NCBI GenBank assembly: GCA_028279825.1
Contig: JANQNA010000006.1
Location: forward strand, 2,771 to 66,770
DNA from: an archaeon
GTDB taxonomy: Archaea > Aenigmatarchaeota > Aenigmatarchaeia > GW2011-AR5
Direction of reading: 5' to 3'
Length of the DNA stretch: 64,000 nt
Of the stretch, positions 1-64,000 are shown piece after piece. Under the pieces are notes generated by a model that did not search any database, had not been told where the DNA came from, and was given only the letters and a program-made list of their open reading frames with translations. A program made the position numbers and the translations under genes. Positions within the stretch are counted from its first letter, which is position 1. Every line of letters starts with the position of its first letter.

Positions 1-246
1 ATTACTGCAGTCAGAATGCGGATGTGCGTTTTCCCTGGTTACAGACCCATGAGTGGCCCATCTAGTATGCGCTATTGCCATATTACATTCGGAATTCTGT
101 ACAGGTTTTATCTCACCGACCTCTTTTTCAAACACGCTATCTGTGGCTATGCCAAATGAATCATAACCTCTGTATTCCAATCTTTTCAACATTCCTAATA
201 CTTCTTCAGTATTAGTTTTTTTTGCAACACCGATTATACCGCACAT
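1..246 (-). CDS. glmS: Glutamine--fructose-6-phosphate aminotransferase (GlmS), N-terminal fragment truncated by the window edge
   Basis: Reverse-strand translation from the ATG at 246-244 gives MCGIIGVAKKTNTEEVLGMLKRLEYRGYDSFGIA...AHTRWATHGS. These are the class II glutamine amidotransferase hallmarks: Cys2 nucleophile, RLEYRGYDS and HTRWATHG. It is not in the ORF track because it runs off the window. Confidence 0.8.
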   Translation of the reverse strand, partial: MCGIIGVAKKTNTEEVLGMLKRLEYRGYDSFGIATDSVFEKEVGEIKPVQNSECNMAIAHTRWATHGSVTRENAHPHSDCSN

Positions 247-1410
247 TTACTTCACCTGATACTTTGACAGAGGCATTTCTGTCTTGATATCTTCAGTTAC
301 AGTATGACATGCAGGCACAATCATGTTAGGCCAGATGCGCTTGCCGGGCATGACAGTCACGCGCGTGCCGAACTTGACCCCGTCACCTACAATACCACCA
401 AGTTTTCGTCTCCCGGAATCAGTTCTTTTTCCGTTGACTTCCATTTTTACGTTTTTATCATCTAATCTCAGATTTGCGAAGATTGTGCCCCCTCCGATGT
501 TGCAATTCTTTCCTATCAAAGTATCTCCTATGTAGCTAAGATGAGAGGCAAATGAGTTTTCAAGAATTATGGAATTTTTTACTTCCACAGCCTGACCAAC
601 TTTACAGTCCTTGCCTATGGAAGAATATTTTCTTAGGAAACAATTGGGACCTACAACTGCACCTTCGCCTATTGCCACGGGTTTTTCTATGACAGCACCG
701 GGACGGATCTGCGCGGACTTGTGTATCTGTGATCCATGTTTGTCCAAAAGATACTTGTTTGCGTCAAGAAGATTCCACGGATGAGATACAGGTATCCATG
801 TTTTCACGGTGTGATTTTTTACCTTGACGCCTTTGTCAATAAGCTCTTTTATTGCCTCAGGCAGATCATACTCCCCTCTGGGACCTTTTTTTAATTTCTT
901 TAAAACAGGGAAAATTGACGGGTCTAAAATGTAGAGACCACAATTGGCAAGATTTGATTTTGGATTATCAGGTTTTTCTTCTATGCTTCGCACGAAATTT
1001 TTCTCTACTTCCAGAATGCCGTAAAGTTCCGGATGATCTGTCGGAAAAGAACATAGCGTTACTGCATCTTTCTTTGCTACGGACTTGATGTCTTCTTCTC
1101 CATACATATCGTCGCCGTACATTGCGAGGAATTTTCCTTTTACGTAACGCTGCGCCTGCAGGAGTGCATGACCTGTGCCTAACTGTTCATTCTGGAAAAC
1201 AATTTTTACTTTTTTATCATTAGCAAAATGGTCAATAATGTCTTTTTGATTCTTATTGGCGACAATTATTATCTGCTCACAGAAATCCAGCATTTCTCTC
1301 AACCAGGCCAGTATTGGCCGGTTGGCTACACATAGCATTCCTTTGCTTGTTGTTAGTGTCAGGGGCTGTAACCTTGTTCCTTTGCCCGCAGCAATTAAGA
1401 CTGCTTTCAT
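247..1410 (-). CDS. glmU: Bifunctional sugar-1-phosphate nucleotidylyltransferase/acetyltransferase (archaeal GlmU-like)
   Basis: The N-terminus MKAVLIAAGKGTRLQPLT carries the GxGTRL nucleotidyltransferase motif. The C-terminal third is made of left-handed beta-helix hexapeptide repeats (IGEGAVVGPNCFL...IGKNCNIGGGTIFAN). It lies directly downstream of glmS on the same strand. Confidence 0.8.
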   Translation of the reverse strand: MKAVLIAAGKGTRLQPLTLTTSKGMLCVANRPILAWLREMLDFCEQIIIVANKNQKDIIDHFANDKKVKIVFQNEQLGTGHALLQAQRYVKGKFLAMYGDDMYGEEDIKSVAKKDAVTLCSFPTDHPELYGILEVEKNFVRSIEEKPDNPKSNLANCGLYILDPSIFPVLKKLKKGPRGEYDLPEAIKELIDKGVKVKNHTVKTWIPVSHPWNLLDANKYLLDKHGSQIHKSAQIRPGAVIEKPVAIGEGAVVGPNCFLRKYSSIGKDCKVGQAVEVKNSIILENSFASHLSYIGDTLIGKNCNIGGGTIFANLRLDDKNVKMEVNGKRTDSGRRKLGGIVGDGVKFGTRVTVMPGKRIWPNMIVPACHTVTEDIKTEMPLSKYQVK

Positions 1411-1496
1411 CGTTTTTTGTTATTTTTCAAGCTTTAAATTGCTAAAATCTCTGGTACAATTTTCGAAATGGAACTTTAATAATTTAGTGAAAAAGA

Positions 1497-1862
1497 ATGT
1501 GGATGGGATTTAGAAGACTGTTACTGGGAGTTGCTTTGCTTTATTCAACAGTGTTTACGGGTAATGCGTGTCAACATGAAAGGATTGTAAATGAGAACAA
1601 TATTGTTTCGGAAGAACTTGCCTCCAGATATAGATTTGAAAACGGACCCAGCCGTGATTTCAGAATACAACTTCGTGATCCATCCCAAAACGGATGCTCT
1701 GTGCTGAACCCGGTGTATATTCCTGTTTCTTTACATGAGTATGAATTGCTGGTAGACAATTTCATTGAATACAGAACAAGGATGATGATACTCGAAATTA
1801 CACACAAAAAACTTATTGAGGATCGGGTTCGTATACCGATGTATATACGCGCTGATGACTGA
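1497..1862 (+). CDS. Hypothetical protein with N-terminal hydrophobic signal (possible lipoprotein, ...TGNAC)
   Basis: ORF with a hydrophobic N-terminus followed by a Cys. No recognisable family. Confidence 0.3.
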   Translation: MWMGFRRLLLGVALLYSTVFTGNACQHERIVNENNIVSEELASRYRFENGPSRDFRIQLRDPSQNGCSVLNPVYIPVSLHEYELLVDNFIEYRTRMMILEITHKKLIEDRVRIPMYIRADD

Positions 1863-1891
1863 CTTTAATATCTTTCTATCAAGGTTTCTAA

Positions 1892-2242
1892 ATGCCATTG
1901 GAAATGCCTAAAACGAGACGTGACAAGATTTTTACAACACTTGGTTTAGTGACAATTCCGTATGTTCTGAATATAGCAGTGCACTTTGGTGTAGTCTCGT
2001 CTTCTGTCAAACTTCTTCAGGAATACAAGAGAACCGATCCAATTTCGGCACAAGAGTATTTTAGAAGTGTTTACGTCCCGTTTATGACAAATGACATAAC
2101 AGGACGTAATCCATTATATTTTGCTGTTAAGGGTTTCCGTTACTTTGATGATATGTCAGACTTTATACAATGGAAAACTCTCAGAGACGAACGAGAAAAA
2201 GATCCGGAACCTGTTGACACTCATGGTATTTACATATCTTAA
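1892..2242 (+). CDS. Hypothetical protein
   Basis: ORF only. It has one hydrophobic segment and no recognisable motifs. Confidence 0.25.
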   Translation: MPLEMPKTRRDKIFTTLGLVTIPYVLNIAVHFGVVSSSVKLLQEYKRTDPISAQEYFRSVYVPFMTNDITGRNPLYFAVKGFRYFDDMSDFIQWKTLRDEREKDPEPVDTHGIYIS

Positions 2243-2339
2243 TTGGCAGGACTGCTCAATATTTTAAGGCTGGAAAGAATATCGGACTCCATGAATTCCC
2301 TGTACATCCTAGTAAGATGTTTGAAAAGAATTAAAACGA

Positions 2340-3260
2340 CTAGTTTGACTCTTCTTCTTTGGCCTTCTTCTCGACTTCTTCTTCGATGTCTAATGCTTCG
2401 GCCATTTCCTTGTAGCGGTTTCTGATTGTAACTTCAGTCACGCCAACAACGTCTGCCACTTCTCTCTGCGTCTTGCGTTCGCCTTCCAAAACGGAAGCTA
2501 TGTAAATAGCAGCAGCTGCACAGCCACAAGGACCCTTACCGCTTATTACGTCCTTGTCCTTTGCGGTCTTCAGAATCTTAATAGCCCTCATTTGTGTACG
2601 GTCAGATAGTTTTAACATTGAACTGAATCTTGGAATGTATGATTCTGCTCTGGCCGGTAAAATACGAATATCCAGTTTTCTGGAAATGTATCTGTAAGTT
2701 CTACCAAGTTCACGCTTTCCTATACCGGAAGCCTGTGAAATCTCTGTAAGAGTTCTTGGTGTTTCGTACTCTCTTGAAAGAGAGTATACCAAAGCTGCAA
2801 TTATTGACTCTATGGAACGTCCTCTAACAAGGCTTTTCTGCAAAGCCTTTTCGTAAAGCTTAGCCACCTCTTCATGTAGAGTTTTTGGAAGCCCCAGGAA
2901 GGAAATCAGACGCTGTAGCTCTGACAAAGCAAAGCTCATGTTACGATCTTTAGATGTAAGCAACCTTTTTTGCCACTTTCTTATACGGAAGAATTGGCTT
3001 CGCTTTTTAGCCGGTACTTTGAATAACTCTGTGGTACCCTTGCCAATCTCTGTGGTCAGACCTTTGTCGTGACGCTTGTGTGTAAGAGGAGCCCCTGTTC
3101 TTGCTCTTTTGACCTTCTGGTCGTGATCAAAGGCTCTCCACTCCTGGCCGGTGTCAACCATGGACTCTTCCATGACTAAACCACATTTAGCACAGACCTT
3201 CTCGGCCTTTTCCGGGTCCCTATAGAAGTGTTTTGAACCGCATTCTGGACATTTATCCAT
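2340..3260 (-). CDS. tfb: Transcription initiation factor IIB (TFB)
   Basis: N-terminal Zn ribbon (CPECGS...CAKCG) followed by two cyclin-fold repeats. Typical TFB length. Acidic C-terminal tail. Confidence 0.93.
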   Translation of the reverse strand: MDKCPECGSKHFYRDPEKAEKVCAKCGLVMEESMVDTGQEWRAFDHDQKVKRARTGAPLTHKRHDKGLTTEIGKGTTELFKVPAKKRSQFFRIRKWQKRLLTSKDRNMSFALSELQRLISFLGLPKTLHEEVAKLYEKALQKSLVRGRSIESIIAALVYSLSREYETPRTLTEISQASGIGKRELGRTYRYISRKLDIRILPARAESYIPRFSSMLKLSDRTQMRAIKILKTAKDKDVISGKGPCGCAAAAIYIASVLEGERKTQREVADVVGVTEVTIRNRYKEMAEALDIEEEVEKKAKEEESN

Positions 3261-3449
3261 ATTTTATCACCATATCAATTTGTCACTTTCTTGAAGTAAC
3301 AATACCTTCCTCTGACCTAAACCATTAGTTTACACCGTAAACTATTTAAAGATTCTTCCATTTGAAGCAGACGTCTTTAAAAAATTGACTGTTTTCGGGA
3401 AATGTAGGTTAATAAATCGTATTTTATAGATTAATCTTAAAATGGATAT

Positions 3450-4412
3450 ATGCTGACAGCATTGCTTTTCTTAGTGGGTATTGTTCTGATTGGGGGCGTT
3501 ATGGCCTATTTTGGGTTTAATGAAGTTCTCACGGTGATGTCATCTGCAGATATATACTATATAGTCATTGCATTGTTGCTTCAGCTGGGTATGCTGCTGC
3601 TTCTGGCTGTGAGATTCGTCCTGATTTCCAAGCGTTACAAGCGGGTTGGCTTCTGGGACGCATTCAAGATAAGCATGGCAGGCACGGCGATTAGTCTTAT
3701 AACACCAATAGCCCGTGTGGGTGGCGAACCGCTAAAAATATACCTGCTCAAGAAGAAAATCGGCGGTTCAAAGGCCTCAGCAGTTGTGGCTGTTGATACT
3801 TTATCAGAGCTTGCTTCATCATTTTTGGTTCTATTGTTTGTATTCATAGCGTTTTTCTCTGATATACCGGGTTCCATTCTTCCATCATTTCTGGTATTCT
3901 TTGTTGTTGTGGCAGTTGTACTCATTGTCATGGTAAAAATGCTGCTGAGTCCAGACCTTTTGAGAAGAATCATTAACTGGGGCAGCCAGAAAGTGTCAAA
4001 GTATACAAAGGTGGACAAAAAAGATTACGCGCTGCTGTTCTATAAAGCCTTCAGGCATTTATTGCAGGATGAGAAGGTTGTTTTCTCCGCTTTATTGGTT
4101 TCTTTCGTTGCTAAGGTGCTGGAGTTTGCCAGAATGTGGTTTGTTTTTGCTGCCCTAGGCGTATTACTTCCACTGGACGTTGTTATAATTGTGTGGGCTG
4201 TTATACTTGTGCTGTATCTTGTGCCGTGGCTGCCTGGATCATTGGGTCTTGTAGAGTTTTTCGGTGCAGGTGCGTTTGTGCTGTTTGGCATAGCGAGCGG
4301 CGTTGCTGCCGGTGGACTCATAATCGATCGTTTCATATCCTTCTGGTTTGTACTTGTCATAGGATTATTCATTGCGTCAACGTTCAAAGTGCCCAAAGAA
4401 GTCAAGAAGTAA
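3450..4412 (+). CDS. UPF0104 / lysylphosphatidylglycerol-synthase-TM-region-like (flippase-like) integral membrane protein
   Basis: About 8 TM helices. The signature ITPIARVGGEPLKIYLL matches the PxxxGGExxR motif of the LPG_synthase_TM/UPF0104 family. Confidence 0.5.
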   Translation: MLTALLFLVGIVLIGGVMAYFGFNEVLTVMSSADIYYIVIALLLQLGMLLLLAVRFVLISKRYKRVGFWDAFKISMAGTAISLITPIARVGGEPLKIYLLKKKIGGSKASAVVAVDTLSELASSFLVLLFVFIAFFSDIPGSILPSFLVFFVVVAVVLIVMVKMLLSPDLLRRIINWGSQKVSKYTKVDKKDYALLFYKAFRHLLQDEKVVFSALLVSFVAKVLEFARMWFVFAALGVLLPLDVVIIVWAVILVLYLVPWLPGSLGLVEFFGAGAFVLFGIASGVAAGGLIIDRFISFWFVLVIGLFIASTFKVPKEVKK

Positions 4413-5009
4413 CTAAAACCAGCTCTTTTCCCATTCGTCGAATTCTTCGTCTGACAGTGTTTTATCATTTTTCTGTTTCGGCTCCGGTTTGTGGAAGTAC
4501 AAACCAACAGCTACACCGAATGCCAGGCCAACAATGTGGGCTATGTTTGCCACGTTCGTCGGAAAGAACACACCTGCTATATCCAGGAACAACCAAAAGC
4601 CGGCTGCCACGGCCATTGGCATCGGAACACCGTAGACCCAGACCATCATTTTTGGGCGCATGGCTGCCAAAGCCCCGAGAATTCCAAAGACGGCTCCGGA
4701 TGCACCTAGCGCTGAAGTGTAAAAGTTTGAAGAAACCAGGCCGGCTATGATTCCTGATAGCATGTATATGGCAAGAAATCTTTCAGAGCCCACCAGCTTT
4801 TCAAGTATCAGACCAAAGATGAACAAAGCGAACATGTTACCAAACAAGTGCATTGTGGAACCATGGAGAAACATTGAAGTCACGAGAATCCACGGTCGTT
4901 GACCCACTTCAGGAGAAAACAGCAGGAACGCCTCGGTGAAACCTTCTATTGACTGCAGGAAGAACATCAAGACATTCAATCCGATTAAAATCAGTACAAC
5001 GTTTCGCAT
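4413..5009 (-). CDS. Rhomboid-family intramembrane serine protease (start set to the internal Met; the longest ORF to 5123 would overlap the divergent histone gene)
   Basis: Six predicted TM helices from M39. Motifs: TSMFLHGSTMHLFGNMF in TM2, catalytic GASGAVFG and the histidine in AHIVG. The ORF-track start at 5123 overlaps the 5' end of the divergent histone gene, so the Met at 5009 is preferred. Confidence 0.8.
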   Translation of the reverse strand: MRNVVLILIGLNVLMFFLQSIEGFTEAFLLFSPEVGQRPWILVTSMFLHGSTMHLFGNMFALFIFGLILEKLVGSERFLAIYMLSGIIAGLVSSNFYTSALGASGAVFGILGALAAMRPKMMVWVYGVPMPMAVAAGFWLFLDIAGVFFPTNVANIAHIVGLAFGVAVGLYFHKPEPKQKNDKTLSDEEFDEWEKSWF

Positions 5010-5041
5010 AAGAATAAATACTGTTTGGATAATAATTAAAT

Positions 5042-5242
5042 ATGCTATCTCTGCTGGTTTTTGAAAGAATTGCCAAGAAAAACGGAATAAAGAGGATATC
5101 CCGCGAGGCCCTGGAAGAAGCAAGAGAGATAATAGAAGAAATAGGCCTGGATATATCAGAACAATCTGTCAAAGTTTCGCGTTTTGCAGGCAAAAAGACT
5201 GTCATGGAAAGCGATGTCAAGTTTGTCGTGGAAAAAAGATAG
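5042..5242 (+). CDS. Archaeal histone (histone-fold protein)
   Basis: 66 aa. LLVFERIAKKNGIKRISREALEEAREIIEEIG...VSRFAGKKTVMESDVKF follows the archaeal HMf-type pattern (LPxAPIxRIIKxAGxxRVS...AGRKTIkxEDI). Confidence 0.7.
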   Translation: MLSLLVFERIAKKNGIKRISREALEEAREIIEEIGLDISEQSVKVSRFAGKKTVMESDVKFVVEKR

Positions 5243-5278
5243 TTATAAATATGCAATAAATAAGTTCTTCGTGGTTAT

Positions 5279-5671
5279 ATGGAAAAAAGATTAACAGAAA
5301 TAAAAAATCTAAAGCCGGGTTCTTACGTGCTTATAGACGACGTGCCTTACAAAGTAGATAAAGTGCAAACGTCCAAGGCCGGCAAGCACGGTGCAGCCAA
5401 GGCAAGATTGTTTGCAAATGGTGTTTTTACGGATGCAAAGAAGATAATTGTCAAGCCGGGCGATACAAGAATGGATGTACCTGTTATAGAGAAGAAAACT
5501 GCGCAGATACTATCCTTCTCGGGTGACACAGCCCAGCTGATGGATATGACCAGCTATGAGACTTATGAAGTAAAGGTCCCCGAAGAACTCAAGGGCCAGC
5601 TGGTAGAAGGGGACGAAGTGGTTACCTGGGAATTCGGCACGTTCAGAATGATCAAGAACAAGAAAGTCTGA
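5279..5671 (+). CDS. aIF5A: Translation initiation factor 5A (aIF5A)
   Basis: The hypusination loop TSKAGKHGAAKAR is present. Length 130 aa. SH3-like N-domain plus OB C-domain pattern. Confidence 0.9.
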   Translation: MEKRLTEIKNLKPGSYVLIDDVPYKVDKVQTSKAGKHGAAKARLFANGVFTDAKKIIVKPGDTRMDVPVIEKKTAQILSFSGDTAQLMDMTSYETYEVKVPEELKGQLVEGDEVVTWEFGTFRMIKNKKV

Positions 5672-5720
5672 CCGAGTTCCAAAGAAAACTATTGCTGGTC
5701 GGAAAAAGAACTATTACGTC

Positions 5721-6314
5721 TTGGGGAAACTATTTTATTGGCCAGACACTAATTCTACTATGGTTAGGCGTAAGTATACAAAGAAGAACAGGGAACTTTT
5801 GGAACTCGTGAAGTTTCTTGTCAAGTTCAACCTTTTTGCGATCCCTCTTTACATCATACTTTTTACAGGCTGGACGTTTGTCCAGCTACAACAGCTAACG
5901 CTGGATATTACATATCAGATTCTACTTTTAACAGGTGCTGAACCTGTATTGAATGATTTTTTGATATCTATACCGATAAAGAACGGCAACTGGGCTGCTG
6001 TTATCAACTGGGACTGCACCGGCTGGAAGAGTATGCTGGCTTTCTTTGCACTGGTCATGTCCACTCCGTTCACGATGAAGAAAAGAGCACTTGGATTGCT
6101 GTTAATTCCCCTGATTTATGCGATAAACCTGGTCAGGATATTCTTTATGTTCCTGTATGTCAGAACATTTGACCTGGCACACTATGAATTAGTGCATTCG
6201 GTGGTGTGGAGCTGGGGGTTAATATTGACTATACTTCTGTTATGGCTGGTATGGATGAGAACAAACGGTTTCGAGTCTATGGAAAAAACAATATATAGTG
6301 CCTTACATAAGTAA
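5721..6314 (+). CDS. Short exosortase/archaeosortase-family protein (putative archaeosortase)
   Basis: Polytopic membrane protein. Cys is in INWDCTGWKS (the CxG active-site motif of exosortase/archaeosortase). AINLVRIFF matches the conserved ANxxRI motif of the family. Confidence 0.5.
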   Translation: MGKLFYWPDTNSTMVRRKYTKKNRELLELVKFLVKFNLFAIPLYIILFTGWTFVQLQQLTLDITYQILLLTGAEPVLNDFLISIPIKNGNWAAVINWDCTGWKSMLAFFALVMSTPFTMKKRALGLLLIPLIYAINLVRIFFMFLYVRTFDLAHYELVHSVVWSWGLILTILLLWLVWMRTNGFESMEKTIYSALHK

Positions 6315-6873
6315 GATTATAGTGATGAAAATGCCTAAAGAGAAGAATGAGTTAGAGGCACGGATGAACAGGCTGGAAGAGCGCCTGAAGCAGGTTTTTT
6401 CGGAGATCGAGAAAAGATTCGAGGATTTACAGAAGAAACCTGAGTACTCTTATGAAGAACGCATACAGGAGATAGAGGATCTGGTTTTGTTGCTTCAATT
6501 GGAGAACACAAAATTGAGAGAAAAGGTCGGCGAAGGCCTTGACTTTGGAATCACGCCAAAAATACCTGACTTTTCAGAACGAATAAGCCGTATTGAATCA
6601 GAATTAACACATACAGGTACCAGAGTGGTTGAGGGCGATACTGATGGCAAAATCGCAAACCTGGAAGACAAGATAAACTCTATTGAATTGGCGCCGGTGA
6701 AAGTTCCAAAGGACATTGAGAAGAGAGTAAAGGAGAGTCTTTCGGGAGAAATAAAGGACCTTCAAAAGAAGATAAGGACTCTGGAAGCATTACTGGAAAG
6801 GAGAGGTAAAGAGGAACTGGAACAGGAATCAAGCAATCTTCTTTCGGATATTAACAATATTCTGGGATCATGA
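6298..6873 (+). CDS. Coiled-coil protein (hypothetical)
   Basis: Highly charged heptad-rich sequence (EARMNRLEERLKQVFSEIEKRFEDLQKK...). The start is possibly the internal MKMPKEK. It is translationally coupled to the next gene (ATGA overlap at 6870). Confidence 0.4.
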   Translation: MPYISKIIVMKMPKEKNELEARMNRLEERLKQVFSEIEKRFEDLQKKPEYSYEERIQEIEDLVLLLQLENTKLREKVGEGLDFGITPKIPDFSERISRIESELTHTGTRVVEGDTDGKIANLEDKINSIELAPVKVPKDIEKRVKESLSGEIKDLQKKIRTLEALLERRGKEELEQESSNLLSDINNILGS

Positions 6874-8951
6874 TGACTATTGAGAAAAGGCTAAAAGAAG
6901 TTGAGGCATCGATAAAGGTCATAGCAAAATACGTAAAAGACACTACGGAGAAGATGGAAAAAGATCTCGAGGAAGTAAGGGAAGAAACAGGTGAACCGTT
7001 GAATGCACCTGATTTCAGCCAGGAATTTGACAAGGTACATCGCAGGATAGATGATATTGCTGAAAAACCTGAGAGTGATCACAGGCTGCATGATAGAATA
7101 GAAAAATTAGAAGAGGATGTAAGGGTCAAGACTGATAAAAACGTTGATCACCTGGAAGAGCATTTTAGAAAGAGTATACGTGATCTTAGTTCTGATTTTG
7201 ACGATTTCCGAAGCGAGGTAGGTCCTAAAGTTGAATACATGGAAAAAAGGACTGAAAAAATGAAGCACAGAATGGACAAGGCTATAGAAGAGGTTGACTT
7301 CAACGAGCTCAAGAAGAAAATGGAGCGCGTCGAGAAGAAGATGAGTGAATCTCTTGCGCTGAGCAAAGAGCTGGAAGATGTAGAGAAAACAATGTCAAAG
7401 ATGAAAGGCCTTGCACACAAACTGAAAGACTTTGATGCTGATACTTACAGGGAAGAATTCGAAAGACACATGAAACAGATAAAGGAGGAACTTGGTACAG
7501 AGGAATCCAGGGATGTGACGGGTCTTAAGAAAACGATCGGTCACCTGAAGAACCTGACAGAAGAGGATATGAAGAGGCTTGCTGAGCTGGGTGAGGCTCT
7601 GGAAGACAAGTTCCACGATGTTGGTAGCCTGAAGTATAATCTGGGCAAACTGAAGAACCTGGAGAAAGAGGACTTTGACAAGCTTGAACAGATGGCAAAG
7701 CATTTCAAACATGTGAGAGATTCAGATATGAAGAAAGTTTCTGAACTGGCTGAAGCACTGGAAGGAGACAGACATGATATTGACGGAATAAAGAGAAAAC
7801 TCGGCCACCTGAATAATCTTGCTGAGGACGATATGAAGAAAATGAACGAAGTCATGGAGGAAGTAAAGGACAAGTTCCACGACGTCGGTAGTTTGAAGTA
7901 TGCGATCGGTAAACTGAAGAACCTGGAGAAGGAAGATGTAGGCAAACTCAACGAGATTGTTGATCACCTGAAGAAGATAGAGCACCATGACGTGGAGAAA
8001 CTCGGCGACGTGCTGGATGAACTGAGAGGCACGGAGATACATGATGTTAAAAAACTCAGCGAGACGCTGAAGGACCTTAAAGAACTGGAAAGTCACGACG
8101 TGAATAGCCTGGGCAAAAAGCTTGACGAGATAAGGAATGTAAAAACAGAGGAGATTGAAAAGATCGGTCATGCTGTCAGTTCCCTAAAAGGACTGGAGAA
8201 GAAGGACATAAACAGGCTCACGGAAGCCACGGAGCATCTGAAGAGGATAGAGGCAAGAGATGTGAAGAAACTGTCAGAGCTGGCAGAAGAAATGAGAGAT
8301 ACGGAAATGCATGACGTCAAGAAGTTAAGAGATGCAATTAATGATTTCAAGAAAGTGGAACACCATGACGTAAAACGATTGACGGAAGAGCTTACAGCAA
8401 TGAAGGAGGCGCTGGATAACGAGACTGTCAACAGGGTGTCCATGGAAAAGAGATTCAAAAGTATGGAAGACGAACTGGCTAAATTTGAGAACGTAGAAGC
8501 CGAGGCTATAGAAACCCTTAACAAGATGGAGTTAAGAGATGTTCACAGGATCAAGCAGGACCTTGACGAGGAATCTGCAAGGAGAATCTCCATGGAGAAA
8601 AGAATGGCAGAGCTGGAAGAACAGATAGAAGAAGGAGAGACACCAAAGGATACAGGCGCACTGGCAGGCAGGATACAGGACATCGAGAAGAACATGAAAA
8701 TGGTTTCCATGAAAATGCTGACGCAACAGTTGAATGAATTTGCAAAAATGATGGACAAGAGAATCCCGAATATTGTTTCTAAGGAACAGTACAAGCGTGA
8801 AATAGCTGACCTTCGACAGAGAATAAAAACTGTGGAAACACCTGATTTAGCGCCGTTGGGTGCAAGAGTTGATCGTCTGGAGAAGAAAATAGAAGAAGCC
8901 GTCGGCATGATGAAGGGAATGTACAACAGGATTCCTTATGTTGTTGAGTGA
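6870..8951 (+). CDS. Large coiled-coil protein containing about 15 tandem 18-residue repeats (E-x-HDV-KKL-xEx-LxxL-Kxx)
   Basis: 693 aa, more than 40% charged residues. Region 7500-8420 is made of 54-bp imperfect tandem repeats encoding ...EHHDVEKLGDVLDELRGT / EIHDVKKLSETLKDLKEL / ESHDVNSLGKKLDEIRNV... No recognisable family. Confidence 0.5.
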   Translation: MMTIEKRLKEVEASIKVIAKYVKDTTEKMEKDLEEVREETGEPLNAPDFSQEFDKVHRRIDDIAEKPESDHRLHDRIEKLEEDVRVKTDKNVDHLEEHFRKSIRDLSSDFDDFRSEVGPKVEYMEKRTEKMKHRMDKAIEEVDFNELKKKMERVEKKMSESLALSKELEDVEKTMSKMKGLAHKLKDFDADTYREEFERHMKQIKEELGTEESRDVTGLKKTIGHLKNLTEEDMKRLAELGEALEDKFHDVGSLKYNLGKLKNLEKEDFDKLEQMAKHFKHVRDSDMKKVSELAEALEGDRHDIDGIKRKLGHLNNLAEDDMKKMNEVMEEVKDKFHDVGSLKYAIGKLKNLEKEDVGKLNEIVDHLKKIEHHDVEKLGDVLDELRGTEIHDVKKLSETLKDLKELESHDVNSLGKKLDEIRNVKTEEIEKIGHAVSSLKGLEKKDINRLTEATEHLKRIEARDVKKLSELAEEMRDTEMHDVKKLRDAINDFKKVEHHDVKRLTEELTAMKEALDNETVNRVSMEKRFKSMEDELAKFENVEAEAIETLNKMELRDVHRIKQDLDEESARRISMEKRMAELEEQIEEGETPKDTGALAGRIQDIEKNMKMVSMKMLTQQLNEFAKMMDKRIPNIVSKEQYKREIADLRQRIKTVETPDLAPLGARVDRLEKKIEEAVGMMKGMYNRIPYVVE

Positions 8952-9721
8952 TCACTCAGGAAATTTACCAGCTGTCCGTAACTTTCTATTACGATACCAC
9001 CTTTTTCCCGTACGTTTTCTTTGGCATCGGCATCTGCCATGGACGAAGATGCCACACGACCGCCGTGATCAAGCACATATTCTATGCATGGGTGATCACT
9101 GCTGTTATTTATTAACAGCCTGATTTCAGAAGGTTCAAAACCCTCTGTTGCTTCTTTTAATGTTTCCAATCTTTGTTCCCTTGTTCTCATTCTTGGTTCT
9201 ATCCTCGATCCGTCATGTAACGGTTCTAAACGACTTCCAAACACATCGTCAAACGGAAAAATAGTTTCAGTATCATCGTGCCGTCTGTCCTGTACGCGTT
9301 CATTCAAGAAATTTCTCATACCTCGTTCATAAACATTTGAAACAACCACAGCCCTTCTTAATCCTTTTTGTTTCGCCGCCCCTACTGCCCACTGAACAGT
9401 ACGATCAAACCTTTTACGGGCTCTTCCGTCTTTTGTGTAACTTCCTATGTAGCGTCTCACCATTTCCGGCGGTATGTGATTAAGAACATGAGCATTAAGA
9501 ACGTCATACAACTGATCGTGCCTGAACAGGTGCGTTATTCTTCTGTCAGCCCTATACAATTCTCTCTGACGCCATAAATTCGGGACATAACGGGTTCCAA
9601 GAAGCGGTCTTGTCACTCTTTTTCGTGCATCATGCATGGCAGAAGCAGCCACGTATTCCCACATGTCACTGTGATCTCCCCTGATAATGGAATTGTTCCA
9701 ACCTATTACGAGAACTGTCAT
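8936..9721 (-). CDS. Hypothetical Arg-rich protein (261 aa) with composition atypical for this window
   Basis: Long ORF that is visibly more GC- and Arg-rich than its neighbours. No family recognised from sequence. Confidence 0.4.
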   Translation of the reverse strand: MTVLVIGWNNSIIRGDHSDMWEYVAASAMHDARKRVTRPLLGTRYVPNLWRQRELYRADRRITHLFRHDQLYDVLNAHVLNHIPPEMVRRYIGSYTKDGRARKRFDRTVQWAVGAAKQKGLRRAVVVSNVYERGMRNFLNERVQDRRHDDTETIFPFDDVFGSRLEPLHDGSRIEPRMRTREQRLETLKEATEGFEPSEIRLLINNSSDHPCIEYVLDHGGRVASSSMADADAKENVREKGGIVIESYGQLVNFLSDHSTT

Positions 9722-9789
9722 AAACCCACAATATGTGGAGTTTATTTAAGATTAGGTCACTTTAAAAGATTTTCTTACAAGTTCTTTTT

Positions 9790-10521
9790 ATGCCTGTATT
9801 TGAAGACATAACAGAGAAGCTGAAAAGCGAAAAGTTGCATTTTTCATTGCTGGATCCGGATAAGGCCAAGACAGACCTGGATAAACTGGGTTCACTCTCA
9901 AAGGAACTGGAGAAAAAGGGTACAAACGCTATAATGGTTGGCGGTTCTACCAGCGTGGACAGGGAATACCTGGATGAAGTCATAAGAACGATAAAGGAAA
10001 ACACGAGTCTGCCTGTTATACTTTTCCCTGGAGGACTTTCCGGGGTTTCCCGTTATGCAGATGCTATATTCTTTATGTCGCTTGTTAACTCAAAGGATCC
10101 TTTCTGGATTGTCGGTGCACAGGCAAAAGCCGCACCCATTGTCAGGGATCTAGGCGTGGAACCAATATCAATGGGATACATCATAGTTGAGCCCGGAATG
10201 AGAGTTGGTGAAGTCGGTAAAGCAGAAGTTGTAAAGCAGTTTGAACCGGAGAAAGCTGTGGAATACGCAATGGCTGCACAGTATATGGGAATGCAACTGG
10301 TCTACTTAGAAGCCGGCTCAGGCGCTACGTCTTTTGTTCCTCCGGAAATGGTAAAAATGGTCAAGGACGCACTCGACATTCCTTTGATAGTTGGTGGCGG
10401 TATTCGTACGCCGGAGGCTGCCAAAAAGATTGCAGAAGCAGGTGCAGATATAATAGTTACCGGTACGTTGATAGAGAAAGGCGGCGATGTAGAGCCTTTG
10501 ATCAGGGCTATCAAGGGATAA
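9790..10521 (+). CDS. Geranylgeranylglyceryl phosphate synthase (GGGPS, PcrB family)
   Basis: TIM-barrel PcrB/GGGPS motifs: AIMVGGSTSV, LPVILFPGG, YLEAGSGA and LIVGGGIRT. Confidence 0.9.
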   Translation: MPVFEDITEKLKSEKLHFSLLDPDKAKTDLDKLGSLSKELEKKGTNAIMVGGSTSVDREYLDEVIRTIKENTSLPVILFPGGLSGVSRYADAIFFMSLVNSKDPFWIVGAQAKAAPIVRDLGVEPISMGYIIVEPGMRVGEVGKAEVVKQFEPEKAVEYAMAAQYMGMQLVYLEAGSGATSFVPPEMVKMVKDALDIPLIVGGGIRTPEAAKKIAEAGADIIVTGTLIEKGGDVEPLIRAIKG

Positions 10522-11536
10522 TCCCTGTTTCCTTCAGTACTTCTTCAGCCTTCTTTTTTGTAACATTGACTTCGTTAAGAATCGTGTAACGGTCACGAAC
10601 ATTTTTTGCACTTACCAGTGCTTCTACGATAATATCCTCCACACCCAGTTCTTTAGCCGTTACAGGCAGGCCGGCTTTTTCCAGATTTGATTTTGTTTTC
10701 TGCCAGTCCCCTTTTTGTAAGTATGAAGATATTATGGATGTTAAGGCAACCTGATTGCCGTGCAAAGCCTTGGAACCAAGCTTGTCCAGCATATGAGAAA
10801 TATTATGCTCACTTCCTGAACAGGGACGGGAAGACCCGTAAATGTTCATTGCGAAACCGGAAGATACGAGTGACCAGAATAAAACTTCCAGTGCATGATA
10901 ATCCTTTTTCTTCAGGTCGTCAATATGTTTTGTTACCGCTTCTGCGGAAATCAGGGAGAGTTTTCCCATCATTTCATGATAGTTTTCTTTGCCGGCTTTG
11001 TCAGCCAACTTCCAGTCTTCTACAGCCGAAAAGTTTGACAAAAGATCACCCATTCCGCTGGCTATGTATTTGTAACCTGCGTTTTTTATTACCTCCAGGT
11101 CGGCTATAATTGCTGCAGGCTCCTGCGCAGTCACGGACATCCAGTTGCCCTGGCCGTCATCTATAATTGCTCTTGAAGATACAACACCGTCATGGCTCAA
11201 TATTGTTGGTATAGCCACCCAGGGCTTCTGTGCGAGAAAAGCCAGGTACTTTGCGGCGTCCATGCTTTTTCCGCCGCCTATTCCAACTATGAAATCCACG
11301 GCTTTCACATCTTTTGCCATTTCTTTCAGGTGATTGATTTCTATGGTCGCAGGTTCGGACATCTCCACTTCAAACGCAGAAGAGACTTCTGAAGATATTG
11401 TGCTGCATATATTCTGTACATGTTCGGTGCATATGATTGCACAATTTTTACCAAAATTAAGATTCTCTAATGTGTCGGCTACCTTGCCTTTCGTGTTTTT
11501 GTCAATGAGTATCTTGTAAGGTAGTGATACTATCAT
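10511..11536 (-). CDS. egsA: sn-Glycerol-1-phosphate dehydrogenase (G1PDH, EgsA)
   Basis: Iron-type alcohol dehydrogenase fold with FIVGIGGGKSMDAAKY and His-rich metal-site motifs. Convergent with GGGPS. Together they form the archaeal ether-lipid backbone pathway. Confidence 0.9.
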   Translation of the reverse strand: MIVSLPYKILIDKNTKGKVADTLENLNFGKNCAIICTEHVQNICSTISSEVSSAFEVEMSEPATIEINHLKEMAKDVKAVDFIVGIGGGKSMDAAKYLAFLAQKPWVAIPTILSHDGVVSSRAIIDDGQGNWMSVTAQEPAAIIADLEVIKNAGYKYIASGMGDLLSNFSAVEDWKLADKAGKENYHEMMGKLSLISAEAVTKHIDDLKKKDYHALEVLFWSLVSSGFAMNIYGSSRPCSGSEHNISHMLDKLGSKALHGNQVALTSIISSYLQKGDWQKTKSNLEKAGLPVTAKELGVEDIIVEALVSAKNVRDRYTILNEVNVTKKKAEEVLKETGIIP

Positions 11537-11544
11537 ACTGATAC

Positions 11545-12339
11545 TTAACCAAAAACAATTAAAAACAAGTTTCCATACAACAAAGTTAGCAAAAGCGTTA
11601 TGGGGAAGACCGGTACAAAGCGAACACCGGTCTTTATGACAACGTATTTTCTTGTTCTCTTAAGGCTCTTTACCTGTTTGTCCGTCAGACCAATCCATTT
11701 CATGCTGTCTAAAACGTCGCCTGTTCTGAGTTTTTTAACCGGGATTTTCTTCTTGAAAACGTGTTTTTCTATTATGACTGCATAACGCCAGAAAACCAGC
11801 AGCAGTGCTATTGAAATAAGTACTGTAGCCAGGGGTGCTAATGACCTTATGTTTGTTGCCAGAAATGCTATATACACCACTACAAATGCGATAAACGGTA
11901 CAGAAAGAAGGGTTGCGTTGCCTTTCAGGTCTTTTTTGAACAATGAGAGTGAGACAGGGTTCATAAGACCCATTATTCCTGCGTATGCAACCGTGTAAAC
12001 AATACTGACAATCATGAAGTTAAGGATGTAAGGTATGATAAACAGCTGCCCACCGTATAAGGGTATCATGTAGCCTATGGCTGCAAGTATCCATGCGTCA
12101 GCGCCGCCCCACTGGCCTTTTTTATAGAGGATTAATCCGATGGACAAAAGCACTGAGCCTATAACCAGTGAGAAGAATAAAGACGTGAAATCACCTGTAA
12201 GGATCCAGTTGGCTATCCAATAAAACACACCAATTACGACCAGTCCTACGGCAAGTTCGTCAGGCACTTCCGTTGTCTTCAGATCCCAGAGACCTGCAAT
12301 GACGGTGCCAATAACAGCGATAAGTAATATTTCGATCAT
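11545..12339 (-). CDS. Archaeal prepilin/preflagellin peptidase (A24 family; FlaK/PibD/EppA-like)
   Basis: First catalytic Asp lies in GLWDLKTTEVPDE (the DxxxxxxPD motif). Second catalytic Asp lies in GQWGGADAWILAAIGYMIP (the GGAD motif). Polytopic membrane protein of 264 aa. Confidence 0.65.
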   Translation of the reverse strand: MIEILLIAVIGTVIAGLWDLKTTEVPDELAVGLVVIGVFYWIANWILTGDFTSLFFSLVIGSVLLSIGLILYKKGQWGGADAWILAAIGYMIPLYGGQLFIIPYILNFMIVSIVYTVAYAGIMGLMNPVSLSLFKKDLKGNATLLSVPFIAFVVVYIAFLATNIRSLAPLATVLISIALLLVFWRYAVIIEKHVFKKKIPVKKLRTGDVLDSMKWIGLTDKQVKSLKRTRKYVVIKTGVRFVPVFPITLLLTLLYGNLFLIVFG

Positions 12340-12428
12340 TGTACCACAAAAGGATGCTTTTTATACTTTGAACAAGCTTTAATTATCAGTTAAATTACTT
12401 ATTATCAGGTATATAAAGAGATGGTGCT

Positions 12429-13136
12429 ATGTTGCCAAAACATATAGGTATAATACTAGACGGGAACAGGCGCTTCGCGCGTGAATTGATGAAAAAACCG
12501 TGGGCAGGCCACAAGATGGGTCTAGAGAAAGCCAGGGACGTTCTTGACTGGGCATGCGAACGCGGTATAAAATATGTAACTGCTTACGTACTTTCTCTGG
12601 AAAACTTCCAGACCAGGCCGAAAAAAGAACTGGAACTGATACTCAAATATTTCGGGGAAGAAATGGATGAAATGTTTGAAAATTCAGGGCATATTGTTCA
12701 TAAGTCAAAGGTCAAAATCAGGTTTATAGGCAGGACACATATACTGCCGGATGAACTTTTGGAAAAAATGAAGAAAGTTGAAGAGAAAACAAAGGATTAT
12801 GAGGAACATACGCTGAATATTGCTATTGCCTACGGCGGCCAGCAGGAAATAGTTGACGCAGTCAGAAAGATAATGGAGAAGAGCCTGGACGGTACGATAA
12901 AGATAAGCCAGCTGGATGAGACACTCCTAAGGGAACATCTTTATACGAACGGACAGCCCGCTCCGGACATGATAATCAGAACCGGAGGGGAAAAAAGACT
13001 TTCAAATTTTTTGCCGTTCCAGTCTGTATACAGTGAGCTATTCTTTACGGATACAAAATGGCCGGCTTTTACAAAAAACGAGTTTGATAAGGCACTTGAC
13101 GATTTCTCAAGCAGACACAGGCGATTTGGTAGTTAA
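12429..13136 (+). CDS. uppS: Undecaprenyl (cis-polyprenyl) diphosphate synthase
   Basis: HIGIILDGNRRFARE...KYVTAYVLSLENF...IRTGGEKRLSNFLPFQSVYSELFF are the classic cis-prenyltransferase motifs. Confidence 0.9.
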   Translation: MLPKHIGIILDGNRRFARELMKKPWAGHKMGLEKARDVLDWACERGIKYVTAYVLSLENFQTRPKKELELILKYFGEEMDEMFENSGHIVHKSKVKIRFIGRTHILPDELLEKMKKVEEKTKDYEEHTLNIAIAYGGQQEIVDAVRKIMEKSLDGTIKISQLDETLLREHLYTNGQPAPDMIIRTGGEKRLSNFLPFQSVYSELFFTDTKWPAFTKNEFDKALDDFSSRHRRFGS

Positions 13137-13138
13137 GT

Positions 13139-13702
13139 ATGAGTTACTTGGATATTGAAAAGCGTTACAAACGCGGTCCGCAGATAATAACAAGAAAAGA
13201 TGCGGCTGTGATAGTTTCGGAGACAGGGCTGTGTCCGCAATGGAAATGTCTGGATCTTGGCGGAGGTTCCGGTTTTCTATCATTGTTTCTGGCAAATCTT
13301 GTGCCTAAAGGATCTGTGACTACTTATGAGAAAAAGAAGGAGCATGCGGAGATAATAAAGAATAATGTGAAGCTTTCGGGATTCAAGAACGTGAAGGTAA
13401 TCAACAAACCGGCTGAACGCTTCGCTGGTAAAGGATTTGATTTAGTAACTGCGGACATGAAAGGCACAGAGAAATTGGTTAAGAAGATACATACTGCTCT
13501 AAAACTGGGCGGATACTTTGCTGTTTATTCACCGCATATAGAACAACAGATGGCCTGCAAGAAAACAATGGAAAAAGTATTCAAAAAGATCAGGACTATT
13601 GAGACTATACAGCGTGAATGGAAAATAGACACGCGCGGCTTCACTCATCCTGTGCCGTCACAGGTTGTTCACACAGGCTACGTTACTATAGCGAGGAAGT
13701 AA
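13139..13702 (+). CDS. SAM-dependent methyltransferase, TrmI/GCD14-like (tRNA m1A methyltransferase family), short form
   Basis: GPQIITRKDAAVIV matches the TrmI tQIiYpkD motif. The SAM motif I is LDLGGGSGFLSLFLA. FDLVTADM resembles the TrmI DAVFLDLP region. Confidence 0.5.
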   Translation: MSYLDIEKRYKRGPQIITRKDAAVIVSETGLCPQWKCLDLGGGSGFLSLFLANLVPKGSVTTYEKKKEHAEIIKNNVKLSGFKNVKVINKPAERFAGKGFDLVTADMKGTEKLVKKIHTALKLGGYFAVYSPHIEQQMACKKTMEKVFKKIRTIETIQREWKIDTRGFTHPVPSQVVHTGYVTIARK

Positions 13703-13729
13703 GCTTTTTTCTTCAGAAGCTTTTTTGAA

Positions 13730-13879
13730 TGGGTCCGAGGAGATTTGAACTCCTGTCACGGGCTTTTCCGCGAACCTTTCCTTTTGATTGAACTTTTGGA
13801 AAAGTTCACCCGAAGCCCGGATCATAGCCGTTAGACGTCCGAAGGACGTCAGTCTCTGACCAAGCTAGACTACGGACCC
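13730..13879 (-). tRNA. tRNA gene of about 150 nt with one or two introns. The inferred mature anticodon is CGG (Pro), which is uncertain.
   Basis: On the minus strand the acceptor stem GGGUCCG/CGGACCC is perfect with discriminator A. The T-arm is AGGAG-UUCAAAU-CUCCU. The D-arm is GUCU...AGAC. The anticodon stem is CGGGC/GCCCG with loop UUCGGG|A interrupted by a 44-nt insert that contains an 8-bp hairpin. A second insert of about 32 nt (hairpin GACGUC-CUUCG-GACGUC) lies between the D-arm and the anticodon stem. Confidence 0.6.
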
Positions 13880-14148
13880 GGTTCATTAAAACATTTGTTA
13901 CATTCCCAGTATTCGATTTTTTTCTGTTTTCCTGTCCATCTGACTAAGTCAAACTTTTTTCTTCCGATTTTTGTTGTGCCAACTTTTTTGTATTTTCCCG
14001 GGCCTATTGGAGATTCAAATTTTCCGAAGTAGTTACCATTACTATACTTGTTACCGTCTAATGTGATATTTATGTATTTACCACAATCCAGACACCTTCG
14101 TTTTATTCTTCTTTTCATTTTCATCCTTAGTAATTGAGAATCATTCAA
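13870..14148 (-). CDS. Small basic zinc-ribbon protein (hypothetical). Its last codons overlap the tRNA 5' end.
   Basis: 92 aa with CxxC...CxxC (CLDCG...CNKC) and a Lys/Arg-rich sequence. The overlap with the tRNA makes the exact extent doubtful. Confidence 0.3.
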   Translation of the reverse strand: MNDSQLLRMKMKRRIKRRCLDCGKYINITLDGNKYSNGNYFGKFESPIGPGKYKKVGTTKIGRKKFDLVRWTGKQKKIEYWECNKCFNEPGP

Positions 14149-14159
14149 GAAATAAAAAG

Positions 14160-16325
14160 CTACTGTGCCGCGGCTTTGACTTCTTTTGCGATCTTCGGCC
14201 CGAGTATTTTTGCCAGGGTTGTCTCGTCTACAATGGTAATATCCTTGGCAGATTTAATTCCTTCTCTGTAAAGTTTTCTTGCACGTACACGGCCAATACC
14301 TTTCAGGGCTACCAGCTTGAGGAGCTCTTCACGCACGCCGTACTTAATCTGAAGTTTTGTCTTGTTTAAATTGTTGGCGATGTCACGGACATTTATGATC
14401 AGTGCCAGTTCACTTGCTGCGTAAAGCATCCACTCAGCACGACTGGTTTTGTTATATAATTCGCCAGGCGTAACATTGTAACGTTCGAGTATCTTGTCTT
14501 CGCCTGCCTCGTCAATCCAGTCCTGAAGCAGGAGAGCGGTCTTGAAGGACGATAAAAAGTCTTCGTATTCAACATCCCAGATATCAGGAGCTTCCATGTC
14601 GTTATGGGCCAGCTGAACTTCCAGTTCTTCATACTCAGCCTTTCTTGGATTCAGCAGCGGCTTCATCTCGTCACACTGGCATATTGTCATAAGGTTATGA
14701 ATGTTTGTGTCTTCATCACTCATAACTGTTAGTATGAGATTTGCGGAAATCGGATCTATGTATAACTCGCTGACACGCTTCCCGATCTTTGTTGCTTTCA
14801 AAGGTGTTGACTGGGACAGCTGGAAGGCCGGCATGAAATCCTTTGAAATAAACTCACCCTTTTCACCAATAATAATGAACTTGTAACTTTCCAGCTCCTT
14901 TAACACTCTTTCAAGCTTTCCTTCGATCTTTTCTATGTCACCGTACTGATTGGCGAAAAATGTACGGGTGAAAAATTCTTTAAGCTCTGTTTTTGTTCTT
15001 ACAAACTCGGAAGCTATAAGCGACAGTGTGTATACCCTAAGTGCACGTTCAACACCAAGTTTTGAGTACACTTCTTCTGCTTCACCCTGCACGTATTTGT
15101 CCCATAGTATTTTTGCTTCTGTCTGGGCTTTTGCAAGCAGAATTGCTTCACCTTCTTTATCATATTTAGGACGACCGGCACGACCCATCATCTGGTGGAT
15201 CTCCATTACAGGAATAAATGCTGCTCCGTAACCCTGCGAGAATCTTTTCACGTCTTTTATTAAAACTCTATAGGCCGGCAGGTTCATTCCAAAGGCAAGC
15301 GTGGGCGTCGAGGAAATTGTTCTTAACAAGCCTGCACGGAAAGAGTCTTCTATCAGTTTTCTCTGCGTTGGCATAAGTCCTGCATGGTGGAAAGCTGCAC
15401 CACCTTCTACTATTTTTGCCAGGCGTCTGCACTGTTTTGTCGGTGAAGGCAGCGCACTTTCAATATTTTTTGCGAGTTTTTTAAGCTTCTGTCTTTCACC
15501 CTGGTTAAGCAGTATCTTTGTCTTCTCTCCTATTCTTTCTGCAGACTTTTCCGCACTGCGCCGCGTTGATGTGAAGACCAGGGACTGTTTTTCTTTCTTT
15601 ATGGTATCTATACACAGATCAATATCACTTTCATTATCTGCCGTTATCTTGCTTTTCTTCCTGCCAAACTCAATTATGTGACCGGATTCATCAGGGTACA
15701 TCACACCTTTGTTCAGCTTTACGGGACGATAATCACTTTTTACCAACCCAGCATTTAACCAATTGGCAATTTCATCAGCATTTTGTATTGTGGCTGACAG
15801 GGCCAGTATCTGGCTGTTTGTCATCCCGGCTAATTGTGTCAGCACTATCTCTAAAGTCGGCCCTCTTGAGGGATCATTGATTACATGGACTTCATCCGAC
15901 ACAATCAGGGAAATATCCTTTACCCATGTTGAATTATGACGCAGCAAAGAATCCATTTTCTCGTTGCTGGCAATAATAAGGTCCGATCTTCCTAACCAGC
16001 CGTCTGAAGAATCCAAATCACCTGTGGCTACACCGACTTTCATGCCCATTTTTTTGTATTTCTTGAATTCAGTAAACTTTTCAGAGGCCAGGGCCTTCAA
16101 AGGTACAAGGTAGATACTCTTCCTGCCTTCCAGGAAGTTTTTCAGGATTGCTATTTCAGCTATCAGGGTTTTGCCCGAGGCTGTTGGTGAAGCAACAACA
16201 AGATTTTTTCTCTCAAGCAGACCCTTTTTAACGGCTGCTATCTGCGGCGGGTTTAGTTTTTCTATTCCTTCGGATCTTAGAACAGAAATCAGTTTTTCCG
16301 GGAGAGCAAGTTTCTCTAATAGCAT
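14160..16325 (-). CDS. hel308: Hel308 (Hjm) Ski2-like DNA helicase
   Basis: Walker A ASPTASGKTLIAE, DEVH box (VSDEVHVI), winged-helix and ratchet domains. A C-terminal HLH domain is present. 721 aa. Confidence 0.9.
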   Translation of the reverse strand: MLLEKLALPEKLISVLRSEGIEKLNPPQIAAVKKGLLERKNLVVASPTASGKTLIAEIAILKNFLEGRKSIYLVPLKALASEKFTEFKKYKKMGMKVGVATGDLDSSDGWLGRSDLIIASNEKMDSLLRHNSTWVKDISLIVSDEVHVINDPSRGPTLEIVLTQLAGMTNSQILALSATIQNADEIANWLNAGLVKSDYRPVKLNKGVMYPDESGHIIEFGRKKSKITADNESDIDLCIDTIKKEKQSLVFTSTRRSAEKSAERIGEKTKILLNQGERQKLKKLAKNIESALPSPTKQCRRLAKIVEGGAAFHHAGLMPTQRKLIEDSFRAGLLRTISSTPTLAFGMNLPAYRVLIKDVKRFSQGYGAAFIPVMEIHQMMGRAGRPKYDKEGEAILLAKAQTEAKILWDKYVQGEAEEVYSKLGVERALRVYTLSLIASEFVRTKTELKEFFTRTFFANQYGDIEKIEGKLERVLKELESYKFIIIGEKGEFISKDFMPAFQLSQSTPLKATKIGKRVSELYIDPISANLILTVMSDEDTNIHNLMTICQCDEMKPLLNPRKAEYEELEVQLAHNDMEAPDIWDVEYEDFLSSFKTALLLQDWIDEAGEDKILERYNVTPGELYNKTSRAEWMLYAASELALIINVRDIANNLNKTKLQIKYGVREELLKLVALKGIGRVRARKLYREGIKSAKDITIVDETTLAKILGPKIAKEVKAAAQ

Positions 16326-16355
16326 TACAAAATATATTATTCAAAAGGATAAATA

Positions 16356-17336
16356 CTATCTTTTTCGAGAAATCAGGTAGTCGGCGAAGAATTCCAATAT
16401 TTCATGCAATTCTTCCGGAAGGGTTTTCACTGTTTCCAGAGCTTCTTGTTTCATTTTTTCGGCTTTTTCCCGTGCATAATCTATAGATCCATGCTTCTCG
16501 AAAAGACGCTTCACTTCTGAAACCTCTTCATCAGTTGTGTCTTCCGGCAGTTTGTTAAGAATTTTCAAAAGCTTTTCGGCTTCGCCATCTGAGCATTTGC
16601 CAAGACAATGGATGGCCAGTATACTTCTTTTCCCTTCCTTTACATCACGGCCTATCTCTTTACGGCCTTTGCCGACTGTAAGGTCAAGAATATCGTCGGC
16701 TATCTGGAAAGCAGGGCCAATCTCTGAGCCGAACTTGATTAATTTAGGTATTATTTCCTCGCGTTCTGCCACCACAGCTGCACCTACCATACATACTGTC
16801 AGGTAATGGGCCGTTTTGTCGGTGACCATGTCAAGATAATCCTTTTCTTCAGGGCTGTTATTTTCCCTAAGATTTATGTCCATTGTCTGGCCTTCGGCCG
16901 TGCGTATAGACGTTTTTACCATGGAATCAATGAGATGGAACTTTTTCTCATTGTCCACATCAGAAGACAGAATTAATTCAAACACCTTCTGGGCCATATA
17001 GTCACCTACATTTATACCATGGGCCAGACCGTACTTTTTCCATACTGCAGGCTTGTCTCTTCTCACTTCATCTCCGTCTTCAATATCATCGTGGATAAGC
17101 AGCCAGTTATGAAGAATCTCGCAGGAAGCAGCAAAAGGGAGGATTTTCTGGTCTTTACCGCCCAGGGCTTCATAGGTTACTATAGACAGTATTGGCCGCA
17201 GTCTTTTCCCACCTGTCCCTAGATGGTACCAGACAGCGTCATCGAGGTTTTTAAGCCCGTTTTTCGGGAATACTTTTTCAATTTCCCGGTCTATCATATG
17301 TGCCTTCTGAGCCGTCAATTTTGATATATCTATCAT
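16356..17336 (-). CDS. Polyprenyl (geranylgeranyl/farnesyl) diphosphate synthase
   Basis: FARM motif LIHDDIEDGDEVRR and SARM motif FQIADDILD are present. The start is set to the Met before MIDISKL (17336). The longer track ORF adds a non-homologous hydrophobic leader. Confidence 0.85.
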   Translation of the reverse strand: MIDISKLTAQKAHMIDREIEKVFPKNGLKNLDDAVWYHLGTGGKRLRPILSIVTYEALGGKDQKILPFAASCEILHNWLLIHDDIEDGDEVRRDKPAVWKKYGLAHGINVGDYMAQKVFELILSSDVDNEKKFHLIDSMVKTSIRTAEGQTMDINLRENNSPEEKDYLDMVTDKTAHYLTVCMVGAAVVAEREEIIPKLIKFGSEIGPAFQIADDILDLTVGKGRKEIGRDVKEGKRSILAIHCLGKCSDGEAEKLLKILNKLPEDTTDEEVSEVKRLFEKHGSIDYAREKAEKMKQEALETVKTLPEELHEILEFFADYLISRKR

Positions 17337-17425
17337 ACGAAAATCTTGATCTAAAAGCTTAAGAAGTAAAATCTTAATATACGGCATGGAATATAGTATA
17401 ACTAGAGAACAGGGAGTGATTAGAT

Positions 17426-17698
17426 ATGAGTGCACCTTACAAAAGAGGTTACAGCCATACAAAATCTAAGGGAAAAGAGGCAATGGTAGATTGTACGTAT
17501 TGTGGCAGAAGAGTGCCACGATGGAAGACTTTTGTCAAGTACAAGGGTTTCAGGATAAACGATCCGGCACTTAGAAAACAGATCGACAGCAGATTTGTTA
17601 GCAGTGTCCAGTCTAAGCTGTACGTTTGTCCGGCATGTGCCCGTTTCCGCGGTGTTGTAAAGGTGGGTAGATCAAGAAAAACACGATCAAGCAGGTGA
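17426..17698 (+). CDS. rps26e: Ribosomal protein S26e
   Basis: DCTYCGRRVPRWKTF...KLYVCPACARFRGVVKVGRSRKTR aligns with S26e (RCTNCARCVPKDKAI...[25 protein letters not shown]). Confidence 0.75.
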   Translation: MSAPYKRGYSHTKSKGKEAMVDCTYCGRRVPRWKTFVKYKGFRINDPALRKQIDSRFVSSVQSKLYVCPACARFRGVVKVGRSRKTRSSR

Positions 17699-17702
17699 TT
17701 AA

Positions 17703-19376
17703 TTGCGAAAGGAAAAGAAACCGGGACTGAGAGGAGCTCTTTACAGAAAGCTTCACAACGAAAAGCCTATTCCTGTGCCCAAAACACGGGCAGGAAAGGT
17801 GCTTCAGATTATGAAGCAGAATACCGGAAGAAAGTTCTACATGTCCCAGTCAAAGTCCCTGGTTACTTTGCCCCCGTCGAGTGAAGTAAAATTCAGGAAT
17901 GTCATGTACGCTCTTATGAGGCCTTACTCCTACGCGAACATAAGATTTGACGAAAAGGACGGAACACTGGTCTATAATGTGATGGAGCCAAAGCTTGATG
18001 AAAGAGAGCAGTATGTATTGAAGAAATTACACGAAGGAATGATACAGATAATAGATGTCAGCCTGGAGGACATCAAAGAAAGCGACACTATGCTGGTGTT
18101 TCTGGAAAAGAGCATAGGAAGACTGATTGACGAGTATGATTTCAAGCTATCCGAAAAGGAATACGTAAAGGTTATGTATTACATATTCAGGGATTTTGTC
18201 GGACTGAACAAGATAGAAGCTCTTTTGAGTGATCCGTACATAGAAGATATCGGCTGTGACGGGCTTAACGTGCCTGTGTATATTGTCCACCAGAAATTCG
18301 GCTCTATGAAGACCAACATAATCTATAAAGAAGTCAAAGAGCTCAGGGATTTTGTAACTAAACTTGCCGAGAGATGCGACAGGTATATTTCTTACGCAGA
18401 ACCACTGCTGGATGGTTCACTTCACGACGGGACCAGAGTACAGGCTTCACTTGCAAGTGATGTCACAACACACGGACCAACGTTCTCAATAAGAAAGTTC
18501 CGCACGGAACCTATGTCTCCGATAGACATGATAAGACTCAATACCGCTTCACCTGAGATGCTTGCATATCTCTGGTTTCTGATAGAAAGCGGTGTTAACA
18601 TACTGATAGCCGGGGGCGTGTCTACAGGAAAAACAACTTTACTTAACGGAATATCCTTTTTCATACCGCCGGAATACAAGATCGTGTCAATAGAAGATAC
18701 AAGGGAGCTGAATCTGCCGCATGAGAACTGGATACCCGGTGTTGCGCGTATGGGCTTTACCGGCAGCGGTGTCGGCGAGGTCACCATGTATGAACTCCTG
18801 AAGGAGTCATTCAGACAAAATCCTGATTACCTTGTTGTGGGAGAAATAAGAGGTAAAGAGGCATATGTCATGTTCCAGGGCATGGCTTCCGGCCACCCTT
18901 CAATATCAACAATCCATGCAGGAGGAGTAGAGGATTTAATGAAGAGGCTGCAAACAAGGCCGATTAATCTTTCTACGGGACTAATTGAAAGTCTTGACTT
19001 GGTGCTTGTCATGGTTCATGCAAGAGAAAAAGGAAAATCATGTAGACGGGTAAAGGAGATAGTGGAAGTTGAAGGAGTGGATATATCCACAGGTGATCCC
19101 GTGACGAGTAAGTCATTTGTGTGGATACCTTCTGACGATTCGTTTGAGTACAGATCAAATTCATGGTTACTTGGAAAGGTCTCCACGCAGAGAGGAATAT
19201 CGATAAACGACATTGTAAAAGAGGTATCAAAAAGAGAGAAATATCTTCTCTGGCTTTACCAGAATAATATAACAGACATGAAAACAATCGCGAAATACAT
19301 CTCACTTTACTACAGAAATCCCGAAAGAGCAGCAAAACTACTTGCAGGTGAAAGAATAAGGGAAGATGAAATATGA
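17703..19376 (+). CDS. flaI: FlaI/ArlI-like type IV filament assembly ATPase (GspE/VirB11 superfamily)
   Basis: Walker A ILIAGGVSTGKTTLLN, Asp/His boxes and a VirB11-type C-domain are present. 557 aa, typical of FlaI. Confidence 0.85.
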   Translation: MRKEKKPGLRGALYRKLHNEKPIPVPKTRAGKVLQIMKQNTGRKFYMSQSKSLVTLPPSSEVKFRNVMYALMRPYSYANIRFDEKDGTLVYNVMEPKLDEREQYVLKKLHEGMIQIIDVSLEDIKESDTMLVFLEKSIGRLIDEYDFKLSEKEYVKVMYYIFRDFVGLNKIEALLSDPYIEDIGCDGLNVPVYIVHQKFGSMKTNIIYKEVKELRDFVTKLAERCDRYISYAEPLLDGSLHDGTRVQASLASDVTTHGPTFSIRKFRTEPMSPIDMIRLNTASPEMLAYLWFLIESGVNILIAGGVSTGKTTLLNGISFFIPPEYKIVSIEDTRELNLPHENWIPGVARMGFTGSGVGEVTMYELLKESFRQNPDYLVVGEIRGKEAYVMFQGMASGHPSISTIHAGGVEDLMKRLQTRPINLSTGLIESLDLVLVMVHAREKGKSCRRVKEIVEVEGVDISTGDPVTSKSFVWIPSDDSFEYRSNSWLLGKVSTQRGISINDIVKEVSKREKYLLWLYQNNITDMKTIAKYISLYYRNPERAAKLLAGERIREDEI

Positions 19377-20035
19377 AGAAGATTCCATCAGGCATACACG
19401 GTCTCGACAAAATACTCGGCGGCGGGATACCTGATCGCGGTGTCATGCTCTTGAGCGGCAACTGCGGCGCAGGGAAAACTATTTTCAGCCTGCAATTTTT
19501 GATGTCGGATGACCCTGGCGTATACGTGAGCTTTGAGGAGGAACTTGATGAGATAAGGGAAACCTCAAAACTATACGGATGGGACCTGGAGAAACTGGAA
19601 AAAGAAAACAAGATAAGAATGCTTAAATACGATCCTTTCAGACTGGAGGATATCCTGGAAGTTGTGGAAAATAACATAAGGGAAATAAAGGCCAAGCGTG
19701 TTGTATTTGATTCTGTCGCTGCTTTGGGGGTTCACATGAAGGAGCCATCAGAACTGAGAAGAATGATTCTTCAGATAAACAACATAATGAAAAAGAACAA
19801 GTGTACCACTATTATTGTTTCGGAGATACTTCCCGGAAGCAAGGCCCTTTCAAGATTTGGCGTTGAGGAGTTTGTGTCGGATGGTGTTATTGTTCTTGAG
19901 AATGTCGAAAAAAGAGGAGAATTCAAGCGGGCGCTGGCTGTACGCAAGCTTCGCGGGGTGAATCATTCAAGGGCTATACACACTTATAACATATCCAACA
20001 AGGGCATCAGCGTAAGCCAGTCTACGTTCAGATAA
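19373..20035 (+). CDS. flaH: FlaH/ArlH-like KaiC/RecA-family ATP-binding protein
   Basis: IHGLDKILGGGIPDRGVMLLSGNCGAGKTIFSLQF carries the KaiC-like Walker A. 220 aa. Coupled to flaI by an ATGA overlap. Confidence 0.7.
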   Translation: MKKIPSGIHGLDKILGGGIPDRGVMLLSGNCGAGKTIFSLQFLMSDDPGVYVSFEEELDEIRETSKLYGWDLEKLEKENKIRMLKYDPFRLEDILEVVENNIREIKAKRVVFDSVAALGVHMKEPSELRRMILQINNIMKKNKCTTIIVSEILPGSKALSRFGVEEFVSDGVIVLENVEKRGEFKRALAVRKLRGVNHSRAIHTYNISNKGISVSQSTFR

Positions 20036-20046
20036 GAGTTGTTCTT

Positions 20047-20913
20047 ATGTACAAGGACTTAATAAAAGTTTTAGGAAATTTTGGTACGCGACGTTTTGCT
20101 AGTAACCTGGCTCCTTTGAAAGAGGAAATAACCAAGTCCAACCTGAGTATACTGTTTGAGATGTACGTTGGCCGCATGATACTTCTTTCTATCGTTGCTT
20201 TCTTTGTCACTATGGGCTTCATATTTTCTATGTTTCTATTCCTGGGGGGCGGTTTTCTTCTGGCACTGATGGCAGGTCTTATCACCGGTGTTGCGGCATC
20301 TTTTGGCATACTTACTGTTTATCATTCCTATCCGTTCCAGCTTCTGACCTCAAAGAAAAAAAGTATTGAGGCGAATCTGCCTTTCGCCATAAATCATATG
20401 GGAGCAATAGCCGCCAGCGGTGTCCCGCCTTTTGTTACATTCAAACTTATGTCCGGTATACCCGAATACGGGGAAATAGCCAATGAATCCAAGCGTATTG
20501 TGAGGAATGTTGATACGTTTGGTATGGACGTTGTTTCTGCAATGAGGAACGTGGCAGACAGATCTCCGTCACAGGATTTCAGGAGACTGATATACGGTGT
20601 TGTGTCTACCATAGAGACAGGTGGAGATCTGAAAATTTATTTAGAGAACGCGGCGAAAGAAGCACTCTTTGAGTACAGACTAAAGAGAGAAAAGTACATG
20701 CAGACTTTGTCCACATATGCAGACTTTTATACGGCCGTGCTTATAGCCGCCCCGCTGTTCTTTGTGTCCGTACTCTCAGTCATGTCCCTGGTCGGCGGAG
20801 AGGTATTCGGACTAAGTATTCCGGTTGCAATGAGATTAGGCGTATACGCCATGATACCTCTCATGAATACAATGTTTCTGATGTTCATCCACTTTACCCA
20901 GCCAACGGTGTAA
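20047..20913 (+). CDS. FlaJ/TadC-like membrane platform protein (first T2SSF-domain half)
   Basis: Polytopic membrane protein. The cytoplasmic domain carries the T2SSF-like motif LPFAINHMGAIAASGVPPFVTF. Confidence 0.65.
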   Translation: MYKDLIKVLGNFGTRRFASNLAPLKEEITKSNLSILFEMYVGRMILLSIVAFFVTMGFIFSMFLFLGGGFLLALMAGLITGVAASFGILTVYHSYPFQLLTSKKKSIEANLPFAINHMGAIAASGVPPFVTFKLMSGIPEYGEIANESKRIVRNVDTFGMDVVSAMRNVADRSPSQDFRRLIYGVVSTIETGGDLKIYLENAAKEALFEYRLKREKYMQTLSTYADFYTAVLIAAPLFFVSVLSVMSLVGGEVFGLSIPVAMRLGVYAMIPLMNTMFLMFIHFTQPTV

Positions 20914-20916
20914 TAA

Positions 20917-21720
20917 ATGAAAAACGAACTTGATTTCAAACTGGCGAGCCTGATAGCTGTAATCATGGGAATGTTTTTACTCGGATTAAACTTCATGCTG
21001 TTTTCGCCTGATGACCAGATTTTCGCTATAATGAACCTCACGGTCGGTATAATAATTGTCGGCGTTCCGCTGGTAATCAAGTATACCGAATACCGGAAAA
21101 TAAGAAAGATAGAGGAGATGTTTCCGAGGTATCTTAGTGATATTGCCGAAAACATAAGTGCCGGGATGACCCTGCCCCAGGCAATGAGGTCCGTCGGCAA
21201 CATAGACTACGGTATACTTACAAAATACATAAGGGATATTTCCTCAAAGATATCCTGGGGCGTGCCTTTCGAGGAAGTTATGAAGGATTTTGCAAAGAAG
21301 ACCAAGAGTAAACTGATGAGCAGAAACGTACAGACCATAATTGAAACACACAGATCCGGCGGATCTATGGATACGGTTCTCAGGTCAGTGGCACAGTCAT
21401 TAGTGGAACTGGAAAAAATCAAAAAAGAGCGTTCCGCTTCCGTATACTCCCAAATGATTAACGGTTATGTAATATATGTCGTGTTTCTTGGTGTTATGGT
21501 CGGGCTTTCGGCTATTCTTGTCCCGGCTTTCCAGCTTGAAGAAGCGACTGATGGTTTACAGGAGGCTTTTGCCGAGATATTTGCAGCTTTGATTATCATA
21601 CAAGGTTTCTTTGCGGGTATGTCCATTGGTAAGATGTCCGAGGGTACTTTCATTGCAGGCGTCAAGCACGCTATGGTTTTGGTCATAGTTGGTTACACGG
21701 TCTTTGTTTTGTTTGGCTGA
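20917..21720 (+). CDS. FlaJ/TadB-like membrane platform protein (second T2SSF-domain half)
   Basis: The T2SSF-like motif AENISAGMTLPQAMRSVGN is flanked by TM helices. It starts 4 nt after the previous ORF, so the two together equal one FlaJ. Confidence 0.65.
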   Translation: MKNELDFKLASLIAVIMGMFLLGLNFMLFSPDDQIFAIMNLTVGIIIVGVPLVIKYTEYRKIRKIEEMFPRYLSDIAENISAGMTLPQAMRSVGNIDYGILTKYIRDISSKISWGVPFEEVMKDFAKKTKSKLMSRNVQTIIETHRSGGSMDTVLRSVAQSLVELEKIKKERSASVYSQMINGYVIYVVFLGVMVGLSAILVPAFQLEEATDGLQEAFAEIFAALIIIQGFFAGMSIGKMSEGTFIAGVKHAMVLVIVGYTVFVLFG

Positions 21721-21726
21721 CCGACA

Positions 21727-21770
21727 TTTTTCTTGAAAGAAAAATCTAGGTATCCCAAAAAGAACTATTA
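21727..21770. promoter_or_regulatory. Conserved 44-bp intergenic motif, copy 1: T-tract plus imperfect palindrome, then CTAGGTATCCCAAAAAGAAC
   Basis: tttttcttgaaagaaaaatctaggtatcccaaaaagaactatta is nearly identical to 52954-52999. It lies between the FlaJ-like stop and the next gene. Confidence 0.5.
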
Positions 21771-21790
21771 GTAACTTATATATACCGCCT

Positions 21791-21829
21791 AATGATAATC
21801 ATTAATAGTAATCATCAATGATTATCATT
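21791..21829. promoter_or_regulatory. Inverted repeat AATGATAATCATT-N13-AATGATTATCATT immediately upstream of the 21844 start (candidate operator)
   Basis: The two 13-bp arms are exact reverse complements. Each arm is itself nearly palindromic. The site ends 15 bp before the ATG. Confidence 0.45.
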
Positions 21830-21843
21830 GAACTGGTAGTAAC

Positions 21844-22737
21844 ATGGATACAAGGAAAAGGCTGTTTAGCATATTGGAGAAGTCGCCATTCGGACTTACT
21901 TCCGGCGAAATATCCAGAAGGGCAAGAGTAACAGAGACTACTGTAAAGCATTTTCTGGAGAAAAATTCCGACAAGATAGTCAAAACAAAAGCAGGCAAAA
22001 CCTATTTTTACAGAAGCATAAAGGTTGTGATGTTTTTTCTAATACTTCTGATACCTGTTAGTGCCATGTCCAGCGGTACTTACGTGCTGGAAGCAAGAGT
22101 CATGGATAACGGCGGCGGCGAGACAAACAGCAGCAATTATACTTTACAGGCGAGTATAGGACAGATATCCGGTTTGAGAGACGGTGATTTCGAGTTTTGT
22201 GCAGGATTCCTTTGCAGTTTCTATGAGATTATTGTACACGGACGGGTGACTTTTCTCCTGGAGTTTAACGTGAGCGGAAATGCAAATGACGAAGTATATG
22301 CAGGTGTAAGCCAGGTGCTTGGCCAATACACTCCGGGTGGCGTGCAGGGATACTATGCATGTTTAGAGGACCCAACACTCCAGGACACACCTACGTACGG
22401 TATTGCACATTCAGGTACGGCCCTGAAATACGTGAACATATCCTTCTACGATTCCTACTCTATGAGAGTATCCCAGGAAATACCTGGCAACAGGTTCATT
22501 ATACCAGTTACATCCGGCGGATGCGGTGTTGTATCGCAAAAAATGCCCCAGATTTCTGAGTACGGTATACTGCTGCAACCGTTCCTGCTGTCGGGCCGGT
22601 TTATCAATGCAGTAGAACTCATGCTTGACTATCCTGCATTTGATCTTACTGGACAGTTTGACAAGAGCGGCGCGTTTACTCTTGTTGTTGAGAAGAACGC
22701 CACGGATGAAGATAACATAATAGTGAGGCCAGTCTGA
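21844..22737 (+). CDS. Membrane-tethered winged-helix protein: N-terminal cytoplasmic wHTH, one TM helix, about 220-aa extracytoplasmic domain
   Basis: MDTRKRLFSILEKSPFGLTSGEISRRARVTETTVKHFLEK is TrmB/MarR-like wHTH. It is followed by the TM segment VVMFFLILLIPVSAM and then a Ser/Gly/Tyr-rich domain. Confidence 0.4.
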   Translation: MDTRKRLFSILEKSPFGLTSGEISRRARVTETTVKHFLEKNSDKIVKTKAGKTYFYRSIKVVMFFLILLIPVSAMSSGTYVLEARVMDNGGGETNSSNYTLQASIGQISGLRDGDFEFCAGFLCSFYEIIVHGRVTFLLEFNVSGNANDEVYAGVSQVLGQYTPGGVQGYYACLEDPTLQDTPTYGIAHSGTALKYVNISFYDSYSMRVSQEIPGNRFIIPVTSGGCGVVSQKMPQISEYGILLQPFLLSGRFINAVELMLDYPAFDLTGQFDKSGAFTLVVEKNATDEDNIIVRPV

Positions 22738-23468
22738 TGAAAGGAGAACTAATAAGCACGGTTATTGTTGTTGTGATTGTCATAGGATCAGCTATACTTG
22801 CAATGAACATAATCAATCCGCTGTTGAGAGAGGGACGGGAAACACAATCGTTCAACGAGGCGAAGAAGACCCTGGAAACTATAGATGCGGCTGTGAGCCA
22901 GGTATTCTTTGAGGCGCCGGGCGCCAGACGCAGTATTGATGTTGACGTAAGAGAAGGAAAGGTTATAGTTTCCGGCGGCGAAAACAGGATAAAGATAAGG
23001 CTTGATGATGTTGACTTGTTTGCACCGGGCCTGAGGAAAAAAGAAGGTAACATCCTGGTTACAAGCGGGGCGCAGCTTAATTCTTACGAAGGTGACGTGG
23101 ACAGTGACAGTAACATTGATCTTATACTTGAGAATGATTATGTTCTGTTTGCTGTCAGGAAGCTGGGCAACAAAACGAATCACGTTGTAGTCAATACAAG
23201 CGACATAATCTCTTTGATACGCAACAAGAGAACAAGCACGGACGTGCCGTACCCAAGGAGCGGGATTTTCATAAACGACACTTACGAGACTTCATACGGG
23301 ATTGGTTACACAGAATTGACACAGACAAGCGGTAGTATTACAACAGCCGGGATAAAAATATACATGAACGCCACGGATGCAAACACGACTTACACAGCCT
23401 TGTTTACTCTCGGGTCTGCGCAGGATTTTGTTGATCTGGAAGTCCAGCACATAAAGGGGTTTGAATGA
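22737..23468 (+). CDS. Pilin-like / FlaF-FlaG-like protein with class III-type N-terminus
   Basis: MKGELISTVIVVVIVIGSAILAM is the KG-hydrophobic prepilin-like start. It is followed by a beta-rich domain. Overlaps the previous gene by 1 nt. Confidence 0.4.
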   Translation: MKGELISTVIVVVIVIGSAILAMNIINPLLREGRETQSFNEAKKTLETIDAAVSQVFFEAPGARRSIDVDVREGKVIVSGGENRIKIRLDDVDLFAPGLRKKEGNILVTSGAQLNSYEGDVDSDSNIDLILENDYVLFAVRKLGNKTNHVVVNTSDIISLIRNKRTSTDVPYPRSGIFINDTYETSYGIGYTELTQTSGSITTAGIKIYMNATDANTTYTALFTLGSAQDFVDLEVQHIKGFE

Positions 23469-23644
23469 TTGAAGAGAAAATAAAGAGCTGCCTGAAGAAA
23501 GGTGACAAGACAATAGAGGAAGTGTCAAAAGAACTCAAGATAAGTCGTCCTACTATATCAAAATATCTGCTGGTTCTGGAAATAAAGAAGAAGGTCAGTT
23601 ACAGGAACATAGGAAAAGCAAAGTTATTTACTCTTAAGCGTTAG
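23465..23644 (+). CDS. Small (59 aa) helix-turn-helix DNA-binding protein, not in the ORF track
   Basis: ATG at 23465 overlaps the upstream stop (ATGA). It encodes MIEEKIKSCLKKGDKTIEEVSKELKISRPTISKYLLVLEIKKKVSYRNIGKAKLFTLKR, a classic HTH (ISRPTISKYL) plus wing. Stop at 23642-23644. Confidence 0.5.
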   Translation: MIEEKIKSCLKKGDKTIEEVSKELKISRPTISKYLLVLEIKKKVSYRNIGKAKLFTLKR

Positions 23645-25804
23645 ATGTTTCAATCTTTTTTCTACTTTCCTGTGTTTTCTTTTTTCTAAAATTATAATTA
23701 TTATGAGAATTATTATGGCCGGCACGGCCACACCAAGGATGTAAGGATTAGAAATAACAACCTGGAATACTTCCCCGGCGTCTCCTAGAATGGCTCCCTG
23801 GTTGCCTGATATCGTGTCAGACACAGGTGCATTGTCTCCGGTACACACACCACAGTCAGACGAACAAGAATTGCACGTTTCCCCTATGTCACATACACCG
23901 TTGCCACAGTTTGTACCATCTAAACAAAGAGGTATGCCGGATCCACACTGGGGCTTGGAGCCATCTTCACAGGTTATCGGGTCACAGTCCATTGGACATA
24001 AACAGTAGTTTTCACCGTACTGGCATATGAAATCACCGCATGACAACTGTCCAACGAAGAAATAACCGACATTATCGAATTCTACGGAATTTCCTGCAAA
24101 ATCCTGTGCGTATATGCTTACATCAAACTGGCCAAGATCTTCTATGGTTATTGTTTTTGTCCATGCACCGTTGTTTTTTACGAGGTCATGGTATAACTTT
24201 GAGCCGGAATGGAGAAGTATTGCTCTTACAGATGCCACTCCGCTTACTGCGTCGTTAACACCGGCTGTTATCAGTGTTATGTCACCAATTGTTGAAGGAT
24301 TTGGCGGATCCACTGTCAAAGTTCCGAACGTTGGTGGTGTTGTGTCTTTGGCTACTTCTTTGGAAACTGTAAAACTGTTTTTTGCATGGTCACCGGCTGT
24401 TACTGTCAGATTGTATTTACCCTGGTTGAACGTGGAAAAATCATAATTAAAGGAACACATTAAAGTTATTCCCTGAGGTACACATGTCATTGTTTGAGCG
24501 TTTCCCAAAACACTTACAATCACGTTGTTTCTGTCGTGGTTTGTATCAACAATGGTTGCCTCTATTTTCTCAGTTGTGTTGACATAAGTGTCTGCGGTTA
24601 TTGTTATTGCCGGATTTGTGTTGTCAATAATGAGGTTTGCTGTATCAGATACATTGTATAAAGAACTGTCTGCCACCACTGTCAATAAGTATGATCCTTC
24701 TGATGCATCCCAAAGGTAACTGCATAATGTGAAACCTGCATTACAGTTCATTGAAACAACTAAGTGATCAGATATATTCAACGTAACGGCAGATATTGTT
24801 CCTTCTGAATTGTATATACTGGCAGTTATATTTACAGTCCCCTTTGCATAACCTTCCGGAGAAACAATCATTGACGGCTGGTTGTTCTTTACTATCACGT
24901 CAATGTTTGTCAAGTTCGCATTTGTTGCGTTGTCGTATGCAGTGAATGTTATTGTATGGTTTCCGTCATTAAGCGTGGAGGTATCAATAGTGAACGTGCA
25001 AACACCATCAGTACAGTCCATCTCTTCTGTTTCACCAAGCGTATAAGTTGCACTGACAAAACCGGAATACGGATCTGTTACGGTAATATTCAGGATATAT
25101 AAGCCGGAGATTATTTCACTGTCTGTTGGTTTTGTGACGGTTATATGCGGGCCTTCATTATCCACAATCACGCTTGTATTCTGCTCGCCCAGATTGCTTG
25201 CATTGTCAACTGCTCTTATGGATATTATCACAGTTTCATTATCAGAATAAACAGTTGTATCAATTGGCTGTATGGAAGACCATACACCTCCGTTTACAGA
25301 TTGTTCTAATGTGGATTCATTGAAACCGGATACTGCGTCTGTTACTGTAACTTCCGGTGTTACGGAACCTGATACATATGACCCATTCAACGGACTGTCT
25401 ACAACTATCTGGGGTGCAGTTCTGTCTACCGTAAACACAATTGGACTGGATGGACTTCCCAGGGAACCTTCACCGGATGAATCATTGGCTGTGAAGTAGA
25501 AAAACTCTACAGTGTCTGTACCGGCTATGGAAAATGACACACCTCTACTGCAATTCCAGTTGGGATCACCAGAACAGCTCATAGAGTAGCTGTCCCACGG
25601 TTCGGAATGCTGGTAAGCGTCTTCTGATATCACAAATAACGTGACAGTGCTTGTTATCAGATCGGGACTTGTTATGTTCACGGAAAAGTTTACTATTCCC
25701 CTTCCCGTGTAGCCTCCGTCCTTCGGATAAGCGTCGAAAAGCGTAGGAACCGCGTAGCTGACACCTGAAAACATTACTATCAGCAGTAAAACTGCGTACT
25801 TCAT
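23624..25804 (-). CDS. Secreted surface protein with tandem Ig-like domains, a Cys-rich module and a C-terminal TM anchor followed by a basic tail
   Basis: Sec signal MKYAVLLLIVMFSGVSYA. At least 5 repeats of about 90 aa (TAPQIVVDSPLNGSYVSG..., EGPHITVTKPTDSE..., TNPAITITADT...). The Cys-rich segment has about 22 Cys in 75 aa. The C-terminus is ...NPYILGVAVPAIIILIIIIILEKRKHRKVEKRLK. Confidence 0.6.
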   Translation of the reverse strand: MKYAVLLLIVMFSGVSYAVPTLFDAYPKDGGYTGRGIVNFSVNITSPDLITSTVTLFVISEDAYQHSEPWDSYSMSCSGDPNWNCSRGVSFSIAGTDTVEFFYFTANDSSGEGSLGSPSSPIVFTVDRTAPQIVVDSPLNGSYVSGSVTPEVTVTDAVSGFNESTLEQSVNGGVWSSIQPIDTTVYSDNETVIISIRAVDNASNLGEQNTSVIVDNEGPHITVTKPTDSEIISGLYILNITVTDPYSGFVSATYTLGETEEMDCTDGVCTFTIDTSTLNDGNHTITFTAYDNATNANLTNIDVIVKNNQPSMIVSPEGYAKGTVNITASIYNSEGTISAVTLNISDHLVVSMNCNAGFTLCSYLWDASEGSYLLTVVADSSLYNVSDTANLIIDNTNPAITITADTYVNTTEKIEATIVDTNHDRNNVIVSVLGNAQTMTCVPQGITLMCSFNYDFSTFNQGKYNLTVTAGDHAKNSFTVSKEVAKDTTPPTFGTLTVDPPNPSTIGDITLITAGVNDAVSGVASVRAILLHSGSKLYHDLVKNNGAWTKTITIEDLGQFDVSIYAQDFAGNSVEFDNVGYFFVGQLSCGDFICQYGENYCLCPMDCDPITCEDGSKPQCGSGIPLCLDGTNCGNGVCDIGETCNSCSSDCGVCTGDNAPVSDTISGNQGAILGDAGEVFQVVISNPYILGVAVPAIIILIIIIILEKRKHRKVEKRLKHLTLKSK

Positions 25805-25915
25805 GAGTGAAATATCCTCAAAGCGGAATAAATAGATTCATATCCGAAAATTTTCATTTTTGTATTTTTTAACCTACTTTTTGGCCAAGATGCCGGATTT
25901 TTTTTGTGTTCCATG

Positions 25916-25972
25916 ATTAACGATTAACTTTAATGAATAAATTTATCAGGTAATATTAACGATTAACTTTAA
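25916..25972. promoter_or_regulatory. Direct repeat pair ATTAACGATTAACTTTAA (x2, 39 bp centre-to-centre) in the divergent intergenic region
   Basis: Exact 18-bp copies at 25916-25933 and 25955-25972. They lie between the 726-aa gene on the minus strand and the small 26001 ORF. Confidence 0.45.
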
Positions 25973-26000
25973 ATAGTGGGCTTCGACAAATTGAATCTAG

Positions 26001-26186
26001 ATGTCATTGAAAGAGAGAGTTTTATCTGCTATAGGCAAGGAGGCCACGCCTATCTACGTTGTGGCTAAAAAAGCCGGTACTTGCGTCACTACGACGTCAA
26101 AATACTGTTATATTCTTCAGGCTGAACACAAAATTGTCATGACCAGTTTTGGTAATATGAAGTTAGTCAGGAGGAAGGGCAAATGA
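26001..26186 (+). CDS. Small (61 aa) putative winged-helix protein translationally coupled to the giant gene
   Basis: MSLKERVLSAIGKEATPIYVVAKKAGTCVTTTSKYCYIL...MKLVRRKGK. Its size and layout resemble the 59-aa HTH at 23465. Its stop overlaps the start of the 3614-aa gene. Confidence 0.35.
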   Translation: MSLKERVLSAIGKEATPIYVVAKKAGTCVTTTSKYCYILQAEHKIVMTSFGNMKLVRRKGK

Positions 26187-29100
26187 CAAGATTCCTACCA
26201 GCAATCTTGATTGCTAGTTTATTGCTACTTATCACACCTCCTGTATTTGCAGTGCCTAACATAATAGATTTCCAAGGACGGTTGTTAGATAACAACAGGA
26301 ACCCGCAAGGCGGACAGTTCAACATGACGTTTTCTATTTTTAACGAGTCGACGTCCGGTTCTCTTCTATGGCAGGAAAACAAGCTCGTAAACGTCTCAAA
26401 TGGTTTGTTCACAGTGTTGCTTGGCGACACCATCGGGTTAAACCTAACGTTCAATGAGGACTATTATGTTGAGGTTATTGCAAACGGGGAAACATTTGCG
26501 CCACGCTATCGCGTGTCCACAGTTCCTTACGCTTACAGGTCACAGTACGCTTCAGCTGATAATACAAGTGAACCGTCTTTCATCTTTGAAAGATTCAGGA
26601 ACCAGACCAGTAATCTTACAGAATGGCAGAACGAGACGGGATTTACAATGGCATCTGTTGACAAATACGGCAGGTTTGTAGGCGACGGATCACTGTTGAC
26701 GGGCATAATTGCCGCTATCAATGATTCAACGACGGATCTGCCCGCTACAAACATAACACCCGGAACGTTTGGTATTCATTACCAGAACGGAAGCTATGCT
26801 TTTCCTGTTAACCTGAATGTTACACACAATCTGACGCTAGGCAATACAACCAATACGCTGAATATATACCGTGATGATGTTGGTAATTTTGTATTCTTCC
26901 CCAACAACAAGTCTGTTATTTTTCCCGGCAGATATGCTTCAGGCTTGCCTGCACTGAGTGCTGTAGCAATAGGTGCCAATGCAAGTGTTGCTACGACCCA
27001 TTCAATTGCTATTGGTACCGGTGCCACAGTCAGTAACGTTCTTCCGAGCTGTATAGTCATAGGAAGCGGTGCCGTTTGTACTGAGAACTACCAACTACTT
27101 TTGGGAGGTCCTGACACCTATATCAGAGAGGCATATATTGGCGGCGGGCCAACACGATTGAATCCTAATACAGTTACATTGCAAACTTCGGGTGGTATAG
27201 GCGGTTCCAACTATGGTGGTACTATTGTGCTGGCAGGCGGTAAAGCAACCGGAACAGGTGTGCCTGGTAGTGTTGTGTTCAAAGTATCGAACGGTACGGC
27301 ACCTTCTTCAACTTTGCAGGACCTGGTGGAAGTCGGCCGGTTCAACGGCTCAACAAGGTACTTTGGTATTGGCACGGCTGCAACTATAGCGCGTCTACAT
27401 GTTGCAGGTACAGAAAACCTGAATAATCTTTCTTTGAACGTTAATGATACTTTGTATGTGAACGGTTCAAGAGTCGGCATAATGACACCAAACCCTACGC
27501 ATGAACTGCATGTTGTTGGTGACGTGAATGTCACGGGAACAACATATCTGAGCACACTTTCAGTTACAAATCTAGACATACCAAACAACCTGTCCGTGGG
27601 TCGTAACTTCTCTGTCGGACCAAATACATTGTTTGTAGATCATTCAACAGCAAGAGTCGGTATTGGCACGGCTACGCCTGCAGAGGAACTGCATGTTATA
27701 GGTGACATTAATGTTACAGGTAATTATGCTCCTATAAATGTGGATGTAGTAAGAAGTGCTGTTAGTGCCGGTACATATCTGGACTTTGGATCCAATGTCA
27801 TTGACGTTTACGCGTCTGGTGGACTACAGATAAATACTGGAAATATCGAGTTCTATTCTGGTACTCGCGTACCTTTATCAATAACACCTGGAAGTGCTGA
27901 TGGTGTTCCATCAACCATATCAAGTGGTTACGATCAAACAGGCTGGTATCATCCATTACACTATAGATCTGGTGTTCTGGACGGTGCAACAGCCATAGCA
28001 CACATAATTAACACTACAGGCAATCTAACTACAGAAGGTGCAAAATTGGTTTCCGTACAAAATAACGGTACGGAGAAGTTCTTCATAGACAAAGACGGGG
28101 ATACATGGTTCAATGGATACCTAAACGTTACGGGTGACGTCAACACGACAGGTAATGTTTGTTTATCAGATGGAACGTGTTTGAGTGATTTAGGAGCGGC
28201 GGCCGGCGGCTGGACGGATGACGGAGATGTTGTGAGACTGACGACAGTGGCCGACATGGTTGGTATCGGCACGACGAATCCTTTGGCTAAATTGAACATA
28301 CAAGGTGTAAATGATACAACAGGATTGTCTTTGAATGTTAACAATACTTTGTATGTTAACGGAACGAATGTCGGTATCGGAACTGGTAATCCACAGAGAC
28401 CTATACATGCTACTGAAAATGTTGATGGTACTACAGGAGCTTGGTTTTTGAATCCTAGTACAGGAACGTCTGCATTGTCTGCAGTTCTTGTGGGAGATTC
28501 TACTGCTGGTGGCAATTATGGATATTTGGGTCACTTTGGAGAAAATTATGCAGATGCCGGGTTAATTGTTGCCAATCGTACAATATTGGTTGGATCAGAT
28601 ACTGCAGGACTTGTAATAGTCTCAAATGCAGCTTCGATGATCTTTGCAACTGGTGGCACTGCTGCATCAAATGAAAGAATGAGAATAACAGCAAATGGGG
28701 ATATAGGTATTGGAACAACAAATCCTTCAGATAAGCTTCACGTAAACGGGTTTATACAGACGGAAGTTGTAGATTGGACTCTAAAGAAAGAGTTTACCGG
28801 TGCCAATGATACTGTCAGAGATCTGGAAGTGTACAATGGTAAACTGTATGCCGGTATGGGTACAGATTTAGAAGAGGGAGATTTGTTTGTGTTTAACGGC
28901 ACGGACTGGGCGCTTGAGTATGATTTTGGCGGTGATTATGCAAGGGTTGAAGCAATGGAAGTCTACGAAAACAAACTTTACGTGGGTCTTGGAAACGATT
29001 CACTTACGCAGGGTGGATTAGCTGATATTTATTTCTATAATGGCACGCACTGGGTTTTGTCTACGGATTTAGGTGCTGAATATGAAAGCGTGTGGTCGCT

Positions 29101-32100
29101 GCAGGTTTATAATGGAAAACTTTATGCAGGTACAGGAACCACAGACGGTGACGGTGACATCTGGGAGTTTGACGGATCAACCTGGTCACTTTCATACAAC
29201 CTTACAGGTTATCAATACGCCTATCCTATGGCTACATACAATGGTAAGTTGTATGTTGGAATGGGCTATGGTGCGGATGATGGTGATGTCTACTCGTTTG
29301 ACGGATCAACCTGGTCACTTGCTTATGACTTTGGAGCTCAATATGAGACAATCTATTCTCTGGGCGTGCATGACGGCAAACTGTATGCCGGTACTGGTTA
29401 CAGCGGCGGTGACGCAGCGATATATGTGTACGATGGGTCTTCCTGGAAATTGTCCCAGTCACTTTCTCCGTATAATGGGGTATACTCTCTAAGGAGTTAC
29501 AACGGAAGAATGTATGCCGGTCTTGGACAGGACGCAGGTGAGGGTGACGTATACGTCCTGATAGACGGCAACTGGACACAAGCTGCTGATCTTGGTGCAG
29601 CATATGAACAGGCATGGGATATGGAAGTTTACAATGGAAAGCTTTATGTTGGAACAGGCAGTGGTGCCGACGATGCTGATATTTTTGCTTACTCAGAGCG
29701 TTTAGAGTCCCAATTAACGGAGGATCTTGGCGAAAGATTTGAAAAGTTTGTGACAACTTCACAACACTTTACTGATAATGTGTCTATACTGGGCATCCTG
29801 AATGTTACAGGTAACACCTACCTGAGTAATCTTACGATAGAGGGCATTGCCATGGCAAATGGCGACATGACTGTGTCCGGCAATCTTTCTGTGTTGAAGA
29901 ATTTTTCTGTCGGTCCTAACAACCTGTTTGTTGATAATTCAACAGGAAGGGTTGGCATAGGAACCGCTACACCGTCTTCTGCTTTGGAGGTTTCAGGCAA
30001 TATAACGATTACACAAGACGCATTTTTCATTGGCAATCGTGCACAGGCAACAGGACAGGATTCAATAGCAATAGGAAACATTGTCAATGCAACTGGTTTG
30101 CAATCGATAGCAATTGGAAAAGGTGCCAATTCAAGCAATGACAGAACAATAGCAATTGGAGTAAATTCAAAAGCTGCCGGACAACGGGCATTAGCAATAG
30201 GCTGGAATAGTGAAGTATCCGGTGATTATGGTACTGCTCTGGGAACTGATTCATTTGTCAATACTGATGGCACAGCAATTGGTCTTGGATCACAGGCTAC
30301 GAGTGGTAGCGGAGTTGCAGTTGGAAGATCAACGTATGCCGGTAATTCTGCTACTGCACTTGGAAGAGCAGCCAACGCAAGCGGTAGTTATTCTGTGGCT
30401 ATTGGTTACACTGCAAATACAACTACGGATGCTTCTGAGTCTATAGCCATAGGCCTGAAATCAATGGCCGATGCTTCATATGCTGTGGTTGTGGGTTCCA
30501 GGGCAAATGCAACCTCGAATAATGCTATTGCAATTGGTTACAAATCTAACTCTAGCAATACAGATACAATTGCTATAGGTGAAAATGCAAGGTCGACAGG
30601 CGTACAGTCTATAGCTATAGGCAGTGATGCACAAGCGACAGATACCGGGGCAATTTCTATAGGTGATGATACTGAAACAAGTGGTGACGGAAGTATAGCA
30701 ATAGGTGATAACGCATGGACTAACACAAATATTGCCGATGCGATAGCAATAGGAAGAAATTCAAACGTATCAACCAGATTTGCAATCGCTATAGGCGGTG
30801 GGTCATACGCAGGTCCACAAGCTTCAATAGCTTTGGGTTACGGTGCCTCTGCCTCGGTAATAAATTCAGTTGCCGTTGGAGAAGGTGCATTAGCTACGGG
30901 ATCCGCAAGCAGTGGAACTGCCATAGGAACCGATTCGATTGTTACCGGTGCATCTTCATTTGCAGCCGGTGCCAGTGCACAGGCAGGTACACGCGGAATA
31001 GCAATAGGAAATTTGGCAAACGCTTCGAGTAGCACTAACATGATTGCTATCGGATACATGTCAAAAACTAACCAACCAGATGCGATTGCATTTGGTCATT
31101 TGGCAAATGCATTTAATGACAGAGCAATAGCAATAGGAATGACGGCAAATGCAACCAATTCTGATGTAATTGCAATAGGTTCATATACAAATGCAAGTGG
31201 TCAGGATTCGATAAGTATTGGTCAGGATGCACAGGCAAGTAATACCGACGCAATGGCAATGGGCAGACAAGCACATGCAAATGATACCGATTCAATTGCA
31301 TTGGGTAGAGGTGCAGTTGTGTATGAAGCACAGGCCATAGCAATAGGAACAAGTGCTTTTGTTGATGACTGGGGAACAGGCGAGGGAGGTCTTGCCATTG
31401 GTTACAATGCAAGAGATTACGGTGGCGGCGGCGTTGCGATAGGTCATGATGCATTTATTGGTGAAACAGATTCACAGTCAATTGCAATAGGTAAATCTTC
31501 TAATGCAACCGGGTTGTACTCTCTGGCTATCGGCGCTAGTTCACTTTCGACAAATCAGCTATCTGTTGCTGTTGGATATAACTCTTTGACTCATGGTAAC
31601 AGCGCGACTGCCTATGGTGATTCTGCTTCAGCTGCAGCAGAAGGATTTGCAGCTGGTGCCTCTGCAGATGCTTTTGGTGGTCAAAGCGTTGCAGTGGGAC
31701 GATCTTCTAACTCCTCAGGTCAATTTTCCACTGCTGTTGGATATCAGGCAAGAGCATGGAATAGCAGAGGAATAACAATAGGGCAGGGTGCTAATTCGTA
31801 CGGAGACTCTGGTATTGCAATAGGTAATGTGGCCAATTCAACTAACGGATATTCGATAGCAATCGGAAGAGATTCTGAGGCACTGGCAGAGAGTGCAATA
31901 GCAATCGGGGGTGGTTCTGGCAACGGAGCAAGGGCAACTGATTTGGATGCAATTGCTATGGGACGAAACAGTGAGGCATCACAGGACAACGCAATTGCTA
32001 TAGGTGAGAATGCTAATGCAAGTGATCAGGACACAATAGCTATAGGCCAATATGCAAGGGCATCACAGGCAAATGCAATTGCTATAGGCGAGAATGCCAA

Positions 32101-35100
32101 TGCCACTACAAATGCAGTGGCAATAGGATTTGATGCAATAGCTACTGATCTTGGTGCGATATCCATAGGCGACGATGCTTATACAACCGGTGACGGTAGC
32201 ATAGCAATAGGTGACGGTGCCTGGACTGAAACGGGTATTGCCGATGCGATAGCCATAGGCGACGGTTCAAATGTATCTACAAGGTTTGGTATTTCAATTG
32301 GCAGCGGGTCATTAGCAGTTGCACAAGCTTCAATAGCATTGGGATATACCGCCGAGGCGGAGAACACTAATACTATTGTTATAGGGAACGGCGCAGCCGC
32401 GAGGGGAACGTCTACAAGCGGTATTGCAGTTGGTATTGATTCGTTAGTTACTGGTGCAAGTGGAATTGCAATGGGAGATCGTTCAAATGCCGGTCGCTAT
32501 GCGGTGGCTATAGGACTATTGGCTAACTCTACCGGTGCAAACAGCGCAATTGCGGTAGGATATAGCTCAAAGGCTGATGATCCGGATGCAGTGGCAATCG
32601 GACACAATTCAAATGCACTACAAGACAGAGCAATAGCAATAGGAATGACAGCCAATGCAACCGCTGGTGATTCAATAGCAATTGGCTCTTATACAAATGC
32701 CACGAATTCCGGTTCCGTGGCCCTTGGCCGTGATGCCCAGACCACAGCAGACAACCAGTTAGTAATTGGCAGCCCAAGCTATAATTTGAATACATTGATA
32801 CATGGTTCATTGAACGTCACGGGTGATGTGAATGTTACTAGTGATTATGATTTTTGTATTGACGGCGGTAATTGTCTTAGCAATTTTGCTGACGCTGGAA
32901 ATGTAACAAGCAATGGCTCAGCTGGCTACATACCTGTGTTCACGAACGCTACCAATATCGGCAACAGTATAATGACTGAAGTTCAGGGTGCTATATCGAT
33001 AGACGGCAACCTGAGCATGCCTGGTGCATTCTATATCGGGAACGGTGCGGCTGCCATAGGTAGTGATGCACTGGCTGTCGGTAATAGTGCAACATCTGAA
33101 AATACTTCTACAATAGCAATTGGCGAACTTGCAAACGCGAGCGGTTTGTATTCTACAGCTATAGGCTACAATGCAAGAGCTACACAGAGTGCTGCATTGG
33201 CAATAGGTTCGCCTTATCCATCCGGACAAACCAGAGCCACAGGTACTTATGCAATAGCGATAGGAAACGCACCCGAGGCCCCTGACACCAGTTCAATTGC
33301 TATAGGTACCAGCGCAAACGCAACTGGTACTTACACTGTTGCGATAGGACATAGTGCACAAACGATGGGAGGCAGTCTTGACAGGGCTGTTGCGATTGGG
33401 TATGATACATACGCAGAAGGTTCTGGTGCACTGGCACTTGGATATGAGGCAAGATCAAATGTTGGATATGGGATTGCAATGGGTATGCGTAGTGTTGCAA
33501 ATGGTGCAGGAACCGCAATTGGCTGGAATGCTGATGCTGGTGGAGCTTCATCTGTAGCACTTGGTGGATATGTCCCTAATGCAAGTGCAAATGATGCTAT
33601 AGCAATAGGCTCTTATGTTAATGCAAGCGCTGTTGATACAATTGCAATGGGTCATTTTGCAAGGGCAACACAAACCAATGCAATTGCAATTGGTGAGGAA
33701 GCAAATGCAGCTGGTACTCAGGATATTGCAATTGGTTATCAGGCTGAGAGTCTGGCTAATTATGGTGTTTCAATAGGTTACAATGCTTCTGTGGCTAATA
33801 GCGGTGTTGCTTATGGTACCAGTGCTACGGCTGCCGGCGCCAGTGACACAGGCCTTGGAAGAGCGACAATGGCTGCCGGTGGTAATTCTGTTGCTGTAGG
33901 CTTCCAGGCACAGTCAATTGGAGGAAATTCCGTATCTATTGGCTACAACGCTGACGCAAATGGAACTGATTCAATAATGTTGGGCAGAAGTGCAAGTGCA
34001 ACAGGTGATTATGCTGTTGGAATGGGTGCGATTGCAACTGCAACTTCTGATTATGGCATAGCCTTGGGATATGATGCAAATTCAAGCGGTCTGGATGCAA
34101 TAGCCATAGGTCAAGGTACTGTGGCGTTCCTGGGAAATGCAATAGCCATAGGCAAGGATGCCAATGCAAACAATTCAAATGCTCTTGCGATTATGGTTGA
34201 TGCTGACGCGACTGCTGCTGATACAATTGCTATAGGTCAAAATTCAAAGTCATTAGATAGCTATTCTATATCAATAGGAAATAATGCTAAATCTTTGAAC
34301 CAGAACTCAATAACGATGGGACGTAATGCATTTTCAAGTGGCGGCTCTTCATTGTCAATAGGCAATGCTGCTAATGCCTCTGGTGGATATGGTATTGCAA
34401 TTGGAACGCTTGCAAATGCTTCTCATGATGATAGCGTATGTATTGGATTTAACTGCCAGACAACAGCAAACAATCAATTCATGGTTGGGGCTGGCACGGA
34501 CCCATTGAGTTTGAACGTGACAGGTGATATAAATGTAACGGCCGGTTATGATGTTTGCATTGATGGAGGAAGCTGTTTGAGCACGGGCGGCGGCAGTGGA
34601 AACACAAGCGGTACCGGAGCAGCTGGTTACATACCTCAATGGCAGGACCATGACACTTTGAATAATTCAATCATGTTCCAGGAAGGAACTTACATAGGCA
34701 TAAACACCACAACTCCTGGGTCACCATTGCATGTTGTCCAGGAGGGATTGGACGACATACTTACAATAGGTGCTTACGTAAACACGTATACATGGAACAA
34801 TCTTGTCTTCGAAAGGAGTGGAACCAGTTATGCTTCACCTTCCCAGGTATCCAACGGGGCTAACCTGGCGAGAATTCTATTCAAAGGTTATGACGGTTCG
34901 AGCTATGACAATGCTGCTGCTATTTATGTGCAGGTTGATGGTGCTACAAGTACCAACGACATGCCTGGAAAGTTTGTGTTCTATACTTCAAGGGACGGAA
35001 CAAACTCGATACAACCCAGGATGGTGCTTGATAATATGGGAAGACTTGGTCTGGGTAATGTTAGTGAATATGCTACAAACTTCGACTCCAACTTCACCGC

Positions 35101-37027
35101 AATGCTGCAAATAAACGGTACGAATCCCCAAAATAATCTGTCTTTGGATATTAACGAGATTCTGTACGTGAATTCTTCTTCCGGCTGGGTTGGTATTGGA
35201 GTGAGTGATCCTGGTCGTGGAGATGGTGACGATCCACAATTAACAACTGCAGGTCTTCATATAAAGAACCCTGTTTCTGGAAATGAATCAGCCATAGTCT
35301 TAGAGACCATTAACAGTTCGTGGAAGATACGTAATCTTGACAGGTGGGGACGCTTTTCAATTTCACAATTCTTCCCTGATGGAACCAGCGTAGCACCGTT
35401 TAAGATCTTCAACGGCACAAGTCATAATCAGTTTGTTATACAAGAAAACGGCACCGGTATCGGGACCAACAATCCTAAGGCCTGGCTACACGTTGACGGC
35501 ACAGATCTATACAATAATATTTCCCTGAACGTTAACGACACTCTGTATGTGAATGCATCTGCTTCAAGGGTTGGCATTGGAACAGCGAGCCCTGCTACTA
35601 TGCTGGATGTCAGATCTTCCAGCTCATCGGTAAACCCCGGTATAACCAGTACTAACGATGCCGGTGTGGCTTCTTACTTCTATACTGCCCGTTCCGGTCA
35701 TGCATGGTCCGGGAAGACTGTAATACAGAACAGCGGATCAAGTGATGTGTTTTTCAGTGGCAGCGGAAATGTTGGGGTGGGTGCACAAACTACAAATGCA
35801 AAACTTCATGTCAATGGAACATATTCTACGAGTGGATTGTCCCTGAACGTTAATGACACTTTGTATGTGAACAACTCAAGAGTTGGTATTGGAACCAGCA
35901 GTCCGGGTAATTTGTTCCACGTGAGTGCCGGTCCTTCCGGATCAATAACAAGTTTAGAAGTTTCAGATGATGATGGTACAGATCCGTATAATCTTAATCT
36001 TTACACTGATACTACATATCAAAGAATAATTATGCGTGGTCTTACCGGCACTCAACATCAGGCACTTGTGTTTTCAGATGGTTATGGATATAATACAATG
36101 TTTGGAATAAGTTCCAGCACTGATTCTGGAAGTACCTGGCTTCCTAAGTTTGTCTTACAACAACGCGGACTTGTAGGTATTGGAGCAACAAATCCAGAGG
36201 CATTGTTCCACGTAAATGGAACTGACCCATTCAATGGAAATCTTTCTCTAAATATCAACAACACTTTGTATGTGAATGCTTCCGGAAGAGTTGGTATTGG
36301 AACTTCAGATCCTGATGAAGAATTTGTGATTAGTACTTCATCGGTAAGCCCTGCAATAGAAATTGCAACAACAAGCACAACGAACAATCAAGAAAAAGGA
36401 AAAATAATTTTCTCATCAAATGACAATGATCTAGCGGAGATAAGGGCATACAGAGTAAACAGTACTAATGGTGAGCTTAGGTTTAAGACCAGACAGGCAG
36501 GTACGTTAACCACACACATGGTCATAAATTCTTCCGGGAATGTGGGAATTGGAACTTTGAATCCTTCAATGGAATTGCATGTGAACGGTTCAGTGAACAT
36601 AACTGAAAATATTTTCTATGGCGGCAACCTGACTGGTTATGGGACTGACGTGGCTGAATATGTGAATGGTATAGGTGTTGAGCCTGGTGATGTTGTAATA
36701 ATTTCAGAGTATAGTGACGTAACTGTGGAGAAGACTGACGTAGCTTATGATACAAGAGCAGCCGGAATAGTCTCAACTGCACCTGGTCACACACTTGGTC
36801 TCGGAGAAGGTAACGTCAAGCTTGCGCTGGCAGGCAGAGTGCCTGTCAAGGTAACTACGGAAAACGGATCAATTAATCGTGGTGATTTGTTGACTACTTC
36901 CAGCACACCTGGACATGCTATGAGATGTGAGTCACGCTCTGCATGTACAGGATCAATAATTGGCAAGGCAATGGAGAACTTTTATGGTGATAACGGAGTC
37001 ATAACAGCATTGGTGGTACTAGGGTGA
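26183..37027 (+). CDS. Giant (3614 aa) secreted surface protein: signal peptide, repeated stalk modules, beta-propeller-like repeat block, about 1500-aa array of Hep_Hag (YadA-head-like) repeats, conserved C-terminal domain
   Basis: Uninterrupted 10.8-kb ORF. Signal peptide MTRFLPAILIASLLLLITPPVFA. At least 8 copies of the LSLNVNDTLYVNGSRVGIGTxxPxxxLHVxG module. Eleven 44-aa repeats YNGKLYAGTG...GDVYxFDGSxW (about 28820-29700). From about 30040 to 34480 there are continuous 14-15-aa AIAIGxxAxAxGxxS repeats. CIDGGxCLS disulfide-loop motifs occur. The C-terminal approx 130 aa run GTDVAEYVNG...GDLLTTSSTPGHAMR. N-x-S/T sequons are extremely dense. Confidence 0.85.
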   Translation: MTRFLPAILIASLLLLITPPVFAVPNIIDFQGRLLDNNRNPQGGQFNMTFSIFNESTSGSLLWQENKLVNVSNGLFTVLLGDTIGLNLTFNEDYYVEVIANGETFAPRYRVSTVPYAYRSQYASADNTSEPSFIFERFRNQTSNLTEWQNETGFTMASVDKYGRFVGDGSLLTGIIAAINDSTTDLPATNITPGTFGIHYQNGSYAFPVNLNVTHNLTLGNTTNTLNIYRDDVGNFVFFPNNKSVIFPGRYASGLPALSAVAIGANASVATTHSIAIGTGATVSNVLPSCIVIGSGAVCTENYQLLLGGPDTYIREAYIGGGPTRLNPNTVTLQTSGGIGGSNYGGTIVLAGGKATGTGVPGSVVFKVSNGTAPSSTLQDLVEVGRFNGSTRYFGIGTAATIARLHVAGTENLNNLSLNVNDTLYVNGSRVGIMTPNPTHELHVVGDVNVTGTTYLSTLSVTNLDIPNNLSVGRNFSVGPNTLFVDHSTARVGIGTATPAEELHVIGDINVTGNYAPINVDVVRSAVSAGTYLDFGSNVIDVYASGGLQINTGNIEFYSGTRVPLSITPGSADGVPSTISSGYDQTGWYHPLHYRSGVLDGATAIAHIINTTGNLTTEGAKLVSVQNNGTEKFFIDKDGDTWFNGYLNVTGDVNTTGNVCLSDGTCLSDLGAAAGGWTDDGDVVRLTTVADMVGIGTTNPLAKLNIQGVNDTTGLSLNVNNTLYVNGTNVGIGTGNPQRPIHATENVDGTTGAWFLNPSTGTSALSAVLVGDSTAGGNYGYLGHFGENYADAGLIVANRTILVGSDTAGLVIVSNAASMIFATGGTAASNERMRITANGDIGIGTTNPSDKLHVNGFIQTEVVDWTLKKEFTGANDTVRDLEVYNGKLYAGMGTDLEEGDLFVFNGTDWALEYDFGGDYARVEAMEVYENKLYVGLGNDSLTQGGLADIYFYNGTHWVLSTDLGAEYESVWSLQVYNGKLYAGTGTTDGDGDIWEFDGSTWSLSYNLTGYQYAYPMATYNGKLYVGMGYGADDGDVYSFDGSTWSLAYDFGAQYETIYSLGVHDGKLYAGTGYSGGDAAIYVYDGSSWKLSQSLSPYNGVYSLRSYNGRMYAGLGQDAGEGDVYVLIDGNWTQAADLGAAYEQAWDMEVYNGKLYVGTGSGADDADIFAYSERLESQLTEDLGERFEKFVTTSQHFTDNVSILGILNVTGNTYLSNLTIEGIAMANGDMTVSGNLSVLKNFSVGPNNLFVDNSTGRVGIGTATPSSALEVSGNITITQDAFFIGNRAQATGQDSIAIGNIVNATGLQSIAIGKGANSSNDRTIAIGVNSKAAGQRALAIGWNSEVSGDYGTALGTDSFVNTDGTAIGLGSQATSGSGVAVGRSTYAGNSATALGRAANASGSYSVAIGYTANTTTDASESIAIGLKSMADASYAVVVGSRANATSNNAIAIGYKSNSSNTDTIAIGENARSTGVQSIAIGSDAQATDTGAISIGDDTETSGDGSIAIGDNAWTNTNIADAIAIGRNSNVSTRFAIAIGGGSYAGPQASIALGYGASASVINSVAVGEGALATGSASSGTAIGTDSIVTGASSFAAGASAQAGTRGIAIGNLANASSSTNMIAIGYMSKTNQPDAIAFGHLANAFNDRAIAIGMTANATNSDVIAIGSYTNASGQDSISIGQDAQASNTDAMAMGRQAHANDTDSIALGRGAVVYEAQAIAIGTSAFVDDWGTGEGGLAIGYNARDYGGGGVAIGHDAFIGETDSQSIAIGKSSNATGLYSLAIGASSLSTNQLSVAVGYNSLTHGNSATAYGDSASAAAEGFAAGASADAFGGQSVAVGRSSNSSGQFSTAVGYQARAWNSRGITIGQGANSYGDSGIAIGNVANSTNGYSIAIGRDSEALAESAIAIGGGSGNGARATDLDAIAMGRNSEASQDNAIAIGENANASDQDTIAIGQYARASQANAIAIGENANATTNAVAIGFDAIATDLGAISIGDDAYTTGDGSIAIGDGAWTETGIADAIAIGDGSNVSTRFGISIGSGSLAVAQASIALGYTAEAENTNTIVIGNGAAARGTSTSGIAVGIDSLVTGASGIAMGDRSNAGRYAVAIGLLANSTGANSAIAVGYSSKADDPDAVAIGHNSNALQDRAIAIGMTANATAGDSIAIGSYTNATNSGSVALGRDAQTTADNQLVIGSPSYNLNTLIHGSLNVTGDVNVTSDYDFCIDGGNCLSNFADAGNVTSNGSAGYIPVFTNATNIGNSIMTEVQGAISIDGNLSMPGAFYIGNGAAAIGSDALAVGNSATSENTSTIAIGELANASGLYSTAIGYNARATQSAALAIGSPYPSGQTRATGTYAIAIGNAPEAPDTSSIAIGTSANATGTYTVAIGHSAQTMGGSLDRAVAIGYDTYAEGSGALALGYEARSNVGYGIAMGMRSVANGAGTAIGWNADAGGASSVALGGYVPNASANDAIAIGSYVNASAVDTIAMGHFARATQTNAIAIGEEANAAGTQDIAIGYQAESLANYGVSIGYNASVANSGVAYGTSATAAGASDTGLGRATMAAGGNSVAVGFQAQSIGGNSVSIGYNADANGTDSIMLGRSASATGDYAVGMGAIATATSDYGIALGYDANSSGLDAIAIGQGTVAFLGNAIAIGKDANANNSNALAIMVDADATAADTIAIGQNSKSLDSYSISIGNNAKSLNQNSITMGRNAFSSGGSSLSIGNAANASGGYGIAIGTLANASHDDSVCIGFNCQTTANNQFMVGAGTDPLSLNVTGDINVTAGYDVCIDGGSCLSTGGGSGNTSGTGAAGYIPQWQDHDTLNNSIMFQEGTYIGINTTTPGSPLHVVQEGLDDILTIGAYVNTYTWNNLVFERSGTSYASPSQVSNGANLARILFKGYDGSSYDNAAAIYVQVDGATSTNDMPGKFVFYTSRDGTNSIQPRMVLDNMGRLGLGNVSEYATNFDSNFTAMLQINGTNPQNNLSLDINEILYVNSSSGWVGIGVSDPGRGDGDDPQLTTAGLHIKNPVSGNESAIVLETINSSWKIRNLDRWGRFSISQFFPDGTSVAPFKIFNGTSHNQFVIQENGTGIGTNNPKAWLHVDGTDLYNNISLNVNDTLYVNASASRVGIGTASPATMLDVRSSSSSVNPGITSTNDAGVASYFYTARSGHAWSGKTVIQNSGSSDVFFSGSGNVGVGAQTTNAKLHVNGTYSTSGLSLNVNDTLYVNNSRVGIGTSSPGNLFHVSAGPSGSITSLEVSDDDGTDPYNLNLYTDTTYQRIIMRGLTGTQHQALVFSDGYGYNTMFGISSSTDSGSTWLPKFVLQQRGLVGIGATNPEALFHVNGTDPFNGNLSLNINNTLYVNASGRVGIGTSDPDEEFVISTSSVSPAIEIATTSTTNNQEKGKIIFSSNDNDLAEIRAYRVNSTNGELRFKTRQAGTLTTHMVINSSGNVGIGTLNPSMELHVNGSVNITENIFYGGNLTGYGTDVAEYVNGIGVEPGDVVIISEYSDVTVEKTDVAYDTRAAGIVSTAPGHTLGLGEGNVKLALAGRVPVKVTTENGSINRGDLLTTSSTPGHAMRCESRSACTGSIIGKAMENFYGDNGVITALVVLG
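30040..34480 (+). repeat. Codon-level tandem repeat array (about 100 units of 42-45 bp) encoding Hep_Hag-like AIAIG motifs inside the giant gene
   Basis: Recurrent gcaatagg(n)/attgcaatagg strings encode SIAIGxxAxAxGxxSIAIG. The repeats are in-frame and degenerate, so this is a coding array and not a CRISPR array. Confidence 0.8.
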
Positions 37028-38832
37028 TATATAATCTCAAAAGAAACAGTGTCGTTGTTATATGCCTGATATATCTAGTTTTTGTTCTAGCTATTCCTGT
37101 ACTTGCTGAGTCCAATATTAATATAACAGGATCTATGTATGTTGCCAATGACCTGAATGTTACGGGAAATATATACGGGAGTATATTTGGCGATGGATTC
37201 GTTTTTGGGAATTATACTGTTTCACAGGATCTTACCGTAGGTACGGACATATTTGTTGTTGATACATCGAATGGACGTGTTGGTATCAATCTTACAAGTC
37301 CCGGTGAGGCGTTACAAATAAACGGAAGCATCAATGTGACAGGAGACGTTTGTATAGATGATGGAGCATGCTTGAGCAATGTAACCGGCACCAGCGGGGG
37401 ATGGTTTGATGCAGGTTCAGTGATCGAGTTATCTACTGATACTGATGACCTGAACGCTACGACACTTCTGGTCAATAATACCCTTGGTATGGTCGGAATA
37501 AACACCGTTCCTAACAATACTTTACATGTGAAGGGAGATATACTGCAGACAGTCAATACGCCTTATATCGTTGGTAGTGTTACCGATTCAAATTTTCTGG
37601 ACGGTGCTTCCGGCGTTTATGTTCAGAGTAAATATGCTTATGTTGCAGCTTCTTTGGATGATCGCCTGACCATTGTTGATATTGGTACTCCTTCAAATCC
37701 CAATATTGTCGGCAGTGTTTATGATGTTGCACTGAATTCTGCCAGGGGTGTGCATGTTGTTGGTAAATATGCATACGTCGTATCACAATATAACGATTCA
37801 CTGGTCATCATAGATGTTTCGAACGCTTCAAATCCCGTGATTGTTGGTACTGTTGCAGATAACAGCTTTCTCAACTTCTCAAGCGATGTTTATGTTTCTG
37901 GCAGGTATGCATACGTGGCGGCTACTACAAATAATACTATAGTAGTAATTGATGTTGGAAACCCTTCGGATCCATTTATTACAGGAACAATTGAGGACTC
38001 TTCAAATCTCAACTATCCAAGAAGAGTTTATACACAGGGAAGATATGCTTACGTTGCAAGTCAGCTTAGTGACAGCATGACAATAATTGATGTCAGTGAT
38101 GTGACAAATCCTGTGATCGTTGGTAATGTTACTGATACAGGGCTTGACTATGCCAGTGATGTTTATGTTTCAGGAGGCTATGCCTACGTTACGTCTTATA
38201 ATAACGACAGTCTTAACGTAATCAATGTTACTGATCCATCAAATCCCAATATTGTCGGTAATGTAAGTGATGTAAGACTTGATGGTGCCTGGTCTGTGAA
38301 AGTTATGGGAAAGTATGCATACGTTGTATCTTATGATAATGATTCACTGACGGTCATAGATGTAAGCGACTCAAGTGATCCCGTTATTGTTGCAAGTATA
38401 ACAGATATAAAATTAGAATCCGGTTACGGCATTGACGTTAGCGGCAAATACGCATATGTTGCGACGGATGCGAATGATAGTTTAACAGTTCTGGAAATTC
38501 CAGGTATTGATGCACCCACAGCTTCTATCGGATCTGTTGAGTCAAATCGATTACATGTGACAGAAAACATAGTTATTGGCAATGATGCTTATGCCGGCGG
38601 TGTGGCAGTTGGCGGCGGCACTATGGTAGACGGTGCGGCAAGCCTTGATAACCGCACGATAACAGTTACCGAAACGGGAAAGGTTGGTATAAATAACACA
38701 AACCCTGCACAGAGCCTTGACATTGTTGGAAACCTCAATGTTTCTGGTAACGGTTCAGATCCTTACATTTATTTTGCTTATGGAGGTTACATCCATGACA
38801 ATGGCACTCACATTGTCATAGGACACTGGTGA
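37024..38832 (+). CDS. LVIVD-repeat beta-propeller surface protein (paralog A, 602 aa)
   Basis: N-terminal anchor/signal (VVVICLIYLVFVLAIPVLA). A stalk module with GRVGINLTSPGEALQINGSINVTGDVCIDDGACLS. About 10 repeats of about 43 aa with the LxIxDxSxPxxPxIVG signature (LTIVDIGTPSNPNIVG, LVIIDVSNASNPVIVG...). Conserved C-terminus ...YIYFAYGGYIHDNGTHIVIGHW. Confidence 0.8.
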   Translation: MIYNLKRNSVVVICLIYLVFVLAIPVLAESNINITGSMYVANDLNVTGNIYGSIFGDGFVFGNYTVSQDLTVGTDIFVVDTSNGRVGINLTSPGEALQINGSINVTGDVCIDDGACLSNVTGTSGGWFDAGSVIELSTDTDDLNATTLLVNNTLGMVGINTVPNNTLHVKGDILQTVNTPYIVGSVTDSNFLDGASGVYVQSKYAYVAASLDDRLTIVDIGTPSNPNIVGSVYDVALNSARGVHVVGKYAYVVSQYNDSLVIIDVSNASNPVIVGTVADNSFLNFSSDVYVSGRYAYVAATTNNTIVVIDVGNPSDPFITGTIEDSSNLNYPRRVYTQGRYAYVASQLSDSMTIIDVSDVTNPVIVGNVTDTGLDYASDVYVSGGYAYVTSYNNDSLNVINVTDPSNPNIVGNVSDVRLDGAWSVKVMGKYAYVVSYDNDSLTVIDVSDSSDPVIVASITDIKLESGYGIDVSGKYAYVATDANDSLTVLEIPGIDAPTASIGSVESNRLHVTENIVIGNDAYAGGVAVGGGTMVDGAASLDNRTITVTETGKVGINNTNPAQSLDIVGNLNVSGNGSDPYIYFAYGGYIHDNGTHIVIGHW

Positions 38833-38836
38833 TAGT

Positions 38837-41800
38837 ATGAAATATATTATTCCGATTGTTATGATGACAATCTTAGTTACTGTTAGTCCTGTTTTTGCTG
38901 CTGAGGGTGATGAAGATACAACAAACTGGAACTTATCATACTCCAATGGTACAGCTGATGAGGTCAGAGCCATTGTTATTGATAGTAATAACAACGTCTA
39001 TATTGCGGGCCATTTGGGACAGGGGGCTGCAACACTTAATTGGACTATCAAAAAATTTAATTCTTCTGGTGCGGAGGATGCAGAAAACTGGAGTATAAGT
39101 TTTGGATATCCTTCGAGTAATAGACTTGAAGACGCAACGATAGACAATGATGGCAATTTGTATTTTGTTGGATCTTTTATAATCACCGGTGACCGGGATG
39201 CTATAATAAAAAAATACTATCCTAACGGTACAGAAATAGTGACAGGATGGAACAAGACTTTCATTGGTAGTGATTCTGCTGATGATGAAATGCAGGCTGT
39301 GGCCATCGACAGTAATAACAATGTTTATGTGGGTGGTTTTGGAAATGATCTGGTTAGTGGTAGCAGTGGTTATGACTGGTGGATCAAGAAGTTTTCTTCT
39401 GACGGTACGGAGGATACAAGCAATTGGAACAAGACATATGATAGAGGTGCCGTTGATGTTGTCAGCAAAATAGCTATAGACAGCGAAGACAATGTATTCG
39501 TTGTTGGTTATGGGGAAGACTTAGCAGGTGCCAGTACTAATCAGGACTGGTGGATCAAGAAGTTTTCTTCTGACGGTACGGAAAATATGTCTTGGAATAA
39601 GAATTTTACCGGTAATGATGCTACTGCCAATAATGATGCTTCTTATGATGTTGCAATTGATTGTGAGGATAGTGTATATGTTGTTGGCGTTGGAGACGAT
39701 CTAATTAGTGCAAGTTCCAACATGGATGCATGGGTCAAGAAATTCTTTAAGAACGGCACGGAGGACTATACCTGGAACAAAACATTTGAATACGAAGCCG
39801 ATGAGGATACTGCTTTTAGTGTAGCTGTTGACTTATCGGGTGATGTTTACGTTGGTACATATGCAGACAATGTGGTTGACGCTACCTCTAACACAGACTG
39901 GTGGATCAAGAAATATTCTTCAGACGGCATAGAGGATGCTGATAACTGGAATTTGACATTTACTACCGGTGCTGGAACTCGGACATCTTATCTCTATGCA
40001 ATTGAATCTGATAACAGTAACAGTGTTTATGCTGGTGGTTATGGTGTTGGTGCAACAGGAACTACTAACCCTGACTGGTGGATCAAGAAGTTTGAGGGAG
40101 GTCCTATAGATCCGTTGTGTGTATATGGTCGTTCCAACATAAACATTACTGGATCTTCAACTTTTGGTGTTGACGTAAATGTTACTGGTAGAATCTATGA
40201 ACCTAAATTCGGTAACAGTTATGTTCCTGGAAATTTTGATATTACACAAAATCTTTCTGTAGGTTCCAATACTTTATTTGTTGACGTTCTGAACGGAAGG
40301 GTCGGGATAGGGATAACACCTACGGTGACTCTCTACGTGGACGGAGACATTAACGTTACTGCAGATGTTTGTATTGATGGGAGCAGCTGTTTAGGCACCG
40401 GTATTATTGGAGAAGGTATATGGTACGACAACGGTGCGGAAGTCAAATTAAATACAAGCACTGATGATTTAAACGCCACGACACTTTTCGTGAATAACAC
40501 TCTGGAAATGGTTGGAATAAACACTGTTCCCAACAAAACTTTGCATGTAAAAGGGTATATATTGCAAACGGTTACAACTAATGCAAGTATTGTAGGCAGG
40601 ATAGAGAGCTCAAACCTGGACCAAATCTATAATGTTTATGTTCAAGACAGATATGCATATACTGTTACAAATGTCGGCAGGGTTGGTATTATTGACATTA
40701 CAGATAAAACCAACCCTAGTTTTGTCGGTACGTTGTATGATGTAAACAAACTAAATGGCGGCAAATCAATCCAGGTAGTTGGAAAGTATGCCTATGTAGC
40801 TTCATCGACTGCAGATACATTGACCATAATAGATGTTTCTAATGCGTCAAAGCCTGTTGTTGTTGGAAATGTAACGGACGAGATAATTCTGAACGGTTCA
40901 TTTGGGTTATACGTAAGCGGCAAATACGCCTACATTGCCGCTCTGTATGGACAATTCGTGATAGTTGATATTTCAGATCCTGCAACCCCCACGATTGTTA
41001 GCAATATTTCAAAGACTGATGCCATAGGTGTTTATGTACAGGGAAAATACGCCTATCTTGGAACCAGGGGTACTAGTACATTTTCAGCTATAGACGTTTC
41101 AGATCCTTTAAATCCCCGGATTGTTGGTGAAGTATCTGATGCAGCTTATCTTAACGGTAGTACGGGTATCTATGTAAGCGGCAAATACGCCTACGTTGCG
41201 TCTTATTACAAACCTGCAAGTACTGATTATCTGACAATTCTTAATGTCAGCAACCCCAGCAATCCTCATATTGTAGGTACTTATACACAAACTGGTATGG
41301 ATGGAGCTTTTGATGTTCAAGTTGCAGGCAAATACGCTTACCTTACAGCCTGGTACAATGACAGATTTTTTGTGTTTGATATCTCGGATCCGGAAAACCC
41401 TATAAAAGTATCAGAACTTCATGATTCCAATTTTCTGGACGGATCTAAGGCTTTGCATGTTGCAGGCAAATACGCCTACGTTGTAGCTTACGGCAATGAC
41501 AGTCTTGCGATTATTGATCTTGATGGAATAGATGCACCCACAGCTTCTATCGGGTCCGTTGAAGCAAATCAATTACATGTTACGGATAATATGCAGGTTA
41601 CCAATGATTTTTATGTTGGAAGCGGTCTAAATGTCGGTGGAAGTATAATTTCTGACGGACCTGCTGCTTTCACGAATGGCACAATATTCACAATAAATGG
41701 GACTGTAGGCATCAACAACACAAAACCAACTCAGGCTCTTGACGTTGCGGGAAACATAAATGTTAGCGGTAATGGCAGTTATCCATACATCTACTTTGGC

Positions 41801-41854
41801 AAAGGCGGATACATCTATGACAATGGTACACACACCATTGTGGGACATGATTGA
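38837..41854 (+). CDS. SBBP beta-propeller plus LVIVD beta-propeller surface protein (paralog B, 1005 aa)
   Basis: Signal MKYIIPIVMMTILVTVSPVFA. The N-terminal half has about 7 repeats with NNVYVxGxxxxxxxDWWIKKFSSDGTEDxxNWNKT (SBBP / PF06739-like). The middle carries the shared stalk module (ADVCIDGSSCLG). The C-terminal half is LVIVD repeats. It ends ...YIYFGKGGYIYDNGTHTIVGHD. Confidence 0.8.
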   Translation: MKYIIPIVMMTILVTVSPVFAAEGDEDTTNWNLSYSNGTADEVRAIVIDSNNNVYIAGHLGQGAATLNWTIKKFNSSGAEDAENWSISFGYPSSNRLEDATIDNDGNLYFVGSFIITGDRDAIIKKYYPNGTEIVTGWNKTFIGSDSADDEMQAVAIDSNNNVYVGGFGNDLVSGSSGYDWWIKKFSSDGTEDTSNWNKTYDRGAVDVVSKIAIDSEDNVFVVGYGEDLAGASTNQDWWIKKFSSDGTENMSWNKNFTGNDATANNDASYDVAIDCEDSVYVVGVGDDLISASSNMDAWVKKFFKNGTEDYTWNKTFEYEADEDTAFSVAVDLSGDVYVGTYADNVVDATSNTDWWIKKYSSDGIEDADNWNLTFTTGAGTRTSYLYAIESDNSNSVYAGGYGVGATGTTNPDWWIKKFEGGPIDPLCVYGRSNINITGSSTFGVDVNVTGRIYEPKFGNSYVPGNFDITQNLSVGSNTLFVDVLNGRVGIGITPTVTLYVDGDINVTADVCIDGSSCLGTGIIGEGIWYDNGAEVKLNTSTDDLNATTLFVNNTLEMVGINTVPNKTLHVKGYILQTVTTNASIVGRIESSNLDQIYNVYVQDRYAYTVTNVGRVGIIDITDKTNPSFVGTLYDVNKLNGGKSIQVVGKYAYVASSTADTLTIIDVSNASKPVVVGNVTDEIILNGSFGLYVSGKYAYIAALYGQFVIVDISDPATPTIVSNISKTDAIGVYVQGKYAYLGTRGTSTFSAIDVSDPLNPRIVGEVSDAAYLNGSTGIYVSGKYAYVASYYKPASTDYLTILNVSNPSNPHIVGTYTQTGMDGAFDVQVAGKYAYLTAWYNDRFFVFDISDPENPIKVSELHDSNFLDGSKALHVAGKYAYVVAYGNDSLAIIDLDGIDAPTASIGSVEANQLHVTDNMQVTNDFYVGSGLNVGGSIISDGPAAFTNGTIFTINGTVGINNTKPTQALDVAGNINVSGNGSYPYIYFGKGGYIYDNGTHTIVGHD

Positions 41855-41855
41855 T

Positions 41856-43646
41856 ATGAATAGTAAAATAATTTTTCTAATGGTCCTGCTTAGTGGCGTT
41901 GGCTTTGCGGTATCGGACATAAATATTACAGGCAGCTCGTTCATAGACGTAGATCTTAACGTTACCGGAAGGATTTCAGGAAAAATTGCCGCTACGGGTA
42001 TTTCAGGAAATCTGAGTATTGTAGAAAATCTCTCTGTGGGTTCTGGTACTTTATTTGTTGACGCTCTGAACGGAAGGGTCGGAATAGGAGCAATGCCTCT
42101 GACAACTTTGTACGTATCGGGTAATATCAATGTCACTAGCGGTAATGACATATGTATAGACAATTTGTATTGTCTTACTACTGCTAACATCAGTGCAGGT
42201 GGCTGGACTGATGAAGGCGCACTGGTAAGGTTAACGATGAGCACAGACGATATCAATGCCACAACATTATTTATCAACAATACTCTAAGAATGGTTGGAA
42301 TAAATACTGTTCCCAATGCTACGCTGCATGTAAGCGGTACTCTTTTACAAGACCCTAATAAAACAATGTCTGTTGTTGGAAGCGTTACGGACGGACCAAA
42401 AATGGAAAACGCCAGATCTCTTTATGTTCAGGGCAAATATGCATACGTGACGTCACAAACAAACGACAGTTTGACTATCATAGATATATCCGACCCAACA
42501 AATCCCGTAATTGTTGCCTACCATACAAATAGTACAGGGCTTGAACAGGCTGCTGATATTTTTGTCAAGGGCAAGTATGCTTACATTGCCGGTCTTGCAC
42601 GTGATGCTCTGAGTATAATAGACGTATCCAATGTTACAAACCCAAAAAAAGTGAGTGAGGTCAGAGATACTTCCAGGCTGGACGGAATTGCTTATCCTTA
42701 CATTTCTGGCAAATACGCCTACGTTGCCAGCTACTTGAATGACAGCTTATCCGTTATAGATATATCCGATCCGACTTCAGCATCTATAGTAGGGTACGTT
42801 ACAAATAGCACAGTTCTGGAGGGTGCTGTGGCTGTTAAGGTTCAAGGCAGCTATGCTTACGTAGCTTCTCAAAACAATGATTCTTTAACGATAATAGATG
42901 TGTCAAATCCGGCCGAACCTTTCATTGTCGGCAGTGTGACGGATCTAAGACTTGAGGTTGCATGGGATGTTTATGTATCAGGCGGATATGCTTATGTACC
43001 CGGCAGATATAACGATAGTCTGTGCATTATAAATGTGACGGATGTATCAAAACCTTCTATAATAGGTTTTATTGTTGACAGTTCTAATATCGAGGGAGCA
43101 ATTGGCGTTACCGTACAAGGCAATTATGCTTACTTGGCATCTATTGTTTCTGGCAGCCTTTCTGTTATTGACATCTCAGACAAGACAACACCAAGAATCA
43201 TATCCACTCTTTCAGAAACTGGATTGACTGGTGCTACGCGCGTCTTTGTATCTGGAAAATATGCATACGTTGTGGCAAACACTAATGACAGCTTAACTGT
43301 GGTGGACATTGTCGGTATAGATTCATCAACGGCTTCTATAGGAGCTTTGGAAAGTAGTACGGTTCATGTTATAGAGAACGCAAAAATTGGTAATGATGTT
43401 TATGTGACAGGTGGTCTAATGACTGATGGACTGAAGATTGACGGGCCTGTCAGCTTCATGAATGATACACTGATAACGACATCTGCCGGTAGAGTAGGAA
43501 TCAATAATACAAACCCAACACAGGTATTGGATGTTGGCGGTAACATTATGGTGAACGGATCAGGCGGAAACGATCCTTACATTTATTTCGGAAAGGGCGG
43601 ATACATATATGATAACGGAACAGATCTGGTGTTCGGACATGGATAA
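41856..43646 (+). CDS. LVIVD-repeat beta-propeller surface protein (paralog C). The start is reset to the ATG at 41856, immediately after the upstream stop.
   Basis: MNSKIIFLMVLLSGVGFAVS signal/anchor. Stalk module with ICIDNLYCLT. About 10 LVIVD repeats (LTIIDISDPTNPVIVA...). It ends YIYFGKGGYIYDNGTDLVFGHG. The track ORF from 41760 overlaps the previous gene and adds non-homologous residues. Confidence 0.8.
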   Translation: MNSKIIFLMVLLSGVGFAVSDINITGSSFIDVDLNVTGRISGKIAATGISGNLSIVENLSVGSGTLFVDALNGRVGIGAMPLTTLYVSGNINVTSGNDICIDNLYCLTTANISAGGWTDEGALVRLTMSTDDINATTLFINNTLRMVGINTVPNATLHVSGTLLQDPNKTMSVVGSVTDGPKMENARSLYVQGKYAYVTSQTNDSLTIIDISDPTNPVIVAYHTNSTGLEQAADIFVKGKYAYIAGLARDALSIIDVSNVTNPKKVSEVRDTSRLDGIAYPYISGKYAYVASYLNDSLSVIDISDPTSASIVGYVTNSTVLEGAVAVKVQGSYAYVASQNNDSLTIIDVSNPAEPFIVGSVTDLRLEVAWDVYVSGGYAYVPGRYNDSLCIINVTDVSKPSIIGFIVDSSNIEGAIGVTVQGNYAYLASIVSGSLSVIDISDKTTPRIISTLSETGLTGATRVFVSGKYAYVVANTNDSLTVVDIVGIDSSTASIGALESSTVHVIENAKIGNDVYVTGGLMTDGLKIDGPVSFMNDTLITTSAGRVGINNTNPTQVLDVGGNIMVNGSGGNDPYIYFGKGGYIYDNGTDLVFGHG

Positions 43647-45096
43647 TAAGAAGTTAATCGTGATTGCGACAATCGGGCTTTTGTTTATGGTTAGTGCTAT
43701 CTTTGCTGCTGAAAAGGATATATACGATGAATGGAACATGAGTTATAGTGTTGGTAGTGAAGACGGACTTTATTCTATAAGTATTGATAATGAAGGAAAC
43801 GTATACTCCGGGGGCAGGCTGGGAACAGCTGGCATTAATATTCGCTTTGAAGTAATGAAACATAATTCTTCCGGGGATTTTGAATGGAATCGTAGTTTGG
43901 TAGCTGGTACCTGGTCACAGGCCTATGATACTGCAGTTGACAGTGAAGGTAATTTGTATGCAGTTGGCAGAGAGTGGTACACCACCAATAATCTTCAAAT
44001 AAAGAAATATTATCCTAACGGAACACTTGCATGGAACATAACAGATGATACAGGTGTTAGGATAGCTTTTGGTGTTGCCGTTGACGATAACGATCACATT
44101 TTTGTTGTTGGTTTATGCACCGACTGCTTCAATAGTACCAGTGGTTATGACTGGATTATAAGAAAATATAACTCTTCAGGTGCAGAAAATTTTACACATT
44201 GGAACAAAACAATTGATGCAAAGGCTTCGGATGATATAGCGCGAGATATTGTTATTGATAGTACTGGTGATATTTACGTGGTTGGAAGAGCAAGCAATAT
44301 TGTTACTACCACTAGCGGTGAAGACTGGTGGATCAAGAAATTTCATCCAAACGGGACTGAATATACAACAGCTGAAGGCTGGAATATAACATTTGATAGC
44401 GGGAGTAATGATGATTATGCAATGCATGCTGCAATTGATTGCGAGGATAATATATATGTAACAGGAACTGATTTTAATGCTCTTAGTGGAAGCAGTAATG
44501 ATGATTGGCGAATCAAAAAATACCAGTCTGATGGTACAGAAATAACTACAGGCTGGAATAAAGTAGAAGGAGATGACACGGACGGCTATGATACACCTAG
44601 GGGGGTGGAGGTTGACCAATCGTGTGATGTATACCTTACTGGAATTTTTCAACCAGCCCAGGGATTCACTGATACCAATTGGATTATAAAGAAATACAAT
44701 TCTACAGGAGCGGATCTTAACTGGAATATCACACTTGATGGTGGTGGGGCTAATACTCCCGATGAAGGATCTGCTATAGCTGTTGATGCCAATAATGATG
44801 TTTTCTTTGGTGGTGAATATTACGAAGCTACTGGGAATACTACAAATAGTGTAGACTGGTTTATGATTAAGTATCAGGGTGGTACAAAATGTAATCTTTG
44901 GGATGTTGATACGTGGACCATTGGCAGCAACAGAACGTGTACAGGACGGAACCTTAACTTTACCAATTTGACTATAACAGAAGGCGGGTCTTTGAGCCTA
45001 TGGGGCGGGACGAATCTGTCTGTTACCAACCTGAATATATCCACAACGGGTGATGCAATCTTTATAGAAGCCGGGAGCAAATTAGTAATAGGATGA
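43639..45096 (+). CDS. SBBP-repeat beta-propeller protein with C-terminal beta-helix-like segment (paralog D). The start is reset to the ATG at 43639.
   Basis: MDNKKLIVIATIGLLFMVSAIFA signal. Repeats NLYAVGREWYTTNNLQIKKYYPNGT / DWWIKKFHPNGTE / DWRIKKYQSDGTE (SBBP-like). The C-terminal segment NLNFTNLTITEGGSLSLWGGTNLSVTNLNISTTGDAIFIEAGS resembles parallel beta-helix rungs. Confidence 0.7.
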   Translation: MDNKKLIVIATIGLLFMVSAIFAAEKDIYDEWNMSYSVGSEDGLYSISIDNEGNVYSGGRLGTAGINIRFEVMKHNSSGDFEWNRSLVAGTWSQAYDTAVDSEGNLYAVGREWYTTNNLQIKKYYPNGTLAWNITDDTGVRIAFGVAVDDNDHIFVVGLCTDCFNSTSGYDWIIRKYNSSGAENFTHWNKTIDAKASDDIARDIVIDSTGDIYVVGRASNIVTTTSGEDWWIKKFHPNGTEYTTAEGWNITFDSGSNDDYAMHAAIDCEDNIYVTGTDFNALSGSSNDDWRIKKYQSDGTEITTGWNKVEGDDTDGYDTPRGVEVDQSCDVYLTGIFQPAQGFTDTNWIIKKYNSTGADLNWNITLDGGGANTPDEGSAIAVDANNDVFFGGEYYEATGNTTNSVDWFMIKYQGGTKCNLWDVDTWTIGSNRTCTGRNLNFTNLTITEGGSLSLWGGTNLSVTNLNISTTGDAIFIEAGSKLVIG

Positions 45097-45100
45097 TAAG

Positions 45101-45370
45101 ATGATTGAACTTATATGGATACTGACCGGTGGATTCTTCGGGGGACTTGTAAGAGGAACCGTTGGAATTCTCAAATCAATAAGAGCAGGACGCAAGATCA
45201 GAAAAAGATATTTGTTTTCTACGCTGGCTGCTTCGGCCCTGATAGGTATGATTGCCGGGCTTTTCGTTCATGATGATATAAAATTCTCAATACTGGCCGG
45301 TTATGTGGGAACGGACTTTATTGAGAGTCTCTATAAAGCAAGGTTTCAGGAATACAAGAAAAGAAAATAG
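45101..45370 (+). CDS. Small two-TM membrane protein with a highly basic C-terminus (holin-like topology; function unknown)
   Basis: 89 aa. Two hydrophobic helices (LIWILTGGFFGGLV and TLAASALIGMIAGLFV) and a C-terminal KARFQEYKKRK. It starts 4 nt after the upstream stop. Confidence 0.35.
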   Translation: MIELIWILTGGFFGGLVRGTVGILKSIRAGRKIRKRYLFSTLAASALIGMIAGLFVHDDIKFSILAGYVGTDFIESLYKARFQEYKKRK

Positions 45371-45397
45371 TTAGAAGCCTCCTGTAATAGGTTTAAA

Positions 45398-46012
45398 TTG
45401 TTTTCTGATAATTTATTGGTAATGAAAATGGACAAGGTATATCTTGGAATTATCGTGGTTCTTGTTTTGATTGTCGCTTACGTTGGCACACAGTCGGGAC
45501 AGTATGGTCTGGATGTTGCTGAAAAGGCTTCTGCTTCCGCTATTGTTGAGGAGCTCTATGAGCTACAATATGAAAGTGATGCGGAAATTCTTTCTGTGAG
45601 TGATCAGAATGGTTTGTATAAGGTTATTGTTCGTTTCACTGACTTTGCAGGGCAATCAGCTACACAGGATGTTTTTGTGACCAAAGATGGGGAGCTGCTT
45701 ACAGACAGGTTGATAATAACAGAGAATTACAAGAATGCTTTGGCAAACCAGAAGTCTTTTGCGGAATGCCTGGCAGATACAGGGCTTAGAATACTTGGAA
45801 AAACGGATGATACGGCTACCCTGCAGCAATTGGATGTGTTGGGCACTTATGCTTACAAAGTGTTTGTCTCCTGTGACGGACCAAGCGAACAGGCATGTAT
45901 AGATCTTGGCGTGCAGAGATATCCAACTACTGTTTATAACAACACAGGCTTTGACAACCTGTACAATCCTCAGTTCTTTGCTGAACTGACCGGCTGCGAG
46001 CTTCCTCAGTAG
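45398..46012 (+). CDS. Membrane-anchored extracytoplasmic protein, possibly thioredoxin-fold (DsbA-like) but with no CxxC motif
   Basis: N-terminal TM (VYLGIIVVLVLIVAYV). The C-terminal GVQRYPTTVYNNTG resembles the cis-Pro loop (GxxGTPTxxxNG) of thioredoxin-fold proteins. Only single Cys residues are found where the CxxC would sit. Confidence 0.25.
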   Translation: MFSDNLLVMKMDKVYLGIIVVLVLIVAYVGTQSGQYGLDVAEKASASAIVEELYELQYESDAEILSVSDQNGLYKVIVRFTDFAGQSATQDVFVTKDGELLTDRLIITENYKNALANQKSFAECLADTGLRILGKTDDTATLQQLDVLGTYAYKVFVSCDGPSEQACIDLGVQRYPTTVYNNTGFDNLYNPQFFAELTGCELPQ

Positions 46013-46054
46013 CTGCGTTAACTATAAATAACACTCGTAAACGTATTCTTACAT

Positions 46055-46561
46055 ATGTTAACTAGCAACGAGAATAGTGTACTCGCTGTATTCTTCCATG
46101 ATCCGGAAGGACGCTACTATATTAGAGAGCTGGCACGGATGACTGGGTTGTCAGCGCCGGGTATACTGAAAATCGTTGACAGACTGAGGAGACAAAGTCT
46201 CCTCAGAACAGAGAAAAAACTGGCAGTTACGAATGTTTGTGCCGGTGAAGAAAGGTTCTTCCAGGCGAAGAGGCTTTACAATATTGATTCTTTGTACGAT
46301 TGTGGTTTGGTTGATTTCCTTCGGAAAGATGATCCTGAGGCAATAGTTGTATTTGGTTCTTACTCAAACGGATTTGACAAAAAAGATGATACAATAGAGA
46401 TAGCTGTGATAACTGAAGAAACTCATAAATTCAAACTGGAAAAATTTGAAGCTAAACTAAAGAGGAAAATATCTGTAAAGCAGATCAACTCACCGTCATC
46501 TATGGGTGAACTGGAGAAGCTCGCTAATGGCGTTGTTCTTTACGGGAGCCTGAGCTTATGA
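46055..46561 (+). CDS. Winged-HTH plus minimal nucleotidyltransferase (Pol-beta superfamily) domain protein
   Basis: N-terminal wHTH (YIRELARMTGLSAPGILKIVDRLRRQSLL). NTase core IVVFGSYSNGFDKKDDTIEIAVI (GS...D.D motif). Its stop overlaps the start of the LamG gene (ATGA). Confidence 0.55.
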   Translation: MLTSNENSVLAVFFHDPEGRYYIRELARMTGLSAPGILKIVDRLRRQSLLRTEKKLAVTNVCAGEERFFQAKRLYNIDSLYDCGLVDFLRKDDPEAIVVFGSYSNGFDKKDDTIEIAVITEETHKFKLEKFEAKLKRKISVKQINSPSSMGELEKLANGVVLYGSLSL

Positions 46562-49500
46562 TGAAATATCTGTTAATCGTATTATTGCTGCTTTCTGGCG
46601 TAGCGGCAGCTCACACAGTTACGATGAATTTTGCCGTAAGGATTGAAGACAACGCAAGCAGCACGGTACGTGTTAATGATTCTGATTATACAACTTCTGC
46701 TACATTCACGAATCTTACCAGAGATTACATATCTGTTAACAGATCAAATGTTCTGGCTGCACTTGTGTCAGCGGGCAACATGTTCAATGCACGTATAAAC
46801 ACAAGTTTCTACAAGGATCTTGTAAACGAGACAGTTCTTATGATGCTGCATCTGGATAACAGCACATTAGACTCAAGCCAATATGGGAATTATGTAGTTG
46901 CGCGTAATGGTCTGGATTGTTCTCCAAGTGTGTCAGGTAAACTGAATACTGCGTGTAGCTTTGACGGTTCTGATGATTTCCTTAACAGAACAAAAATACC
47001 TGATATTGAGGGATCGGTGAACTATACTATAGCTATGTGGATCAAGACGGCGGGAGTTATATCAACACTTATTTTTGACTTTTTGGACACGACTGATACG
47101 GACTGGAATAATGGGACACAGTTTAGAATGATGTCCCAAGGTTCGGGAGCAACATCTAATTTGACTTCAAACACAACAACTGTATATTCTACATTAACAG
47201 ATACAAACGAATCTGACTGGGGCGGTACGTTCATTAACATGGCCGCGCAAGGTGCAAACAACGACAACATAACATCCAATAATGTTTCCGGCGAATACGT
47301 GGATACATTTGGTGCTTCTGTATACTCAAACTGGACAAACATAACTGTGAATACAGAAGCTTACTATGGAACTGAAGTTGGAAGAGGTTATGGAGATGGT
47401 GTTGATACAACTTTGCCTTCTGTTAATATGTCTGAATTGATTGGATTATGGCATTTGAATGATCGTGTTGCTGATAGTGAAGGAGAGAATCACGGTCTTG
47501 CGCAGAATGGCGCGCAGATAAACACAAGCGGTAGAATTGGTAATGCTGGTCAGTTTGATGGCGTTGATGACAGGGTTGATATATCATTTTCCGAGTCATT
47601 GAATTTTTCCGGACTGGAAGAGATTTCCATATCTACATGGTTCTGGGCAAAACCAAATCAGGAAGATGCCGATCCTAGACTTGTTAACCAGGGGAATGAA
47701 ATAGTCCTTAGAATTGATGCGGCTAATCAACAAATTGACTGGATTTTGAATAGTTTTGTCGGAACTGATAGAGTTAATTCTTTTTCAGACTCATTTAACT
47801 TTAGTATCTGGAACCATGTAATTGGTACATTCAATGGATCAAATCTAACGATATATATCAATGGGAAATTTGAAAGGTCTGCGAATGTTGGTACCGGTAC
47901 GTATGGTGGTGATTTGAATAGCTGGGCAATAGGATTTAATTCTCCTGGAGTGGGTTATAAACCATTCAACGGTTCAATAGATGATGTTGCAATATACAAT
48001 CGAACACTATCTGCTGGAGAAGTTAATGACTTGTTTGTAAGAGGTAATTCCAGCCTGGATAATAACGTAACATGGGGCAGGGTAGCTTACTGGAAGATGG
48101 ATGAGGATACTTGGTCTGTGAAGGATTCTTCTGGCCAGAATAATAATGGAACATCAATTGATGGCGTTTTGTATAACTCCAGTGCCGTATTTAATTCTTC
48201 CTTGACTTTTGATGGAATTGATGACGTTGTTACGTTACCAGCGAGTCTTATAAATGTCGGAGAGTCAGTGACCATATCTGCATGGTTCAATTCCAATAAC
48301 ATTACTGCGCAGGATGGCATTATAGAAAGTCTGGACAGTTCTTATCACGGATATTACATGGGATTCGAAACCGGGTCTGCAGATCAGGTACGCTGTTATT
48401 TCGAGAACAATGATACTGATTCTTTGACAGTTATAGCAACTACTGTTTTGGAAAACAATAATTGGTATCACACACTTTGCAGTTATGATGGTTCCACTCT
48501 TCGTATTTATTTGAATGGAAACGAACAGGATTCCGGTGCTCTAACAGGAAATATAAGCCTTGGTGAGATTCCAAGAATTGGTGCTTATGATGAAGGTTCT
48601 GACACTAATTTCAACGGTTCTATAGACGAAGTTGCAATTTGGAACAGGACACTTTCTGCAGAGGAAATAAAGAACCTGTACCTACGCGGCGCGTGGAGAT
48701 TGAATCTATCTGTTCGTAGTTGTGATGACTCTGCGTGCAGCGGTGAGAGCTTCGCTCCTGTCACAGATACAAACTTCATGGGTGGGACAGCTTCGCTGTC
48801 TGCTCAGGGCAAGTTTTTCCAGTACAACCTGACTTATGTAAACAAAACAGAAATAAACCTGTCTTCTGACAACCTTACAGTGAATGATGTTACTGTTAAT
48901 CTAAAAAGTGACGTTGTAACAACAGGTCATTTCCTTTCACAGATCTTTGATGCCAATACAACAGTTACGTGGAACAACATAAGTGTCTCAAGTGAAGCGT
49001 ATTATGGTACGGAGGTTGGTAGGGGTTATGGTGACGGTGATGTTGGTTTACCTTCTGTAAATACAACTGGACTGGTAGCTCTGTATCACTTCAACAATGA
49101 AAGTGCCTACAATGAGAATGACACACATGTGTATGATTTTTCCGGGTTTGGTAACAACGGTACAATTGTAAACGATTCATATTATGAATTGAATGACAAA
49201 GTGTTCGGTGCTTCTTCAATAACATTCAGTGGAAATAACAGTTATGTTGATTTCGGGAGTGATATCAACATCAGTGGAATTAGAAACTTTACGATTAGTT
49301 TATGGATTAATCCTGAGACTTGGGATCATGTACGTTTCAATGGTATAATATCCAAAAGGGATAATTTTACTATGGAGTATGACTGGGAAATTTATTATGA
49401 TAATGCCACTAGGGAGATAAGGATGGGTATTGGTCCTGGTCCTGCTGAATGGCTCTTTCTTAATGATGATGTTAATCCTTCTACAGGTGTGTGGCATCAC

Positions 49501-50637
49501 TTAGCTGTTGTAAAGTCAAACTACTCATATACACTGTATCTTGATGGGGTTAACCTATCATCCGATTCAAGTACTGTGACCATACCGTTTAGTAGTGCTA
49601 GTGTTAGACTCGGTACTGTATCCGATGTGTCAACTTTTCCTCCTTTAACTTTCAATGGTTCGATAGATGAGGTTAGCATTTGGAATCGTTCTCTGAGTGT
49701 AGCAGAAATTCGTAACTTATATTTGCGTGGAGTGGCTAGACTTAATCTTTCAGTCAGAGGCTGTGATGATGATGCTTGCTCTGGTGAAGTTTTCACATCT
49801 GTAACAAACACAAGTTTCATGGGTGGCTTAGCTACGCTAAGCCTTGCACAGAACCGCTACTTCCAGTACAATCTGAGTTATGTAAACAATACTCCTTTTA
49901 ACGGGAGTTCTTCTGTCACGGTAAACGATGCCGTGGTTGGCTATACTTCAAGCGGTACAAATGCGTCCGGTTTATTCACACAACATTTTGGTACATCAAA
50001 TATAATTGATATATATCTGGATAGTAGTGGTTACCTGAACTATTATACCTACCAGGGTGGTGCTGCTGATGTTGCCGATTCAACGGGTCTGTACGATGAT
50101 AACTGGCATCATGTAGCTGTTACAAAATCAGGTACCACGGGTACAATATACGTTGACGGAAGCAGCAGAGCATCTGACACAGTTGCAAGTGTTACTGGCA
50201 CAGGGGAAATAGTTATAGGAACCAGATGGGATCAATCAGATCCGTTTAGCGGTACTATTGATGAAGTAATTGTGTATAACCGAAGCCTATCAGCTTCTGA
50301 AGTAAACAATCTTTACAGATACAACCCTTATTATGTACTTACACAGATTACACAGGACAGCAAAGATAACAGATTCCTGGCGACAGTGACGAATGCAACT
50401 TATCTTGATGTTGAGGACAGATTCAGCATGATTGACATTGCCAGAATGGTCTCTACAACATTTGGTAACTTTGCTGTCAATATACCGGAAAGGTACCCGA
50501 TAATTCTTAGATTAGAGTATGATGATATTGACATAGAAGGCAATCTTCTTTGGTCCGGTTTAGGTGATCTTATAATGAAGAATAATGGACTCAATACAAG
50601 AGAACTTCCAAGGGTAGGAATAGGATTAGTGAGATAG
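46558..50637 (+). CDS. Large (1359 aa) secreted protein with at least 4 LamG-like (Laminin_G_3 / concanavalin A-like lectin) domains
   Basis: Signal MMKYLLIVLLLLSGVAAA. The hallmark FDGxDDxV...GSIDEVAIWNRTLSAEEIKNLY recurs. Variants: GSIDDVAIYNRTLSAGEVNDLF, GSIDEVSIWNRSLSVAEIRNLY, GTIDEVIVYNRSLSASEVNNLY. Dense N-x-S/T sequons. Confidence 0.8.
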   Translation: MMKYLLIVLLLLSGVAAAHTVTMNFAVRIEDNASSTVRVNDSDYTTSATFTNLTRDYISVNRSNVLAALVSAGNMFNARINTSFYKDLVNETVLMMLHLDNSTLDSSQYGNYVVARNGLDCSPSVSGKLNTACSFDGSDDFLNRTKIPDIEGSVNYTIAMWIKTAGVISTLIFDFLDTTDTDWNNGTQFRMMSQGSGATSNLTSNTTTVYSTLTDTNESDWGGTFINMAAQGANNDNITSNNVSGEYVDTFGASVYSNWTNITVNTEAYYGTEVGRGYGDGVDTTLPSVNMSELIGLWHLNDRVADSEGENHGLAQNGAQINTSGRIGNAGQFDGVDDRVDISFSESLNFSGLEEISISTWFWAKPNQEDADPRLVNQGNEIVLRIDAANQQIDWILNSFVGTDRVNSFSDSFNFSIWNHVIGTFNGSNLTIYINGKFERSANVGTGTYGGDLNSWAIGFNSPGVGYKPFNGSIDDVAIYNRTLSAGEVNDLFVRGNSSLDNNVTWGRVAYWKMDEDTWSVKDSSGQNNNGTSIDGVLYNSSAVFNSSLTFDGIDDVVTLPASLINVGESVTISAWFNSNNITAQDGIIESLDSSYHGYYMGFETGSADQVRCYFENNDTDSLTVIATTVLENNNWYHTLCSYDGSTLRIYLNGNEQDSGALTGNISLGEIPRIGAYDEGSDTNFNGSIDEVAIWNRTLSAEEIKNLYLRGAWRLNLSVRSCDDSACSGESFAPVTDTNFMGGTASLSAQGKFFQYNLTYVNKTEINLSSDNLTVNDVTVNLKSDVVTTGHFLSQIFDANTTVTWNNISVSSEAYYGTEVGRGYGDGDVGLPSVNTTGLVALYHFNNESAYNENDTHVYDFSGFGNNGTIVNDSYYELNDKVFGASSITFSGNNSYVDFGSDINISGIRNFTISLWINPETWDHVRFNGIISKRDNFTMEYDWEIYYDNATREIRMGIGPGPAEWLFLNDDVNPSTGVWHHLAVVKSNYSYTLYLDGVNLSSDSSTVTIPFSSASVRLGTVSDVSTFPPLTFNGSIDEVSIWNRSLSVAEIRNLYLRGVARLNLSVRGCDDDACSGEVFTSVTNTSFMGGLATLSLAQNRYFQYNLSYVNNTPFNGSSSVTVNDAVVGYTSSGTNASGLFTQHFGTSNIIDIYLDSSGYLNYYTYQGGAADVADSTGLYDDNWHHVAVTKSGTTGTIYVDGSSRASDTVASVTGTGEIVIGTRWDQSDPFSGTIDEVIVYNRSLSASEVNNLYRYNPYYVLTQITQDSKDNRFLATVTNATYLDVEDRFSMIDIARMVSTTFGNFAVNIPERYPIILRLEYDDIDIEGNLLWSGLGDLIMKNNGLNTRELPRVGIGLVR

Positions 50638-51114
50638 ATGAAAGGTAAAAAAATAAACAGACGCTTTGCGTCAAGGAGAGGTCAATCTGTGCTGCTTAGC
50701 CATGCAATACTTGTAGGATTCTCTATCTTTTTGATCTATGCAGTCACAACTACGTTTGTGTCGCTACGCGATGATTATCAGGAGTTCATAGGCGGAAACG
50801 AGATAAAACAGCTTTGTTTTGTGATGAACGGGGCAATAGAGAAAATTTACAACCAGCCGGAAGGCAATCTTTCTACTTACACGTTACTCGGATCTTTGGA
50901 GGTCCGTATGCCGGAAAAGATAGTAGATGTTAACTACAGAGCCAAGTTCATTAACAGATCAATTTTGATTGAGTCTATAGGTGACATTTTCAATGATACA
51001 TGTACCGTTGGATACGAGGCTAACTATAATGGTTCTACAGTTGGAGGGCTTACGAGACTTTCTTATTACAGGGCCTCTAACGGGACAAACGTGATAGAGA
51101 TGGTGCGGATATGA
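50638..51114 (+). CDS. Pilin-like protein with class III signal peptide (minor pilin candidate)
   Basis: MKGKKINRRFASRRGQSVLLSHAILVGFSIFLIYAV: a basic leader ending in RG, then a hydrophobic helix (prepilin peptidase site [KR]G|). It starts 1 nt after the LamG gene stop. Confidence 0.5.
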   Translation: MKGKKINRRFASRRGQSVLLSHAILVGFSIFLIYAVTTTFVSLRDDYQEFIGGNEIKQLCFVMNGAIEKIYNQPEGNLSTYTLLGSLEVRMPEKIVDVNYRAKFINRSILIESIGDIFNDTCTVGYEANYNGSTVGGLTRLSYYRASNGTNVIEMVRI

Positions 51115-52553
51115 GAAAGGGTTTTGTGCAGACTGATTACATAATAGCTATTGGGGTGTTTCTTGTAGTTTTTGCTATAGTTGCACAGTATGTGACAAAC
51201 TTCTTTGCTGATGTAACTCAAACAACGGATATAAGACTGATGACCAGCGAAGCGACTAGTCTTCTTTCAATAGCACAAGGTGATTATGTGCCAGGCGAAT
51301 GGCCTTATACAACACCAAACAGTTCTGTAATCTTCCAATTGCACTTGGATAACAGTACGCTTGATTCTGGTATATATGGCAACAATGGTACAATAAGCGG
51401 TGCAAATTGTTCTGTGAGTGTTCAAGGCAGAATCGGTGGTGCATGTGAGTTTGACGGACTATCACACATCACAATCAATGATTATACTTTGCTTAATGGT
51501 TCGAGTGAAATTACAGTGGGTGCGTGGATCTATATTGTTGACAGGACCGCTTATGATGGTATAATCTATCATTACACGTCTAATGCATTTGGTGGTTTAT
51601 CATTGAATGATGTAGCCACAGAGACTGTAAGGTTTGATGTCAAGACTAATAGAACAGGTTATATTGGACTTGGTAGTGGTAGCATCAATGTTTCTCTTAA
51701 CAAATGGCATCATATCGTTGGTACTTATCGAGACGGTGAGACAGCAAAACTTTATGTTGATGGTCGGCTTGCCGGAGAAAGTAGTGTATGGACCGGACAC
51801 ATTTGGCAGGACGACAACTTCAAGATTGGCTGGGATGATGCGTCCGCCATTAGAAGATTCAATGGTTCTATTGATCAAGTTTTTGTTTATAATAGATCAA
51901 TTTCTTCGGAGGAAATTTACAGAATCTATGCACATGAAAGTCTGTTAAAGCGTATTGGATTTTACAGTAAGGCCTATAGAATGAAGATAAGGGTGAACAA
52001 TACTCAGACACACCAAAGAAATCAAAGTGCGCCGTTAGGTGACATTGCAAGTGAACTGGTTGTATTCAACTATACAACTTTTGGAATAGTTCCTGATGTT
52101 GGATCTACAAAAGTTTATGATGCTAATGACAATCTTGTTGATTACAGTATATCTGGTAATGAAATCAGATTCAACTTTACTATAAGTGAGAATGATTCAA
52201 AGGACTTTACTGTTTACTTTGATGAAGATTCAAGCTTTGCGGAGCAAAGTTCATCTGTGACAGGCGTAGATAACGTTACAGACAAAATATATCCGATAGA
52301 TGAAATCTCTATAGTCCAGTTTAACAAGTTCAACTACTTACGGAATGCGAACTATACACTAATCAAAAATGCAACAGGTCTTCCGCAGGATTTCAGGATA
52401 AGTCTGACCGATTCACAAACAAGTTCACTTATCTTTGAGTTTGGCCCGACTCCGCCGCCTAGCGGAAACATTGTGGCATTTCGTAAGTTTGTATTATACC
52501 AGAATGCTACGGCATCTGTGAGGAAGGGGTCAATAACGTTCCAGGTGTGGTAA
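51111..52553 (+). CDS. Pilin-like N-terminus fused to a LamG lectin domain (putative pilus-tip or minor-pilin adhesin)
   Basis: MRKGFVQTDYIIAIGVFLVVFAIVA is a class III-like signal. LamG signature FDGLSHITINDYTLLNGSSEITVGAWIYI...GSIDQVFVYNRSISSEEIYRIY. Overlaps the previous gene by 4 nt. Confidence 0.6.
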   Translation: MRKGFVQTDYIIAIGVFLVVFAIVAQYVTNFFADVTQTTDIRLMTSEATSLLSIAQGDYVPGEWPYTTPNSSVIFQLHLDNSTLDSGIYGNNGTISGANCSVSVQGRIGGACEFDGLSHITINDYTLLNGSSEITVGAWIYIVDRTAYDGIIYHYTSNAFGGLSLNDVATETVRFDVKTNRTGYIGLGSGSINVSLNKWHHIVGTYRDGETAKLYVDGRLAGESSVWTGHIWQDDNFKIGWDDASAIRRFNGSIDQVFVYNRSISSEEIYRIYAHESLLKRIGFYSKAYRMKIRVNNTQTHQRNQSAPLGDIASELVVFNYTTFGIVPDVGSTKVYDANDNLVDYSISGNEIRFNFTISENDSKDFTVYFDEDSSFAEQSSSVTGVDNVTDKIYPIDEISIVQFNKFNYLRNANYTLIKNATGLPQDFRISLTDSQTSSLIFEFGPTPPPSGNIVAFRKFVLYQNATASVRKGSITFQVW

Positions 52554-52946
52554 ATGAAAGGATACATATACACGATAGAAGTTTTGCTGGCACTTTCATT
52601 AGTGTTAGTAATGATTGTTTTCATATTCAGCAGTACACCTGAGCAGCCTGAAACAAGTTTAGTGGTGATAAAGCAGACCGGTTATGATGCGTTGCATTAT
52701 CTGGATCAGACAGGTATGCTAAGAGATGCTGTTAGCAGAGAAGCCTATGGTGAGATAGCAGCAAACGTGACGGAAATGATGCCAAACAGCATCAAGTCAG
52801 ATGTTGCTATATGTACTGCTACGTTCTGTGAATCGTTTAAGATACCGGTTAACAGAACCATTGTTGCTGTCGATTATTATGTGTCCGGATATGAACAACA
52901 GTATCTTGAAAAGAAAGTGAGGTTATGGTTATGGCCAAGGTTCTAG
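52554..52946 (+). CDS. Pilin-like protein (130 aa) with class III-type N-terminus
   Basis: MKGYIYTIEVLLALSLVLVMIVFIF has KG then a hydrophobic helix with Glu at +6, resembling type IV pilins. It starts 1 nt after the previous stop. Confidence 0.45.
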   Translation: MKGYIYTIEVLLALSLVLVMIVFIFSSTPEQPETSLVVIKQTGYDALHYLDQTGMLRDAVSREAYGEIAANVTEMMPNSIKSDVAICTATFCESFKIPVNRTIVAVDYYVSGYEQQYLEKKVRLWLWPRF

Positions 52947-52953
52947 ACCGATC

Positions 52954-52999
52954 TTTTTCTTCAGAAGAAAAAGCTAGGTATCCCAAAAAGAACTTATTA
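52954..52999. promoter_or_regulatory. Conserved 44-bp intergenic motif, copy 2 (see 21727-21770). It is followed by the CTTAAGGG-flanked palindrome at 53014-53054.
   Basis: tttttcttcagaagaaaaagctaggtatcccaaaaagaacttatta. It is followed by cttaagggttttctttttcctaaaaagaaaaagcttaaggg. Confidence 0.5.
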
Positions 53000-53056
53000 T
53001 TTTTCTTTTACCTTAAGGGTTTTCTTTTTCCTAAAAAGAAAAAGCTTAAGGGTCAG

Positions 53057-53656
53057 ATGTTTCTGATAGCGTCAATCTTCATGATACTCGGGTTTGTTTT
53101 ACTCAGGAGTCTGCTAACTTTGCCGGAAATAACCCAGGAAAAGACAATACAGGATACACTTTACCTGGACCGTACTATTGACAATATTGTCACAGAATAC
53201 AACTATCTAACCGGCCTTGCTTCACTGCACTCAGATGTAAACGGCTCGGCCATTGATTACTTTTACAATTTCACAAAGTATATTAGATCAGAAGTGGACA
53301 GTCAGATACTTTATGTGTTTATCTATGCAAATGAATCTAGCAACTTTTCCGTTACCATGGGTAACTTTTTACAGGGCAACATGTCAGGTACGATAAATTT
53401 TACGGGTGCAACGCCTAACGGAGTTGTATTCTCTCTGAACGATACAAAAGATGTGACTTATCATTTTGAGGGCTCGGGATGGACAAATACCACGCTTAAC
53501 TATACTATCGGAAATACCTGGGTTCTGGACAAATTTGCTTTCAACAGTTCGGGTAACTATGTCAAGGGATTCTTTGACATAAGTCTGGATGATGGAGGAT
53601 TTTTTGTCAGGTCAAAAAGCACGTACAACAGGACCTGGACAAATGAGACGTGGTAA
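53057..53656 (+). CDS. N-terminally membrane-anchored extracytoplasmic protein. The start is ambiguous, since the longest ORF begins at 52925.
   Basis: From the Met at 53057 it reads MFLIASIFMILGFVLLRSLL... (signal anchor). The longer ORF from 52925 would add a leader ending ...KKKKLKG|QMFLIAS (class III-like). That extension runs through the conserved non-coding-looking motif, so the shorter start is preferred. Confidence 0.4.
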   Translation: MFLIASIFMILGFVLLRSLLTLPEITQEKTIQDTLYLDRTIDNIVTEYNYLTGLASLHSDVNGSAIDYFYNFTKYIRSEVDSQILYVFIYANESSNFSVTMGNFLQGNMSGTINFTGATPNGVVFSLNDTKDVTYHFEGSGWTNTTLNYTIGNTWVLDKFAFNSSGNYVKGFFDISLDDGGFFVRSKSTYNRTWTNETW

Positions 53657-54348
53657 GAATGAGTAATCTATTATCTGCAGCAGTACTTCTCCTGATATCA
53701 ATAATAGCTATTGCACTTGTACTAGGCATGGGACTGCCAGTAATCAACTCAGCCAGGGAAGCTGCTGAACTTCAGGGAGCTGAAGCCGATTTGCACTTTA
53801 TAGATACATACGTGAGGACGGTGGCACGTGAAGGCAAAGATTCTGTGCGTATCTTCAGCTTTACAAGCTCGAAGATGTTTGAGAGCATACCGGGCGAGGA
53901 TGCCATACAATATTCAATGGAGACCCAGACAAATTTCTTGGACTACCTGACAAGAAGTTTCTCAGGGAGCTTTGCCTATATTGCAGGCAGCAATGTGGAC
54001 TGCATAGAAAAAGACGGTGACGGGGACGGTGTGGTTGATCTTGTAGCCGAGAATGACAAGCTGAGAGTAGTTTTCAAGAAAATCAGCGGAACGGTTGATA
54101 CGGGCGAGGTTATCAGCCAGATGGTACGGAAGTTTGACAACACAACTGTTTATGTCGGAAATTCTTCTATAGTCATAGATGAGAATCCGTCTACGTCTGT
54201 TGGTTCAGGTTATACGGAGATTTCAAAACACGGTTATGAGCTTCCGCTGTGCCAGATTCACGTGGCTGTTGAAGGTATTATTGATTATGACGTTTTCTAC
54301 AAATTGTATGCAGGCGCGGACTTTATTGTAACGGAAGTTAGGATATAG
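53650..54348 (+). CDS. N-terminally membrane-anchored extracytoplasmic protein (hypothetical), last gene of the LamG/pilin-like operon
   Basis: MVRMSNLLSAAVLLLISIIAIALVLGMGLPV hydrophobic N-terminus. Overlaps the previous gene by 7 nt. Confidence 0.4.
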   Translation: MVRMSNLLSAAVLLLISIIAIALVLGMGLPVINSAREAAELQGAEADLHFIDTYVRTVAREGKDSVRIFSFTSSKMFESIPGEDAIQYSMETQTNFLDYLTRSFSGSFAYIAGSNVDCIEKDGDGDGVVDLVAENDKLRVVFKKISGTVDTGEVISQMVRKFDNTTVYVGNSSIVIDENPSTSVGSGYTEISKHGYELPLCQIHVAVEGIIDYDVFYKLYAGADFIVTEVRI

Positions 54349-54353
54349 TTCTT

Positions 54354-54815
54354 TTAGGTACATTTTGGTGTACCGTCAAATGTATCAGATATGCCACCAC
54401 AGTTTGTTGTGACTATGACTTTTGAGAAGGATGTCGGGCAAACTGAGGCAGATACGTTTGTCAGGTAGATTGTTCGTATAGCGCCAGGCGTAAAATCTGT
54501 GACCACAGAGAAGCCTGTGGAGAAGTTTCCTCCGGTTGTGTTGAACATCTGAGCGCTATTGATAGTCAAATCAGAAAATCCGGTGTTTTTCGCAATAACT
54601 CTGGCGGAACCGTTCAATGTGCCCCCGGCTGTTATGTAAACATCTTCTATGCTTATTTGAGAGTTAGAACAACCTACTGCTTCGGTTGTTTTATTGGAAA
54701 CAGTATCAGTTGTGTTTCTTGTCAGCGTAGAGAACCAGCCCATGATCAATGTGGCAATGGCAACAGTGAAAGCTATAAGCAATACTGCTGCTATCAGCGG
54801 GGAGATTCCTTTCAT
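54354..54815 (-). CDS. Archaeal type IV pilin (class III signal peptide; Pilin_N/DUF361-like)
   Basis: MKGISPLIAAVLLIAFTVAIATLIMGW... 153 aa with a Thr/Ser/Asn-rich beta domain and two Cys near the C-terminus (CGG...C). Confidence 0.75.
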   Translation of the reverse strand: MKGISPLIAAVLLIAFTVAIATLIMGWFSTLTRNTTDTVSNKTTEAVGCSNSQISIEDVYITAGGTLNGSARVIAKNTGFSDLTINSAQMFNTTGGNFSTGFSVVTDFTPGAIRTIYLTNVSASVCPTSFSKVIVTTNCGGISDTFDGTPKCT

Positions 54816-54872
54816 GTTTATTACCTTAGTTTGGCAGATTATAAAGATTCTGCCGAATCTTAATCTTTTTTA

Positions 54873-55328
54873 TTATATACACTTGGGTGTCCTGTCAAAT
54901 GTGTCCGTCACTCCTCCGCAATTGGACGTTGCAACTACCTTTGAAAAGTCTGACGGGCATGTACCTATGGAAGCATTGTAGAGTCTGATGTTCGCTATCT
55001 GACCTTTTGCGAAGTTAGGTACCGACGTGAAGCCTGTTGAGGTGTTATGGCCTGTTTTGTTGAATACCTGGACATCTTGAATATCAATAGGCCCGAATCC
55101 GGTATTCTGTATAACAACCGTGACAGTCGCGTTGTTGCTTGATTCGACGAAGACTTCTTTTATGGACAATCTTGCGTCGGCACATCCAACAGCTGTTGTA
55201 GTATGATTAGTAATAGAAGACGTTGTTGAACGGGCGGTACTTGAATACCAGCCCATAATTAGTGTAGCGATTGCTACAGTGAAGGCCATCAGCATTACTG
55301 CTGCTATAAGTGGCGATATTCCCCTCAT
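54873..55328 (-). CDS. Archaeal type IV pilin (paralog)
   Basis: MRGISPLIAAVMLMAFTVAIATLIMGW... 151 aa, colinear with the 54354 pilin, including the C-terminal ...SNCGGVTDTFDRTPKCI. Confidence 0.75.
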   Translation of the reverse strand: MRGISPLIAAVMLMAFTVAIATLIMGWYSSTARSTTSSITNHTTTAVGCADARLSIKEVFVESSNNATVTVVIQNTGFGPIDIQDVQVFNKTGHNTSTGFTSVPNFAKGQIANIRLYNASIGTCPSDFSKVVATSNCGGVTDTFDRTPKCI

Positions 55329-55489
55329 TAAGAACTAATTGCAGAAGTCCAGTATATATAACTTGCCCAAGATATCTTGGGTTATGTTTATACGAGGAGA
55401 ATTTCCATTCTCCTGTATAGCATAATCCAAAATTTGCATAGATTTTTAATTGGATTATGTTTATATACTCCTTAAACAATAGTTAATTC

Positions 55490-55915
55490 ATGAAGGGAGT
55501 ATCACCTTTGATTGCGGCGGTTCTTCTTATTGCTGTGACAATGGCTATCGCTGGTGTTATGGCTACGTGGGCTACAACTTTTACATCAGGCAGGATAGGT
55601 GAATCCAGTGCAGGCGCAAATTGTATAGGCTCACTGGATATAAGTTCTCTAACATTTTCTAACCAGACACTTTCTCTGAAGATAAGGAATGTTGCAGACA
55701 GGATAAACATGACTGATATAAGAGCATTGATAGAGTATCAGGATGTTTCGAAGAATACAGAGATAAACATAGCGAATTTCAACGCAACAGATCCACTTCC
55801 ACCCGGTGCAACAACGTGGTTGGTGTATGACACAGGCGGCACGGAAAAGCCGGTAAAGGTAGAGATACTTGCACAAAACTGTCTGAAGTATCCGGCAACA
55901 CTGTATTTCCGCTAA
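55490..55915 (+). CDS. Archaeal type IV pilin (paralog)
   Basis: MKGVSPLIAAVLLIAVTMAIAGVMATW... 141 aa. Confidence 0.75.
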   Translation: MKGVSPLIAAVLLIAVTMAIAGVMATWATTFTSGRIGESSAGANCIGSLDISSLTFSNQTLSLKIRNVADRINMTDIRALIEYQDVSKNTEINIANFNATDPLPPGATTWLVYDTGGTEKPVKVEILAQNCLKYPATLYFR

Positions 55916-55948
55916 ATCAATAAATATGCCTGCAAACAGTAAGATAGT

Positions 55949-56440
55949 ATGAAGGGTGCTAGTGTATTGATGGCATCGGTTGTCCTTGTTTTGATCACCG
56001 TAGTTGCATCTATTTTTCTATCCGGATGGATGTCTACCACAACTACTGCACAGACTGATAGAATAAAAAACGATACGGAAACGCAGCTGAAGTGCCAGTT
56101 TGCCGATATTTACATAAAAAACGCCACCTATAACTGCAACAGCGACTGCGCTGCAGGCACTGCTCACACATTGTCCCTAACAGTTGTCAATTCCGGGAAG
56201 AAAGGTGTTCTTGTAAACACCATGTATATAAGAAATACCACAGGTCACGTGACTGCTTTGCTGCTTAATGAGACAAAAACACTTAACGTCGGGGATATGC
56301 TGACTGTCCAGAATGTTACGTCGACTTCTTGCACAGGCATAAACAATACAATCGAAGTTATATCCATGAGCACTATTACCTGCCCGGCCACGGCTTACGA
56401 CAGCATACAAGGCGGAGACGTAACCTACATAAACTGTTAG
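55949..56440 (+). CDS. Archaeal type IV pilin-like protein (divergent paralog)
   Basis: MKGASVLMASVVLVLITVVASIFLSGW... 163 aa. Several Cys. Confidence 0.65.
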   Translation: MKGASVLMASVVLVLITVVASIFLSGWMSTTTTAQTDRIKNDTETQLKCQFADIYIKNATYNCNSDCAAGTAHTLSLTVVNSGKKGVLVNTMYIRNTTGHVTALLLNETKTLNVGDMLTVQNVTSTSCTGINNTIEVISMSTITCPATAYDSIQGGDVTYINC

Positions 56441-56507
56441 TATTCATTCTTCGAACACCAATCAATTTCGCACAATCTATATATAGAAAGCTGAGAATGG
56501 TATACAT

Positions 56508-56978
56508 ATGAAGGGAGTCTCGCCGTTGATAGCGACGGTCATGCTTATTGTTATAGTTGTTAGCATTGTTGCTCTGATGTCAGGATGGCTCACGAGTTTC
56601 TTCATGGGTACAAGAGAAACGGTCAGCAACAGGACAGATACAAGTGTTGACTGTACAGGTGCAATAATGACCATTGATGCTGTGTACTTAAAAAACGGCA
56701 CATTTCCTCTGGGAGAGGCTAATGTAGTGGTAAGGAATGAAGGCCTGGTCGATGACCTGGCTATAATGGCTGCTGTTTTGTATAATACAACCGGACATAA
56801 CTTCTCTACAGCTACACCACTTCCGGTGACAGATCTTGATCGCGGCGGTGTTGAGACTCTTCGCTTTGCAAATCTGAGCATAAATGAGAACTGTACTGCT
56901 TTCTCGCGTGTTGTTGTGACAAACCAATGTGGGTCAGATACATTCAAGGGTGCTCCAACAGAGTGTGTCAAATCCTAA
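56508..56978 (+). CDS. Archaeal type IV pilin (paralog)
   Basis: MKGVSPLIATVMLIVIVVSIVALMSGW... 156 aa. C-terminal ...TNQCGSDTFKGAPTECV. Confidence 0.75.
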   Translation: MKGVSPLIATVMLIVIVVSIVALMSGWLTSFFMGTRETVSNRTDTSVDCTGAIMTIDAVYLKNGTFPLGEANVVVRNEGLVDDLAIMAAVLYNTTGHNFSTATPLPVTDLDRGGVETLRFANLSINENCTAFSRVVVTNQCGSDTFKGAPTECVKS

Positions 56979-57013
56979 AAACAGCTTAAAAAGGTTTTGT
57001 TATCTTATTCTAC

Positions 57014-57289
57014 ATGGAGGCTAGTTCGGCTGGTTAGCGGGCAGCTGTAGCCATCAATCCGCTATAGATGGGATCGAAGCTTGAGGGCGATGCCTGTTGT
57101 GAAGGGAGCCCAATGCTTGAGCGTCGAAGCTCAGTCCTGTGGGATCATGTTTATGGCGAATCGGGTCAGGTCCGGAAGGAAGCAGCCCTAACTCATGGGC
57201 GTGGTGCTCTCAGGGTCGCTGAGTGGAGCAATGGTGTTGGACAAACTCTCTTTGTTTCAGACATCCACCTTGGGCGTGCCTCCACTAAT
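57014..57289 (+). ncRNA. Signal recognition particle RNA (7S / SRP RNA)
   Basis: A GC-rich island in AT-rich DNA. It contains the universally conserved helix-8 sequence GGGUCAGGUCCGGAAGGAAGCAGCC (57163-57187). The 5' GGAGGC and 3' GCCUCC termini can pair. It is followed by a T6 tract. The 77-aa track ORF 57068-57301 lies inside it and is rejected. Confidence 0.8.
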
Positions 57290-57327
57290 CTTTTTTCATA
57301 AAAAAGATTAATCAAAAAACAAGAAAA

Positions 57328-57942
57328 GTGGATTCTATGAAGTTTGTGTTTACGAACAGGGAGATAAAGGAAATACTGATATCAGCGGTCGTACTTTCTA
57401 TAGCGTTTGCTTTTGCACTATCAGACGGTTTATTTGGCGTAAGCGTTGCTGCTCTACCCATTCTGATAATTTATGCGTTTATTGGCGTAGGAATAGCCTT
57501 CCTGGCCCATGAGTTGATAGGTCACAAGTTCATCGCGCAGCACTTTGGCATGCACGGCGAATACAGAATGTGGAAAACAGGCCTTTGGATAGCTCTTTTA
57601 AGCTCTTTAGTAGGCTTTGTGTTTGCCGCTCCGGGTGCTGTTTATGTTTCCCCAAAGGTTGATATATGGGGAAAGGCTGCGCCCGTATCTAGAAAGAGAA
57701 TGGGACTTGTATCTTTAGGCGGACCGGTAACAAATCTTATCCTGGCAGGGGTTTTCATTGTGCTTAACATGTTTATGCCGTTTCTGTTCTTCCAGCTGGC
57801 TATCAGCATAAACATCTGGCTGGGACTCTTTAACATGTTGCCACTGCCGCCACTGGACGGGGCAAAGGTCTTCGCCTGGAACAGAGTAGTATGGGTGGCT
57901 GTTTTTGCGTCTCTAGTGGCTATATTTCTGGTATTTCTCTGA
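57328..57942 (+). CDS. Site-2 protease-family (peptidase M50) intramembrane zinc metalloprotease, short form
   Basis: HExxH motif in FLAHELIGHKF within a TM helix. The second metal-ligand motif is NMLPLPPLDGAK (LDG). It has about 6 TM helices and 204 aa. Confidence 0.65.
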   Translation: MDSMKFVFTNREIKEILISAVVLSIAFAFALSDGLFGVSVAALPILIIYAFIGVGIAFLAHELIGHKFIAQHFGMHGEYRMWKTGLWIALLSSLVGFVFAAPGAVYVSPKVDIWGKAAPVSRKRMGLVSLGGPVTNLILAGVFIVLNMFMPFLFFQLAISINIWLGLFNMLPLPPLDGAKVFAWNRVVWVAVFASLVAIFLVFL

Positions 57943-57987
57943 GTACGACAAACTATATATATTGCCTGGCGGCAACAGAACAAACAG

Positions 57988-58407
57988 GTGAAAAAAAATA
58001 TGAAAGGAGTATCAGCAGTTGTAGTTGTTATTTTGCTTCTGCTTATAGCAATTGCAGTTGTAGGAATGTCGTTTTCCTTCTTTAGTCAGGTTACGACCAC
58101 AGCCGGCGAAGCGGCTGTAGAAGATACAGAAACACAGGTTGAGCAGCTAAGAAAAAGGATTTCTATAGATGCTGTTACAAATGAAACGGTTGCAATAAGA
58201 AATTCCGGATCCGTTACAATACCAGCAGCAGAAGTCCAGGTCTATGTAGCTGGTGGAAACGTTACATGTAATCCAGCTTTGACAGACTTTGCCGCACAAA
58301 CAGTCCAGACATGTGACTTTGGTAGCGGTGCAGCGGATGACTGTGTTGCCGGTGAAAAAATAAGAGTCGTGACTCCGTCATTTAGTGTGGAAAACACCTG
58401 CCCATAA
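57988..58407 (+). CDS. Pilin-like protein with class III signal (probable start at the Met of MKGVSAVVVV, position 58000)
   Basis: MKKNMKGVSAVVVVILLLLIAIAVVGMSF... KG then a hydrophobic helix. About 135 aa, with several Cys in the C-terminal half. Confidence 0.55.
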   Translation: MKKNMKGVSAVVVVILLLLIAIAVVGMSFSFFSQVTTTAGEAAVEDTETQVEQLRKRISIDAVTNETVAIRNSGSVTIPAAEVQVYVAGGNVTCNPALTDFAAQTVQTCDFGSGAADDCVAGEKIRVVTPSFSVENTCP

Positions 58408-58481
58408 AATTTTTTTGATTTCCTTTTTTTACACTATCTATAGTCATGGAAATCCTCAGGTACGATAAGTCTAAGAAAAAA

Positions 58482-58766
58482 TCAAACTGTCGAGATCTTT
58501 CCAAACTTTCCGGCTGACAACTGCAATGAACCGTTCCATTCTTTTACATAACCGTTCTCTATCCTCACAGTATCGTCTTTGCTTACTTTCTGGGTTTCAT
58601 CACCCCAAAGAACAAGGACAATCGTGCCGGAATCGTCTTCCAGTGTGGCGTTGGCCACTGTTGTTTTTCCAAACTTCGTGTTCACTTCTCTGGTCTCTTC
58701 CTTTTCAACAACCTTTGCGGTCAGATTTACTTTAGAAGTACCATTCTTTAGCTCTGCTATTTTCAT
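58482..58766 (-). CDS. Single OB-fold nucleic-acid-binding protein (SSB/RPA-like, tRNA_anti-type OB)
   Basis: MKIAELKNGTSKVNLTAKVVE...ATLEDDSGTIVLVLWGDET...VRIENGYVKEWNGSLQLSAGKFGKI is the canonical OB-fold pattern of short archaeal SSB-like proteins. Confidence 0.55.
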   Translation of the reverse strand: MKIAELKNGTSKVNLTAKVVEKEETREVNTKFGKTTVANATLEDDSGTIVLVLWGDETQKVSKDDTVRIENGYVKEWNGSLQLSAGKFGKISTV

Positions 58767-58826
58767 AGTTAGTAGTTGTTGGACAAACTTAAAAAGCTAA
58801 TAAATTACTGTGACAATAGGATAGAT

Positions 58827-60059
58827 ATGCCTGAGATAGTTGTAGGAAGAAACGACGATGATACAAGGAAGTATGGTACAGAGGGTACTCTGCTTCTTGG
58901 CAAGCATTTAGTCGGTACAGGCGAGGATGCACATCTTACCACACCTGTTCTGATTGACGCCATTCGGCCACACATCTTGACTATAACCGGGAAGAGAGGC
59001 GAGGGTAAAAGTTTTACTCTGGGGGTTGTTGTGGAGGAACTGGTGAAGCTGCCTCAACACATAAAGAAGAATCTGTGCAGCATATTGATAGACACACAGG
59101 GCATCTTCTGGACAATGAAAAGTCCGGCAGAAAAGTCTGCCCAGATGCTCAAGGGCTGGAACATGCAGCCAACCGGTTTTGACGTGCAGGTTTACATACC
59201 GGCAGGGCAGGAAAGAACATTTTCTTCAGCCGGTGTTGATTACGACGATACATTTTCTTTCGCTCCTTCAGAACTATCTGCTGAAGATTGGATTGGTGTG
59301 TTTGGACTGGATCCAAATGAACCTTTGGGAATTCTTTTACAAAAGTCATTTGCCAAACTTTCGGATAAATATTCGATAAATGATATTGTTGAAGCTGTAA
59401 GGGCGACGGAAGGTTTTGAAATGGAAAAGCTTGGCTTAGAGAACCGCTTTGAAGCGGCAAAAGGCTGGGGCATATTCGGCGAAAGCAGAATGCCTTCACT
59501 GCTGGAATCGGCTAAAATCAGCATTCTTGATCTGTCTTTAACACCACAGAACGTCAGGACTTTGCTGGTTGCTTTAGCTTCTAAGAAAATATACACAGAG
59601 CGTGTAGCGGCCAGACGTAAAGAAGAATTAGCGGAGATAGAAATGTCTTCGATAAAGAGAACTCCAATGCCATGGATTCTGATAGACGAGGCACACAATT
59701 ACCTTCCTTCAGAAGGTTCAACGCCTGCCACCAACATTCTTAACAGAATCGTAAAAGAAGGTAGACAGCCTGGTATAACACTGGTCCTGGCTACACAAAT
59801 GCCCTACAAACTTCATCCTGATGCATTAGCACAGACAGATTTAATTCTCTCGCATAGATTAACGGCGAAGAATGACATAGATGCTTTGAAAGCAATAATG
59901 CAGACTTACATGTTATATGATGTTACAAAGTACATCAATGAGCTGCCAAAATTAAAGGGAGTGGCAATAATCCTGGACGACAACTCTGAAAGAATATACA
60001 AGGTACGTGTAAGGCCAAGACAAAGCTGGCACGCTGGTTCAAGTCCTGTTGCTATTTAA
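58827..60059 (+). CDS. HerA/FtsK-like P-loop ATPase (DUF87/AAA-like domain)
   Basis: Walker A ILTITGKRGEGKSFT, Walker B ILIDEAHNYLP and the C-terminal LVLATQMPYKLHPDALAQTDLILSHRL typical of HerA/DUF87. The start is set to the ATG at 58827. The track ORF begins at a TTG at 58776. Confidence 0.55.
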   Translation: MPEIVVGRNDDDTRKYGTEGTLLLGKHLVGTGEDAHLTTPVLIDAIRPHILTITGKRGEGKSFTLGVVVEELVKLPQHIKKNLCSILIDTQGIFWTMKSPAEKSAQMLKGWNMQPTGFDVQVYIPAGQERTFSSAGVDYDDTFSFAPSELSAEDWIGVFGLDPNEPLGILLQKSFAKLSDKYSINDIVEAVRATEGFEMEKLGLENRFEAAKGWGIFGESRMPSLLESAKISILDLSLTPQNVRTLLVALASKKIYTERVAARRKEELAEIEMSSIKRTPMPWILIDEAHNYLPSEGSTPATNILNRIVKEGRQPGITLVLATQMPYKLHPDALAQTDLILSHRLTAKNDIDALKAIMQTYMLYDVTKYINELPKLKGVAIILDDNSERIYKVRVRPRQSWHAGSSPVAI

Positions 60060-60083
60060 GAAGTTTTCTATTCTCGTATTCTC

Positions 60084-60494
60084 ATGGATAGGAGAACTAG
60101 GGCATTAATTGGGGAATTGCAAAATGAACTGGATACAGCAGCACATCCAGTTGGTTATACTGTTGAGTCGTATAGATCTCGAGGCAGAAGTGGGAGTAGT
60201 GACATACCTTTTGATGTAGCCGTTACTTGGCTTGAAGGAGATGTACGTGGTTTGAAGTCTGCTGTGGAGAGACTTAGGGAAAAGTTTCTGTATATTCATG
60301 AAGAACTTGCTCCATATGTTGAAGAAACTGGCGTGAAAGATGCACTTTATGATATGGCCGAACAAGCTGAACGCGTTCTTACGTTAGCCGGTATACATTC
60401 GCGTTTGCCTGGTACAAATGAAGAGTATATGGAAATTCTTAGTAGGGGCACTCGTTTTATGTATCCGCCTCATGGGGAATCAGGTTCTGATTAG
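60084..60494 (+). CDS. Hypothetical protein (136 aa)
   Basis: ORF with no recognisable motifs. Confidence 0.3.
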   Translation: MDRRTRALIGELQNELDTAAHPVGYTVESYRSRGRSGSSDIPFDVAVTWLEGDVRGLKSAVERLREKFLYIHEELAPYVEETGVKDALYDMAEQAERVLTLAGIHSRLPGTNEEYMEILSRGTRFMYPPHGESGSD

Positions 60495-63400
60495 ATAGTA
60501 CATGTCGCGTTTCTAAGAGTTTCAAGAATGCTGAAGTACGCCGGTTTTTTGTTATAGTTTTCGTCGAAGGGCAGTGGTTCTGATTCCGGGTATCCAAGCC
60601 ATGTTCTCCACCAGGAATATTTGTCAGATAATCCCCATGTGTTGATGCCGATACAGTTTTCATGTGACAGGCATACGTCAAAAATATCCTGGTATATTTG
60701 TGCCTGCAACTCAAGGTCAGGTGTTTCCTGGAAGACATCCATTTCCGTTACCATCACATCTATACCAAGTGCATCCATGTCTTCTATGAAGTTATGGAAA
60801 TTGTCAAGTGTCTGATTGTAATGAGGCATTAATTCATCAACATTCAGGTGCATCTGGACACCTGCAGCATCTATTGGTGTTCCTTTTGCAAGCAGGTCTG
60901 CGATGAGCTGGGTATATTCATAAGCCCATGTGCTGTTCACACCTATTCTACCACTTGATGTTGCCAGGGCTTCGTTTATAAGAAGAACTGCGTCAGGATC
61001 AGCTTCCCTTGCATATTGGAAAGCTTTTTCCATATATGTATGGTTTCCGAGTATCGTTGCCCAGCATGTCTGCTGCCAATGGAATAGCTCACCAAGATCT
61101 CTATATCTTAACGGCTCGTTGATAACATTCCAATACTTTACTTTGCCTTTACCATACTCTACTACGGTTTTGATATGGTCTTCCAATATCTGATCAAGTT
61201 CTTCAACAGTCCAGTTTCCACAATCTTCTAGATGTGTTTTTGTGTCTCTGTCGTAAAATCCTAACCAGGAACCAGCGGATTTATCATGCCATATAAGATG
61301 GAACCCGTGCACTGTCATGTCATTGGCTTGCGCAAGTGCTATTCCTTCGTCCAGCCTGGAAAAATCAAACTCACCTTGCGTGTTTTGCACTATATTGAAA
61401 CTGATTCCTGTAAGAATGTGATTATGTTCTGTGCTCTGTACGCTGTTGTGCAATTCAAGATTGTCATACTGATAGTTCTTTTTTCTCAGGCTGCTGACCT
61501 TGAAATCAAGCCTGTCAGCATAGTATCTTAACGGCTTGTCAACACCACACGGATCGTCACATGCTGATGGTTCTGCTTCTATGAATGCCTCCACCAGACC
61601 GAAGAACGCGGGTTTTGGCGAATAGCTGTCGTAGAATAACAACGGATGTGCATCCGGATATGGATTGTTTGTTTTTGTTCTCAGCCACGTGTCACTGTCT
61701 ACCAGGTCCCATACAGTCAAGCCGGTACAATGGTCATACTCCAGGCAGAGCTCCAGGATATCATGATATAGTTGTTTTTGATTCTCAAATCGTTCGGATT
61801 CACTGGATAGAAATCCTTCACCGCCTTCGTATATATCGATCTCTGTTATCATCACTTCGAGCCCCAGGCTTTCAACCTCTTCAAAGAACCAACGCAGATC
61901 CGGGTAGAAGGATTCGTTCAGCAGATGGGCCGATAGGTGTAATTGTATTCCAACAACGTCCACGGGTATGCTATCTGCCTGTAAATTGCGTATAAGTTCA
62001 AAGAATTTTTCAGCCTTGGGCCAGTTTATTGACTCGCGATTAGAAAAGAAGTTTTCATTTACCATCAACTTCTTCGAAGTTACCTCTCGTGCATATCTCA
62101 GCGATTTTTCTACATATGACGGGTATAGAATATTTCCGGATCCATCTGATACATTTCCCAACATTTTCCGCCAGCAATACCATGGCGTGTACTTTCCATT
62201 ATCGTTTATAGGCTCGTTTATGACCTGCCACACGTAATACGTGTCTCCACCATACTGGATTGTCGTTTGTATAAGCTCCTTTAGAATATCGTCAAGCTCC
62301 TGTATTTTTTCCGGAGTTTCATTCCAGCCTCCACAATCCGGTGTTTTTGTTTGATTCTCGTCGACGAACCCGAGCCATGGTGGTGTTGTTGTATCCTTGT
62401 AGACCAAGGAAGAGCCGAAAAGTTTTTGATTGTCTCTTATAGCATTTCCCATTTGAGTGTCCATCATCTTGTAGTTAAACTTGGATTCATTATTTTCAAA
62501 CCACCAGTCACTGTCCGGCACAAGGTATTTCATCATTGTGGAAGATATCAGATTATTGAATTGTGTTGCGTATGTGGAGTTTCTTATCTGGTAATACGAT
62601 TCGTTCTCATAGAGCCAGAATCTTTTGGTGACTAGTGTACCTACCCAGAAATCGTCGGCAAAATACCTAAGAGATGCATCCGGATAGCCTATGAAGGTAT
62701 TCTTTGTTACAGTATGATCATTTGCCGTTATCTGAACATTGGTGCTGTATTCTGCAATGAAGTCGTCTAACGTATAAGTGCTTGTTTGTCCGGGCAGAAG
62801 CGGGAACAAACCTCTATAGGTTTTTGCCTGTCCGTCGACAGAAAAATCTAAACCTGTAATGTTTCCGGTACCGGTGTTATGTATGCAAATTTTGTTCCCC
62901 TTTATATCTGCAGAAAACGAGGAAACAGGATCTGTAGTGTTTGTTTGGTTGTCAACCGGTTCTCCGGTTTCATTGTCAACTACAATGAACAGCGTGACGT
63001 CAGAGGTGTGGTCCACGTCAAGAGAATTACAATTTGTTCCGGAACTTGCCTGACAATCTTTTACCTTCCATATTCCACTGGTATCTAGGTCTACAGGCAA
63101 GCGGAAAGTTTTCATTGAGTTTGATGATATATCGCTGCATGCTGATTTTAGCGAGTCAATAACACCTAATGGGTTTACTGTTTTACATGATATGGCAGAG
63201 GATTTTGTCTGTGTCCCAATATTTTCGACGATTAACGTCAGGTTTATCCCTTCATTTAATTCAGCTGACGTTGGGGCATATACATTTTTTATAAATAATT
63301 TTGTTTTGGGCGGATTTCTTGCCTCGAACTGCCGGGTTTCTTCAACAACGTCATGTGTTGACAAATCAGAACAGTCGCTCTTTTCTGATATGTGTACTGT

Positions 63401-63805
63401 ACAGGATCTCACATTCCATACACCGGTCACGTTTGTACGTACGTATACGTAAAGATCAGTTCTTTTGTTTTTAGTTAACCGTATACAATCAGAATATACA
63501 TCTGTTGATAACTGCAACGGATTTCTTATACGACAGCTTACCTTTCCGTATATATCTGTTTCACTTGAAACAGATACTTTTACCGGTGCGGACTCGCCCG
63601 TATTTACAGAATATGGAAGAGAAATATCTTCTATCTTTGCGCTGGGGTTGATAATTACGGGATCAACAGGTATTTCCCGGTCTCTGGGTTCCTCATATAC
63701 ATTTTCTTCGGCGCTTGTTACCCATAAAACTGTAAAGGCAATTATGATGGTAATTACGATTATGTAAAAAACAACGGCACCTATTACCAGATTCACACCT
63801 TTCAT
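60491..63805 (-). CDS. Large extracytoplasmic glycoside hydrolase with two GH10 (xylanase-like) catalytic domains, N-terminal Ig-like region and class III-like signal anchor
   Basis: N-terminus MKGVNLVIGAVVFYIIVITIIIAF. GH10 domain 1 has the acid/base in WQVINEP and the nucleophile in MITEIDIY. GH10 domain 2 has WNVINEP and MVTEMDVF. Both carry GIQLH/GVQMH motifs. 1104 aa. Confidence 0.6.
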   Translation of the reverse strand: MKGVNLVIGAVVFYIIVITIIIAFTVLWVTSAEENVYEEPRDREIPVDPVIINPSAKIEDISLPYSVNTGESAPVKVSVSSETDIYGKVSCRIRNPLQLSTDVYSDCIRLTKNKRTDLYVYVRTNVTGVWNVRSCTVHISEKSDCSDLSTHDVVEETRQFEARNPPKTKLFIKNVYAPTSAELNEGINLTLIVENIGTQTKSSAISCKTVNPLGVIDSLKSACSDISSNSMKTFRLPVDLDTSGIWKVKDCQASSGTNCNSLDVDHTSDVTLFIVVDNETGEPVDNQTNTTDPVSSFSADIKGNKICIHNTGTGNITGLDFSVDGQAKTYRGLFPLLPGQTSTYTLDDFIAEYSTNVQITANDHTVTKNTFIGYPDASLRYFADDFWVGTLVTKRFWLYENESYYQIRNSTYATQFNNLISSTMMKYLVPDSDWWFENNESKFNYKMMDTQMGNAIRDNQKLFGSSLVYKDTTTPPWLGFVDENQTKTPDCGGWNETPEKIQELDDILKELIQTTIQYGGDTYYVWQVINEPINDNGKYTPWYCWRKMLGNVSDGSGNILYPSYVEKSLRYAREVTSKKLMVNENFFSNRESINWPKAEKFFELIRNLQADSIPVDVVGIQLHLSAHLLNESFYPDLRWFFEEVESLGLEVMITEIDIYEGGEGFLSSESERFENQKQLYHDILELCLEYDHCTGLTVWDLVDSDTWLRTKTNNPYPDAHPLLFYDSYSPKPAFFGLVEAFIEAEPSACDDPCGVDKPLRYYADRLDFKVSSLRKKNYQYDNLELHNSVQSTEHNHILTGISFNIVQNTQGEFDFSRLDEGIALAQANDMTVHGFHLIWHDKSAGSWLGFYDRDTKTHLEDCGNWTVEELDQILEDHIKTVVEYGKGKVKYWNVINEPLRYRDLGELFHWQQTCWATILGNHTYMEKAFQYAREADPDAVLLINEALATSSGRIGVNSTWAYEYTQLIADLLAKGTPIDAAGVQMHLNVDELMPHYNQTLDNFHNFIEDMDALGIDVMVTEMDVFQETPDLELQAQIYQDIFDVCLSHENCIGINTWGLSDKYSWWRTWLGYPESEPLPFDENYNKKPAYFSILETLRNATCTI

Positions 63806-63838
63806 AAGTTTATCTTCTTTCTAACATATTTATTTTTA

Positions 63839-64000
63839 TGAAATACACATGGCTGCTTGTTGCCCTTTGTTTTATCGGATTCTTTGGGATATTCTTAGGA
63901 CAGCCGTTTTATGATACATACGGATTTTCCACGGATAATCTGTTTGAGCGTCCATATGTCCTGATAACATCAATATTCATGCACGGGTCTCTGGAACATT
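63839..64000 (+). CDS. Second rhomboid-family protease, N-terminal fragment truncated by the window edge
   Basis: MKYTWLLVALCFIGFFGIFLGQ...RPYVLITSIFMHGSLEH matches the rhomboid TM2 motif (compare VTSMFLHGSTMH in the 4413 gene). Confidence 0.45.

What the first reader, a model, noticed from the sequence alone, without database searches (positions are those of the whole stretch)
26183..37027. Giant 3614-aa protein with a roughly 1500-residue Hep_Hag (YadA-head-like) repeat array in an archaeon
A single uninterrupted 10.8-kb ORF combines four elements. First, repeated stalk modules LNVNDTLYVNGSRVGIGTxxPxxxLHV. Second, eleven 44-aa YNGKLYAGTG...DGDxYxFDGSxW repeats, propeller-blade-like. Third, about 100 tandem AIAIGxxAxAxGxxS units, the left-handed beta-roll repeats typical of bacterial trimeric autotransporter heads and some phage fibres. 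Fourth, a distinct conserved C-terminal domain. Hep_Hag arrays of this length are unusual in archaea. With about 17% of the window in one gene, the protein is a candidate host-contact fibre.
Basis: partly seen in the sequence, partly recalled or inferred. Interest (0 to 1): 0.8.

Follow-up and report, generated by a model that had tools for sequence, protein, structure and literature searches.

The report
Giant archaeal surface fibre, phage-style assembly
One 10.8-kb gene of a tiny, probably host-dependent archaeon (Aenigmatarchaeota, DPANN) encodes a 3614-residue secreted protein that most likely forms a three-chain cell-surface fibre, built from bacterial adhesin-type repeats and phage tail-fibre parts and ending in a phage-type domain that helps the fibre fold.

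Summary
The ORF is real: 26183..37027 (+), 3614 aa. A second assembly gives the identical sequence, and its DNA repeats are too diverged to cause mis-assembly.

The YadA-head call is correct (Pfam PF05658, E = 2.9e-110; PDB YadA, BpaC, AtaA). There are about 99 14-residue turns, in two arrays (about 65 and 34) split by a Cys-loop connector. The 44-aa repeats number seven, not eleven, and model as a 7-bladed beta-propeller. The window is archaeal (Aenigmatarchaeota, DPANN).

This domain occurs in about 31,000 protein clusters (bacteria, DPANN archaea, phage tail fibres). It is often paired with the same N-terminal domain as here. A Nanoarchaeia genome has a similar giant with YadA-like arrays, and another fibre gene there is likewise followed by LVIVD propeller genes.

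It is not a trimeric autotransporter, because it has no membrane anchor. Best reading: a secreted, glycosylated homotrimeric adhesive fibre. Trimer formation, cleavage and host binding are inferred, not shown.

The parts
26001..26186 (+). 61-aa upstream ORF. Its stop overlaps the giant's ATG (ATGA). The sequence pattern looks like a small winged-helix protein, and it is probably the first gene of the operon.
   Evidence: Sequence. Called as a gene in the Logan assembly. No Pfam match. A TATA-like TTTAAATA lies about 28 nt upstream.
26183..37027 (+). Giant ORF of 3614 aa, read as the protomer of a secreted fibre.
   Evidence: GGAGG lies 9-10 nt before the ATG. N-x-S/T sequons number 114 against 56 +/- 6.4 in shuffles.
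26183..26251 (+). N-terminal signal peptide, aa 1-23 (MTRFLPAILIASLLLLITPPVFA|VP). It is the only hydrophobic stretch in the protein.
   Evidence: Kyte-Doolittle scan. The cleavage position is inferred from the sequence.
26252..26587 (+). Conserved N-terminal 'base' domain, aa 24-135 (IDFQGRL...PRYRVSTVPYA).
   Evidence: The same domain sits at the N-terminus of 21 of 80 related genome loci and 79 of 150 top family representatives. No Pfam or PDB sequence match.
26945..27112 (+). Mini YadA-like array, aa 255-310, ending in NYQLLLGG.
   Evidence: Weak YadA_head hit, E = 0.0025. Sequence.
27380..28822 (+). First stalk region, aa 400-880, with LNVNDTLYVN / GIGTxxPxxxLHV modules and one Cys-loop connector (C660/C666).
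   Evidence: PHROG tail-fibre families phrog_9942 and phrog_18345. The same motif type aligns with solved Bdellovibrio fibres Bd2133 and Bd1334. The SLBB hit at aa 649-686 is just below Pfam's cut-off and is judged spurious.
28823..29752 (+). Seven-bladed beta-propeller, aa 881-1190 (7 x about 44 aa, YNGKLYAGT...DG..W).
   Evidence: family D5, seven copies. AF2 model: pLDDT 89.5, pTM 0.88, 27 strands. Foldseek finds Kelch, WD40 and EPTP propellers. There are 1226 homologues, often joined to LamG.
30062..32782 (+). YadA-head-like array 1, aa 1294-2200, about 65 turns of 14 residues. It is made of two halves that are 47% identical (aa 1302-1698 and 1829-2200).
   Evidence: PDB sequence hits: YadA 1p9h at 1.7e-10, then BpaC, AtaA, EibD and 3s6l. 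The 1506-nt DNA super-repeat is 70-74% identical.
32783..33046 (+). Connector 1, aa 2201-2288 (array 1 ends in ADNQLVIG just upstream): ...LNVTGDVNVT..FCIDGGNCLS... with a Cys loop.
   Evidence: The same connector follows the arrays in the Nanoarchaeia homologue L008.
33047..34492 (+). YadA-head-like array 2, aa 2289-2770, about 34 turns, ending in ANNQFMVG.
34493..36646 (+). Connector 2 (Cys loop C2792/C2798) and the second stalk region with four LNVNDTLYVN modules and globular inserts, aa 2771-3488.
   Evidence: PHROG tail-fibre hits. Motif positions. Related segments occur in loci L014 and L042.
36644..36649 (+). Predicted autoproteolysis site, Thr3488|Asp3489 (GYGT|DVAEY).
   Evidence: The family's invariant D-x-A-E aligns with phi29 gp12 S691|D692-F-A-E695, and D692 is the first residue of the cleaved fragment in 3gqh. 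D and E are invariant in 86 homologues. Cleavage itself is inferred.
36647..37024 (+). C-terminal domain, aa 3489-3614, a beta-barrel homologous to the phi29 gp12 autochaperone (D4) domain.
37024..45096 (+). Downstream co-oriented genes: LVIVD propeller proteins of 602, 1005 and 628 aa, then an SBBP protein of 495 aa. The first starts at a GTG that overlaps the giant's stop codon.
   Evidence: The same order, fibre gene then LVIVD genes with a 4-nt overlap, occurs in Nanoarchaeia locus L004. Stalk and connector motifs are shared.

Best explanation
The gene encodes the protomer of a secreted, heavily N-glycosylated, homotrimeric cell-surface fibre of an Aenigmatarchaeota (DPANN) cell.

Proposed mechanism:
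- The chain is exported through its N-terminal signal peptide.
- The C-terminal 126-residue domain is a homologue of the autochaperone domain of phage phi29 tail spike gp12. It emerges last, trimerises, and sets the register for three chains to fold from the C-terminus backwards.
- The folded shaft would consist of triple beta-helical stalk modules and two long left-handed beta-roll (YadA-head-type) arrays, with three 7-bladed propellers projecting from it.
- The chaperone domain is then probably cut off between Thr3488 and Asp3489.
- The conserved N-terminal domain holds the base at the cell envelope.
- The beta-roll arrays and propellers provide extended adhesive surfaces of the order of 100 nm. 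That length is a rough estimate from 0.48 nm per turn and the Bd2133 dimensions.
- The fibre works with the LVIVD propeller proteins encoded directly downstream. The target is most likely a glycan-rich surface: a host cell, a particle or a biofilm matrix.

Shown: domain identities, archaeal origin, family distribution and conserved gene order. Inferred: trimer formation, cleavage, orientation, anchoring and the binding target.
For: - YadA_head repeats: Pfam E = 2.9e-110, NCBIfam autotransporter models, and sequence hits to solved trimeric heads YadA, BpaC, AtaA and EibD. All solved examples are obligate trimers (established knowledge).
- The domain ends tail-fibre-like proteins in 48 viral contigs. 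It lies at the extreme C-terminus in nearly all of 80 cellular loci.
- Its 45-75% identity across phyla fits an assembly role better than a receptor-binding tip.
- Stalk modules match phage tail-fibre PHROGs and the solved Bdellovibrio MAT fibres (PMC10769870).
- Secretion: the signal peptide is the only hydrophobic segment, and sequons are enriched two-fold, z about 9.
- Cellular archaeal context and Aenigmatarchaeota relatives of Hel308.
- The N- and C-terminal domains co-occur as 'bookends'.
- A Nanoarchaeia genome has a comparable giant and the same fibre-then-LVIVD gene order.
Against: - No multimer prediction or experiment supports the trimer.
- Pfam Peptidase_G2 does not match this sequence, and only 8 of 86 relatives match it weakly. 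The profile E-value against gp12 is modest (0.0086).
- From memory, gp12 cleavage was reported to need ATP, which a secreted archaeal protein would lack.
- Many top family members carry 2-4 tandem internal copies of the domain followed by long tails. That does not fit a simple 'terminal chaperone that is discarded'.
- No membrane anchor, PGF-CTERM motif or known S-layer-binding module was found, so attachment to the cell is unexplained.
- No binding partner is known, and the window also encodes a GH10 xylanase and LamG proteins. These point as much to polymer or particle binding as to host binding.
Confidence: 0.7

Rival explanations
1. Same fibre, but the C-terminal domain is not cleaved. It would stay as a permanent trimer clamp or as the distal tip, as related beta-barrels do when they act as capsid decoration or cement proteins.
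Against: The invariant D-x-A-E aligns exactly with the gp12 cleavage site. The closest structural match is the cleaved gp12 fragment itself. High conservation is atypical of a receptor-binding tip.
Confidence: 0.3
2. A structural rather than adhesive element, for example a spacer, sheath or matrix fibre that shapes the cell envelope or a biofilm without binding a specific partner.
For: No domain with a defined ligand was found. Very long, uniform beta-roll arrays could act mainly as rigid spacers.
Against: YadA-type heads and beta-propellers are typical binding modules (established knowledge). The related Bdellovibrio fibres bind prey glycans (PMC10769870). The gene is clustered with other binding-type surface proteins, LVIVD and LamG.
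Confidence: 0.15
3. A tail fibre of an integrated or co-assembled archaeal virus rather than a cellular protein.
For: Stalk and C-terminal modules match phage tail-fibre families, and the domain occurs in viral contigs.
Against: The protein has a signal peptide and enriched glycosylation sequons. There are no capsid, portal, terminase or integrase genes nearby. The neighbours are cellular pilus, helicase, lipid and surface-protein genes. The same fibre-then-LVIVD operon is present in another DPANN chromosome.
Confidence: 0.05
4. A bacterial trimeric autotransporter adhesin present through contamination or mis-binning, or an assembly artefact that inflates the repeat array.
For: The best named matches of the repeats are bacterial autotransporters. 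Short-read assemblies can mishandle repeats.
Against: The gene lies on one contig with archaeal hallmark genes. There is no YadA_anchor or stalk domain. The longest exact internal repeat is 26 nt and copies are 60-78% identical. A second assembly gives an identical sequence.
Confidence: 0.03

Closest known systems
Trimeric autotransporter adhesins (YadA, BpaC, AtaA, EibD, EmaA)
   Same: The 14-residue head repeats (Pfam PF05658) match, with significant sequence hits to solved heads. A trimeric left-handed beta-roll and an adhesive role are therefore likely.
   Different: There is no C-terminal beta-barrel anchor, coiled-coil stalk or neck. The organism is an archaeon without an outer membrane. 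The arrays, at about 65 and 34 turns, are much longer than the heads I know (YadA has about 9; own knowledge). Assembly probably relies on a phage-type C-terminal chaperone instead of the anchor.
Phage phi29 tail spike gp12 (pre-neck appendage), C-terminal autochaperone domain D4 (MEROPS/Pfam Peptidase_G2); also marine podovirus Dpo31 D4
   Different: The Pfam Peptidase_G2 model does not match. The body of the protein is unrelated to the gp12 beta-helix enzyme. The protein is secreted by a cell. Cleavage is untested.
Bdellovibrio bacteriovorus MAT (mosaic adhesive trimer) fibres, e.g. Bd2133, Bd1334, Bd3182
   Same: Both are cell-encoded, surface-displayed, phage-tail-fibre-like trimers with an invariant N-terminal domain, a modular beta-helical shaft carrying GNVGIGT-type motifs, and exchangeable C-terminal ends that in some members include a self-cleaving chaperone (PMC10769870; sequence match of stalk modules).
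   Different: MAT chaperones are of the S74 type, not the gp12 type. MAT proteins are about 1000 aa and are not reported to have YadA arrays. Homology of the N-terminal domains could not be tested here. The host here is an archaeon.
Phage tail fibres and spikes with S74 intramolecular chaperones (K1F endosialidase, T5 pb1)
   Same: The logic is the same: a C-terminal trimerising chaperone that is released by autoproteolysis once the triple beta-helix has formed (PMC4690869).
   Different: The chaperone fold and the catalytic motif differ. S74 uses a Ser-Lys dyad, whereas this family has D-x-A-E.
Giant surface proteins of other DPANN and CPR organisms (e.g. SPEARE proteins of Nanohaloarchaeota; giant genes of Omnitrophota)
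   Same: These are very large secreted proteins in small, host-associated cells, proposed to mediate contact (own knowledge; titles).
   Different: Their domain content differs. The SPEARE proteins, as I recall, combine protease, adhesion and nuclease domains. No shared architecture was tested here.

Membership tests
Trimeric autotransporter adhesin (type Vc secretion) | C-terminal 12-stranded beta-barrel membrane anchor (Pfam YadA_anchor) | tested here: not met
   A Pfam scan of the whole protein finds only YadA_head and a sub-threshold SLBB hit. The C-terminus is a gp12-like barrel instead.
Trimeric autotransporter adhesin (type Vc secretion) | YadA-like head repeats (14-residue left-handed beta-roll) | tested here: met
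   PF05658 at E = 2.9e-110 in 20 stretches. PDB 1p9h at 1.7e-10, plus BpaC, AtaA and EibD.
Trimeric autotransporter adhesin (type Vc secretion) | Coiled-coil stalk and neck connectors; Gram-negative outer membrane host | tested here: not met
   No stalk or neck Pfam families. The host is an archaeon.
Peptidase_G2 / phi29 gp12-type intramolecular chaperone domain | Fold of the gp12 C-terminal fragment | tested here: met
Peptidase_G2 / phi29 gp12-type intramolecular chaperone domain | Match to the Pfam PF11962 sequence model | tested here: not met
   No hit for this sequence at E <= 1. Of 86 relatives, 8 match weakly (best E = 0.0021).
Peptidase_G2 / phi29 gp12-type intramolecular chaperone domain | Conserved Asp/Glu motif at the cleavage site, at the start of the domain | tested here: met
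   D3489-V-A-E3492 aligns with gp12 D692-F-A-E695. D and E are invariant in 86 and in 27 homologues.
Peptidase_G2 / phi29 gp12-type intramolecular chaperone domain | Trimerisation and autoproteolytic release | not testable with these tools
   Needs a multimer prediction or biochemistry.
Phage-tail-fibre-like cellular fibres (Bdellovibrio MAT type) | Modular trimeric beta-helical shaft with GxVGIGTxxP motifs | tested here: met
   The profile's stalk columns hit Bd2133 (E = 6.4e-4) and Bd1334 (E = 6.7e-3). PHROG tail-fibre families also match. The trimeric state is inferred.
Phage-tail-fibre-like cellular fibres (Bdellovibrio MAT type) | Invariant N-terminal cell-proximal domain homologous to that of MAT proteins | not tested
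   No full-length MAT sequence was available. A conserved N-terminal domain does exist in this family.
Phage-tail-fibre-like cellular fibres (Bdellovibrio MAT type) | Display on the cell surface | not testable with these tools
   Only the signal peptide and sequon enrichment support export.
Beta-propeller (Kelch/WD40-like) | Closed ring of 4-stranded blades | tested here: met
   AF2 pLDDT 89.5 with 27 strands in seven repeats. Foldseek E down to 3.7e-11 against Kelch, WD40 and EPTP propellers. No Pfam propeller family matches.

The most novel reading that the evidence does not exclude
This fibre, together with the LVIVD propeller proteins encoded behind it, is the device by which DPANN archaea tether themselves to host cells. 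On this reading an archaeal lineage took over the phage tail-fibre assembly system (a self-cleaving gp12-type chaperone) and fused it to bacterial-type YadA head arrays. It would also make the 'N-domain ... gp12-like C-domain' family of about 31,000 clusters a general and so far unnamed class of cell-surface fibres, shared by episymbiotic and predatory prokaryotes and their viruses.
Probability: 0.25. Interest if true: 0.8.

Novelty: new variant of a known kind. Interest (0 to 1): 0.6.

Why it matters
How DPANN archaea hold on to their hosts is largely unknown. A genome study of Aenigmarchaeota lists only S-layers, archaella and pili as candidate contact structures (PMC8407114).

This gene gives a concrete, testable candidate with a predicted assembly mechanism and a predicted cleavage site.

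It also exposes a very large family with no Pfam model (about 31,000 clusters at 50% identity). Its C-terminal domain is homologous to the phi29 gp12 autochaperone, and the family links phage tail fibres with cellular fibres in bacteria and archaea.

Finally, it shows that YadA-head repeats, normally tied to the type Vc secretion anchor, can be built into long arrays that must assemble by a different route.

Tried and rejected
- A full-length homologue search timed out, so domain-sized queries were used instead.
- The 86-sequence alignment had no stretch conserved enough for a genome scan. A 13-sequence alignment worked.
- The window's own genome was not among the species representatives scanned (best match 66%), so the taxon was assigned from Hel308 relatives.
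- Exact-sequence cluster look-ups gave no names.
- The SLBB hit (26.9 bits against a cut-off of 27) falls on a Cys-loop connector and is treated as spurious.
- The propeller gives only generic fold matches, with no clue to a ligand.
- Literature searches for Hep_Hag or YadA in archaea or DPANN returned nothing relevant. The 'yada' hits were author names.
- The original phi29 gp12 paper (PMC2692858) is not held, so the catalytic details and the ATP requirement rest on memory.
- The provirus, contamination and assembly-artefact readings were considered and rejected (see rivals).
- No tRNA genes lie in the window.
- The sigma-70 promoter scan is not informative for an archaeon.

Full report

The ORF 26183..37027 (+) is uninterrupted and encodes 3614 residues. 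Its frame holds only the terminal stop, while the other two frames hold 241 and 273 stops. A GGAGG lies 9-10 nt before the ATG.

The exact protein is on record from NCBI and from an independent Logan assembly of run SRR20820740. That assembly is identical to the window over 14,845 nt.

The repeats are old and diverged at DNA level. Copies are 60-78% identical, the largest duplication (offset 1506 nt) is 70-74% identical, and the longest exact internal repeat is 26 nt. Collapse or expansion during assembly is therefore unlikely. Long reads would still settle it, because both assemblies may rest on the same reads.

**2. Anatomy**

| Residues | Feature |
|---|---|
| 1-23 | Signal peptide; the only hydrophobic stretch |
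| 24-135 | Conserved N-terminal domain |
| 255-310 | Mini YadA-like array |
| 400-880 | Stalk with LNVNDTLYVN / GIGTxxPxxxLHV modules |
| 881-1190 | Seven 44-residue blades |
| 1294-2200 | YadA-like array 1, about 65 turns; two halves 47% identical |
| 2201-2288 | Connector with a CIDGGNC loop |
| 2289-2770 | YadA-like array 2, about 34 turns |
| 2771-3488 | Second connector and stalk |
| 3489-3614 | C-terminal domain |

Twelve cysteines form six close pairs. N-x-S/T sequons number 114 against 56 +/- 6.4 in shuffles, as expected for an exported archaeal glycoprotein.

**3. What the parts are**

- *Arrays.* They are YadA-head repeats. Pfam PF05658 matches at E = 2.9e-110. NCBIfam EmaA, YadA and Ata models match but far below their family cut-offs. 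Sequence hits reach the solved heads of YadA, BpaC, AtaA, EibD and BPSL1705.
- *Blades.* With an alignment of 57 homologues, the blade region models as a closed propeller (pLDDT 89.5, pTM 0.88, 27 strands). It resembles Kelch, WD40 and EPTP propellers only generically. This propeller type has more than 1200 relatives, often fused to LamG domains.
- *Stalk.* The stalk modules match phage tail-fibre PHROGs. The same motif type aligns with the crystallised shafts of the Bdellovibrio fibres Bd2133 and Bd1334, which are trimeric beta-helices (PMC10769870).

**4. The C-terminal domain**

It has no Pfam, NCBIfam or named match. It models with pLDDT 94.

A profile of the family hits gp12 by sequence as well (E = 0.0086). 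The alignment begins exactly at Asp692, the first residue of the fragment that phi29 cuts off. D3489-V-A-E3492 corresponds to D692-F-A-E695. This Asp and Glu are invariant in 86 homologues.

In phi29, and in the marine podovirus spike Dpo31, this domain is a trimeric 'autochaperone' that helps the spike fold and is then removed (PMC3357383, PMC13317679, PMC4690869). I therefore predict cleavage at Thr3488|Asp3489.

Caveats:
- The Pfam Peptidase_G2 model does not match this sequence, and only 8 of 86 relatives match it weakly.
- Related barrels serve as permanent capsid decoration proteins.
- As I recall, gp12 cleavage needed ATP.

**5. The family**

The motif GDLLTTS[SGP]TP alone finds 484 loci in species-representative genomes. 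They span DPANN archaea (Aenigmatarchaeota, Nanoarchaeia, Woesearchaeota), MAGs labelled Methanosarcinales, and many bacterial phyla. In nearly all of the 80 loci read, the domain is at the extreme C-terminus.

It also ends tail-fibre-like proteins in 48 viral contigs.

An exhaustive profile search counts 31,271 cluster representatives at E <= 0.001 and 11,296 at E <= 1e-30.

The giant's N-terminal domain recurs just after the signal peptide in 21 of the 80 loci and in 79 of the top 150 representatives. The family is thus 'bookended': a conserved base, a variable modular shaft and a conserved C-terminal domain.

Many top-scoring members carry 2-4 tandem copies of the C-domain, which I cannot explain.

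**6. Organism and context**

The window carries TFB, GGGP synthase, G1P dehydrogenase, Hel308, polyprenyl synthases, a prepilin peptidase and a FlaI/FlaH/FlaJ-like set. Every named close relative of its Hel308 (52-71% identity) is from Candidatus Aenigmatarchaeota.

There are no virus genes nearby.

The giant is preceded by a 61-aa ORF whose stop overlaps its ATG. It is followed, with a 4-nt overlap, by three LVIVD propeller proteins, an SBBP protein and LamG proteins. Most of these have signal peptides and many sequons.

**7. Relatives in other archaea**

A Nanoarchaeia MAG (PL23a_bin.69) encodes two family members.
- One runs off the contig start (>= 3051 aa). It has several YadA-like arrays, each closed by the same NQFMVG...CIDGGNC connector, plus GIGT stalks and the same C-domain.
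- The other (2054 aa) is followed, again with a 4-nt overlap, by LVIVD proteins of 977, 600 and 851 aa.

The fibre-then-LVIVD order is therefore conserved between two DPANN lineages, which argues for a shared function.

Long Hep_Hag arrays in archaea are rare in what I could see, but not unique. I found no paper on them.

**8. Interpretation**

The protein is not a trimeric autotransporter, because the defining anchor is absent. It works most like a phage tail fibre that a cell has adopted, as in the Bdellovibrio MAT fibres. Here it has a gp12-type instead of an S74-type chaperone and YadA-type beta-rolls in the shaft.

The best explanation is a secreted homotrimeric adhesive fibre assembled from its C-terminus (confidence 0.7 overall). 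My estimates for the steps are about 0.85 for gp12-domain homology, 0.5 for actual cleavage, and 0.25-0.3 for host attachment as the specific role.

Rivals are a retained C-domain, a purely structural role, a viral fibre, and contamination or an assembly artefact. They are weighed in the rival section.

**9. Verdict**

The main added value is threefold: the assembly domain, the very large unnamed family, and the conserved operon with LVIVD proteins.

I rate it a new variant of a known kind, with moderate-to-high interest.

Noticed in passing
window 25918-26186: A 61-aa ORF (26001-26186) overlaps the giant's start codon. Its sequence pattern looks like a small winged-helix protein but it has no Pfam match. 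Upstream are a TATA-like TTTAAATA and two copies of TTAACGATTAACTTTAA about 39 nt apart, which could be a regulator binding site.
   Followed up: partly
L004 4259-18960 (Nanoarchaeia PL23a_bin.69) and window 26183-43646: The gene order is conserved across two DPANN lineages: a fibre gene with the gp12-like C-domain, then LVIVD propeller genes, with the first LVIVD gene overlapping the fibre's stop codon by 4 nt.
   Followed up: yes
window 37024-45096: The three LVIVD paralogues end in a shared motif, SGNGS.PYIYF..GGYI.DNGT....GH. The 602-aa and 1005-aa proteins also contain the giant's stalk and connector motifs (37276-37422 and 40328-40393).
   Followed up: partly
window about 39400: By coordinate arithmetic, the Logan contig that carries the giant ends at about window position 39403, inside the 1005-aa LVIVD gene. 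Genes from 46.5 kb onward lie on a different Logan contig. The LVIVD paralogues, not the giant gene, are where that short-read assembly breaks.
   Followed up: partly
window 17703-23468, 11545-12339 and 54354-56440: An archaellum/type IV pilus-like set lies just upstream of the fibre island: a FlaI-like ATPase, a KaiC/FlaH-like protein and two FlaJ/T2SSF-like proteins. There are also a prepilin peptidase and weak pilin/archaellin-like ORFs.
   Followed up: no
window 60491-63805 (-): A 1104-aa protein carries two GH10 (xylanase) stretches. This hints that the organism, or its partnership, deals with plant-type polysaccharides.
   Followed up: no
window 5721-6314: A short (197 aa) exosortase/archaeosortase-like protein. 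The giant has no PGF-CTERM-type sorting signal, so it is probably not its substrate.
   Followed up: no
proteins P0366-P0515, e.g. P0375, P0383, P0443: Many giant proteins of unknown origin (1,000-5,800 aa) carry 2-4 tandem copies of the gp12-like domain, each with D-x-A-E, followed by a further conserved tail. P0443 and P0436 also combine the giant's N-domain with blades of the VYNGKLYVGT type. The meaning of internal copies of a supposed terminal chaperone is unexplained.
   Followed up: partly
window 28160-28180, 32855-32875 and 34556-34576 (aa 660-666, 2225-2231, 2792-2798): A 'LNVTGDxNVT ... C[IL][SD][DG]G.CLS' Cys-loop module recurs, twice directly after a YadA-like array. It is conserved in the Nanoarchaeia homologue. 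It may play the part of the 'neck' of autotransporter adhesins.
   Followed up: partly
window 23624-25804 (-): A divergently transcribed 726-aa protein has bacterial Ig-like domains, a signal peptide and a C-terminal transmembrane anchor with a basic tail. It is another surface protein of the island.
   Followed up: no

Follow-up and report, generated by a model that had tools for sequence, protein, structure and literature searches.

Three consecutive genes (G1, G2 and G3) in the 64,000-nucleotide stretch of archaeal DNA analysed here (the window) may encode surface adhesins of the tail-fibre or MAT type, in which a C-terminal three-strand beta-meander would act as a foldon-like terminator, an account that we give about an even chance of being right. 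The 23-residue motif that closes all three proteins is real and rare, and a structural role for it in terminating or trimerising a fibre is a better explanation, accounting for more of the evidence than an archaeosortase-type sorting signal does.

The genes belong to a compact plus-strand cluster. A giant secreted fibre protein of 3614 aa (G0, 26183..37027) overlaps by 4 nt the GTG start, at 37024, of G1 (37024..38832, 602 aa), whose stop lies 4 nt before the ATG, at 38837, of G2 (38837..41854, 1005 aa); a gap of 1 nt leads to the ATG, at 41856, of G3 (41856..43646, 596 aa), which in turn overlaps by 8 nt the ATG, at 43639, of G4 (43639..45096, 485 aa). These overlaps and gaps of 1-4 nt bear out the tight packing reported in an earlier note on this DNA. 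The length given for G3 runs from the ATG that yields a signal peptide; in a public gene call the start lies further upstream and the protein has 609 aa (P0047). Sec-type N-terminal signal peptides can be read directly from the sequence in all four of G1 to G4. The genomic context of G1 to G3 is cellular, not viral, and the fibre genes lie within a pilus-like island, with a type-IV-pilus-like system as neighbour.

In G1, a signal peptide (aa 1-29) is followed by an N-terminal stalk (aa 30-175, 37111-37548), a seven-bladed LVIVD propeller (aa 176-493, 37549-38502), a neck with a capping loop (aa 494-579, 38503-38760) and the C-terminal motif PYIYFAYGGYIHDNGTHIVIGHW (aa 580-602, 38761..38829). 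G3 repeats this order, with an N-terminal stalk (aa 20-165, 41913-42350), an LVIVD propeller (aa 166-486, 42351-43313), a neck (aa 487-573, 43314-43574) and the motif PYIYFGKGGYIYDNGTDLVFGHG (aa 574-596, 43575..43643), and both proteins begin directly with the NINITG stalk module. The signal peptide of G2 precedes an SBBP propeller (aa 22-432, 38900-40132), after which come an internal stalk (aa 433-577, 40133-40567), an LVIVD propeller (aa 578-896, 40568-41524), a neck (aa 897-982, 41525-41782) and the motif PYIYFGKGGYIYDNGTHTIVGHD (aa 983-1005, 41783..41851). G4 consists of a signal peptide, an SBBP propeller (43711-44913) and a beta-helix-like C-terminal tail of 60 aa with a Cys...Cys pattern (44914..45093), which ends in TTGDAIFIEAGSKLVIG-stop. 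The mixture of propeller types described earlier is confirmed by Pfam, with LVIVD repeats in G1, G2 and G3 (PF08309; 156.6, 127 and 171.6 bits, cut-off 20.2) and SBBP repeats in G2 and G4 (PF06739; 23.3 and 32.3 bits, cut-off 20.5). Seven 'xYAYV' blades can be read in each of G1 to G3; a regular expression counted seven, seven and six, having missed the GNYAYLAS blade of G3. No enzyme signature was found in these LVIVD propellers, and the Pfam search found no Peptidase_S74 domain (PF13884) in G1 to G4. NCBIfam delta-60/LipL53-type matches to the SBBP propellers fall below the cut-offs of those models.

The relationships within the cluster are less even than the four paralogs with a shared N-terminal stalk that had been proposed. 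Clear paralogy links G1 and G3 with each other and with the C-terminal part of G2, at 49-52% identity across approximately 580 aa. BLASTP finds nothing in G1, G3 or G0 that matches G4, which lacks both the stalk module and the GGYIYDN motif and is paralogous to the N-terminal SBBP half of G2 alone (39.6% identity, E=1e-72); the cluster is therefore a mosaic and not a set of four equal paralogs. Likewise, the shared stalk is N-terminal in G1 and G3, internal in G2 and missing from G4. The claim that the stalk module is repeated in the upstream giant stands, as the module matches G0 in 4-6 places, with E-values down to 1e-10.

Judged by its sequence, the stalk of G0 to G3 belongs to a known type of chassis, the capping-loop/triple-beta-helix build of trimeric fibres. 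Its modules contain the capping loop VG(I/G/N)xxxPxxxL of triple-beta-helix fibres, three times in each of G1, G2 and G3 and at least eight times in G0. A profile of the C-terminal module matches PDB entries 8ond (Bd2133, E=2e-10), 8ojn (6.4e-4) and 8ol4 (2.9e-3), as well as 8oml and MyRF (7dc3), and all of these matches pass through the capping-loop segment. When run against 1.84 billion representative proteins the same profile matched 13,641, and the best 150 of these are almost all giant multi-repeat proteins matched at profile positions ~17-50, the stalk loop. In addition to its capping-loop stalk modules, G0 comprises an N-terminal domain common to the proteins L001, P0182 and P0256, three Cys-loop modules (C-I/L-D/S-x2-3-C-L/S), about eight Kelch-like repeats, 20 YadA_head repeat stretches (E=2.9e-110) and a C-terminal domain of ~125 aa. 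YadA_head is a repeat of obligate trimeric adhesins. From the capping loops, the S74-bearing relatives described below and the YadA_head repeats of G0, we infer that G1 to G3 are probably trimeric.

The motif itself, PYIYF(G/A)xGGYI(Y/H)DNGTxxxxGHx-stop, closes G1, G2 and G3 with 15 of the last 23 residues invariant, so that the near-identity claimed for three termini in the earlier note holds. The motif is, however, not the best-conserved segment, as the last 23 columns, at 72.5% mean pairwise identity (rank 30 of 568 alignment windows, median 48%), are surpassed by the N-stalk segment TDDLNATTLxVNNTLxMVGINTV (87%, the top window). Synonymous codons vary freely across the motif among the paralogs, and its conservation therefore reflects purifying selection at the protein level and not recent gene conversion. 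The motif is not simply the strand that closes the LVIVD propeller, the outcome that would have refuted the earlier reading, because it sits ~86 residues past the last blade and also ends proteins that have no LVIVD domain, among them a protein of 1472 aa built of stalk repeats only (P0111), a protein from an Aenigmarchaeota metagenome-assembled genome (L001) and a fibre-like protein of 763 aa (L002). It further recurs in mini-proteins of 64 aa that consist of a hydrophobic N-terminus and the motif only. The strict form ends four different fibre-like chassis, each time as G-H-x-stop; only some eight distinct proteins were found to carry it, from the Aenigmarchaeota genome and several metagenomes besides the window. 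The earlier view that the motif is not due to chance is upheld.

What stands at this position in related proteins supports a structural terminator. Homologues of G3 retain the propeller and a 'GIDxPSAxIG...NxLYVGxG' neck and differ at the C-terminal end, where some, such as P0241 (46.5 bits), carry a Peptidase_S74 domain. Precomputed PF13884 entries exist for the LVIVD relatives P0160, P0180, P0202, P0209, P0215 and others. In P0202, P0209, P0215 and P0261, SD(x)R(L/I)K sequences can be made out that correspond to the SDxxxK autoproteolytic site of S74 domains. In other homologues the chain is closed by a T9SS domain, a tip with Cys residues or a short '...YYNxT...YNGTxW...' segment. P0182 and P0164 are collinear with the whole 110-aa C-terminal module and end in ...GGVQYYNGTCMIIEG and ...SGRIYHNGTHLIIEG. 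In their source records, the relatives that share propeller and neck are assigned to CPR bacteria, DPANN archaea and other groups. A terminator is favoured because these relatives bear the S74 chaperone or other tips where G1 to G3 bear the motif. For the C-terminal 109 aa of G2, AlphaFold2 run on the monomer predicts an all-beta structure at a pLDDT of only 63.5; its strands span 89-91, 95-99 and 104-108, and the second and third form a terminal hairpin whose turn holds N100-H103. The other monomer run reached 43.6, and a fold search returned nothing significant. Certain observations count against a fibre cap: a motif shared by secreted proteins that are otherwise unrelated, and confined to their C-terminus, would also suit a sorting or docking tag, the 64-aa mini-proteins are not readily accounted for, and a segment other than the motif is the most conserved among the paralogs.

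It is possible, though quite unlikely, that the motif has no special role and is just where the stalk ends, in strands of ordinary conservation that three tandem duplicates have in common. The clear paralogy of G1 to G3 and the higher identity of the N-stalk segment would fit such an origin, but the same G-H-x-stop ending on different chassis in other assemblies and the scrambling of synonymous sites within the motif argue against it. Alternatively, the motif may be a partner-docking tag acting via beta-sheet augmentation or co-assembly, which we regard as unlikely; the partner could then be the G4-type protein of the downstream gene, a membrane-anchored mini-protein bearing the motif, a pilus of the type-IV-pilus-like system nearby or the S-layer. 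The fixed G-H-x-stop spacing suggests that a free C-terminus matters, and the window and L002, although unrelated, both have after the motif-bearing gene or genes a gene that ends in ...TTGDxxFxxxxSxLxIG-stop, the 60-aa tail of G4 matching the C-terminus encoded just downstream of the L002 motif gene (BLASTP E=8e-9, 35% over 62 aa, both extreme C-terminal). The 64-aa proteins could hold fibre ends at the membrane by assembling with them, and docking would also fit the pilus-like island in which the fibre genes lie, the L009 locus, where a pilin-like operon again accompanies an LVIVD fibre, and the prepilin N-termini of some bacterial LVIVD proteins. However, no G4-type neighbour is present at L001, L006/L007 or L009, where some neighbours are cut by contig ends, and the window encodes no mini-protein with the motif.

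The known archaeosortase and exosortase signals are tripartite, with a signature motif, a transmembrane helix and a basic tail. Sorting or anchoring had been suggested for the motif; it would then be recognised by a dedicated enzyme, either the archaeosortase-family protein of the gene at 5721-6314 or a different one, that cleaves the chain and attaches it covalently to the surface. The presence of this exosortase/archaeosortase family gene in the window (PF09721 E=1.4e-8; TIGR04178 48.2 bits, cut-off 23) and a strictly C-terminal motif on several secreted proteins are in keeping with the suggestion, and give G1 to G3 a likeness to proteins with PGF-CTERM, PEF-CTERM and VPXXXP-CTERM signals. 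However, the chains stop one residue past GH, and the termini of G1 to G3 (...DNGTHIVIGHW, ...HTIVGHD and ...DLVFGHG) have neither the hydrophobic transmembrane helix nor the basic tail of those signals; no CTERM-type NCBIfam model matches G1 to G4, and the one sortase gene in the window, far from being adjacent, lies 31 kb from the motif genes, with housekeeping genes (lipid synthesis, helicase, tRNA) between. The window's one protein with a C-terminal transmembrane helix and basic tail is the product of another gene (23624-25804, minus strand), and among the other motif-bearing loci no sortase gene was seen at L002 (scanned in part), L006/L007 or L009, on fragments of at most 16 kb. The sorting suggestion consequently fares poorly, and we consider it highly improbable.

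The foldon lies at the C-terminal end of fibritin, where its hairpin is preceded by a polyproline-II segment. In T4 fibritin it is a beta-hairpin mini-domain of 27 aa that drives trimerisation (PMC12644675). The motif resembles it in ending a fibrous protein with a very short element that is all-beta according to the low-confidence model, and in L001 it comes after heptad-like coiled-coil segments, as the foldon does in fibritin. The likeness is one of position and secondary structure alone, with no detectable sequence homology, and the modelled motif has three strands where the foldon has a hairpin. A Peptidase_S74 intramolecular chaperone is found in phage fibres such as K1F endosialidase and the L-shaped tail fibre of T5, and the order in phage endosialidases is propeller, triple-beta-helix stalk and S74 chaperone. 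G1 to G3 share with the tailspikes the order of beta-propeller, capping-loop stalk and (in G1 to G3 putative) C-terminal terminator, and close LVIVD relatives of G3 end in Peptidase_S74 (as in P0241), but G1 to G3 differ in lacking S74, in their LVIVD-type propeller and in their cellular context. Phage S74 tailspikes and tail fibres are also cited in the study of the Bdellovibrio bacteriovorus MAT fibres, which have S74 and non-S74 tips and undergo 'tip swapping', whose capping loop is defined as V-G-G/N-pi-x-x-P-x-x-x-L on trimeric beta-helices, and in which a beta-rich N-terminal domain of ~130 aa directly follows the signal peptide in 21 of 21 cases (Caulton et al., 2024; PMC10769870). The non-S74 members (Bd2133, Bd1334; 8ond, 8ojn, 8ol4, 8oml) are secreted with signal peptides like G1 to G3, and the likeness extends to the repeated capping loops (by the profile match to Bd2133), to C-terminal ends that are modular and can be exchanged, whether or not they include the S74 chaperone, to the presence of multiple paralogs and to the proposed adhesin role; the MAT study also considers that the fibres might act in concert with type IV pili (PMC10769870). 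However, the host of G1 to G3 is archaeal, their head is a mid-chain seven-bladed LVIVD propeller (with or without an SBBP propeller) and not a C-terminal tip domain, and they end in 23 residues where MAT fibres end in a folded tip of ~100 aa or more. Archaeal surface proteins were the source of the original description of the LVIVD repeat (Adindla et al., 2004; PMC2447325), and the propeller repeats of G1 to G4 match those of archaeal LVIVD/SBBP surface proteins, whereas the stalk modules and the terminal motif, in the copies searched, match no Pfam or NCBIfam family.

The adhesin and foldon-like terminator account can be drawn together as follows. G4 stands apart as an SBBP propeller protein that has a conserved C-terminal tail of its own, and is probably a co-expressed accessory or a further adhesin. 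G0 to G3 would be secreted to the cell surface as trimeric beta-helical fibres with edges closed by the VG(I/G/N)xxxPxxxL loops, and the LVIVD propeller of each chain, joined in G2 by the SBBP propeller, may form a ligand-binding head placed between the N-terminal stalk and the C-terminal neck. The motif would fold as a three-strand beta-meander (YIYF, a GxGG turn, YIYD, a type-I'-like NG turn and xIVIG) and close the fibre, most likely as a foldon-like trimerisation or registration element and end-cap, in the position taken in relatives by the Peptidase_S74 intramolecular chaperone or other tip modules. G1 to G3, together with G0, may thereby serve this archaeon as adhesins at the cell surface.

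Five consecutive forward-strand genes at 26183-45096 make up the fibre cluster: the giant G0 (26183-37027, 3614 aa), G1 (37024-38832), G2 (38837-41854), G3 (41856-43646) and G4 (43639-45096), in which G0 overlaps G1 by 4 nt, G1 and G2 are 4 nt apart, G2 and G3 are 1 nt apart, and G3 overlaps G4 by 8 nt; the start codons of G1-G3 in public gene calls differ from those used here. The window is archaeal, carrying an archaeal SRP RNA (57014-57285) and genes of TFIIB, GGGP synthase and G1P-dehydrogenase type. A Sec-type signal peptide was recognized from sequence at the N-terminus of all five proteins, in which N-x-S/T sequons are dense (3.2-4.2 per 100 residues). In Pfam, G1 and G3 match LVIVD repeats, G4 matches SBBP repeats, and G2 matches both. 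By BLASTP, G1 and G3 share 49-52% identity over their whole length with each other and with the C-terminal 573 aa of G2; G4 is 39.6% identical to the N-terminal 432 aa of G2 and finds no match in G1, G3 or G0. G1-G4 are thus a mosaic set rather than four equal paralogs: the earlier note, which had proposed four paralogs with a shared stalk, described them correctly, except that G4 is without the implied stalk and the set is mosaic.

The N-terminal stalk module (NINITG...GRVGIG...CIDxxxCL...MVGINTVPNxTLHV) matches four to six places in G0, with BLASTP E values down to 1e-10. A profile of the C-module, the last ~110 aa comprising neck and terminal motif, matches fibre structures of Bdellovibrio bacteriovorus (8ond, Bd2133, E=2e-10; also 8ojn, 8ol4 and 8oml) and a MyRF structure, in all cases through a VGIxxxxPxxxLxV segment. 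In the mosaic adhesive trimer (MAT) fibres of that bacterium and in phage S74 tail fibres, V-G-G/N-pi-x-x-P-x-x-x-L is a capping loop edging trimeric beta-helices, and the C-terminal tips are interchangeable, with or without a Peptidase_S74 chaperone (PMC10769870); this capping-loop element is the very segment matched in the C-module of G1-G3. An exhaustive HMM search of 1.84 billion representative proteins with the C-module profile matched 13,641, the best 150 of which are nearly all giant multi-repeat proteins matched via the capping loop, the terminal motif being present in two of these 150. Repeats of the YadA_head type, which are characteristic of trimeric adhesins, occur in 20 stretches of G0. 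Taken together, these results show the stalk modules to be a fibre chassis that is already known and widespread; the most fitting reading of G0-G3 is as fibre adhesins whose trimeric state we infer. In addition, about eight Kelch-like YNGKLYxGxG repeats at approximately aa 860-1190 of G0 make up a further mid-chain propeller, and its last ~125 aa are a domain (DVAEYV...GDVV...GRVPVKV...) with no Pfam match and nothing significant against the PDB.

G1, G2 and G3 terminate in PYIYF(A/G)xGGYI(H/Y)DNGTxxxxGHx-stop, with 15 of the last 23 residues invariant. When 23-residue windows of the three proteins are compared, this terminal motif ranks in the top 5% for conservation, with a mean pairwise identity of 72.5% versus a median of 48%; an N-stalk segment scores higher, at 87%. 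Because codons within the motif vary freely among the paralogs, its conservation reflects selection on the protein and not recent gene conversion. It lies ~86 residues beyond the last propeller blade, separated from it by a neck (GIDAPTASIG...NDxYVGxG...) and a further VGINNTxPxQxLDV loop, and is not a propeller strand.

A strict form of the motif (GGYI[YH]DN...GHx-stop) was scanned for in 185,579 species genomes, 241 million metagenome records and protein collections, and was found in few places outside the window. These comprise P0111, a 1472-aa stalk-repeat fibre with no propeller; an Aenigmarchaeota MAG protein (locus L001) with an upstream G0-like N-terminal domain and heptad-like repeats, whose reading frame seems to be shifted in the assembly; a fibre-like protein of 763 aa with repeats of a different kind (locus L002); and three near-identical 64-aa proteins (P0273-P0275; L003 1123-1335, L004 551-763) consisting only of an N-terminal hydrophobic segment and a GGYIYDNGTxVIIGHK end. 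The L001 gene (1646-2795) runs in two frames with a break near 2330-2400, which marks it as a pseudogene or stems from an assembly frameshift, and its NCBI annotation is a 49-aa product only (P0276); the 64-aa proteins lie on short contigs, among small ORFs packed closely on one strand. G-H-x-stop ends the chain in every strict-motif case found. The motif is therefore rare, always terminal and not tied to LVIVD. Its rarity is indicated rather than quantified, because a word-indexed search with the 42-aa motif alignment, returning four proteins, missed the known carriers G1-G3 and P0111; a word-indexed homologue search with the 109-aa C-module gave no matches. Neither Pfam nor NCBIfam holds a family for the motif, and a literature search for the motif string found no paper. 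The interpretation in the earlier note thus holds in part: the motif is not due to chance, and it does not belong to the propeller.

Single-sequence AF2 prediction of G3 was poor (pLDDT 43.6, above 70 in part of the propeller only). For the last 109 residues of G2, a five-row alignment yielded an all-beta AF2 model (pLDDT 63.5) with strands at 89-91 (IYF), 95-99 (GYIYD) and 104-108 (TIVGH), in which the motif is predicted to form a three-strand meander with N-G, a pair favouring tight beta-turns, in the last turn. Foldseek comparison of this monomer model with the PDB gave no match at E<=0.001. The 42-aa motif profile retrieved designer 'Pizza' propellers from the PDB through summed 2-4-bit repeat matches only, which were rejected as spurious. 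The T4 fibritin foldon is a 27-residue beta-hairpin trimerisation unit (PMC12644675), to which the motif is alike in position and size, with no sequence homology shown.

A full-length G3 search matched 1861 proteins, whose named sources include DPANN archaea (Aenigmarchaeota, Woesearchaeota, Nanoarchaeota), CPR bacteria (Pacebacteria, Patescibacteria), Bacteroidota, Promethearchaeota and other groups; one CPR match is annotated as a 'tail fiber domain-containing protein', and some bacterial LVIVD proteins have prepilin N-termini. Many of these relatives retain the propeller and a GIDxPSAxIG...NxLYVGxG neck, with C-terminal ends that vary among Peptidase_S74 (e.g., P0241, 46.5 bits), T9SS sorting domains, Cys-containing tips (...GNYTxGNCW...TNCT) and short ...YYNxT...YNGTxW... 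ends. Two, P0182 and P0164, align collinearly across the entire 110-residue C-module of G1-G3 and end in ...GGVQYYNGTCMIIEG(+9) and ...SGRIYHNGTHLIIEG, looser kin of the window motif. Relatives with the same propeller and neck but other ends show that the motif fills the slot of a swappable fibre terminator. A viral origin was tested and is unsupported: IMG/VR is without relatives of the motif, of L003 or of the L002 neighbour proteins, and a PHROGs search gave an HNH endonuclease and weak unknowns only. Against GenBank phages, tblastn matched the capping loop weakly and without significance in tail-fibre genes of cyanophages, never reaching the terminal motif, and had no match for the L003 neighbours.

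The fibre genes sit within a surface-appendage island, flanked on both sides by a type-IV-pilus/archaellum-like set. Upstream lie a prepilin peptidase (11545-12339, minus strand), a plus-strand group at 17703-21720 comprising a FlaI-like ATPase (379 bits, under the equivalog cut-off), a KaiC/FlaH-like ATPase and two T2SSF/FlaJ-like genes, and a pilin-like ORF (22737-23468, plus); downstream are a protein with four LamG-type domains (46558-50637) and pilin-like genes (DUF7266; DUF7287+LamG) at 50638-54348 (plus). At the P0164 locus (L009), the same pilin-like operon is directly followed by an LVIVD fibre, and this recurrent linkage fits a role in adhesion. An HTH and Polbeta-type nucleotidyltransferase gene follows the fibre cluster (46055-46561, plus); the P0111 locus has a Polbeta NTase and HEPN pair at the equivalent place (L006 5449-6553), then a giant beta-helix/LVIVD protein, and synteny with a toxin-antitoxin-like pair may be conserved. 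Elsewhere in the window, a plus-strand gene at 5721-6314 encodes a 197-aa exosortase/archaeosortase-family protein (TIGR04178, 48 bits; of the subfamily models, ArtE/XrtH come closest, and all score under their cut-offs), followed at 6298-8951 (plus) by two long charged coiled-coil-like proteins, with no obvious substrate gene adjoining it. The 726-aa product of 23624-25804 (minus) has Big/Ig-like domains, a Cys-rich stalk and, alone among the surface proteins of the window, a C-terminal membrane anchor of the classical kind, a TM helix plus basic tail. A GH10 (xylanase) domain (E=1.5e-105) occurs in an 1104-aa protein at 60491-63805 (minus), and the tRNA gene at 13730-13879 (minus) probably contains an intron, because the match spans 150 nt.

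These data allow a model in which Sec would export the fibre proteins, the chains would fold into trimeric fibres with the propellers as ligand-binding head, and the 23-residue meander would close and register the fibre at its C-terminal end, replacing the S74 chaperone. As a whole, this mechanism stands at about an even chance. That the proteins are tail-fibre/MAT-like fibre adhesins is very probable; they would be new members of that known class, and what is new within it is the 23-residue end and, in an archaeon, a propeller placed mid-chain. That the motif itself is a trimerisation or cap element is plausible, if slightly short of an even prospect. It is unlikely, though conceivable, that the motif is instead a docking tag, clipping the fibre to a membrane-anchored mini-protein with the same motif or to the adjacent type-IV-pilus-like apparatus. 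The motif-bearing mini-proteins and the pilus-like surroundings favour such a tag, as does a second conserved extreme C-terminus (...GGxLxLxxGxNxxxTxLxxxTTGDxxFxxxxSxLxIG-stop) common to G4 (tail at 44914-45093, plus) and the 802-aa repeat protein encoded after the L002 motif gene (tail at 8050-8235; BLASTP E=8e-9), a shared tail that suggests a conserved gene pair.

A motif without any special role is rather unlikely, as it recurs on unrelated chassis in other assemblies. An improbable further reading is that G1, G2 and G3, described as translationally coupled paralogs, would assemble into a single G1:G2:G3 heterotrimeric fibre in which the conserved N-stalk, neck and meander set the register and three different propeller heads are shown, or else that the motif acts as a novel tag for docking in archaea, either being a non-covalent surface attachment distinct from sortase signals. 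The sorting signal raised in the earlier note is unsupported, and a sortase-type role very improbable: the window does hold an archaeosortase-family gene, but it lies 31 kb off, none was seen in the other motif loci, which were partly surveyed, and the motif has neither transmembrane helix nor basic tail and matches no CTERM model, the sole such tail in the window belonging to the gene at 23624-25804.

For several relatives, the source names point to small microbes that depend on a host (DPANN archaea, CPR bacteria); these are thought to live by attachment to other cells, and their adhesins are, to our knowledge, largely uncharacterized. In this locus the tail-fibre/MAT fibre chassis likely takes an archaeal form, with propeller heads and inside a type-IV-pilus-like island, and at the end of the fibre a very short element would stand in for the S74 chaperone. 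Should the 23-residue motif trimerise or cap fibres autonomously, it would provide a compact natural foldon-like tag and a marker for finding this fibre class; as a docking tag, it would indicate a mode of surface attachment new to archaea.

Follow-up and report, generated by a model that had tools for sequence, protein, structure and literature searches.

Genes g2 to g7 of the seven-gene cluster at positions 46055-54348 appear to form an accessory cassette, made up of minor pilins and adhesins, of a type IV pilus in Aenigmarchaeota (DPANN). The first gene, g1, appears to be a separate element inserted in front of them. We give this explanation as a whole, including the separate status of g1, a probability of about 0.65. 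One protein of the cassette, g2, is Sec-secreted and the other five (g3 to g7) are pilin-like; the cassette is probably used for gripping sugars on a host cell or a surface. All coordinates refer to the window, that is, the entire 64 kb stretch of DNA analysed. An earlier note had singled out this region as a tightly coupled group of genes; that observation holds, and the system is real and coherent.

All seven ORFs are present in the ORF list on the + strand, with overlaps or gaps of 0-2 nt at most junctions. The first four junctions lie where the earlier note had placed them and can be read directly from the sequence: an ATGA overlap between g1 and g2 (46558-46561), adjacent TAG and ATG codons between g2 and g3 (50635-50640), a further ATGA overlap between g3 and g4 (51111-51114) and adjacent TAA and ATG codons between g4 and g5 (52551-52556). 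The tight packing of seven genes therefore stands, but the upper limit of 7 nt given for the junctions does not: g5 and g6 overlap by 16 nt if g6 begins at ATG 52931, the choice of an independent gene caller, or by 22 nt if it begins at ATG 52925. The g6/g7 junction has two readings, a 7-nt overlap if g7 starts at GTG 53650 and a 2-nt spacer if it starts at ATG 53659; the gene caller prefers the latter. A g6 start at 53057, previously suggested as a possible pilin-like N-terminus, was rejected because it would remove the KG/QMF motif kept in all orthologues (here and below, a slash marks the predicted cleavage site).

SD-like GGTG/GAGGT motifs are found upstream of the internal genes g3-g6 (for example, GAGGT upstream of 52931 in the case of g6), and only weaker G-rich stretches precede g2 and g7. 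In contrast, a TATA box precedes g1, at about -29. Many same-strand gene pairs elsewhere in the window also overlap by 1-17 nt (for example, 6298/6314, 6870/6873, 19373/19376, 22737 and 37024/37027), so that packing alone is weak evidence for an operon. The strong evidence for a unit is that other genomes keep the same gene order.

The order g2-g3-g4-g5-g6-g7 is strictly colinear in about 18 Aenigmarchaeota loci/genomes. In the window, and in loci with full gene tables (L009, L011, L013 and L015), the cassette is followed by PilA-like pilins, an M50 peptidase and a HerA-type gene. In one locus (L030) KaiC and two TadC genes precede a small secreted ORF, a paralogue of g7 (g7') and g2-g5, and in another (L032) two TadC-like ORFs are found about 0.9 kb upstream of g2. 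The window copy of g7' (22737..23468, + strand; MKG/ELISTVIV) is recognised by the g7 HMM with E=3.2e-30; the g7' gene is located directly upstream of g2 in L013, L021, L022 and L030.

A full set of type IV pilus machinery is encoded within the window, which supports the interpretation as minor pilins and adhesins. It includes a prepilin peptidase (Peptidase_A24; 11545..12339, - strand) and, on the + strand, a PilB-type ATPase (17703-19376), a KaiC-type ATPase (19373-20035) and two TadC/T2SSF proteins (20047-20913 and 20917-21720). There are also six PilA-like major pilins. Two are on the - strand: MKG/ISPLIAAV (54354..54815), which has a Pilin_N match and is syntenic in orthologous loci, and MRG/ISPLIAAV (54873..55328), identified by its ORF and N-terminal motif. 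Three on the + strand (55490-55915, 55949-56440 and 56508-56978) are supported by Pilin_N and Arch_flagellin matches and by N-terminal motifs, and the sixth (57988..58407, + strand; KG/VSAVVVV) again by ORF and motif. One point against our explanation is that the assembly genes are 25 kb upstream of the cassette, with giant adhesin genes in between.

The minor-pilin and adhesin layout proposed earlier is not only supported but widened: all five of g3 to g7, rather than three, belong to conserved pilin-like families. All are on the + strand. g3 (50638..51114) is a DUF7266-type minor pilin with the leader MKGKKINRRFASRRG/QSVLLSHAIL and two invariant cysteines. g4 (51111..52553; leader MRKG/FVQTDY) is a modular minor pilin with an acidic residue at +5, a long helix, a LamG insert and a conserved beta domain of about 200 aa. 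g5 (52554..52946; MKG/YIYTIEVLLA) is a small minor pilin whose motif is conserved in orthologues, and g6 (52931..53656, the gene-caller start) has a 41-aa leader ending in KKLKG/QMFLIASIF. g7 (53659..54348) is a pilin-like protein of DUF7289 type with a very short leader, MSN/LLSAAVLLL. The conserved N-termini are [KR]G/Q[SA]xL for g3, KG/[FI]xQxDY for g4, KG/[YF][IV]YT[IL]E for g5 and KG/QMF for g6, each followed by an 18-aa segment with a mean hydropathy of >2. No [KR][GA] site is present at the N-terminus of g7 in the window, where the long hydrophobic helix is kept without a [KR]G leader; its AR5 orthologue has KKG/LSTIV.

Four uncharacterised archaeal families, DUF7266, DUF7287, DUF7288 and DUF7289, match g3, the g4 N-terminus, g5 and g7 in gene order. 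Using Pfam, all 19 of the 19 g3 orthologues match DUF7266, 11 of 18 g7/g7' sequences match DUF7289 (best 2.9e-8) and three of 18 g5 orthologues match DUF7288 weakly (best 1.4e-4). However, the scores of the window's own g3, g5 and g7 fall below the Pfam gathering cut-offs, and g6 has no Pfam family match. None of the papers searched mentions the four DUF families. Distant relatives of g3 are bona fide DUF7266 proteins (63.5 bits), some of them with grafted vWA or Big_7 modules. In the AF2 models (pLDDT 83; g4 was modelled as its LamG-less orthologue P0050, pLDDT 83), a beta domain follows an N-terminal helix of 48-56 residues whose start coincides with the predicted cleavage site. Neither of the two models gave a significant Foldseek match to the PDB. 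We also applied a FlaFind-type pattern with strict matching. It accepts g3 and rejects g4 to g7; since four of the six obvious PilA-type pilins of the window also fail, it does not discriminate here.

The LamG domain noted earlier in the pilin-like protein at 51111 is confirmed (Laminin_G_3, 85.6 bits). It occupies about aa 76-280 of g4 (51336..51950) and its edges are conserved while its body is hypervariable (mean pairwise identity 25%, compared with 51-61% in the flanks). The module is missing from the g4 orthologues P0046, P0048, P0049 and P0050, and a low-confidence loop in the LamG-less orthologue (residues 56-65) coincides with or adjoins the insertion point. A similar arrangement is seen in g2 (46558..50637, + strand), a Sec-secreted protein of 1359 aa with a signal peptide ending in GVAAA/HTV. 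Its orthologues, of only 186-403 aa, sit before g3 in about 15 genomes. An HMM built from these short orthologues matches g2 in two separate pieces: residues 3-85 (46564..46812; HMM positions 2-91, i-E 2.4e-20) and residues 1255-1359 (50320..50634; HMM positions 90-194, i-E 9e-27). Between them lies an array of four to five LamG modules (46819..50319), detected in Pfam as Laminin_G_3 (300 bits in four stretches) plus Laminin_G_2. Our own HMM delimits five LamG-like segments (aa 88-213, 289-495, 514-709, 840-1056 and 1105-1284), the last of which by this measure overlaps the start of the C-terminal half of the core. A 70-nt repeat encoding FNGSIDEV occurs in four copies in g2 with 63-74% nucleotide identity. 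The protein is indeed multi-LamG, as first described, but rather than a free-standing giant lectin it is a split orthologue of the secreted cassette protein, a core of about 190 aa interrupted by an inserted LamG array. LamG modules are optional in both g2 and g4, each of which has a single fixed insertion point.

The product of g1 (46055..46561, + strand; 168 aa) combines a wHTH with a minimal Pol-beta (MntA-like) nucleotidyltransferase, a make-up already recognised in the earlier note and identified here from Pfam, NCBIfam, a family profile and alignment. The Pfam matches are to Polbeta nucleotidyltransferase (29.7 bits; cut-off 26.9) and, weakly, to MarR/HTH_24. HMM comparison with MNT families gave a divided result: the g1 family profile, with GSYSxG...SDIDIAV, matches Shewanella oneidensis MntA (PDB 5YEP; E=5.8e-8) of the HepT-MntA (HEPN-MNT) type VII toxin-antitoxin system, but g1 scores only 24.5 with NCBIfam MntA, far under the cut-off of 60. 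As in HepT-MntA, the g1 homologues elsewhere are two-gene modules, in unrelated contexts, with an overlapping gene for a 146-157-aa partner (for example, in L003, L006 and L024). A sequence search does not recognise HEPN in the partners of the closest homologues; the partner in a related module (L033) matches Pfam HEPN over its full length. g1 differs from MntA in its fused N-terminal wHTH and, in the window copy, in the absence of the adjacent partner gene and the replacement of both catalytic aspartates (DTIEI instead of SDIDI). In the family alignment D113T and D115E are confined to the window copy, which keeps 35 of the 44 positions invariant among its close homologues. No partner-like ORF was called between g1 and g2, the g2 ATG overlapping the g1 stop codon.

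The promoter of g1, read from the sequence (46020..46054, + strand), includes a GTTAAC-TATAAATA box whose centre is about 29 nt upstream of the ATG, implying a leaderless transcript, and a second, degenerate half-site (GTAAAC) downstream of the box. A GTTAAC-TTTAAATA-N6-GTTAAC layout also precedes g1 homologues at the unrelated loci L002, L003 and L006. The usual TTTATTAT box of g2 is missing upstream of g2 in the window, and the g1 TATA promoter appears to have taken its place; there may also be a candidate cryptic promoter within g1 (for example, CATAAATT about 130 nt before g2). In relatives, the site around g1 is a hotspot for toxin-antitoxin insertions, with wHTH-NTase+HEPN, HicAB, VapBC, MazEF and Fic modules at the same site. 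In L033 a wHTH-NTase+HEPN pair, still intact, separates g2 from g3, and a Fic gene separates g3 from g4. g1 itself heads none of about 18 orthologous cassettes, only that of this genome. The view of g1 as a conserved regulator of the operon fails on this point and on the loss of the partner and the aspartates. g1 is not a cassette member, and appears to be a decayed regulator gene of toxin-antitoxin type.

The regulator idea survives in a weaker form, based on the g1 promoter, the absence of the usual g2 promoter and the presence of wHTH genes in relatives. Tentatively, g1 might have been domesticated as a dedicated transcription factor, its wHTH binding the GTTAAC sites by its own TATA box and switching g1-g7, and its dead NTase serving as a dimerisation or ligand-sensing domain. 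The replacement of the g2 promoter would be in keeping with this. Only the catalytic aspartates deviate strongly among the conserved positions and the wHTH is kept, a pattern more like that of a pseudoenzyme than of a gene in decay. In L013 and L021, unrelated small wHTH genes overlap with the gene that opens the cassette block, as does a putative 102-aa ORF in L016, so a transcription factor at the operon head would be a recurrent solution; diverse regulators are known in archaeal type IV pilus loci (PMC4858521). Against this, g1 is at this position in a single genome, many selfish TA-like modules have hit the same site and the cassette interior (for example, in L033), and autoregulation from its own promoter is expected of any antitoxin and does not imply adaptation to the pilus genes. 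It is very improbable that g1 instead still acts as antitoxin or regulator for a toxin gene located elsewhere in the genome, with no functional link to the pilus. Its ORF is intact with most family-conserved positions kept, and 64 kb is only part of the genome, but MntA-type neutralisation in type VII systems depends on the DxD carboxylates, both altered here, and the lack of a partner-like ORF before g2 also argues against it.

The cassette is of a known kind, with tip-located minor pilins and lectin adhesins. In the type IV pili of diderm bacteria, the FimU-PilVWXE (GspHIJK-type) minor pilins are believed to start pilus assembly and to display the non-pilin adhesin PilY1/PilC at the tip. There too, an operon combines four to five minor pilins with a large Sec-exported non-pilin adhesin; g2, however, is without a beta-propeller or PilY1 domains, its adhesive part being the LamG array in a small core. 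In Streptococcus sanguinis, the tip complex includes PilC, a modular minor pilin that bears a lectin (PMC9934059). As in PilA-PilB-PilC, a pilin with a class III signal peptide and a grafted ConA/LamG-type lectin module is encoded alongside other minor pilins, the proposed role being that of a glycan-binding adhesion complex at the tip. PilB has a vWA module, as do distant DUF7266 relatives of g3. The cassette differs in being archaeal, with PibD/A24, TadC and KaiC machinery, and without sequence homology. It also differs in having five pilin-like proteins instead of three, in placing the g4 lectin between the N-terminal helix and its own beta domain instead of appending it at the C-terminus, and in adding a non-pilin partner, g2, with further lectin modules. 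Among archaea, the survey by Makarova, Koonin and Albers (2016) describes clade 1 loci, in which at least five minor pilins accompany large DUF2341 (lectin-like) adhesins, and clade 2 loci with PilB, KaiC, two TadC and PilA-family pilins (PMC4858521). The window resembles clade 2 in its PilB, KaiC, two TadC proteins and stand-alone PilA-like pilins, and shares with the surveyed loci large lectin-type adhesins with about five minor pilins. The sections of the census covered here make no mention of Aenigmarchaeota. LamG, laminin, concanavalin and nucleotidyltransferase are absent from its main text, so the LamG insertions in the pilin and in g2 are not described there.

In DPANN, genomes are rich in LamG proteins, some tied to type IV pilus loci (PMC5498576). 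This literature connects LamG expansion with host interaction, as a proposal only, and weighs against the alternative, which we consider unlikely, that the modules are carbohydrate-binding modules anchoring the cell through its pili to environmental polysaccharide (for example, plant xylan). LamG/ConA-like domains are common carbohydrate-binding modules, and 6 kb downstream lies a gene for a GH10 xylanase-family protein of 1104 aa; however, the GH10 gene is outside the synteny conserved in other loci, and the hypervariable LamG body fits variable cell-surface glycans better than a uniform polymer. Less probable still, the five pilin-like proteins could make up a short pseudopilus or a structure at the base, along the lines of type II secretion or the Sulfolobus bindosome, exporting or holding g2 and other surface proteins at the envelope instead of capping a long pilus. 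Five minor (pseudo)pilins with one Sec-dependent cargo resemble type II secretion logic, many giant secreted proteins are encoded between machinery and cassette, and Makarova et al., drawing on the archaellum as an analogy, locate the minor pilins of archaea near the base of the pilus. Nevertheless, both in the window and in its relatives the cassette is syntenic with six PilA-type major pilin genes, and in characterised systems bulky pilin-grafted modules fit only at the filament tip (PMC9934059).

The sequences themselves show the order and conservation of the genes, their motifs, the inserted domains and, for g1, the altered motif and the absent partner. For the minor-pilin and adhesin cassette, cleavage, assembly, tip location and ligand are proposed by analogy with these systems. 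In g3 to g6, the A24 peptidase of the window would cut just behind the conserved [KR]G. The N-terminal helices, long and hydrophobic, would bundle on the TadC platform with energy supplied by PilB, and the initiation complex would be carried to the pilus tip by polymerisation, below it, of the PilA-like major pilins whose genes lie just downstream. We infer co-transcription of the genes and any regulatory role of g1: a toxin-antitoxin-type module with an autoregulated-looking promoter would have inserted directly before g2 and afterwards shed both its catalytic aspartates and its partner gene, the counterpart of which in a more distant module is HEPN-like. Most likely, the whole operon is now transcribed from the g1 promoter. 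At the tip, g4 would hold its LamG lectin module on a flexible linker between helix and beta domain, and g2, a Sec-exported non-pilin, would dock to the complex through its core of about 190 aa and show four or five more. Together, g2 and g4 would provide a multivalent, fast-diversifying glycan-binding tip directed at a host cell surface or a polysaccharide.

Seven ORFs on the + strand occupy positions 46055-54348. The first, g1 (46055-46561), encodes a wHTH domain joined to a nucleotidyltransferase and overlaps g2 (46558-50637), which encodes a 1359-aa Sec-secreted LamG protein, by an ATGA at 46558. Five pilin-like genes follow. g3 (50638-51114) abuts g2 (TAGATG at 50635-50640) and overlaps g4 (51111-52553), a pilin-LamG fusion, by an ATGA at 51111, while g4 abuts g5 (52554-52946) through TAAATG at 52551-52556. 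g5 and g6 (52931-53656) overlap by 16 nt (ATG 52931) or 22 nt (ATG 52925), and g6 is followed by g7 (53659-54348) either as TAA-ga-ATG (53659) or, with GTG at 53650 as the start, by overlapping it for 7 nt; an independent gene caller chooses 52931 and 53659. With these small corrections, the tightly packed seven-gene layout described in the earlier note is borne out. A start for g6 at 53057, also considered there, was rejected: it would cut off the sequence KG/QMF (the slash marks the predicted cleavage site), which is kept in every orthologue. The contig is also found in the Logan assembly of SRR20820740. Same-strand gene overlaps are frequent throughout the window, so packing alone says little about g1-g7.

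Six of the genes, g2-g7, form a conserved cassette. HMMs derived from the initial sets of orthologues were run on contigs carrying g4 orthologues and on 17 genome loci, and the order g2-g3-g4-g5-g6-g7 was identical in every sufficiently long locus (about 18 genomes). Several minor pilins and an adhesin are therefore kept as one unit, as in tip minor-pilin/adhesin modules. Full-length g4 orthologues (35-47% identity) occur only in Aenigmarchaeota, and the full-length relatives of the genes studied that carry a taxon name are all Candidatus Aenigmatarchaeota (DPANN), including archaeon GW2011_AR5 (AR5). Where full gene tables were read, two to six genes for PilA-like pilins of about 150 aa lie 3' of the cassette, and M50 peptidase and HerA-type ATPase genes are found downstream in three loci (L011, L013 and L015), as in the window. 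g1 was absent from the head position in all other cassette loci mapped. As a defined unit, the six-gene Aenigmarchaeota cassette appears to be new within the literature searched.

The pilin character of g3-g7 is seen in their N-termini. Class III sites are predicted in g3 (RRG/Q), g4 (RKG/F), g5 (MKG/Y) and g6 (LKG/Q) and are conserved among orthologues; each of these four has a positively charged leader ending in G or A at -1, the recognition site for predicted cleavage by an A24 peptidase. Comparison of orthologues gives the motifs [KR]G/Q[SA]xL[LV]SHAI for g3, KG/[FI]xQxDY for g4 (acidic at +5, a feature shared with bacterial pilins), KG/[YF][IV]YT[IL]E for g5 and KG/QMF[ILVM]I for g6, whose leaders vary between about 2 and 47 residues among five orthologues. 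The g7 leader is very short in most genomes. In the window, g7 begins MSN/LLS and is without a class III leader site, unlike its AR5 orthologue (KKG/LSTIV) and g7' (MKG/ELIS), a paralogue encoded elsewhere in the window. Mean Kyte-Doolittle hydropathy over the 18 residues past the site is 2.1-3.0 for g3-g7. The AlphaFold2 model of g3 from its family alignment (pLDDT 83) has a helix at residues 15-70 from the predicted cleavage site and then a seven-strand head; that of a g4 orthologue lacking LamG (pLDDT 83) places residues 4-51 in a helix and residues 56-65 in a loop of low confidence, ahead of a beta domain. Foldseek gave no significant PDB match for either model. Thus a hydrophobic stretch is found in all five proteins, and a long N-terminal helix leading to a beta-rich head is predicted in both models. 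The FlaFind-style check suggested in the earlier note, run with a strict pattern of this type, accepted g3 and turned down g4-g7; as the same pattern also fails four of six unambiguous PilA-type pilins encoded in the window, it was dropped as a criterion.

Profiles from Pfam were compared with the window proteins and with the orthologue sets. The window proteins themselves score below the cut-offs: 16.9 bits for g3 with DUF7266 (cut-off 27.6) and, against a cut-off of 27, 22.6 for the g4 N-terminus with DUF7287, 16.8 for g5 with DUF7288 and 12.8 for g7 with DUF7289. Among orthologues, DUF7266 matches 19 of 19 g3 proteins (best E=1.8e-9), DUF7289 matches 11 of 18 g7/g7' proteins (best 2.9e-8) and DUF7288 three of 18 g5 proteins, while DUF7287 is a precomputed match for several g4 orthologues. 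The order of the DUF7266, DUF7287, DUF7288 and DUF7289 matches is that of the cassette genes. An exhaustive profile search with g3 gave only 138 clusters, including the protein P0189, which scores 63.5 bits to DUF7266. The distant relatives of g3 are true DUF7266 proteins, some with a vWA or Big_7 domain grafted behind the pilin N-terminus (P0226, 851 aa; P0212, 586 aa), and modular adhesive minor pilins may be widespread in archaea. An alignment-based homologue search for the context of DUF7266/DUF728x in haloarchaea gave Aenigmarchaeota only, and a tblastn search of P0189, a bona fide DUF7266 protein, against plasmids gave no match. The literature searched makes no mention of the four families, whose tie to a pilus cassette appears to be new within it; these domains of unknown function probably act as minor pilins in archaea.

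Assembly machinery is encoded in the same window. A block on the + strand (17703-21720) comprises genes for a PilB-type ATPase (17703-19376), for KaiC and for two TadC proteins (20047-21720 for the TadC pair), and an A24 prepilin peptidase lies at 11545-12339 (-). ATPase, TadC platform and peptidase thus co-occur with g3-g7. Between the second TadC gene and g7' (22737-23468, +) is an ORF of 297 aa without a family match (21844-22737, +), which overlaps g7' by 1 nt and may encode another pilus component. The link recurs in other genomes: in locus L030, KaiC and two TadC genes are followed by a small secreted ORF, g7' and g2-g5, and in L032 two TadC-like ORFs precede g2 at a distance of about 0.9 kb. 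The composition of the machinery in the window fits the 'clade 2' systems of Makarova et al. (PMC4858521).

In the window, g7' and g1 are separated by about 23 kb containing giant surface-protein genes and then two small genes. The giant proteins include a Big-domain protein and, encoded at 26183-45096 (+), one of 3614 aa with an SLBB domain and 20 YadA-head repeats, which are characteristic of trimeric autotransporter adhesins in bacteria, together with an SBBP-repeat protein and three beta-propeller proteins of the LVIVD type (602, 1005 and 628 aa). The small genes, directly 5' of g1 (45101-46012, +), encode an 89-aa membrane protein and an N-terminally anchored protein of about 196 aa. The latter is kept upstream of the cassette in AR5 and three other loci (L011, L018 and L035); L024 encodes a clear relative of the former (97 aa), and AR5 carries an apparently unrelated 90-aa ORF at this place. 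Downstream, an archaeal SRP RNA gene (57014-57285, +) is located inside the PilA-like array, with the fifth pilin gene on one side and the M50 peptidase gene on the other; together with a TFIIB gene, it identifies the DNA as archaeal. ARAGORN found no tRNA across the whole window, and an Rfam tRNA match of 35 bits spanning 150 nt (13730-13879, -) is probably an intron-containing archaeal tRNA. An exosortase/archaeosortase-like membrane protein is encoded at 5721-6314 (+; Exosortase_EpsH, E=1.4e-8), and no sorting signal was seen on g2.

The LamG modules occupy two fixed positions. Against the Laminin_G_3 profile (cut-off 27.6 bits), g2 scores 300.4 bits in four stretches and g4 85.6 bits. In g2, residues 3-85 correspond to the N-terminal half and residues 1255-1359 to the C-terminal half of orthologues of about 190 aa (AR5 and L013), and the intervening 1170 or so residues consist of four (Pfam) to five (an HMM built here) LamG modules. 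Elsewhere g2 has 186-403 aa with no or one LamG, the version in the window being the largest seen. In g4, LamG follows the helix and precedes the conserved C-terminal domain, and it is missing from versions of 256-286 aa. Depending on the genome, LamG is found in just one of the two proteins (g4 or g2), in both or in neither, and the mean pairwise identity of the g4 LamG body is 25% compared with 51-61% in its flanks. A recent duplication of the g2 array was considered and ruled out: its repeat copies share only 63-74% of their nucleotides, and for the LamG-encoding repeats within the window the DNA identity is only 61-74%, so that the duplications are old. These insertion points, inside a pilin and inside its secreted partner, appear to be new within the literature searched.

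Among bacteria, both modular pilins with a lectin and tip complexes are well documented. The minor-pilin reading of the earlier note was right, and the system is real and well supported. Its function is argued by analogy, and the reading with the best support is an initiation complex at the pilus tip that would be formed by the five minor pilins and would display one lectin on the pilin g4 together with g2 as a multi-lectin, non-pilin partner. Its closest characterised analogues are the PilABC proteins of Streptococcus sanguinis, where PilC bears a ConA-like lectin (PMC9934059), and the PilY1 and minor-pilin systems of diderm bacteria. Other archaeal pili were predicted to have large adhesins of a lectin-like kind, accompanied by five or more minor pilins (PMC4858521). 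As to ligands, a rival idea is that the LamG modules bind polysaccharide. It draws on a gene at 60491-63805 (-), whose product of 1104 aa contains a domain of the GH10 (xylanase) family, an unusual cargo for a DPANN archaeon.

The head gene raises a separate question, since the earlier note had proposed g1 as an unusual regulator of the operon. A search of 5.8 billion proteins gave just 11 relatives of g1. The protein has the minimal nucleotidyltransferase fold, with a Pfam Polbeta score of 29.7 bits (cut-off 26.9) and a GS motif (FGSYS), and its family profile matches the type VII antitoxin MntA (5YEP; E=5.8e-8), although g1 itself scores 24.5 bits against a cut-off of 60 for the NCBIfam MntA equivalog. 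The suggested comparison with the MNT and HEPN families held for the fold and failed for the partner and the catalytic residues: no HEPN (HepT) toxin gene adjoins g1 in the window, the next gene being g2, and the catalytic Dx[DE] carboxylates are changed (DTIEI compared with SDIDI in the family). Alone among ten family members, the window g1 carries D113T and D115E; 35 of 44 otherwise invariant positions are retained. In L003-L005, L006-L008 and L024 a g1 homologue is followed by an overlapping partner gene of 146-157 aa with an invariant HEA...RxxRNxxxY, for which Pfam and PDB searches for HEPN (single sequence and profile) were all negative. The partner of a more distant wHTH-nucleotidyltransferase in L033 matches Pfam HEPN along its entire length (E=4.9e-4). 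In L006 (2858-14156), genes for a coiled-coil protein, DUF7502, a MoxR ATPase and DUF58 form a block that starts with a g1 homologue and the gene for its partner, and two vWA/BatA proteins are encoded next to it; vWA and MoxR have earlier been linked to archaeal pili.

The region 5' of the pilin cassette, and even the cassette interior, is a hotspot for toxin-antitoxin (TA)-like modules in Aenigmarchaeota (L033 at 234-2710, L011 at 1340-4902, L009 at 7932-8368 and L018 at 232-2361). Relatives carry HicAB, VapBC, MazEF, MNT with HepT, and wHTH-nucleotidyltransferase genes with truncated HEPN ORFs 5' of the cassette. In L033 an intact wHTH-nucleotidyltransferase and HEPN pair is located between g2 and g3, with the HEPN gene overlapping the g3 start by 4 nt, and a Fic gene between g3 and g4. 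For a module of this kind, an ATGA junction with a cassette gene is therefore no evidence of functional partnership. The lack of a partner, the DTIEI sequence and the absence of g1 from other cassette heads make a toxin-antitoxin remnant the most likely identity of g1; such a decayed wHTH-MntA gene at an operon head appears to be new within the literature searched. Its domestication as operon regulator has a minority chance. A transcription factor at the operon head is a recurring arrangement: in both L013 and L021 a small wHTH gene overlaps the gene with which the cassette block begins, and a candidate 102-aa ORF does the same in L016. The small wHTH proteins of L013 and L021 share 73% identity, and BLASTP found no similarity between them and the g1 wHTH.

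As a remnant, g1 probably still contributes its promoter. The sequence GTTAAC-TATAAATA is found about 29 nt before its ATG, a layout typical of promoters of the g1 family. g2 orthologues with a free 5' region have a TTTATTAT box about 30 nt before the ATG, and this box is missing before g2 in the window. A TA-type module would thus have inserted 5' of g2 and then decayed, leaving a promoter that would drive the operon. SD-like sequences (GGTG/GAGGT) precede g3-g6, and only weaker G-rich stretches precede g2 and g7. A sigma-70 promoter and terminator scan was set aside because the organism is archaeal. A bolder version, which we regard as unlikely, is that the cassette builds a host-recognition pilus tip whose hypervariable, swappable LamG modules, at fixed points in g4 and in a docked g2, set the host glycans, and so the hosts, open to attachment by this DPANN symbiont, and that a TA-derived wHTH pseudo-nucleotidyltransferase was captured in this lineage as both promoter and regulator of the operon.

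These results do not overturn current ideas, because bacterial lectin pilins are known and a LamG expansion tied to pilus loci has already been noted in DPANN (PMC5498576). g1 provides a small, clean case of a TA module decaying in place while its promoter would pass to neighbouring genes. How DPANN archaea, which live attached to other cells, recognize and hold their hosts is, to our knowledge, largely unknown. Aenigmarchaeota have a conserved set of six genes linked to pilus machinery, with two fixed slots in which lectin modules are present in some genomes, absent from others and fast to diverge, and the lectin slots of g2 and g4 are concrete candidates for determinants of host specificity.
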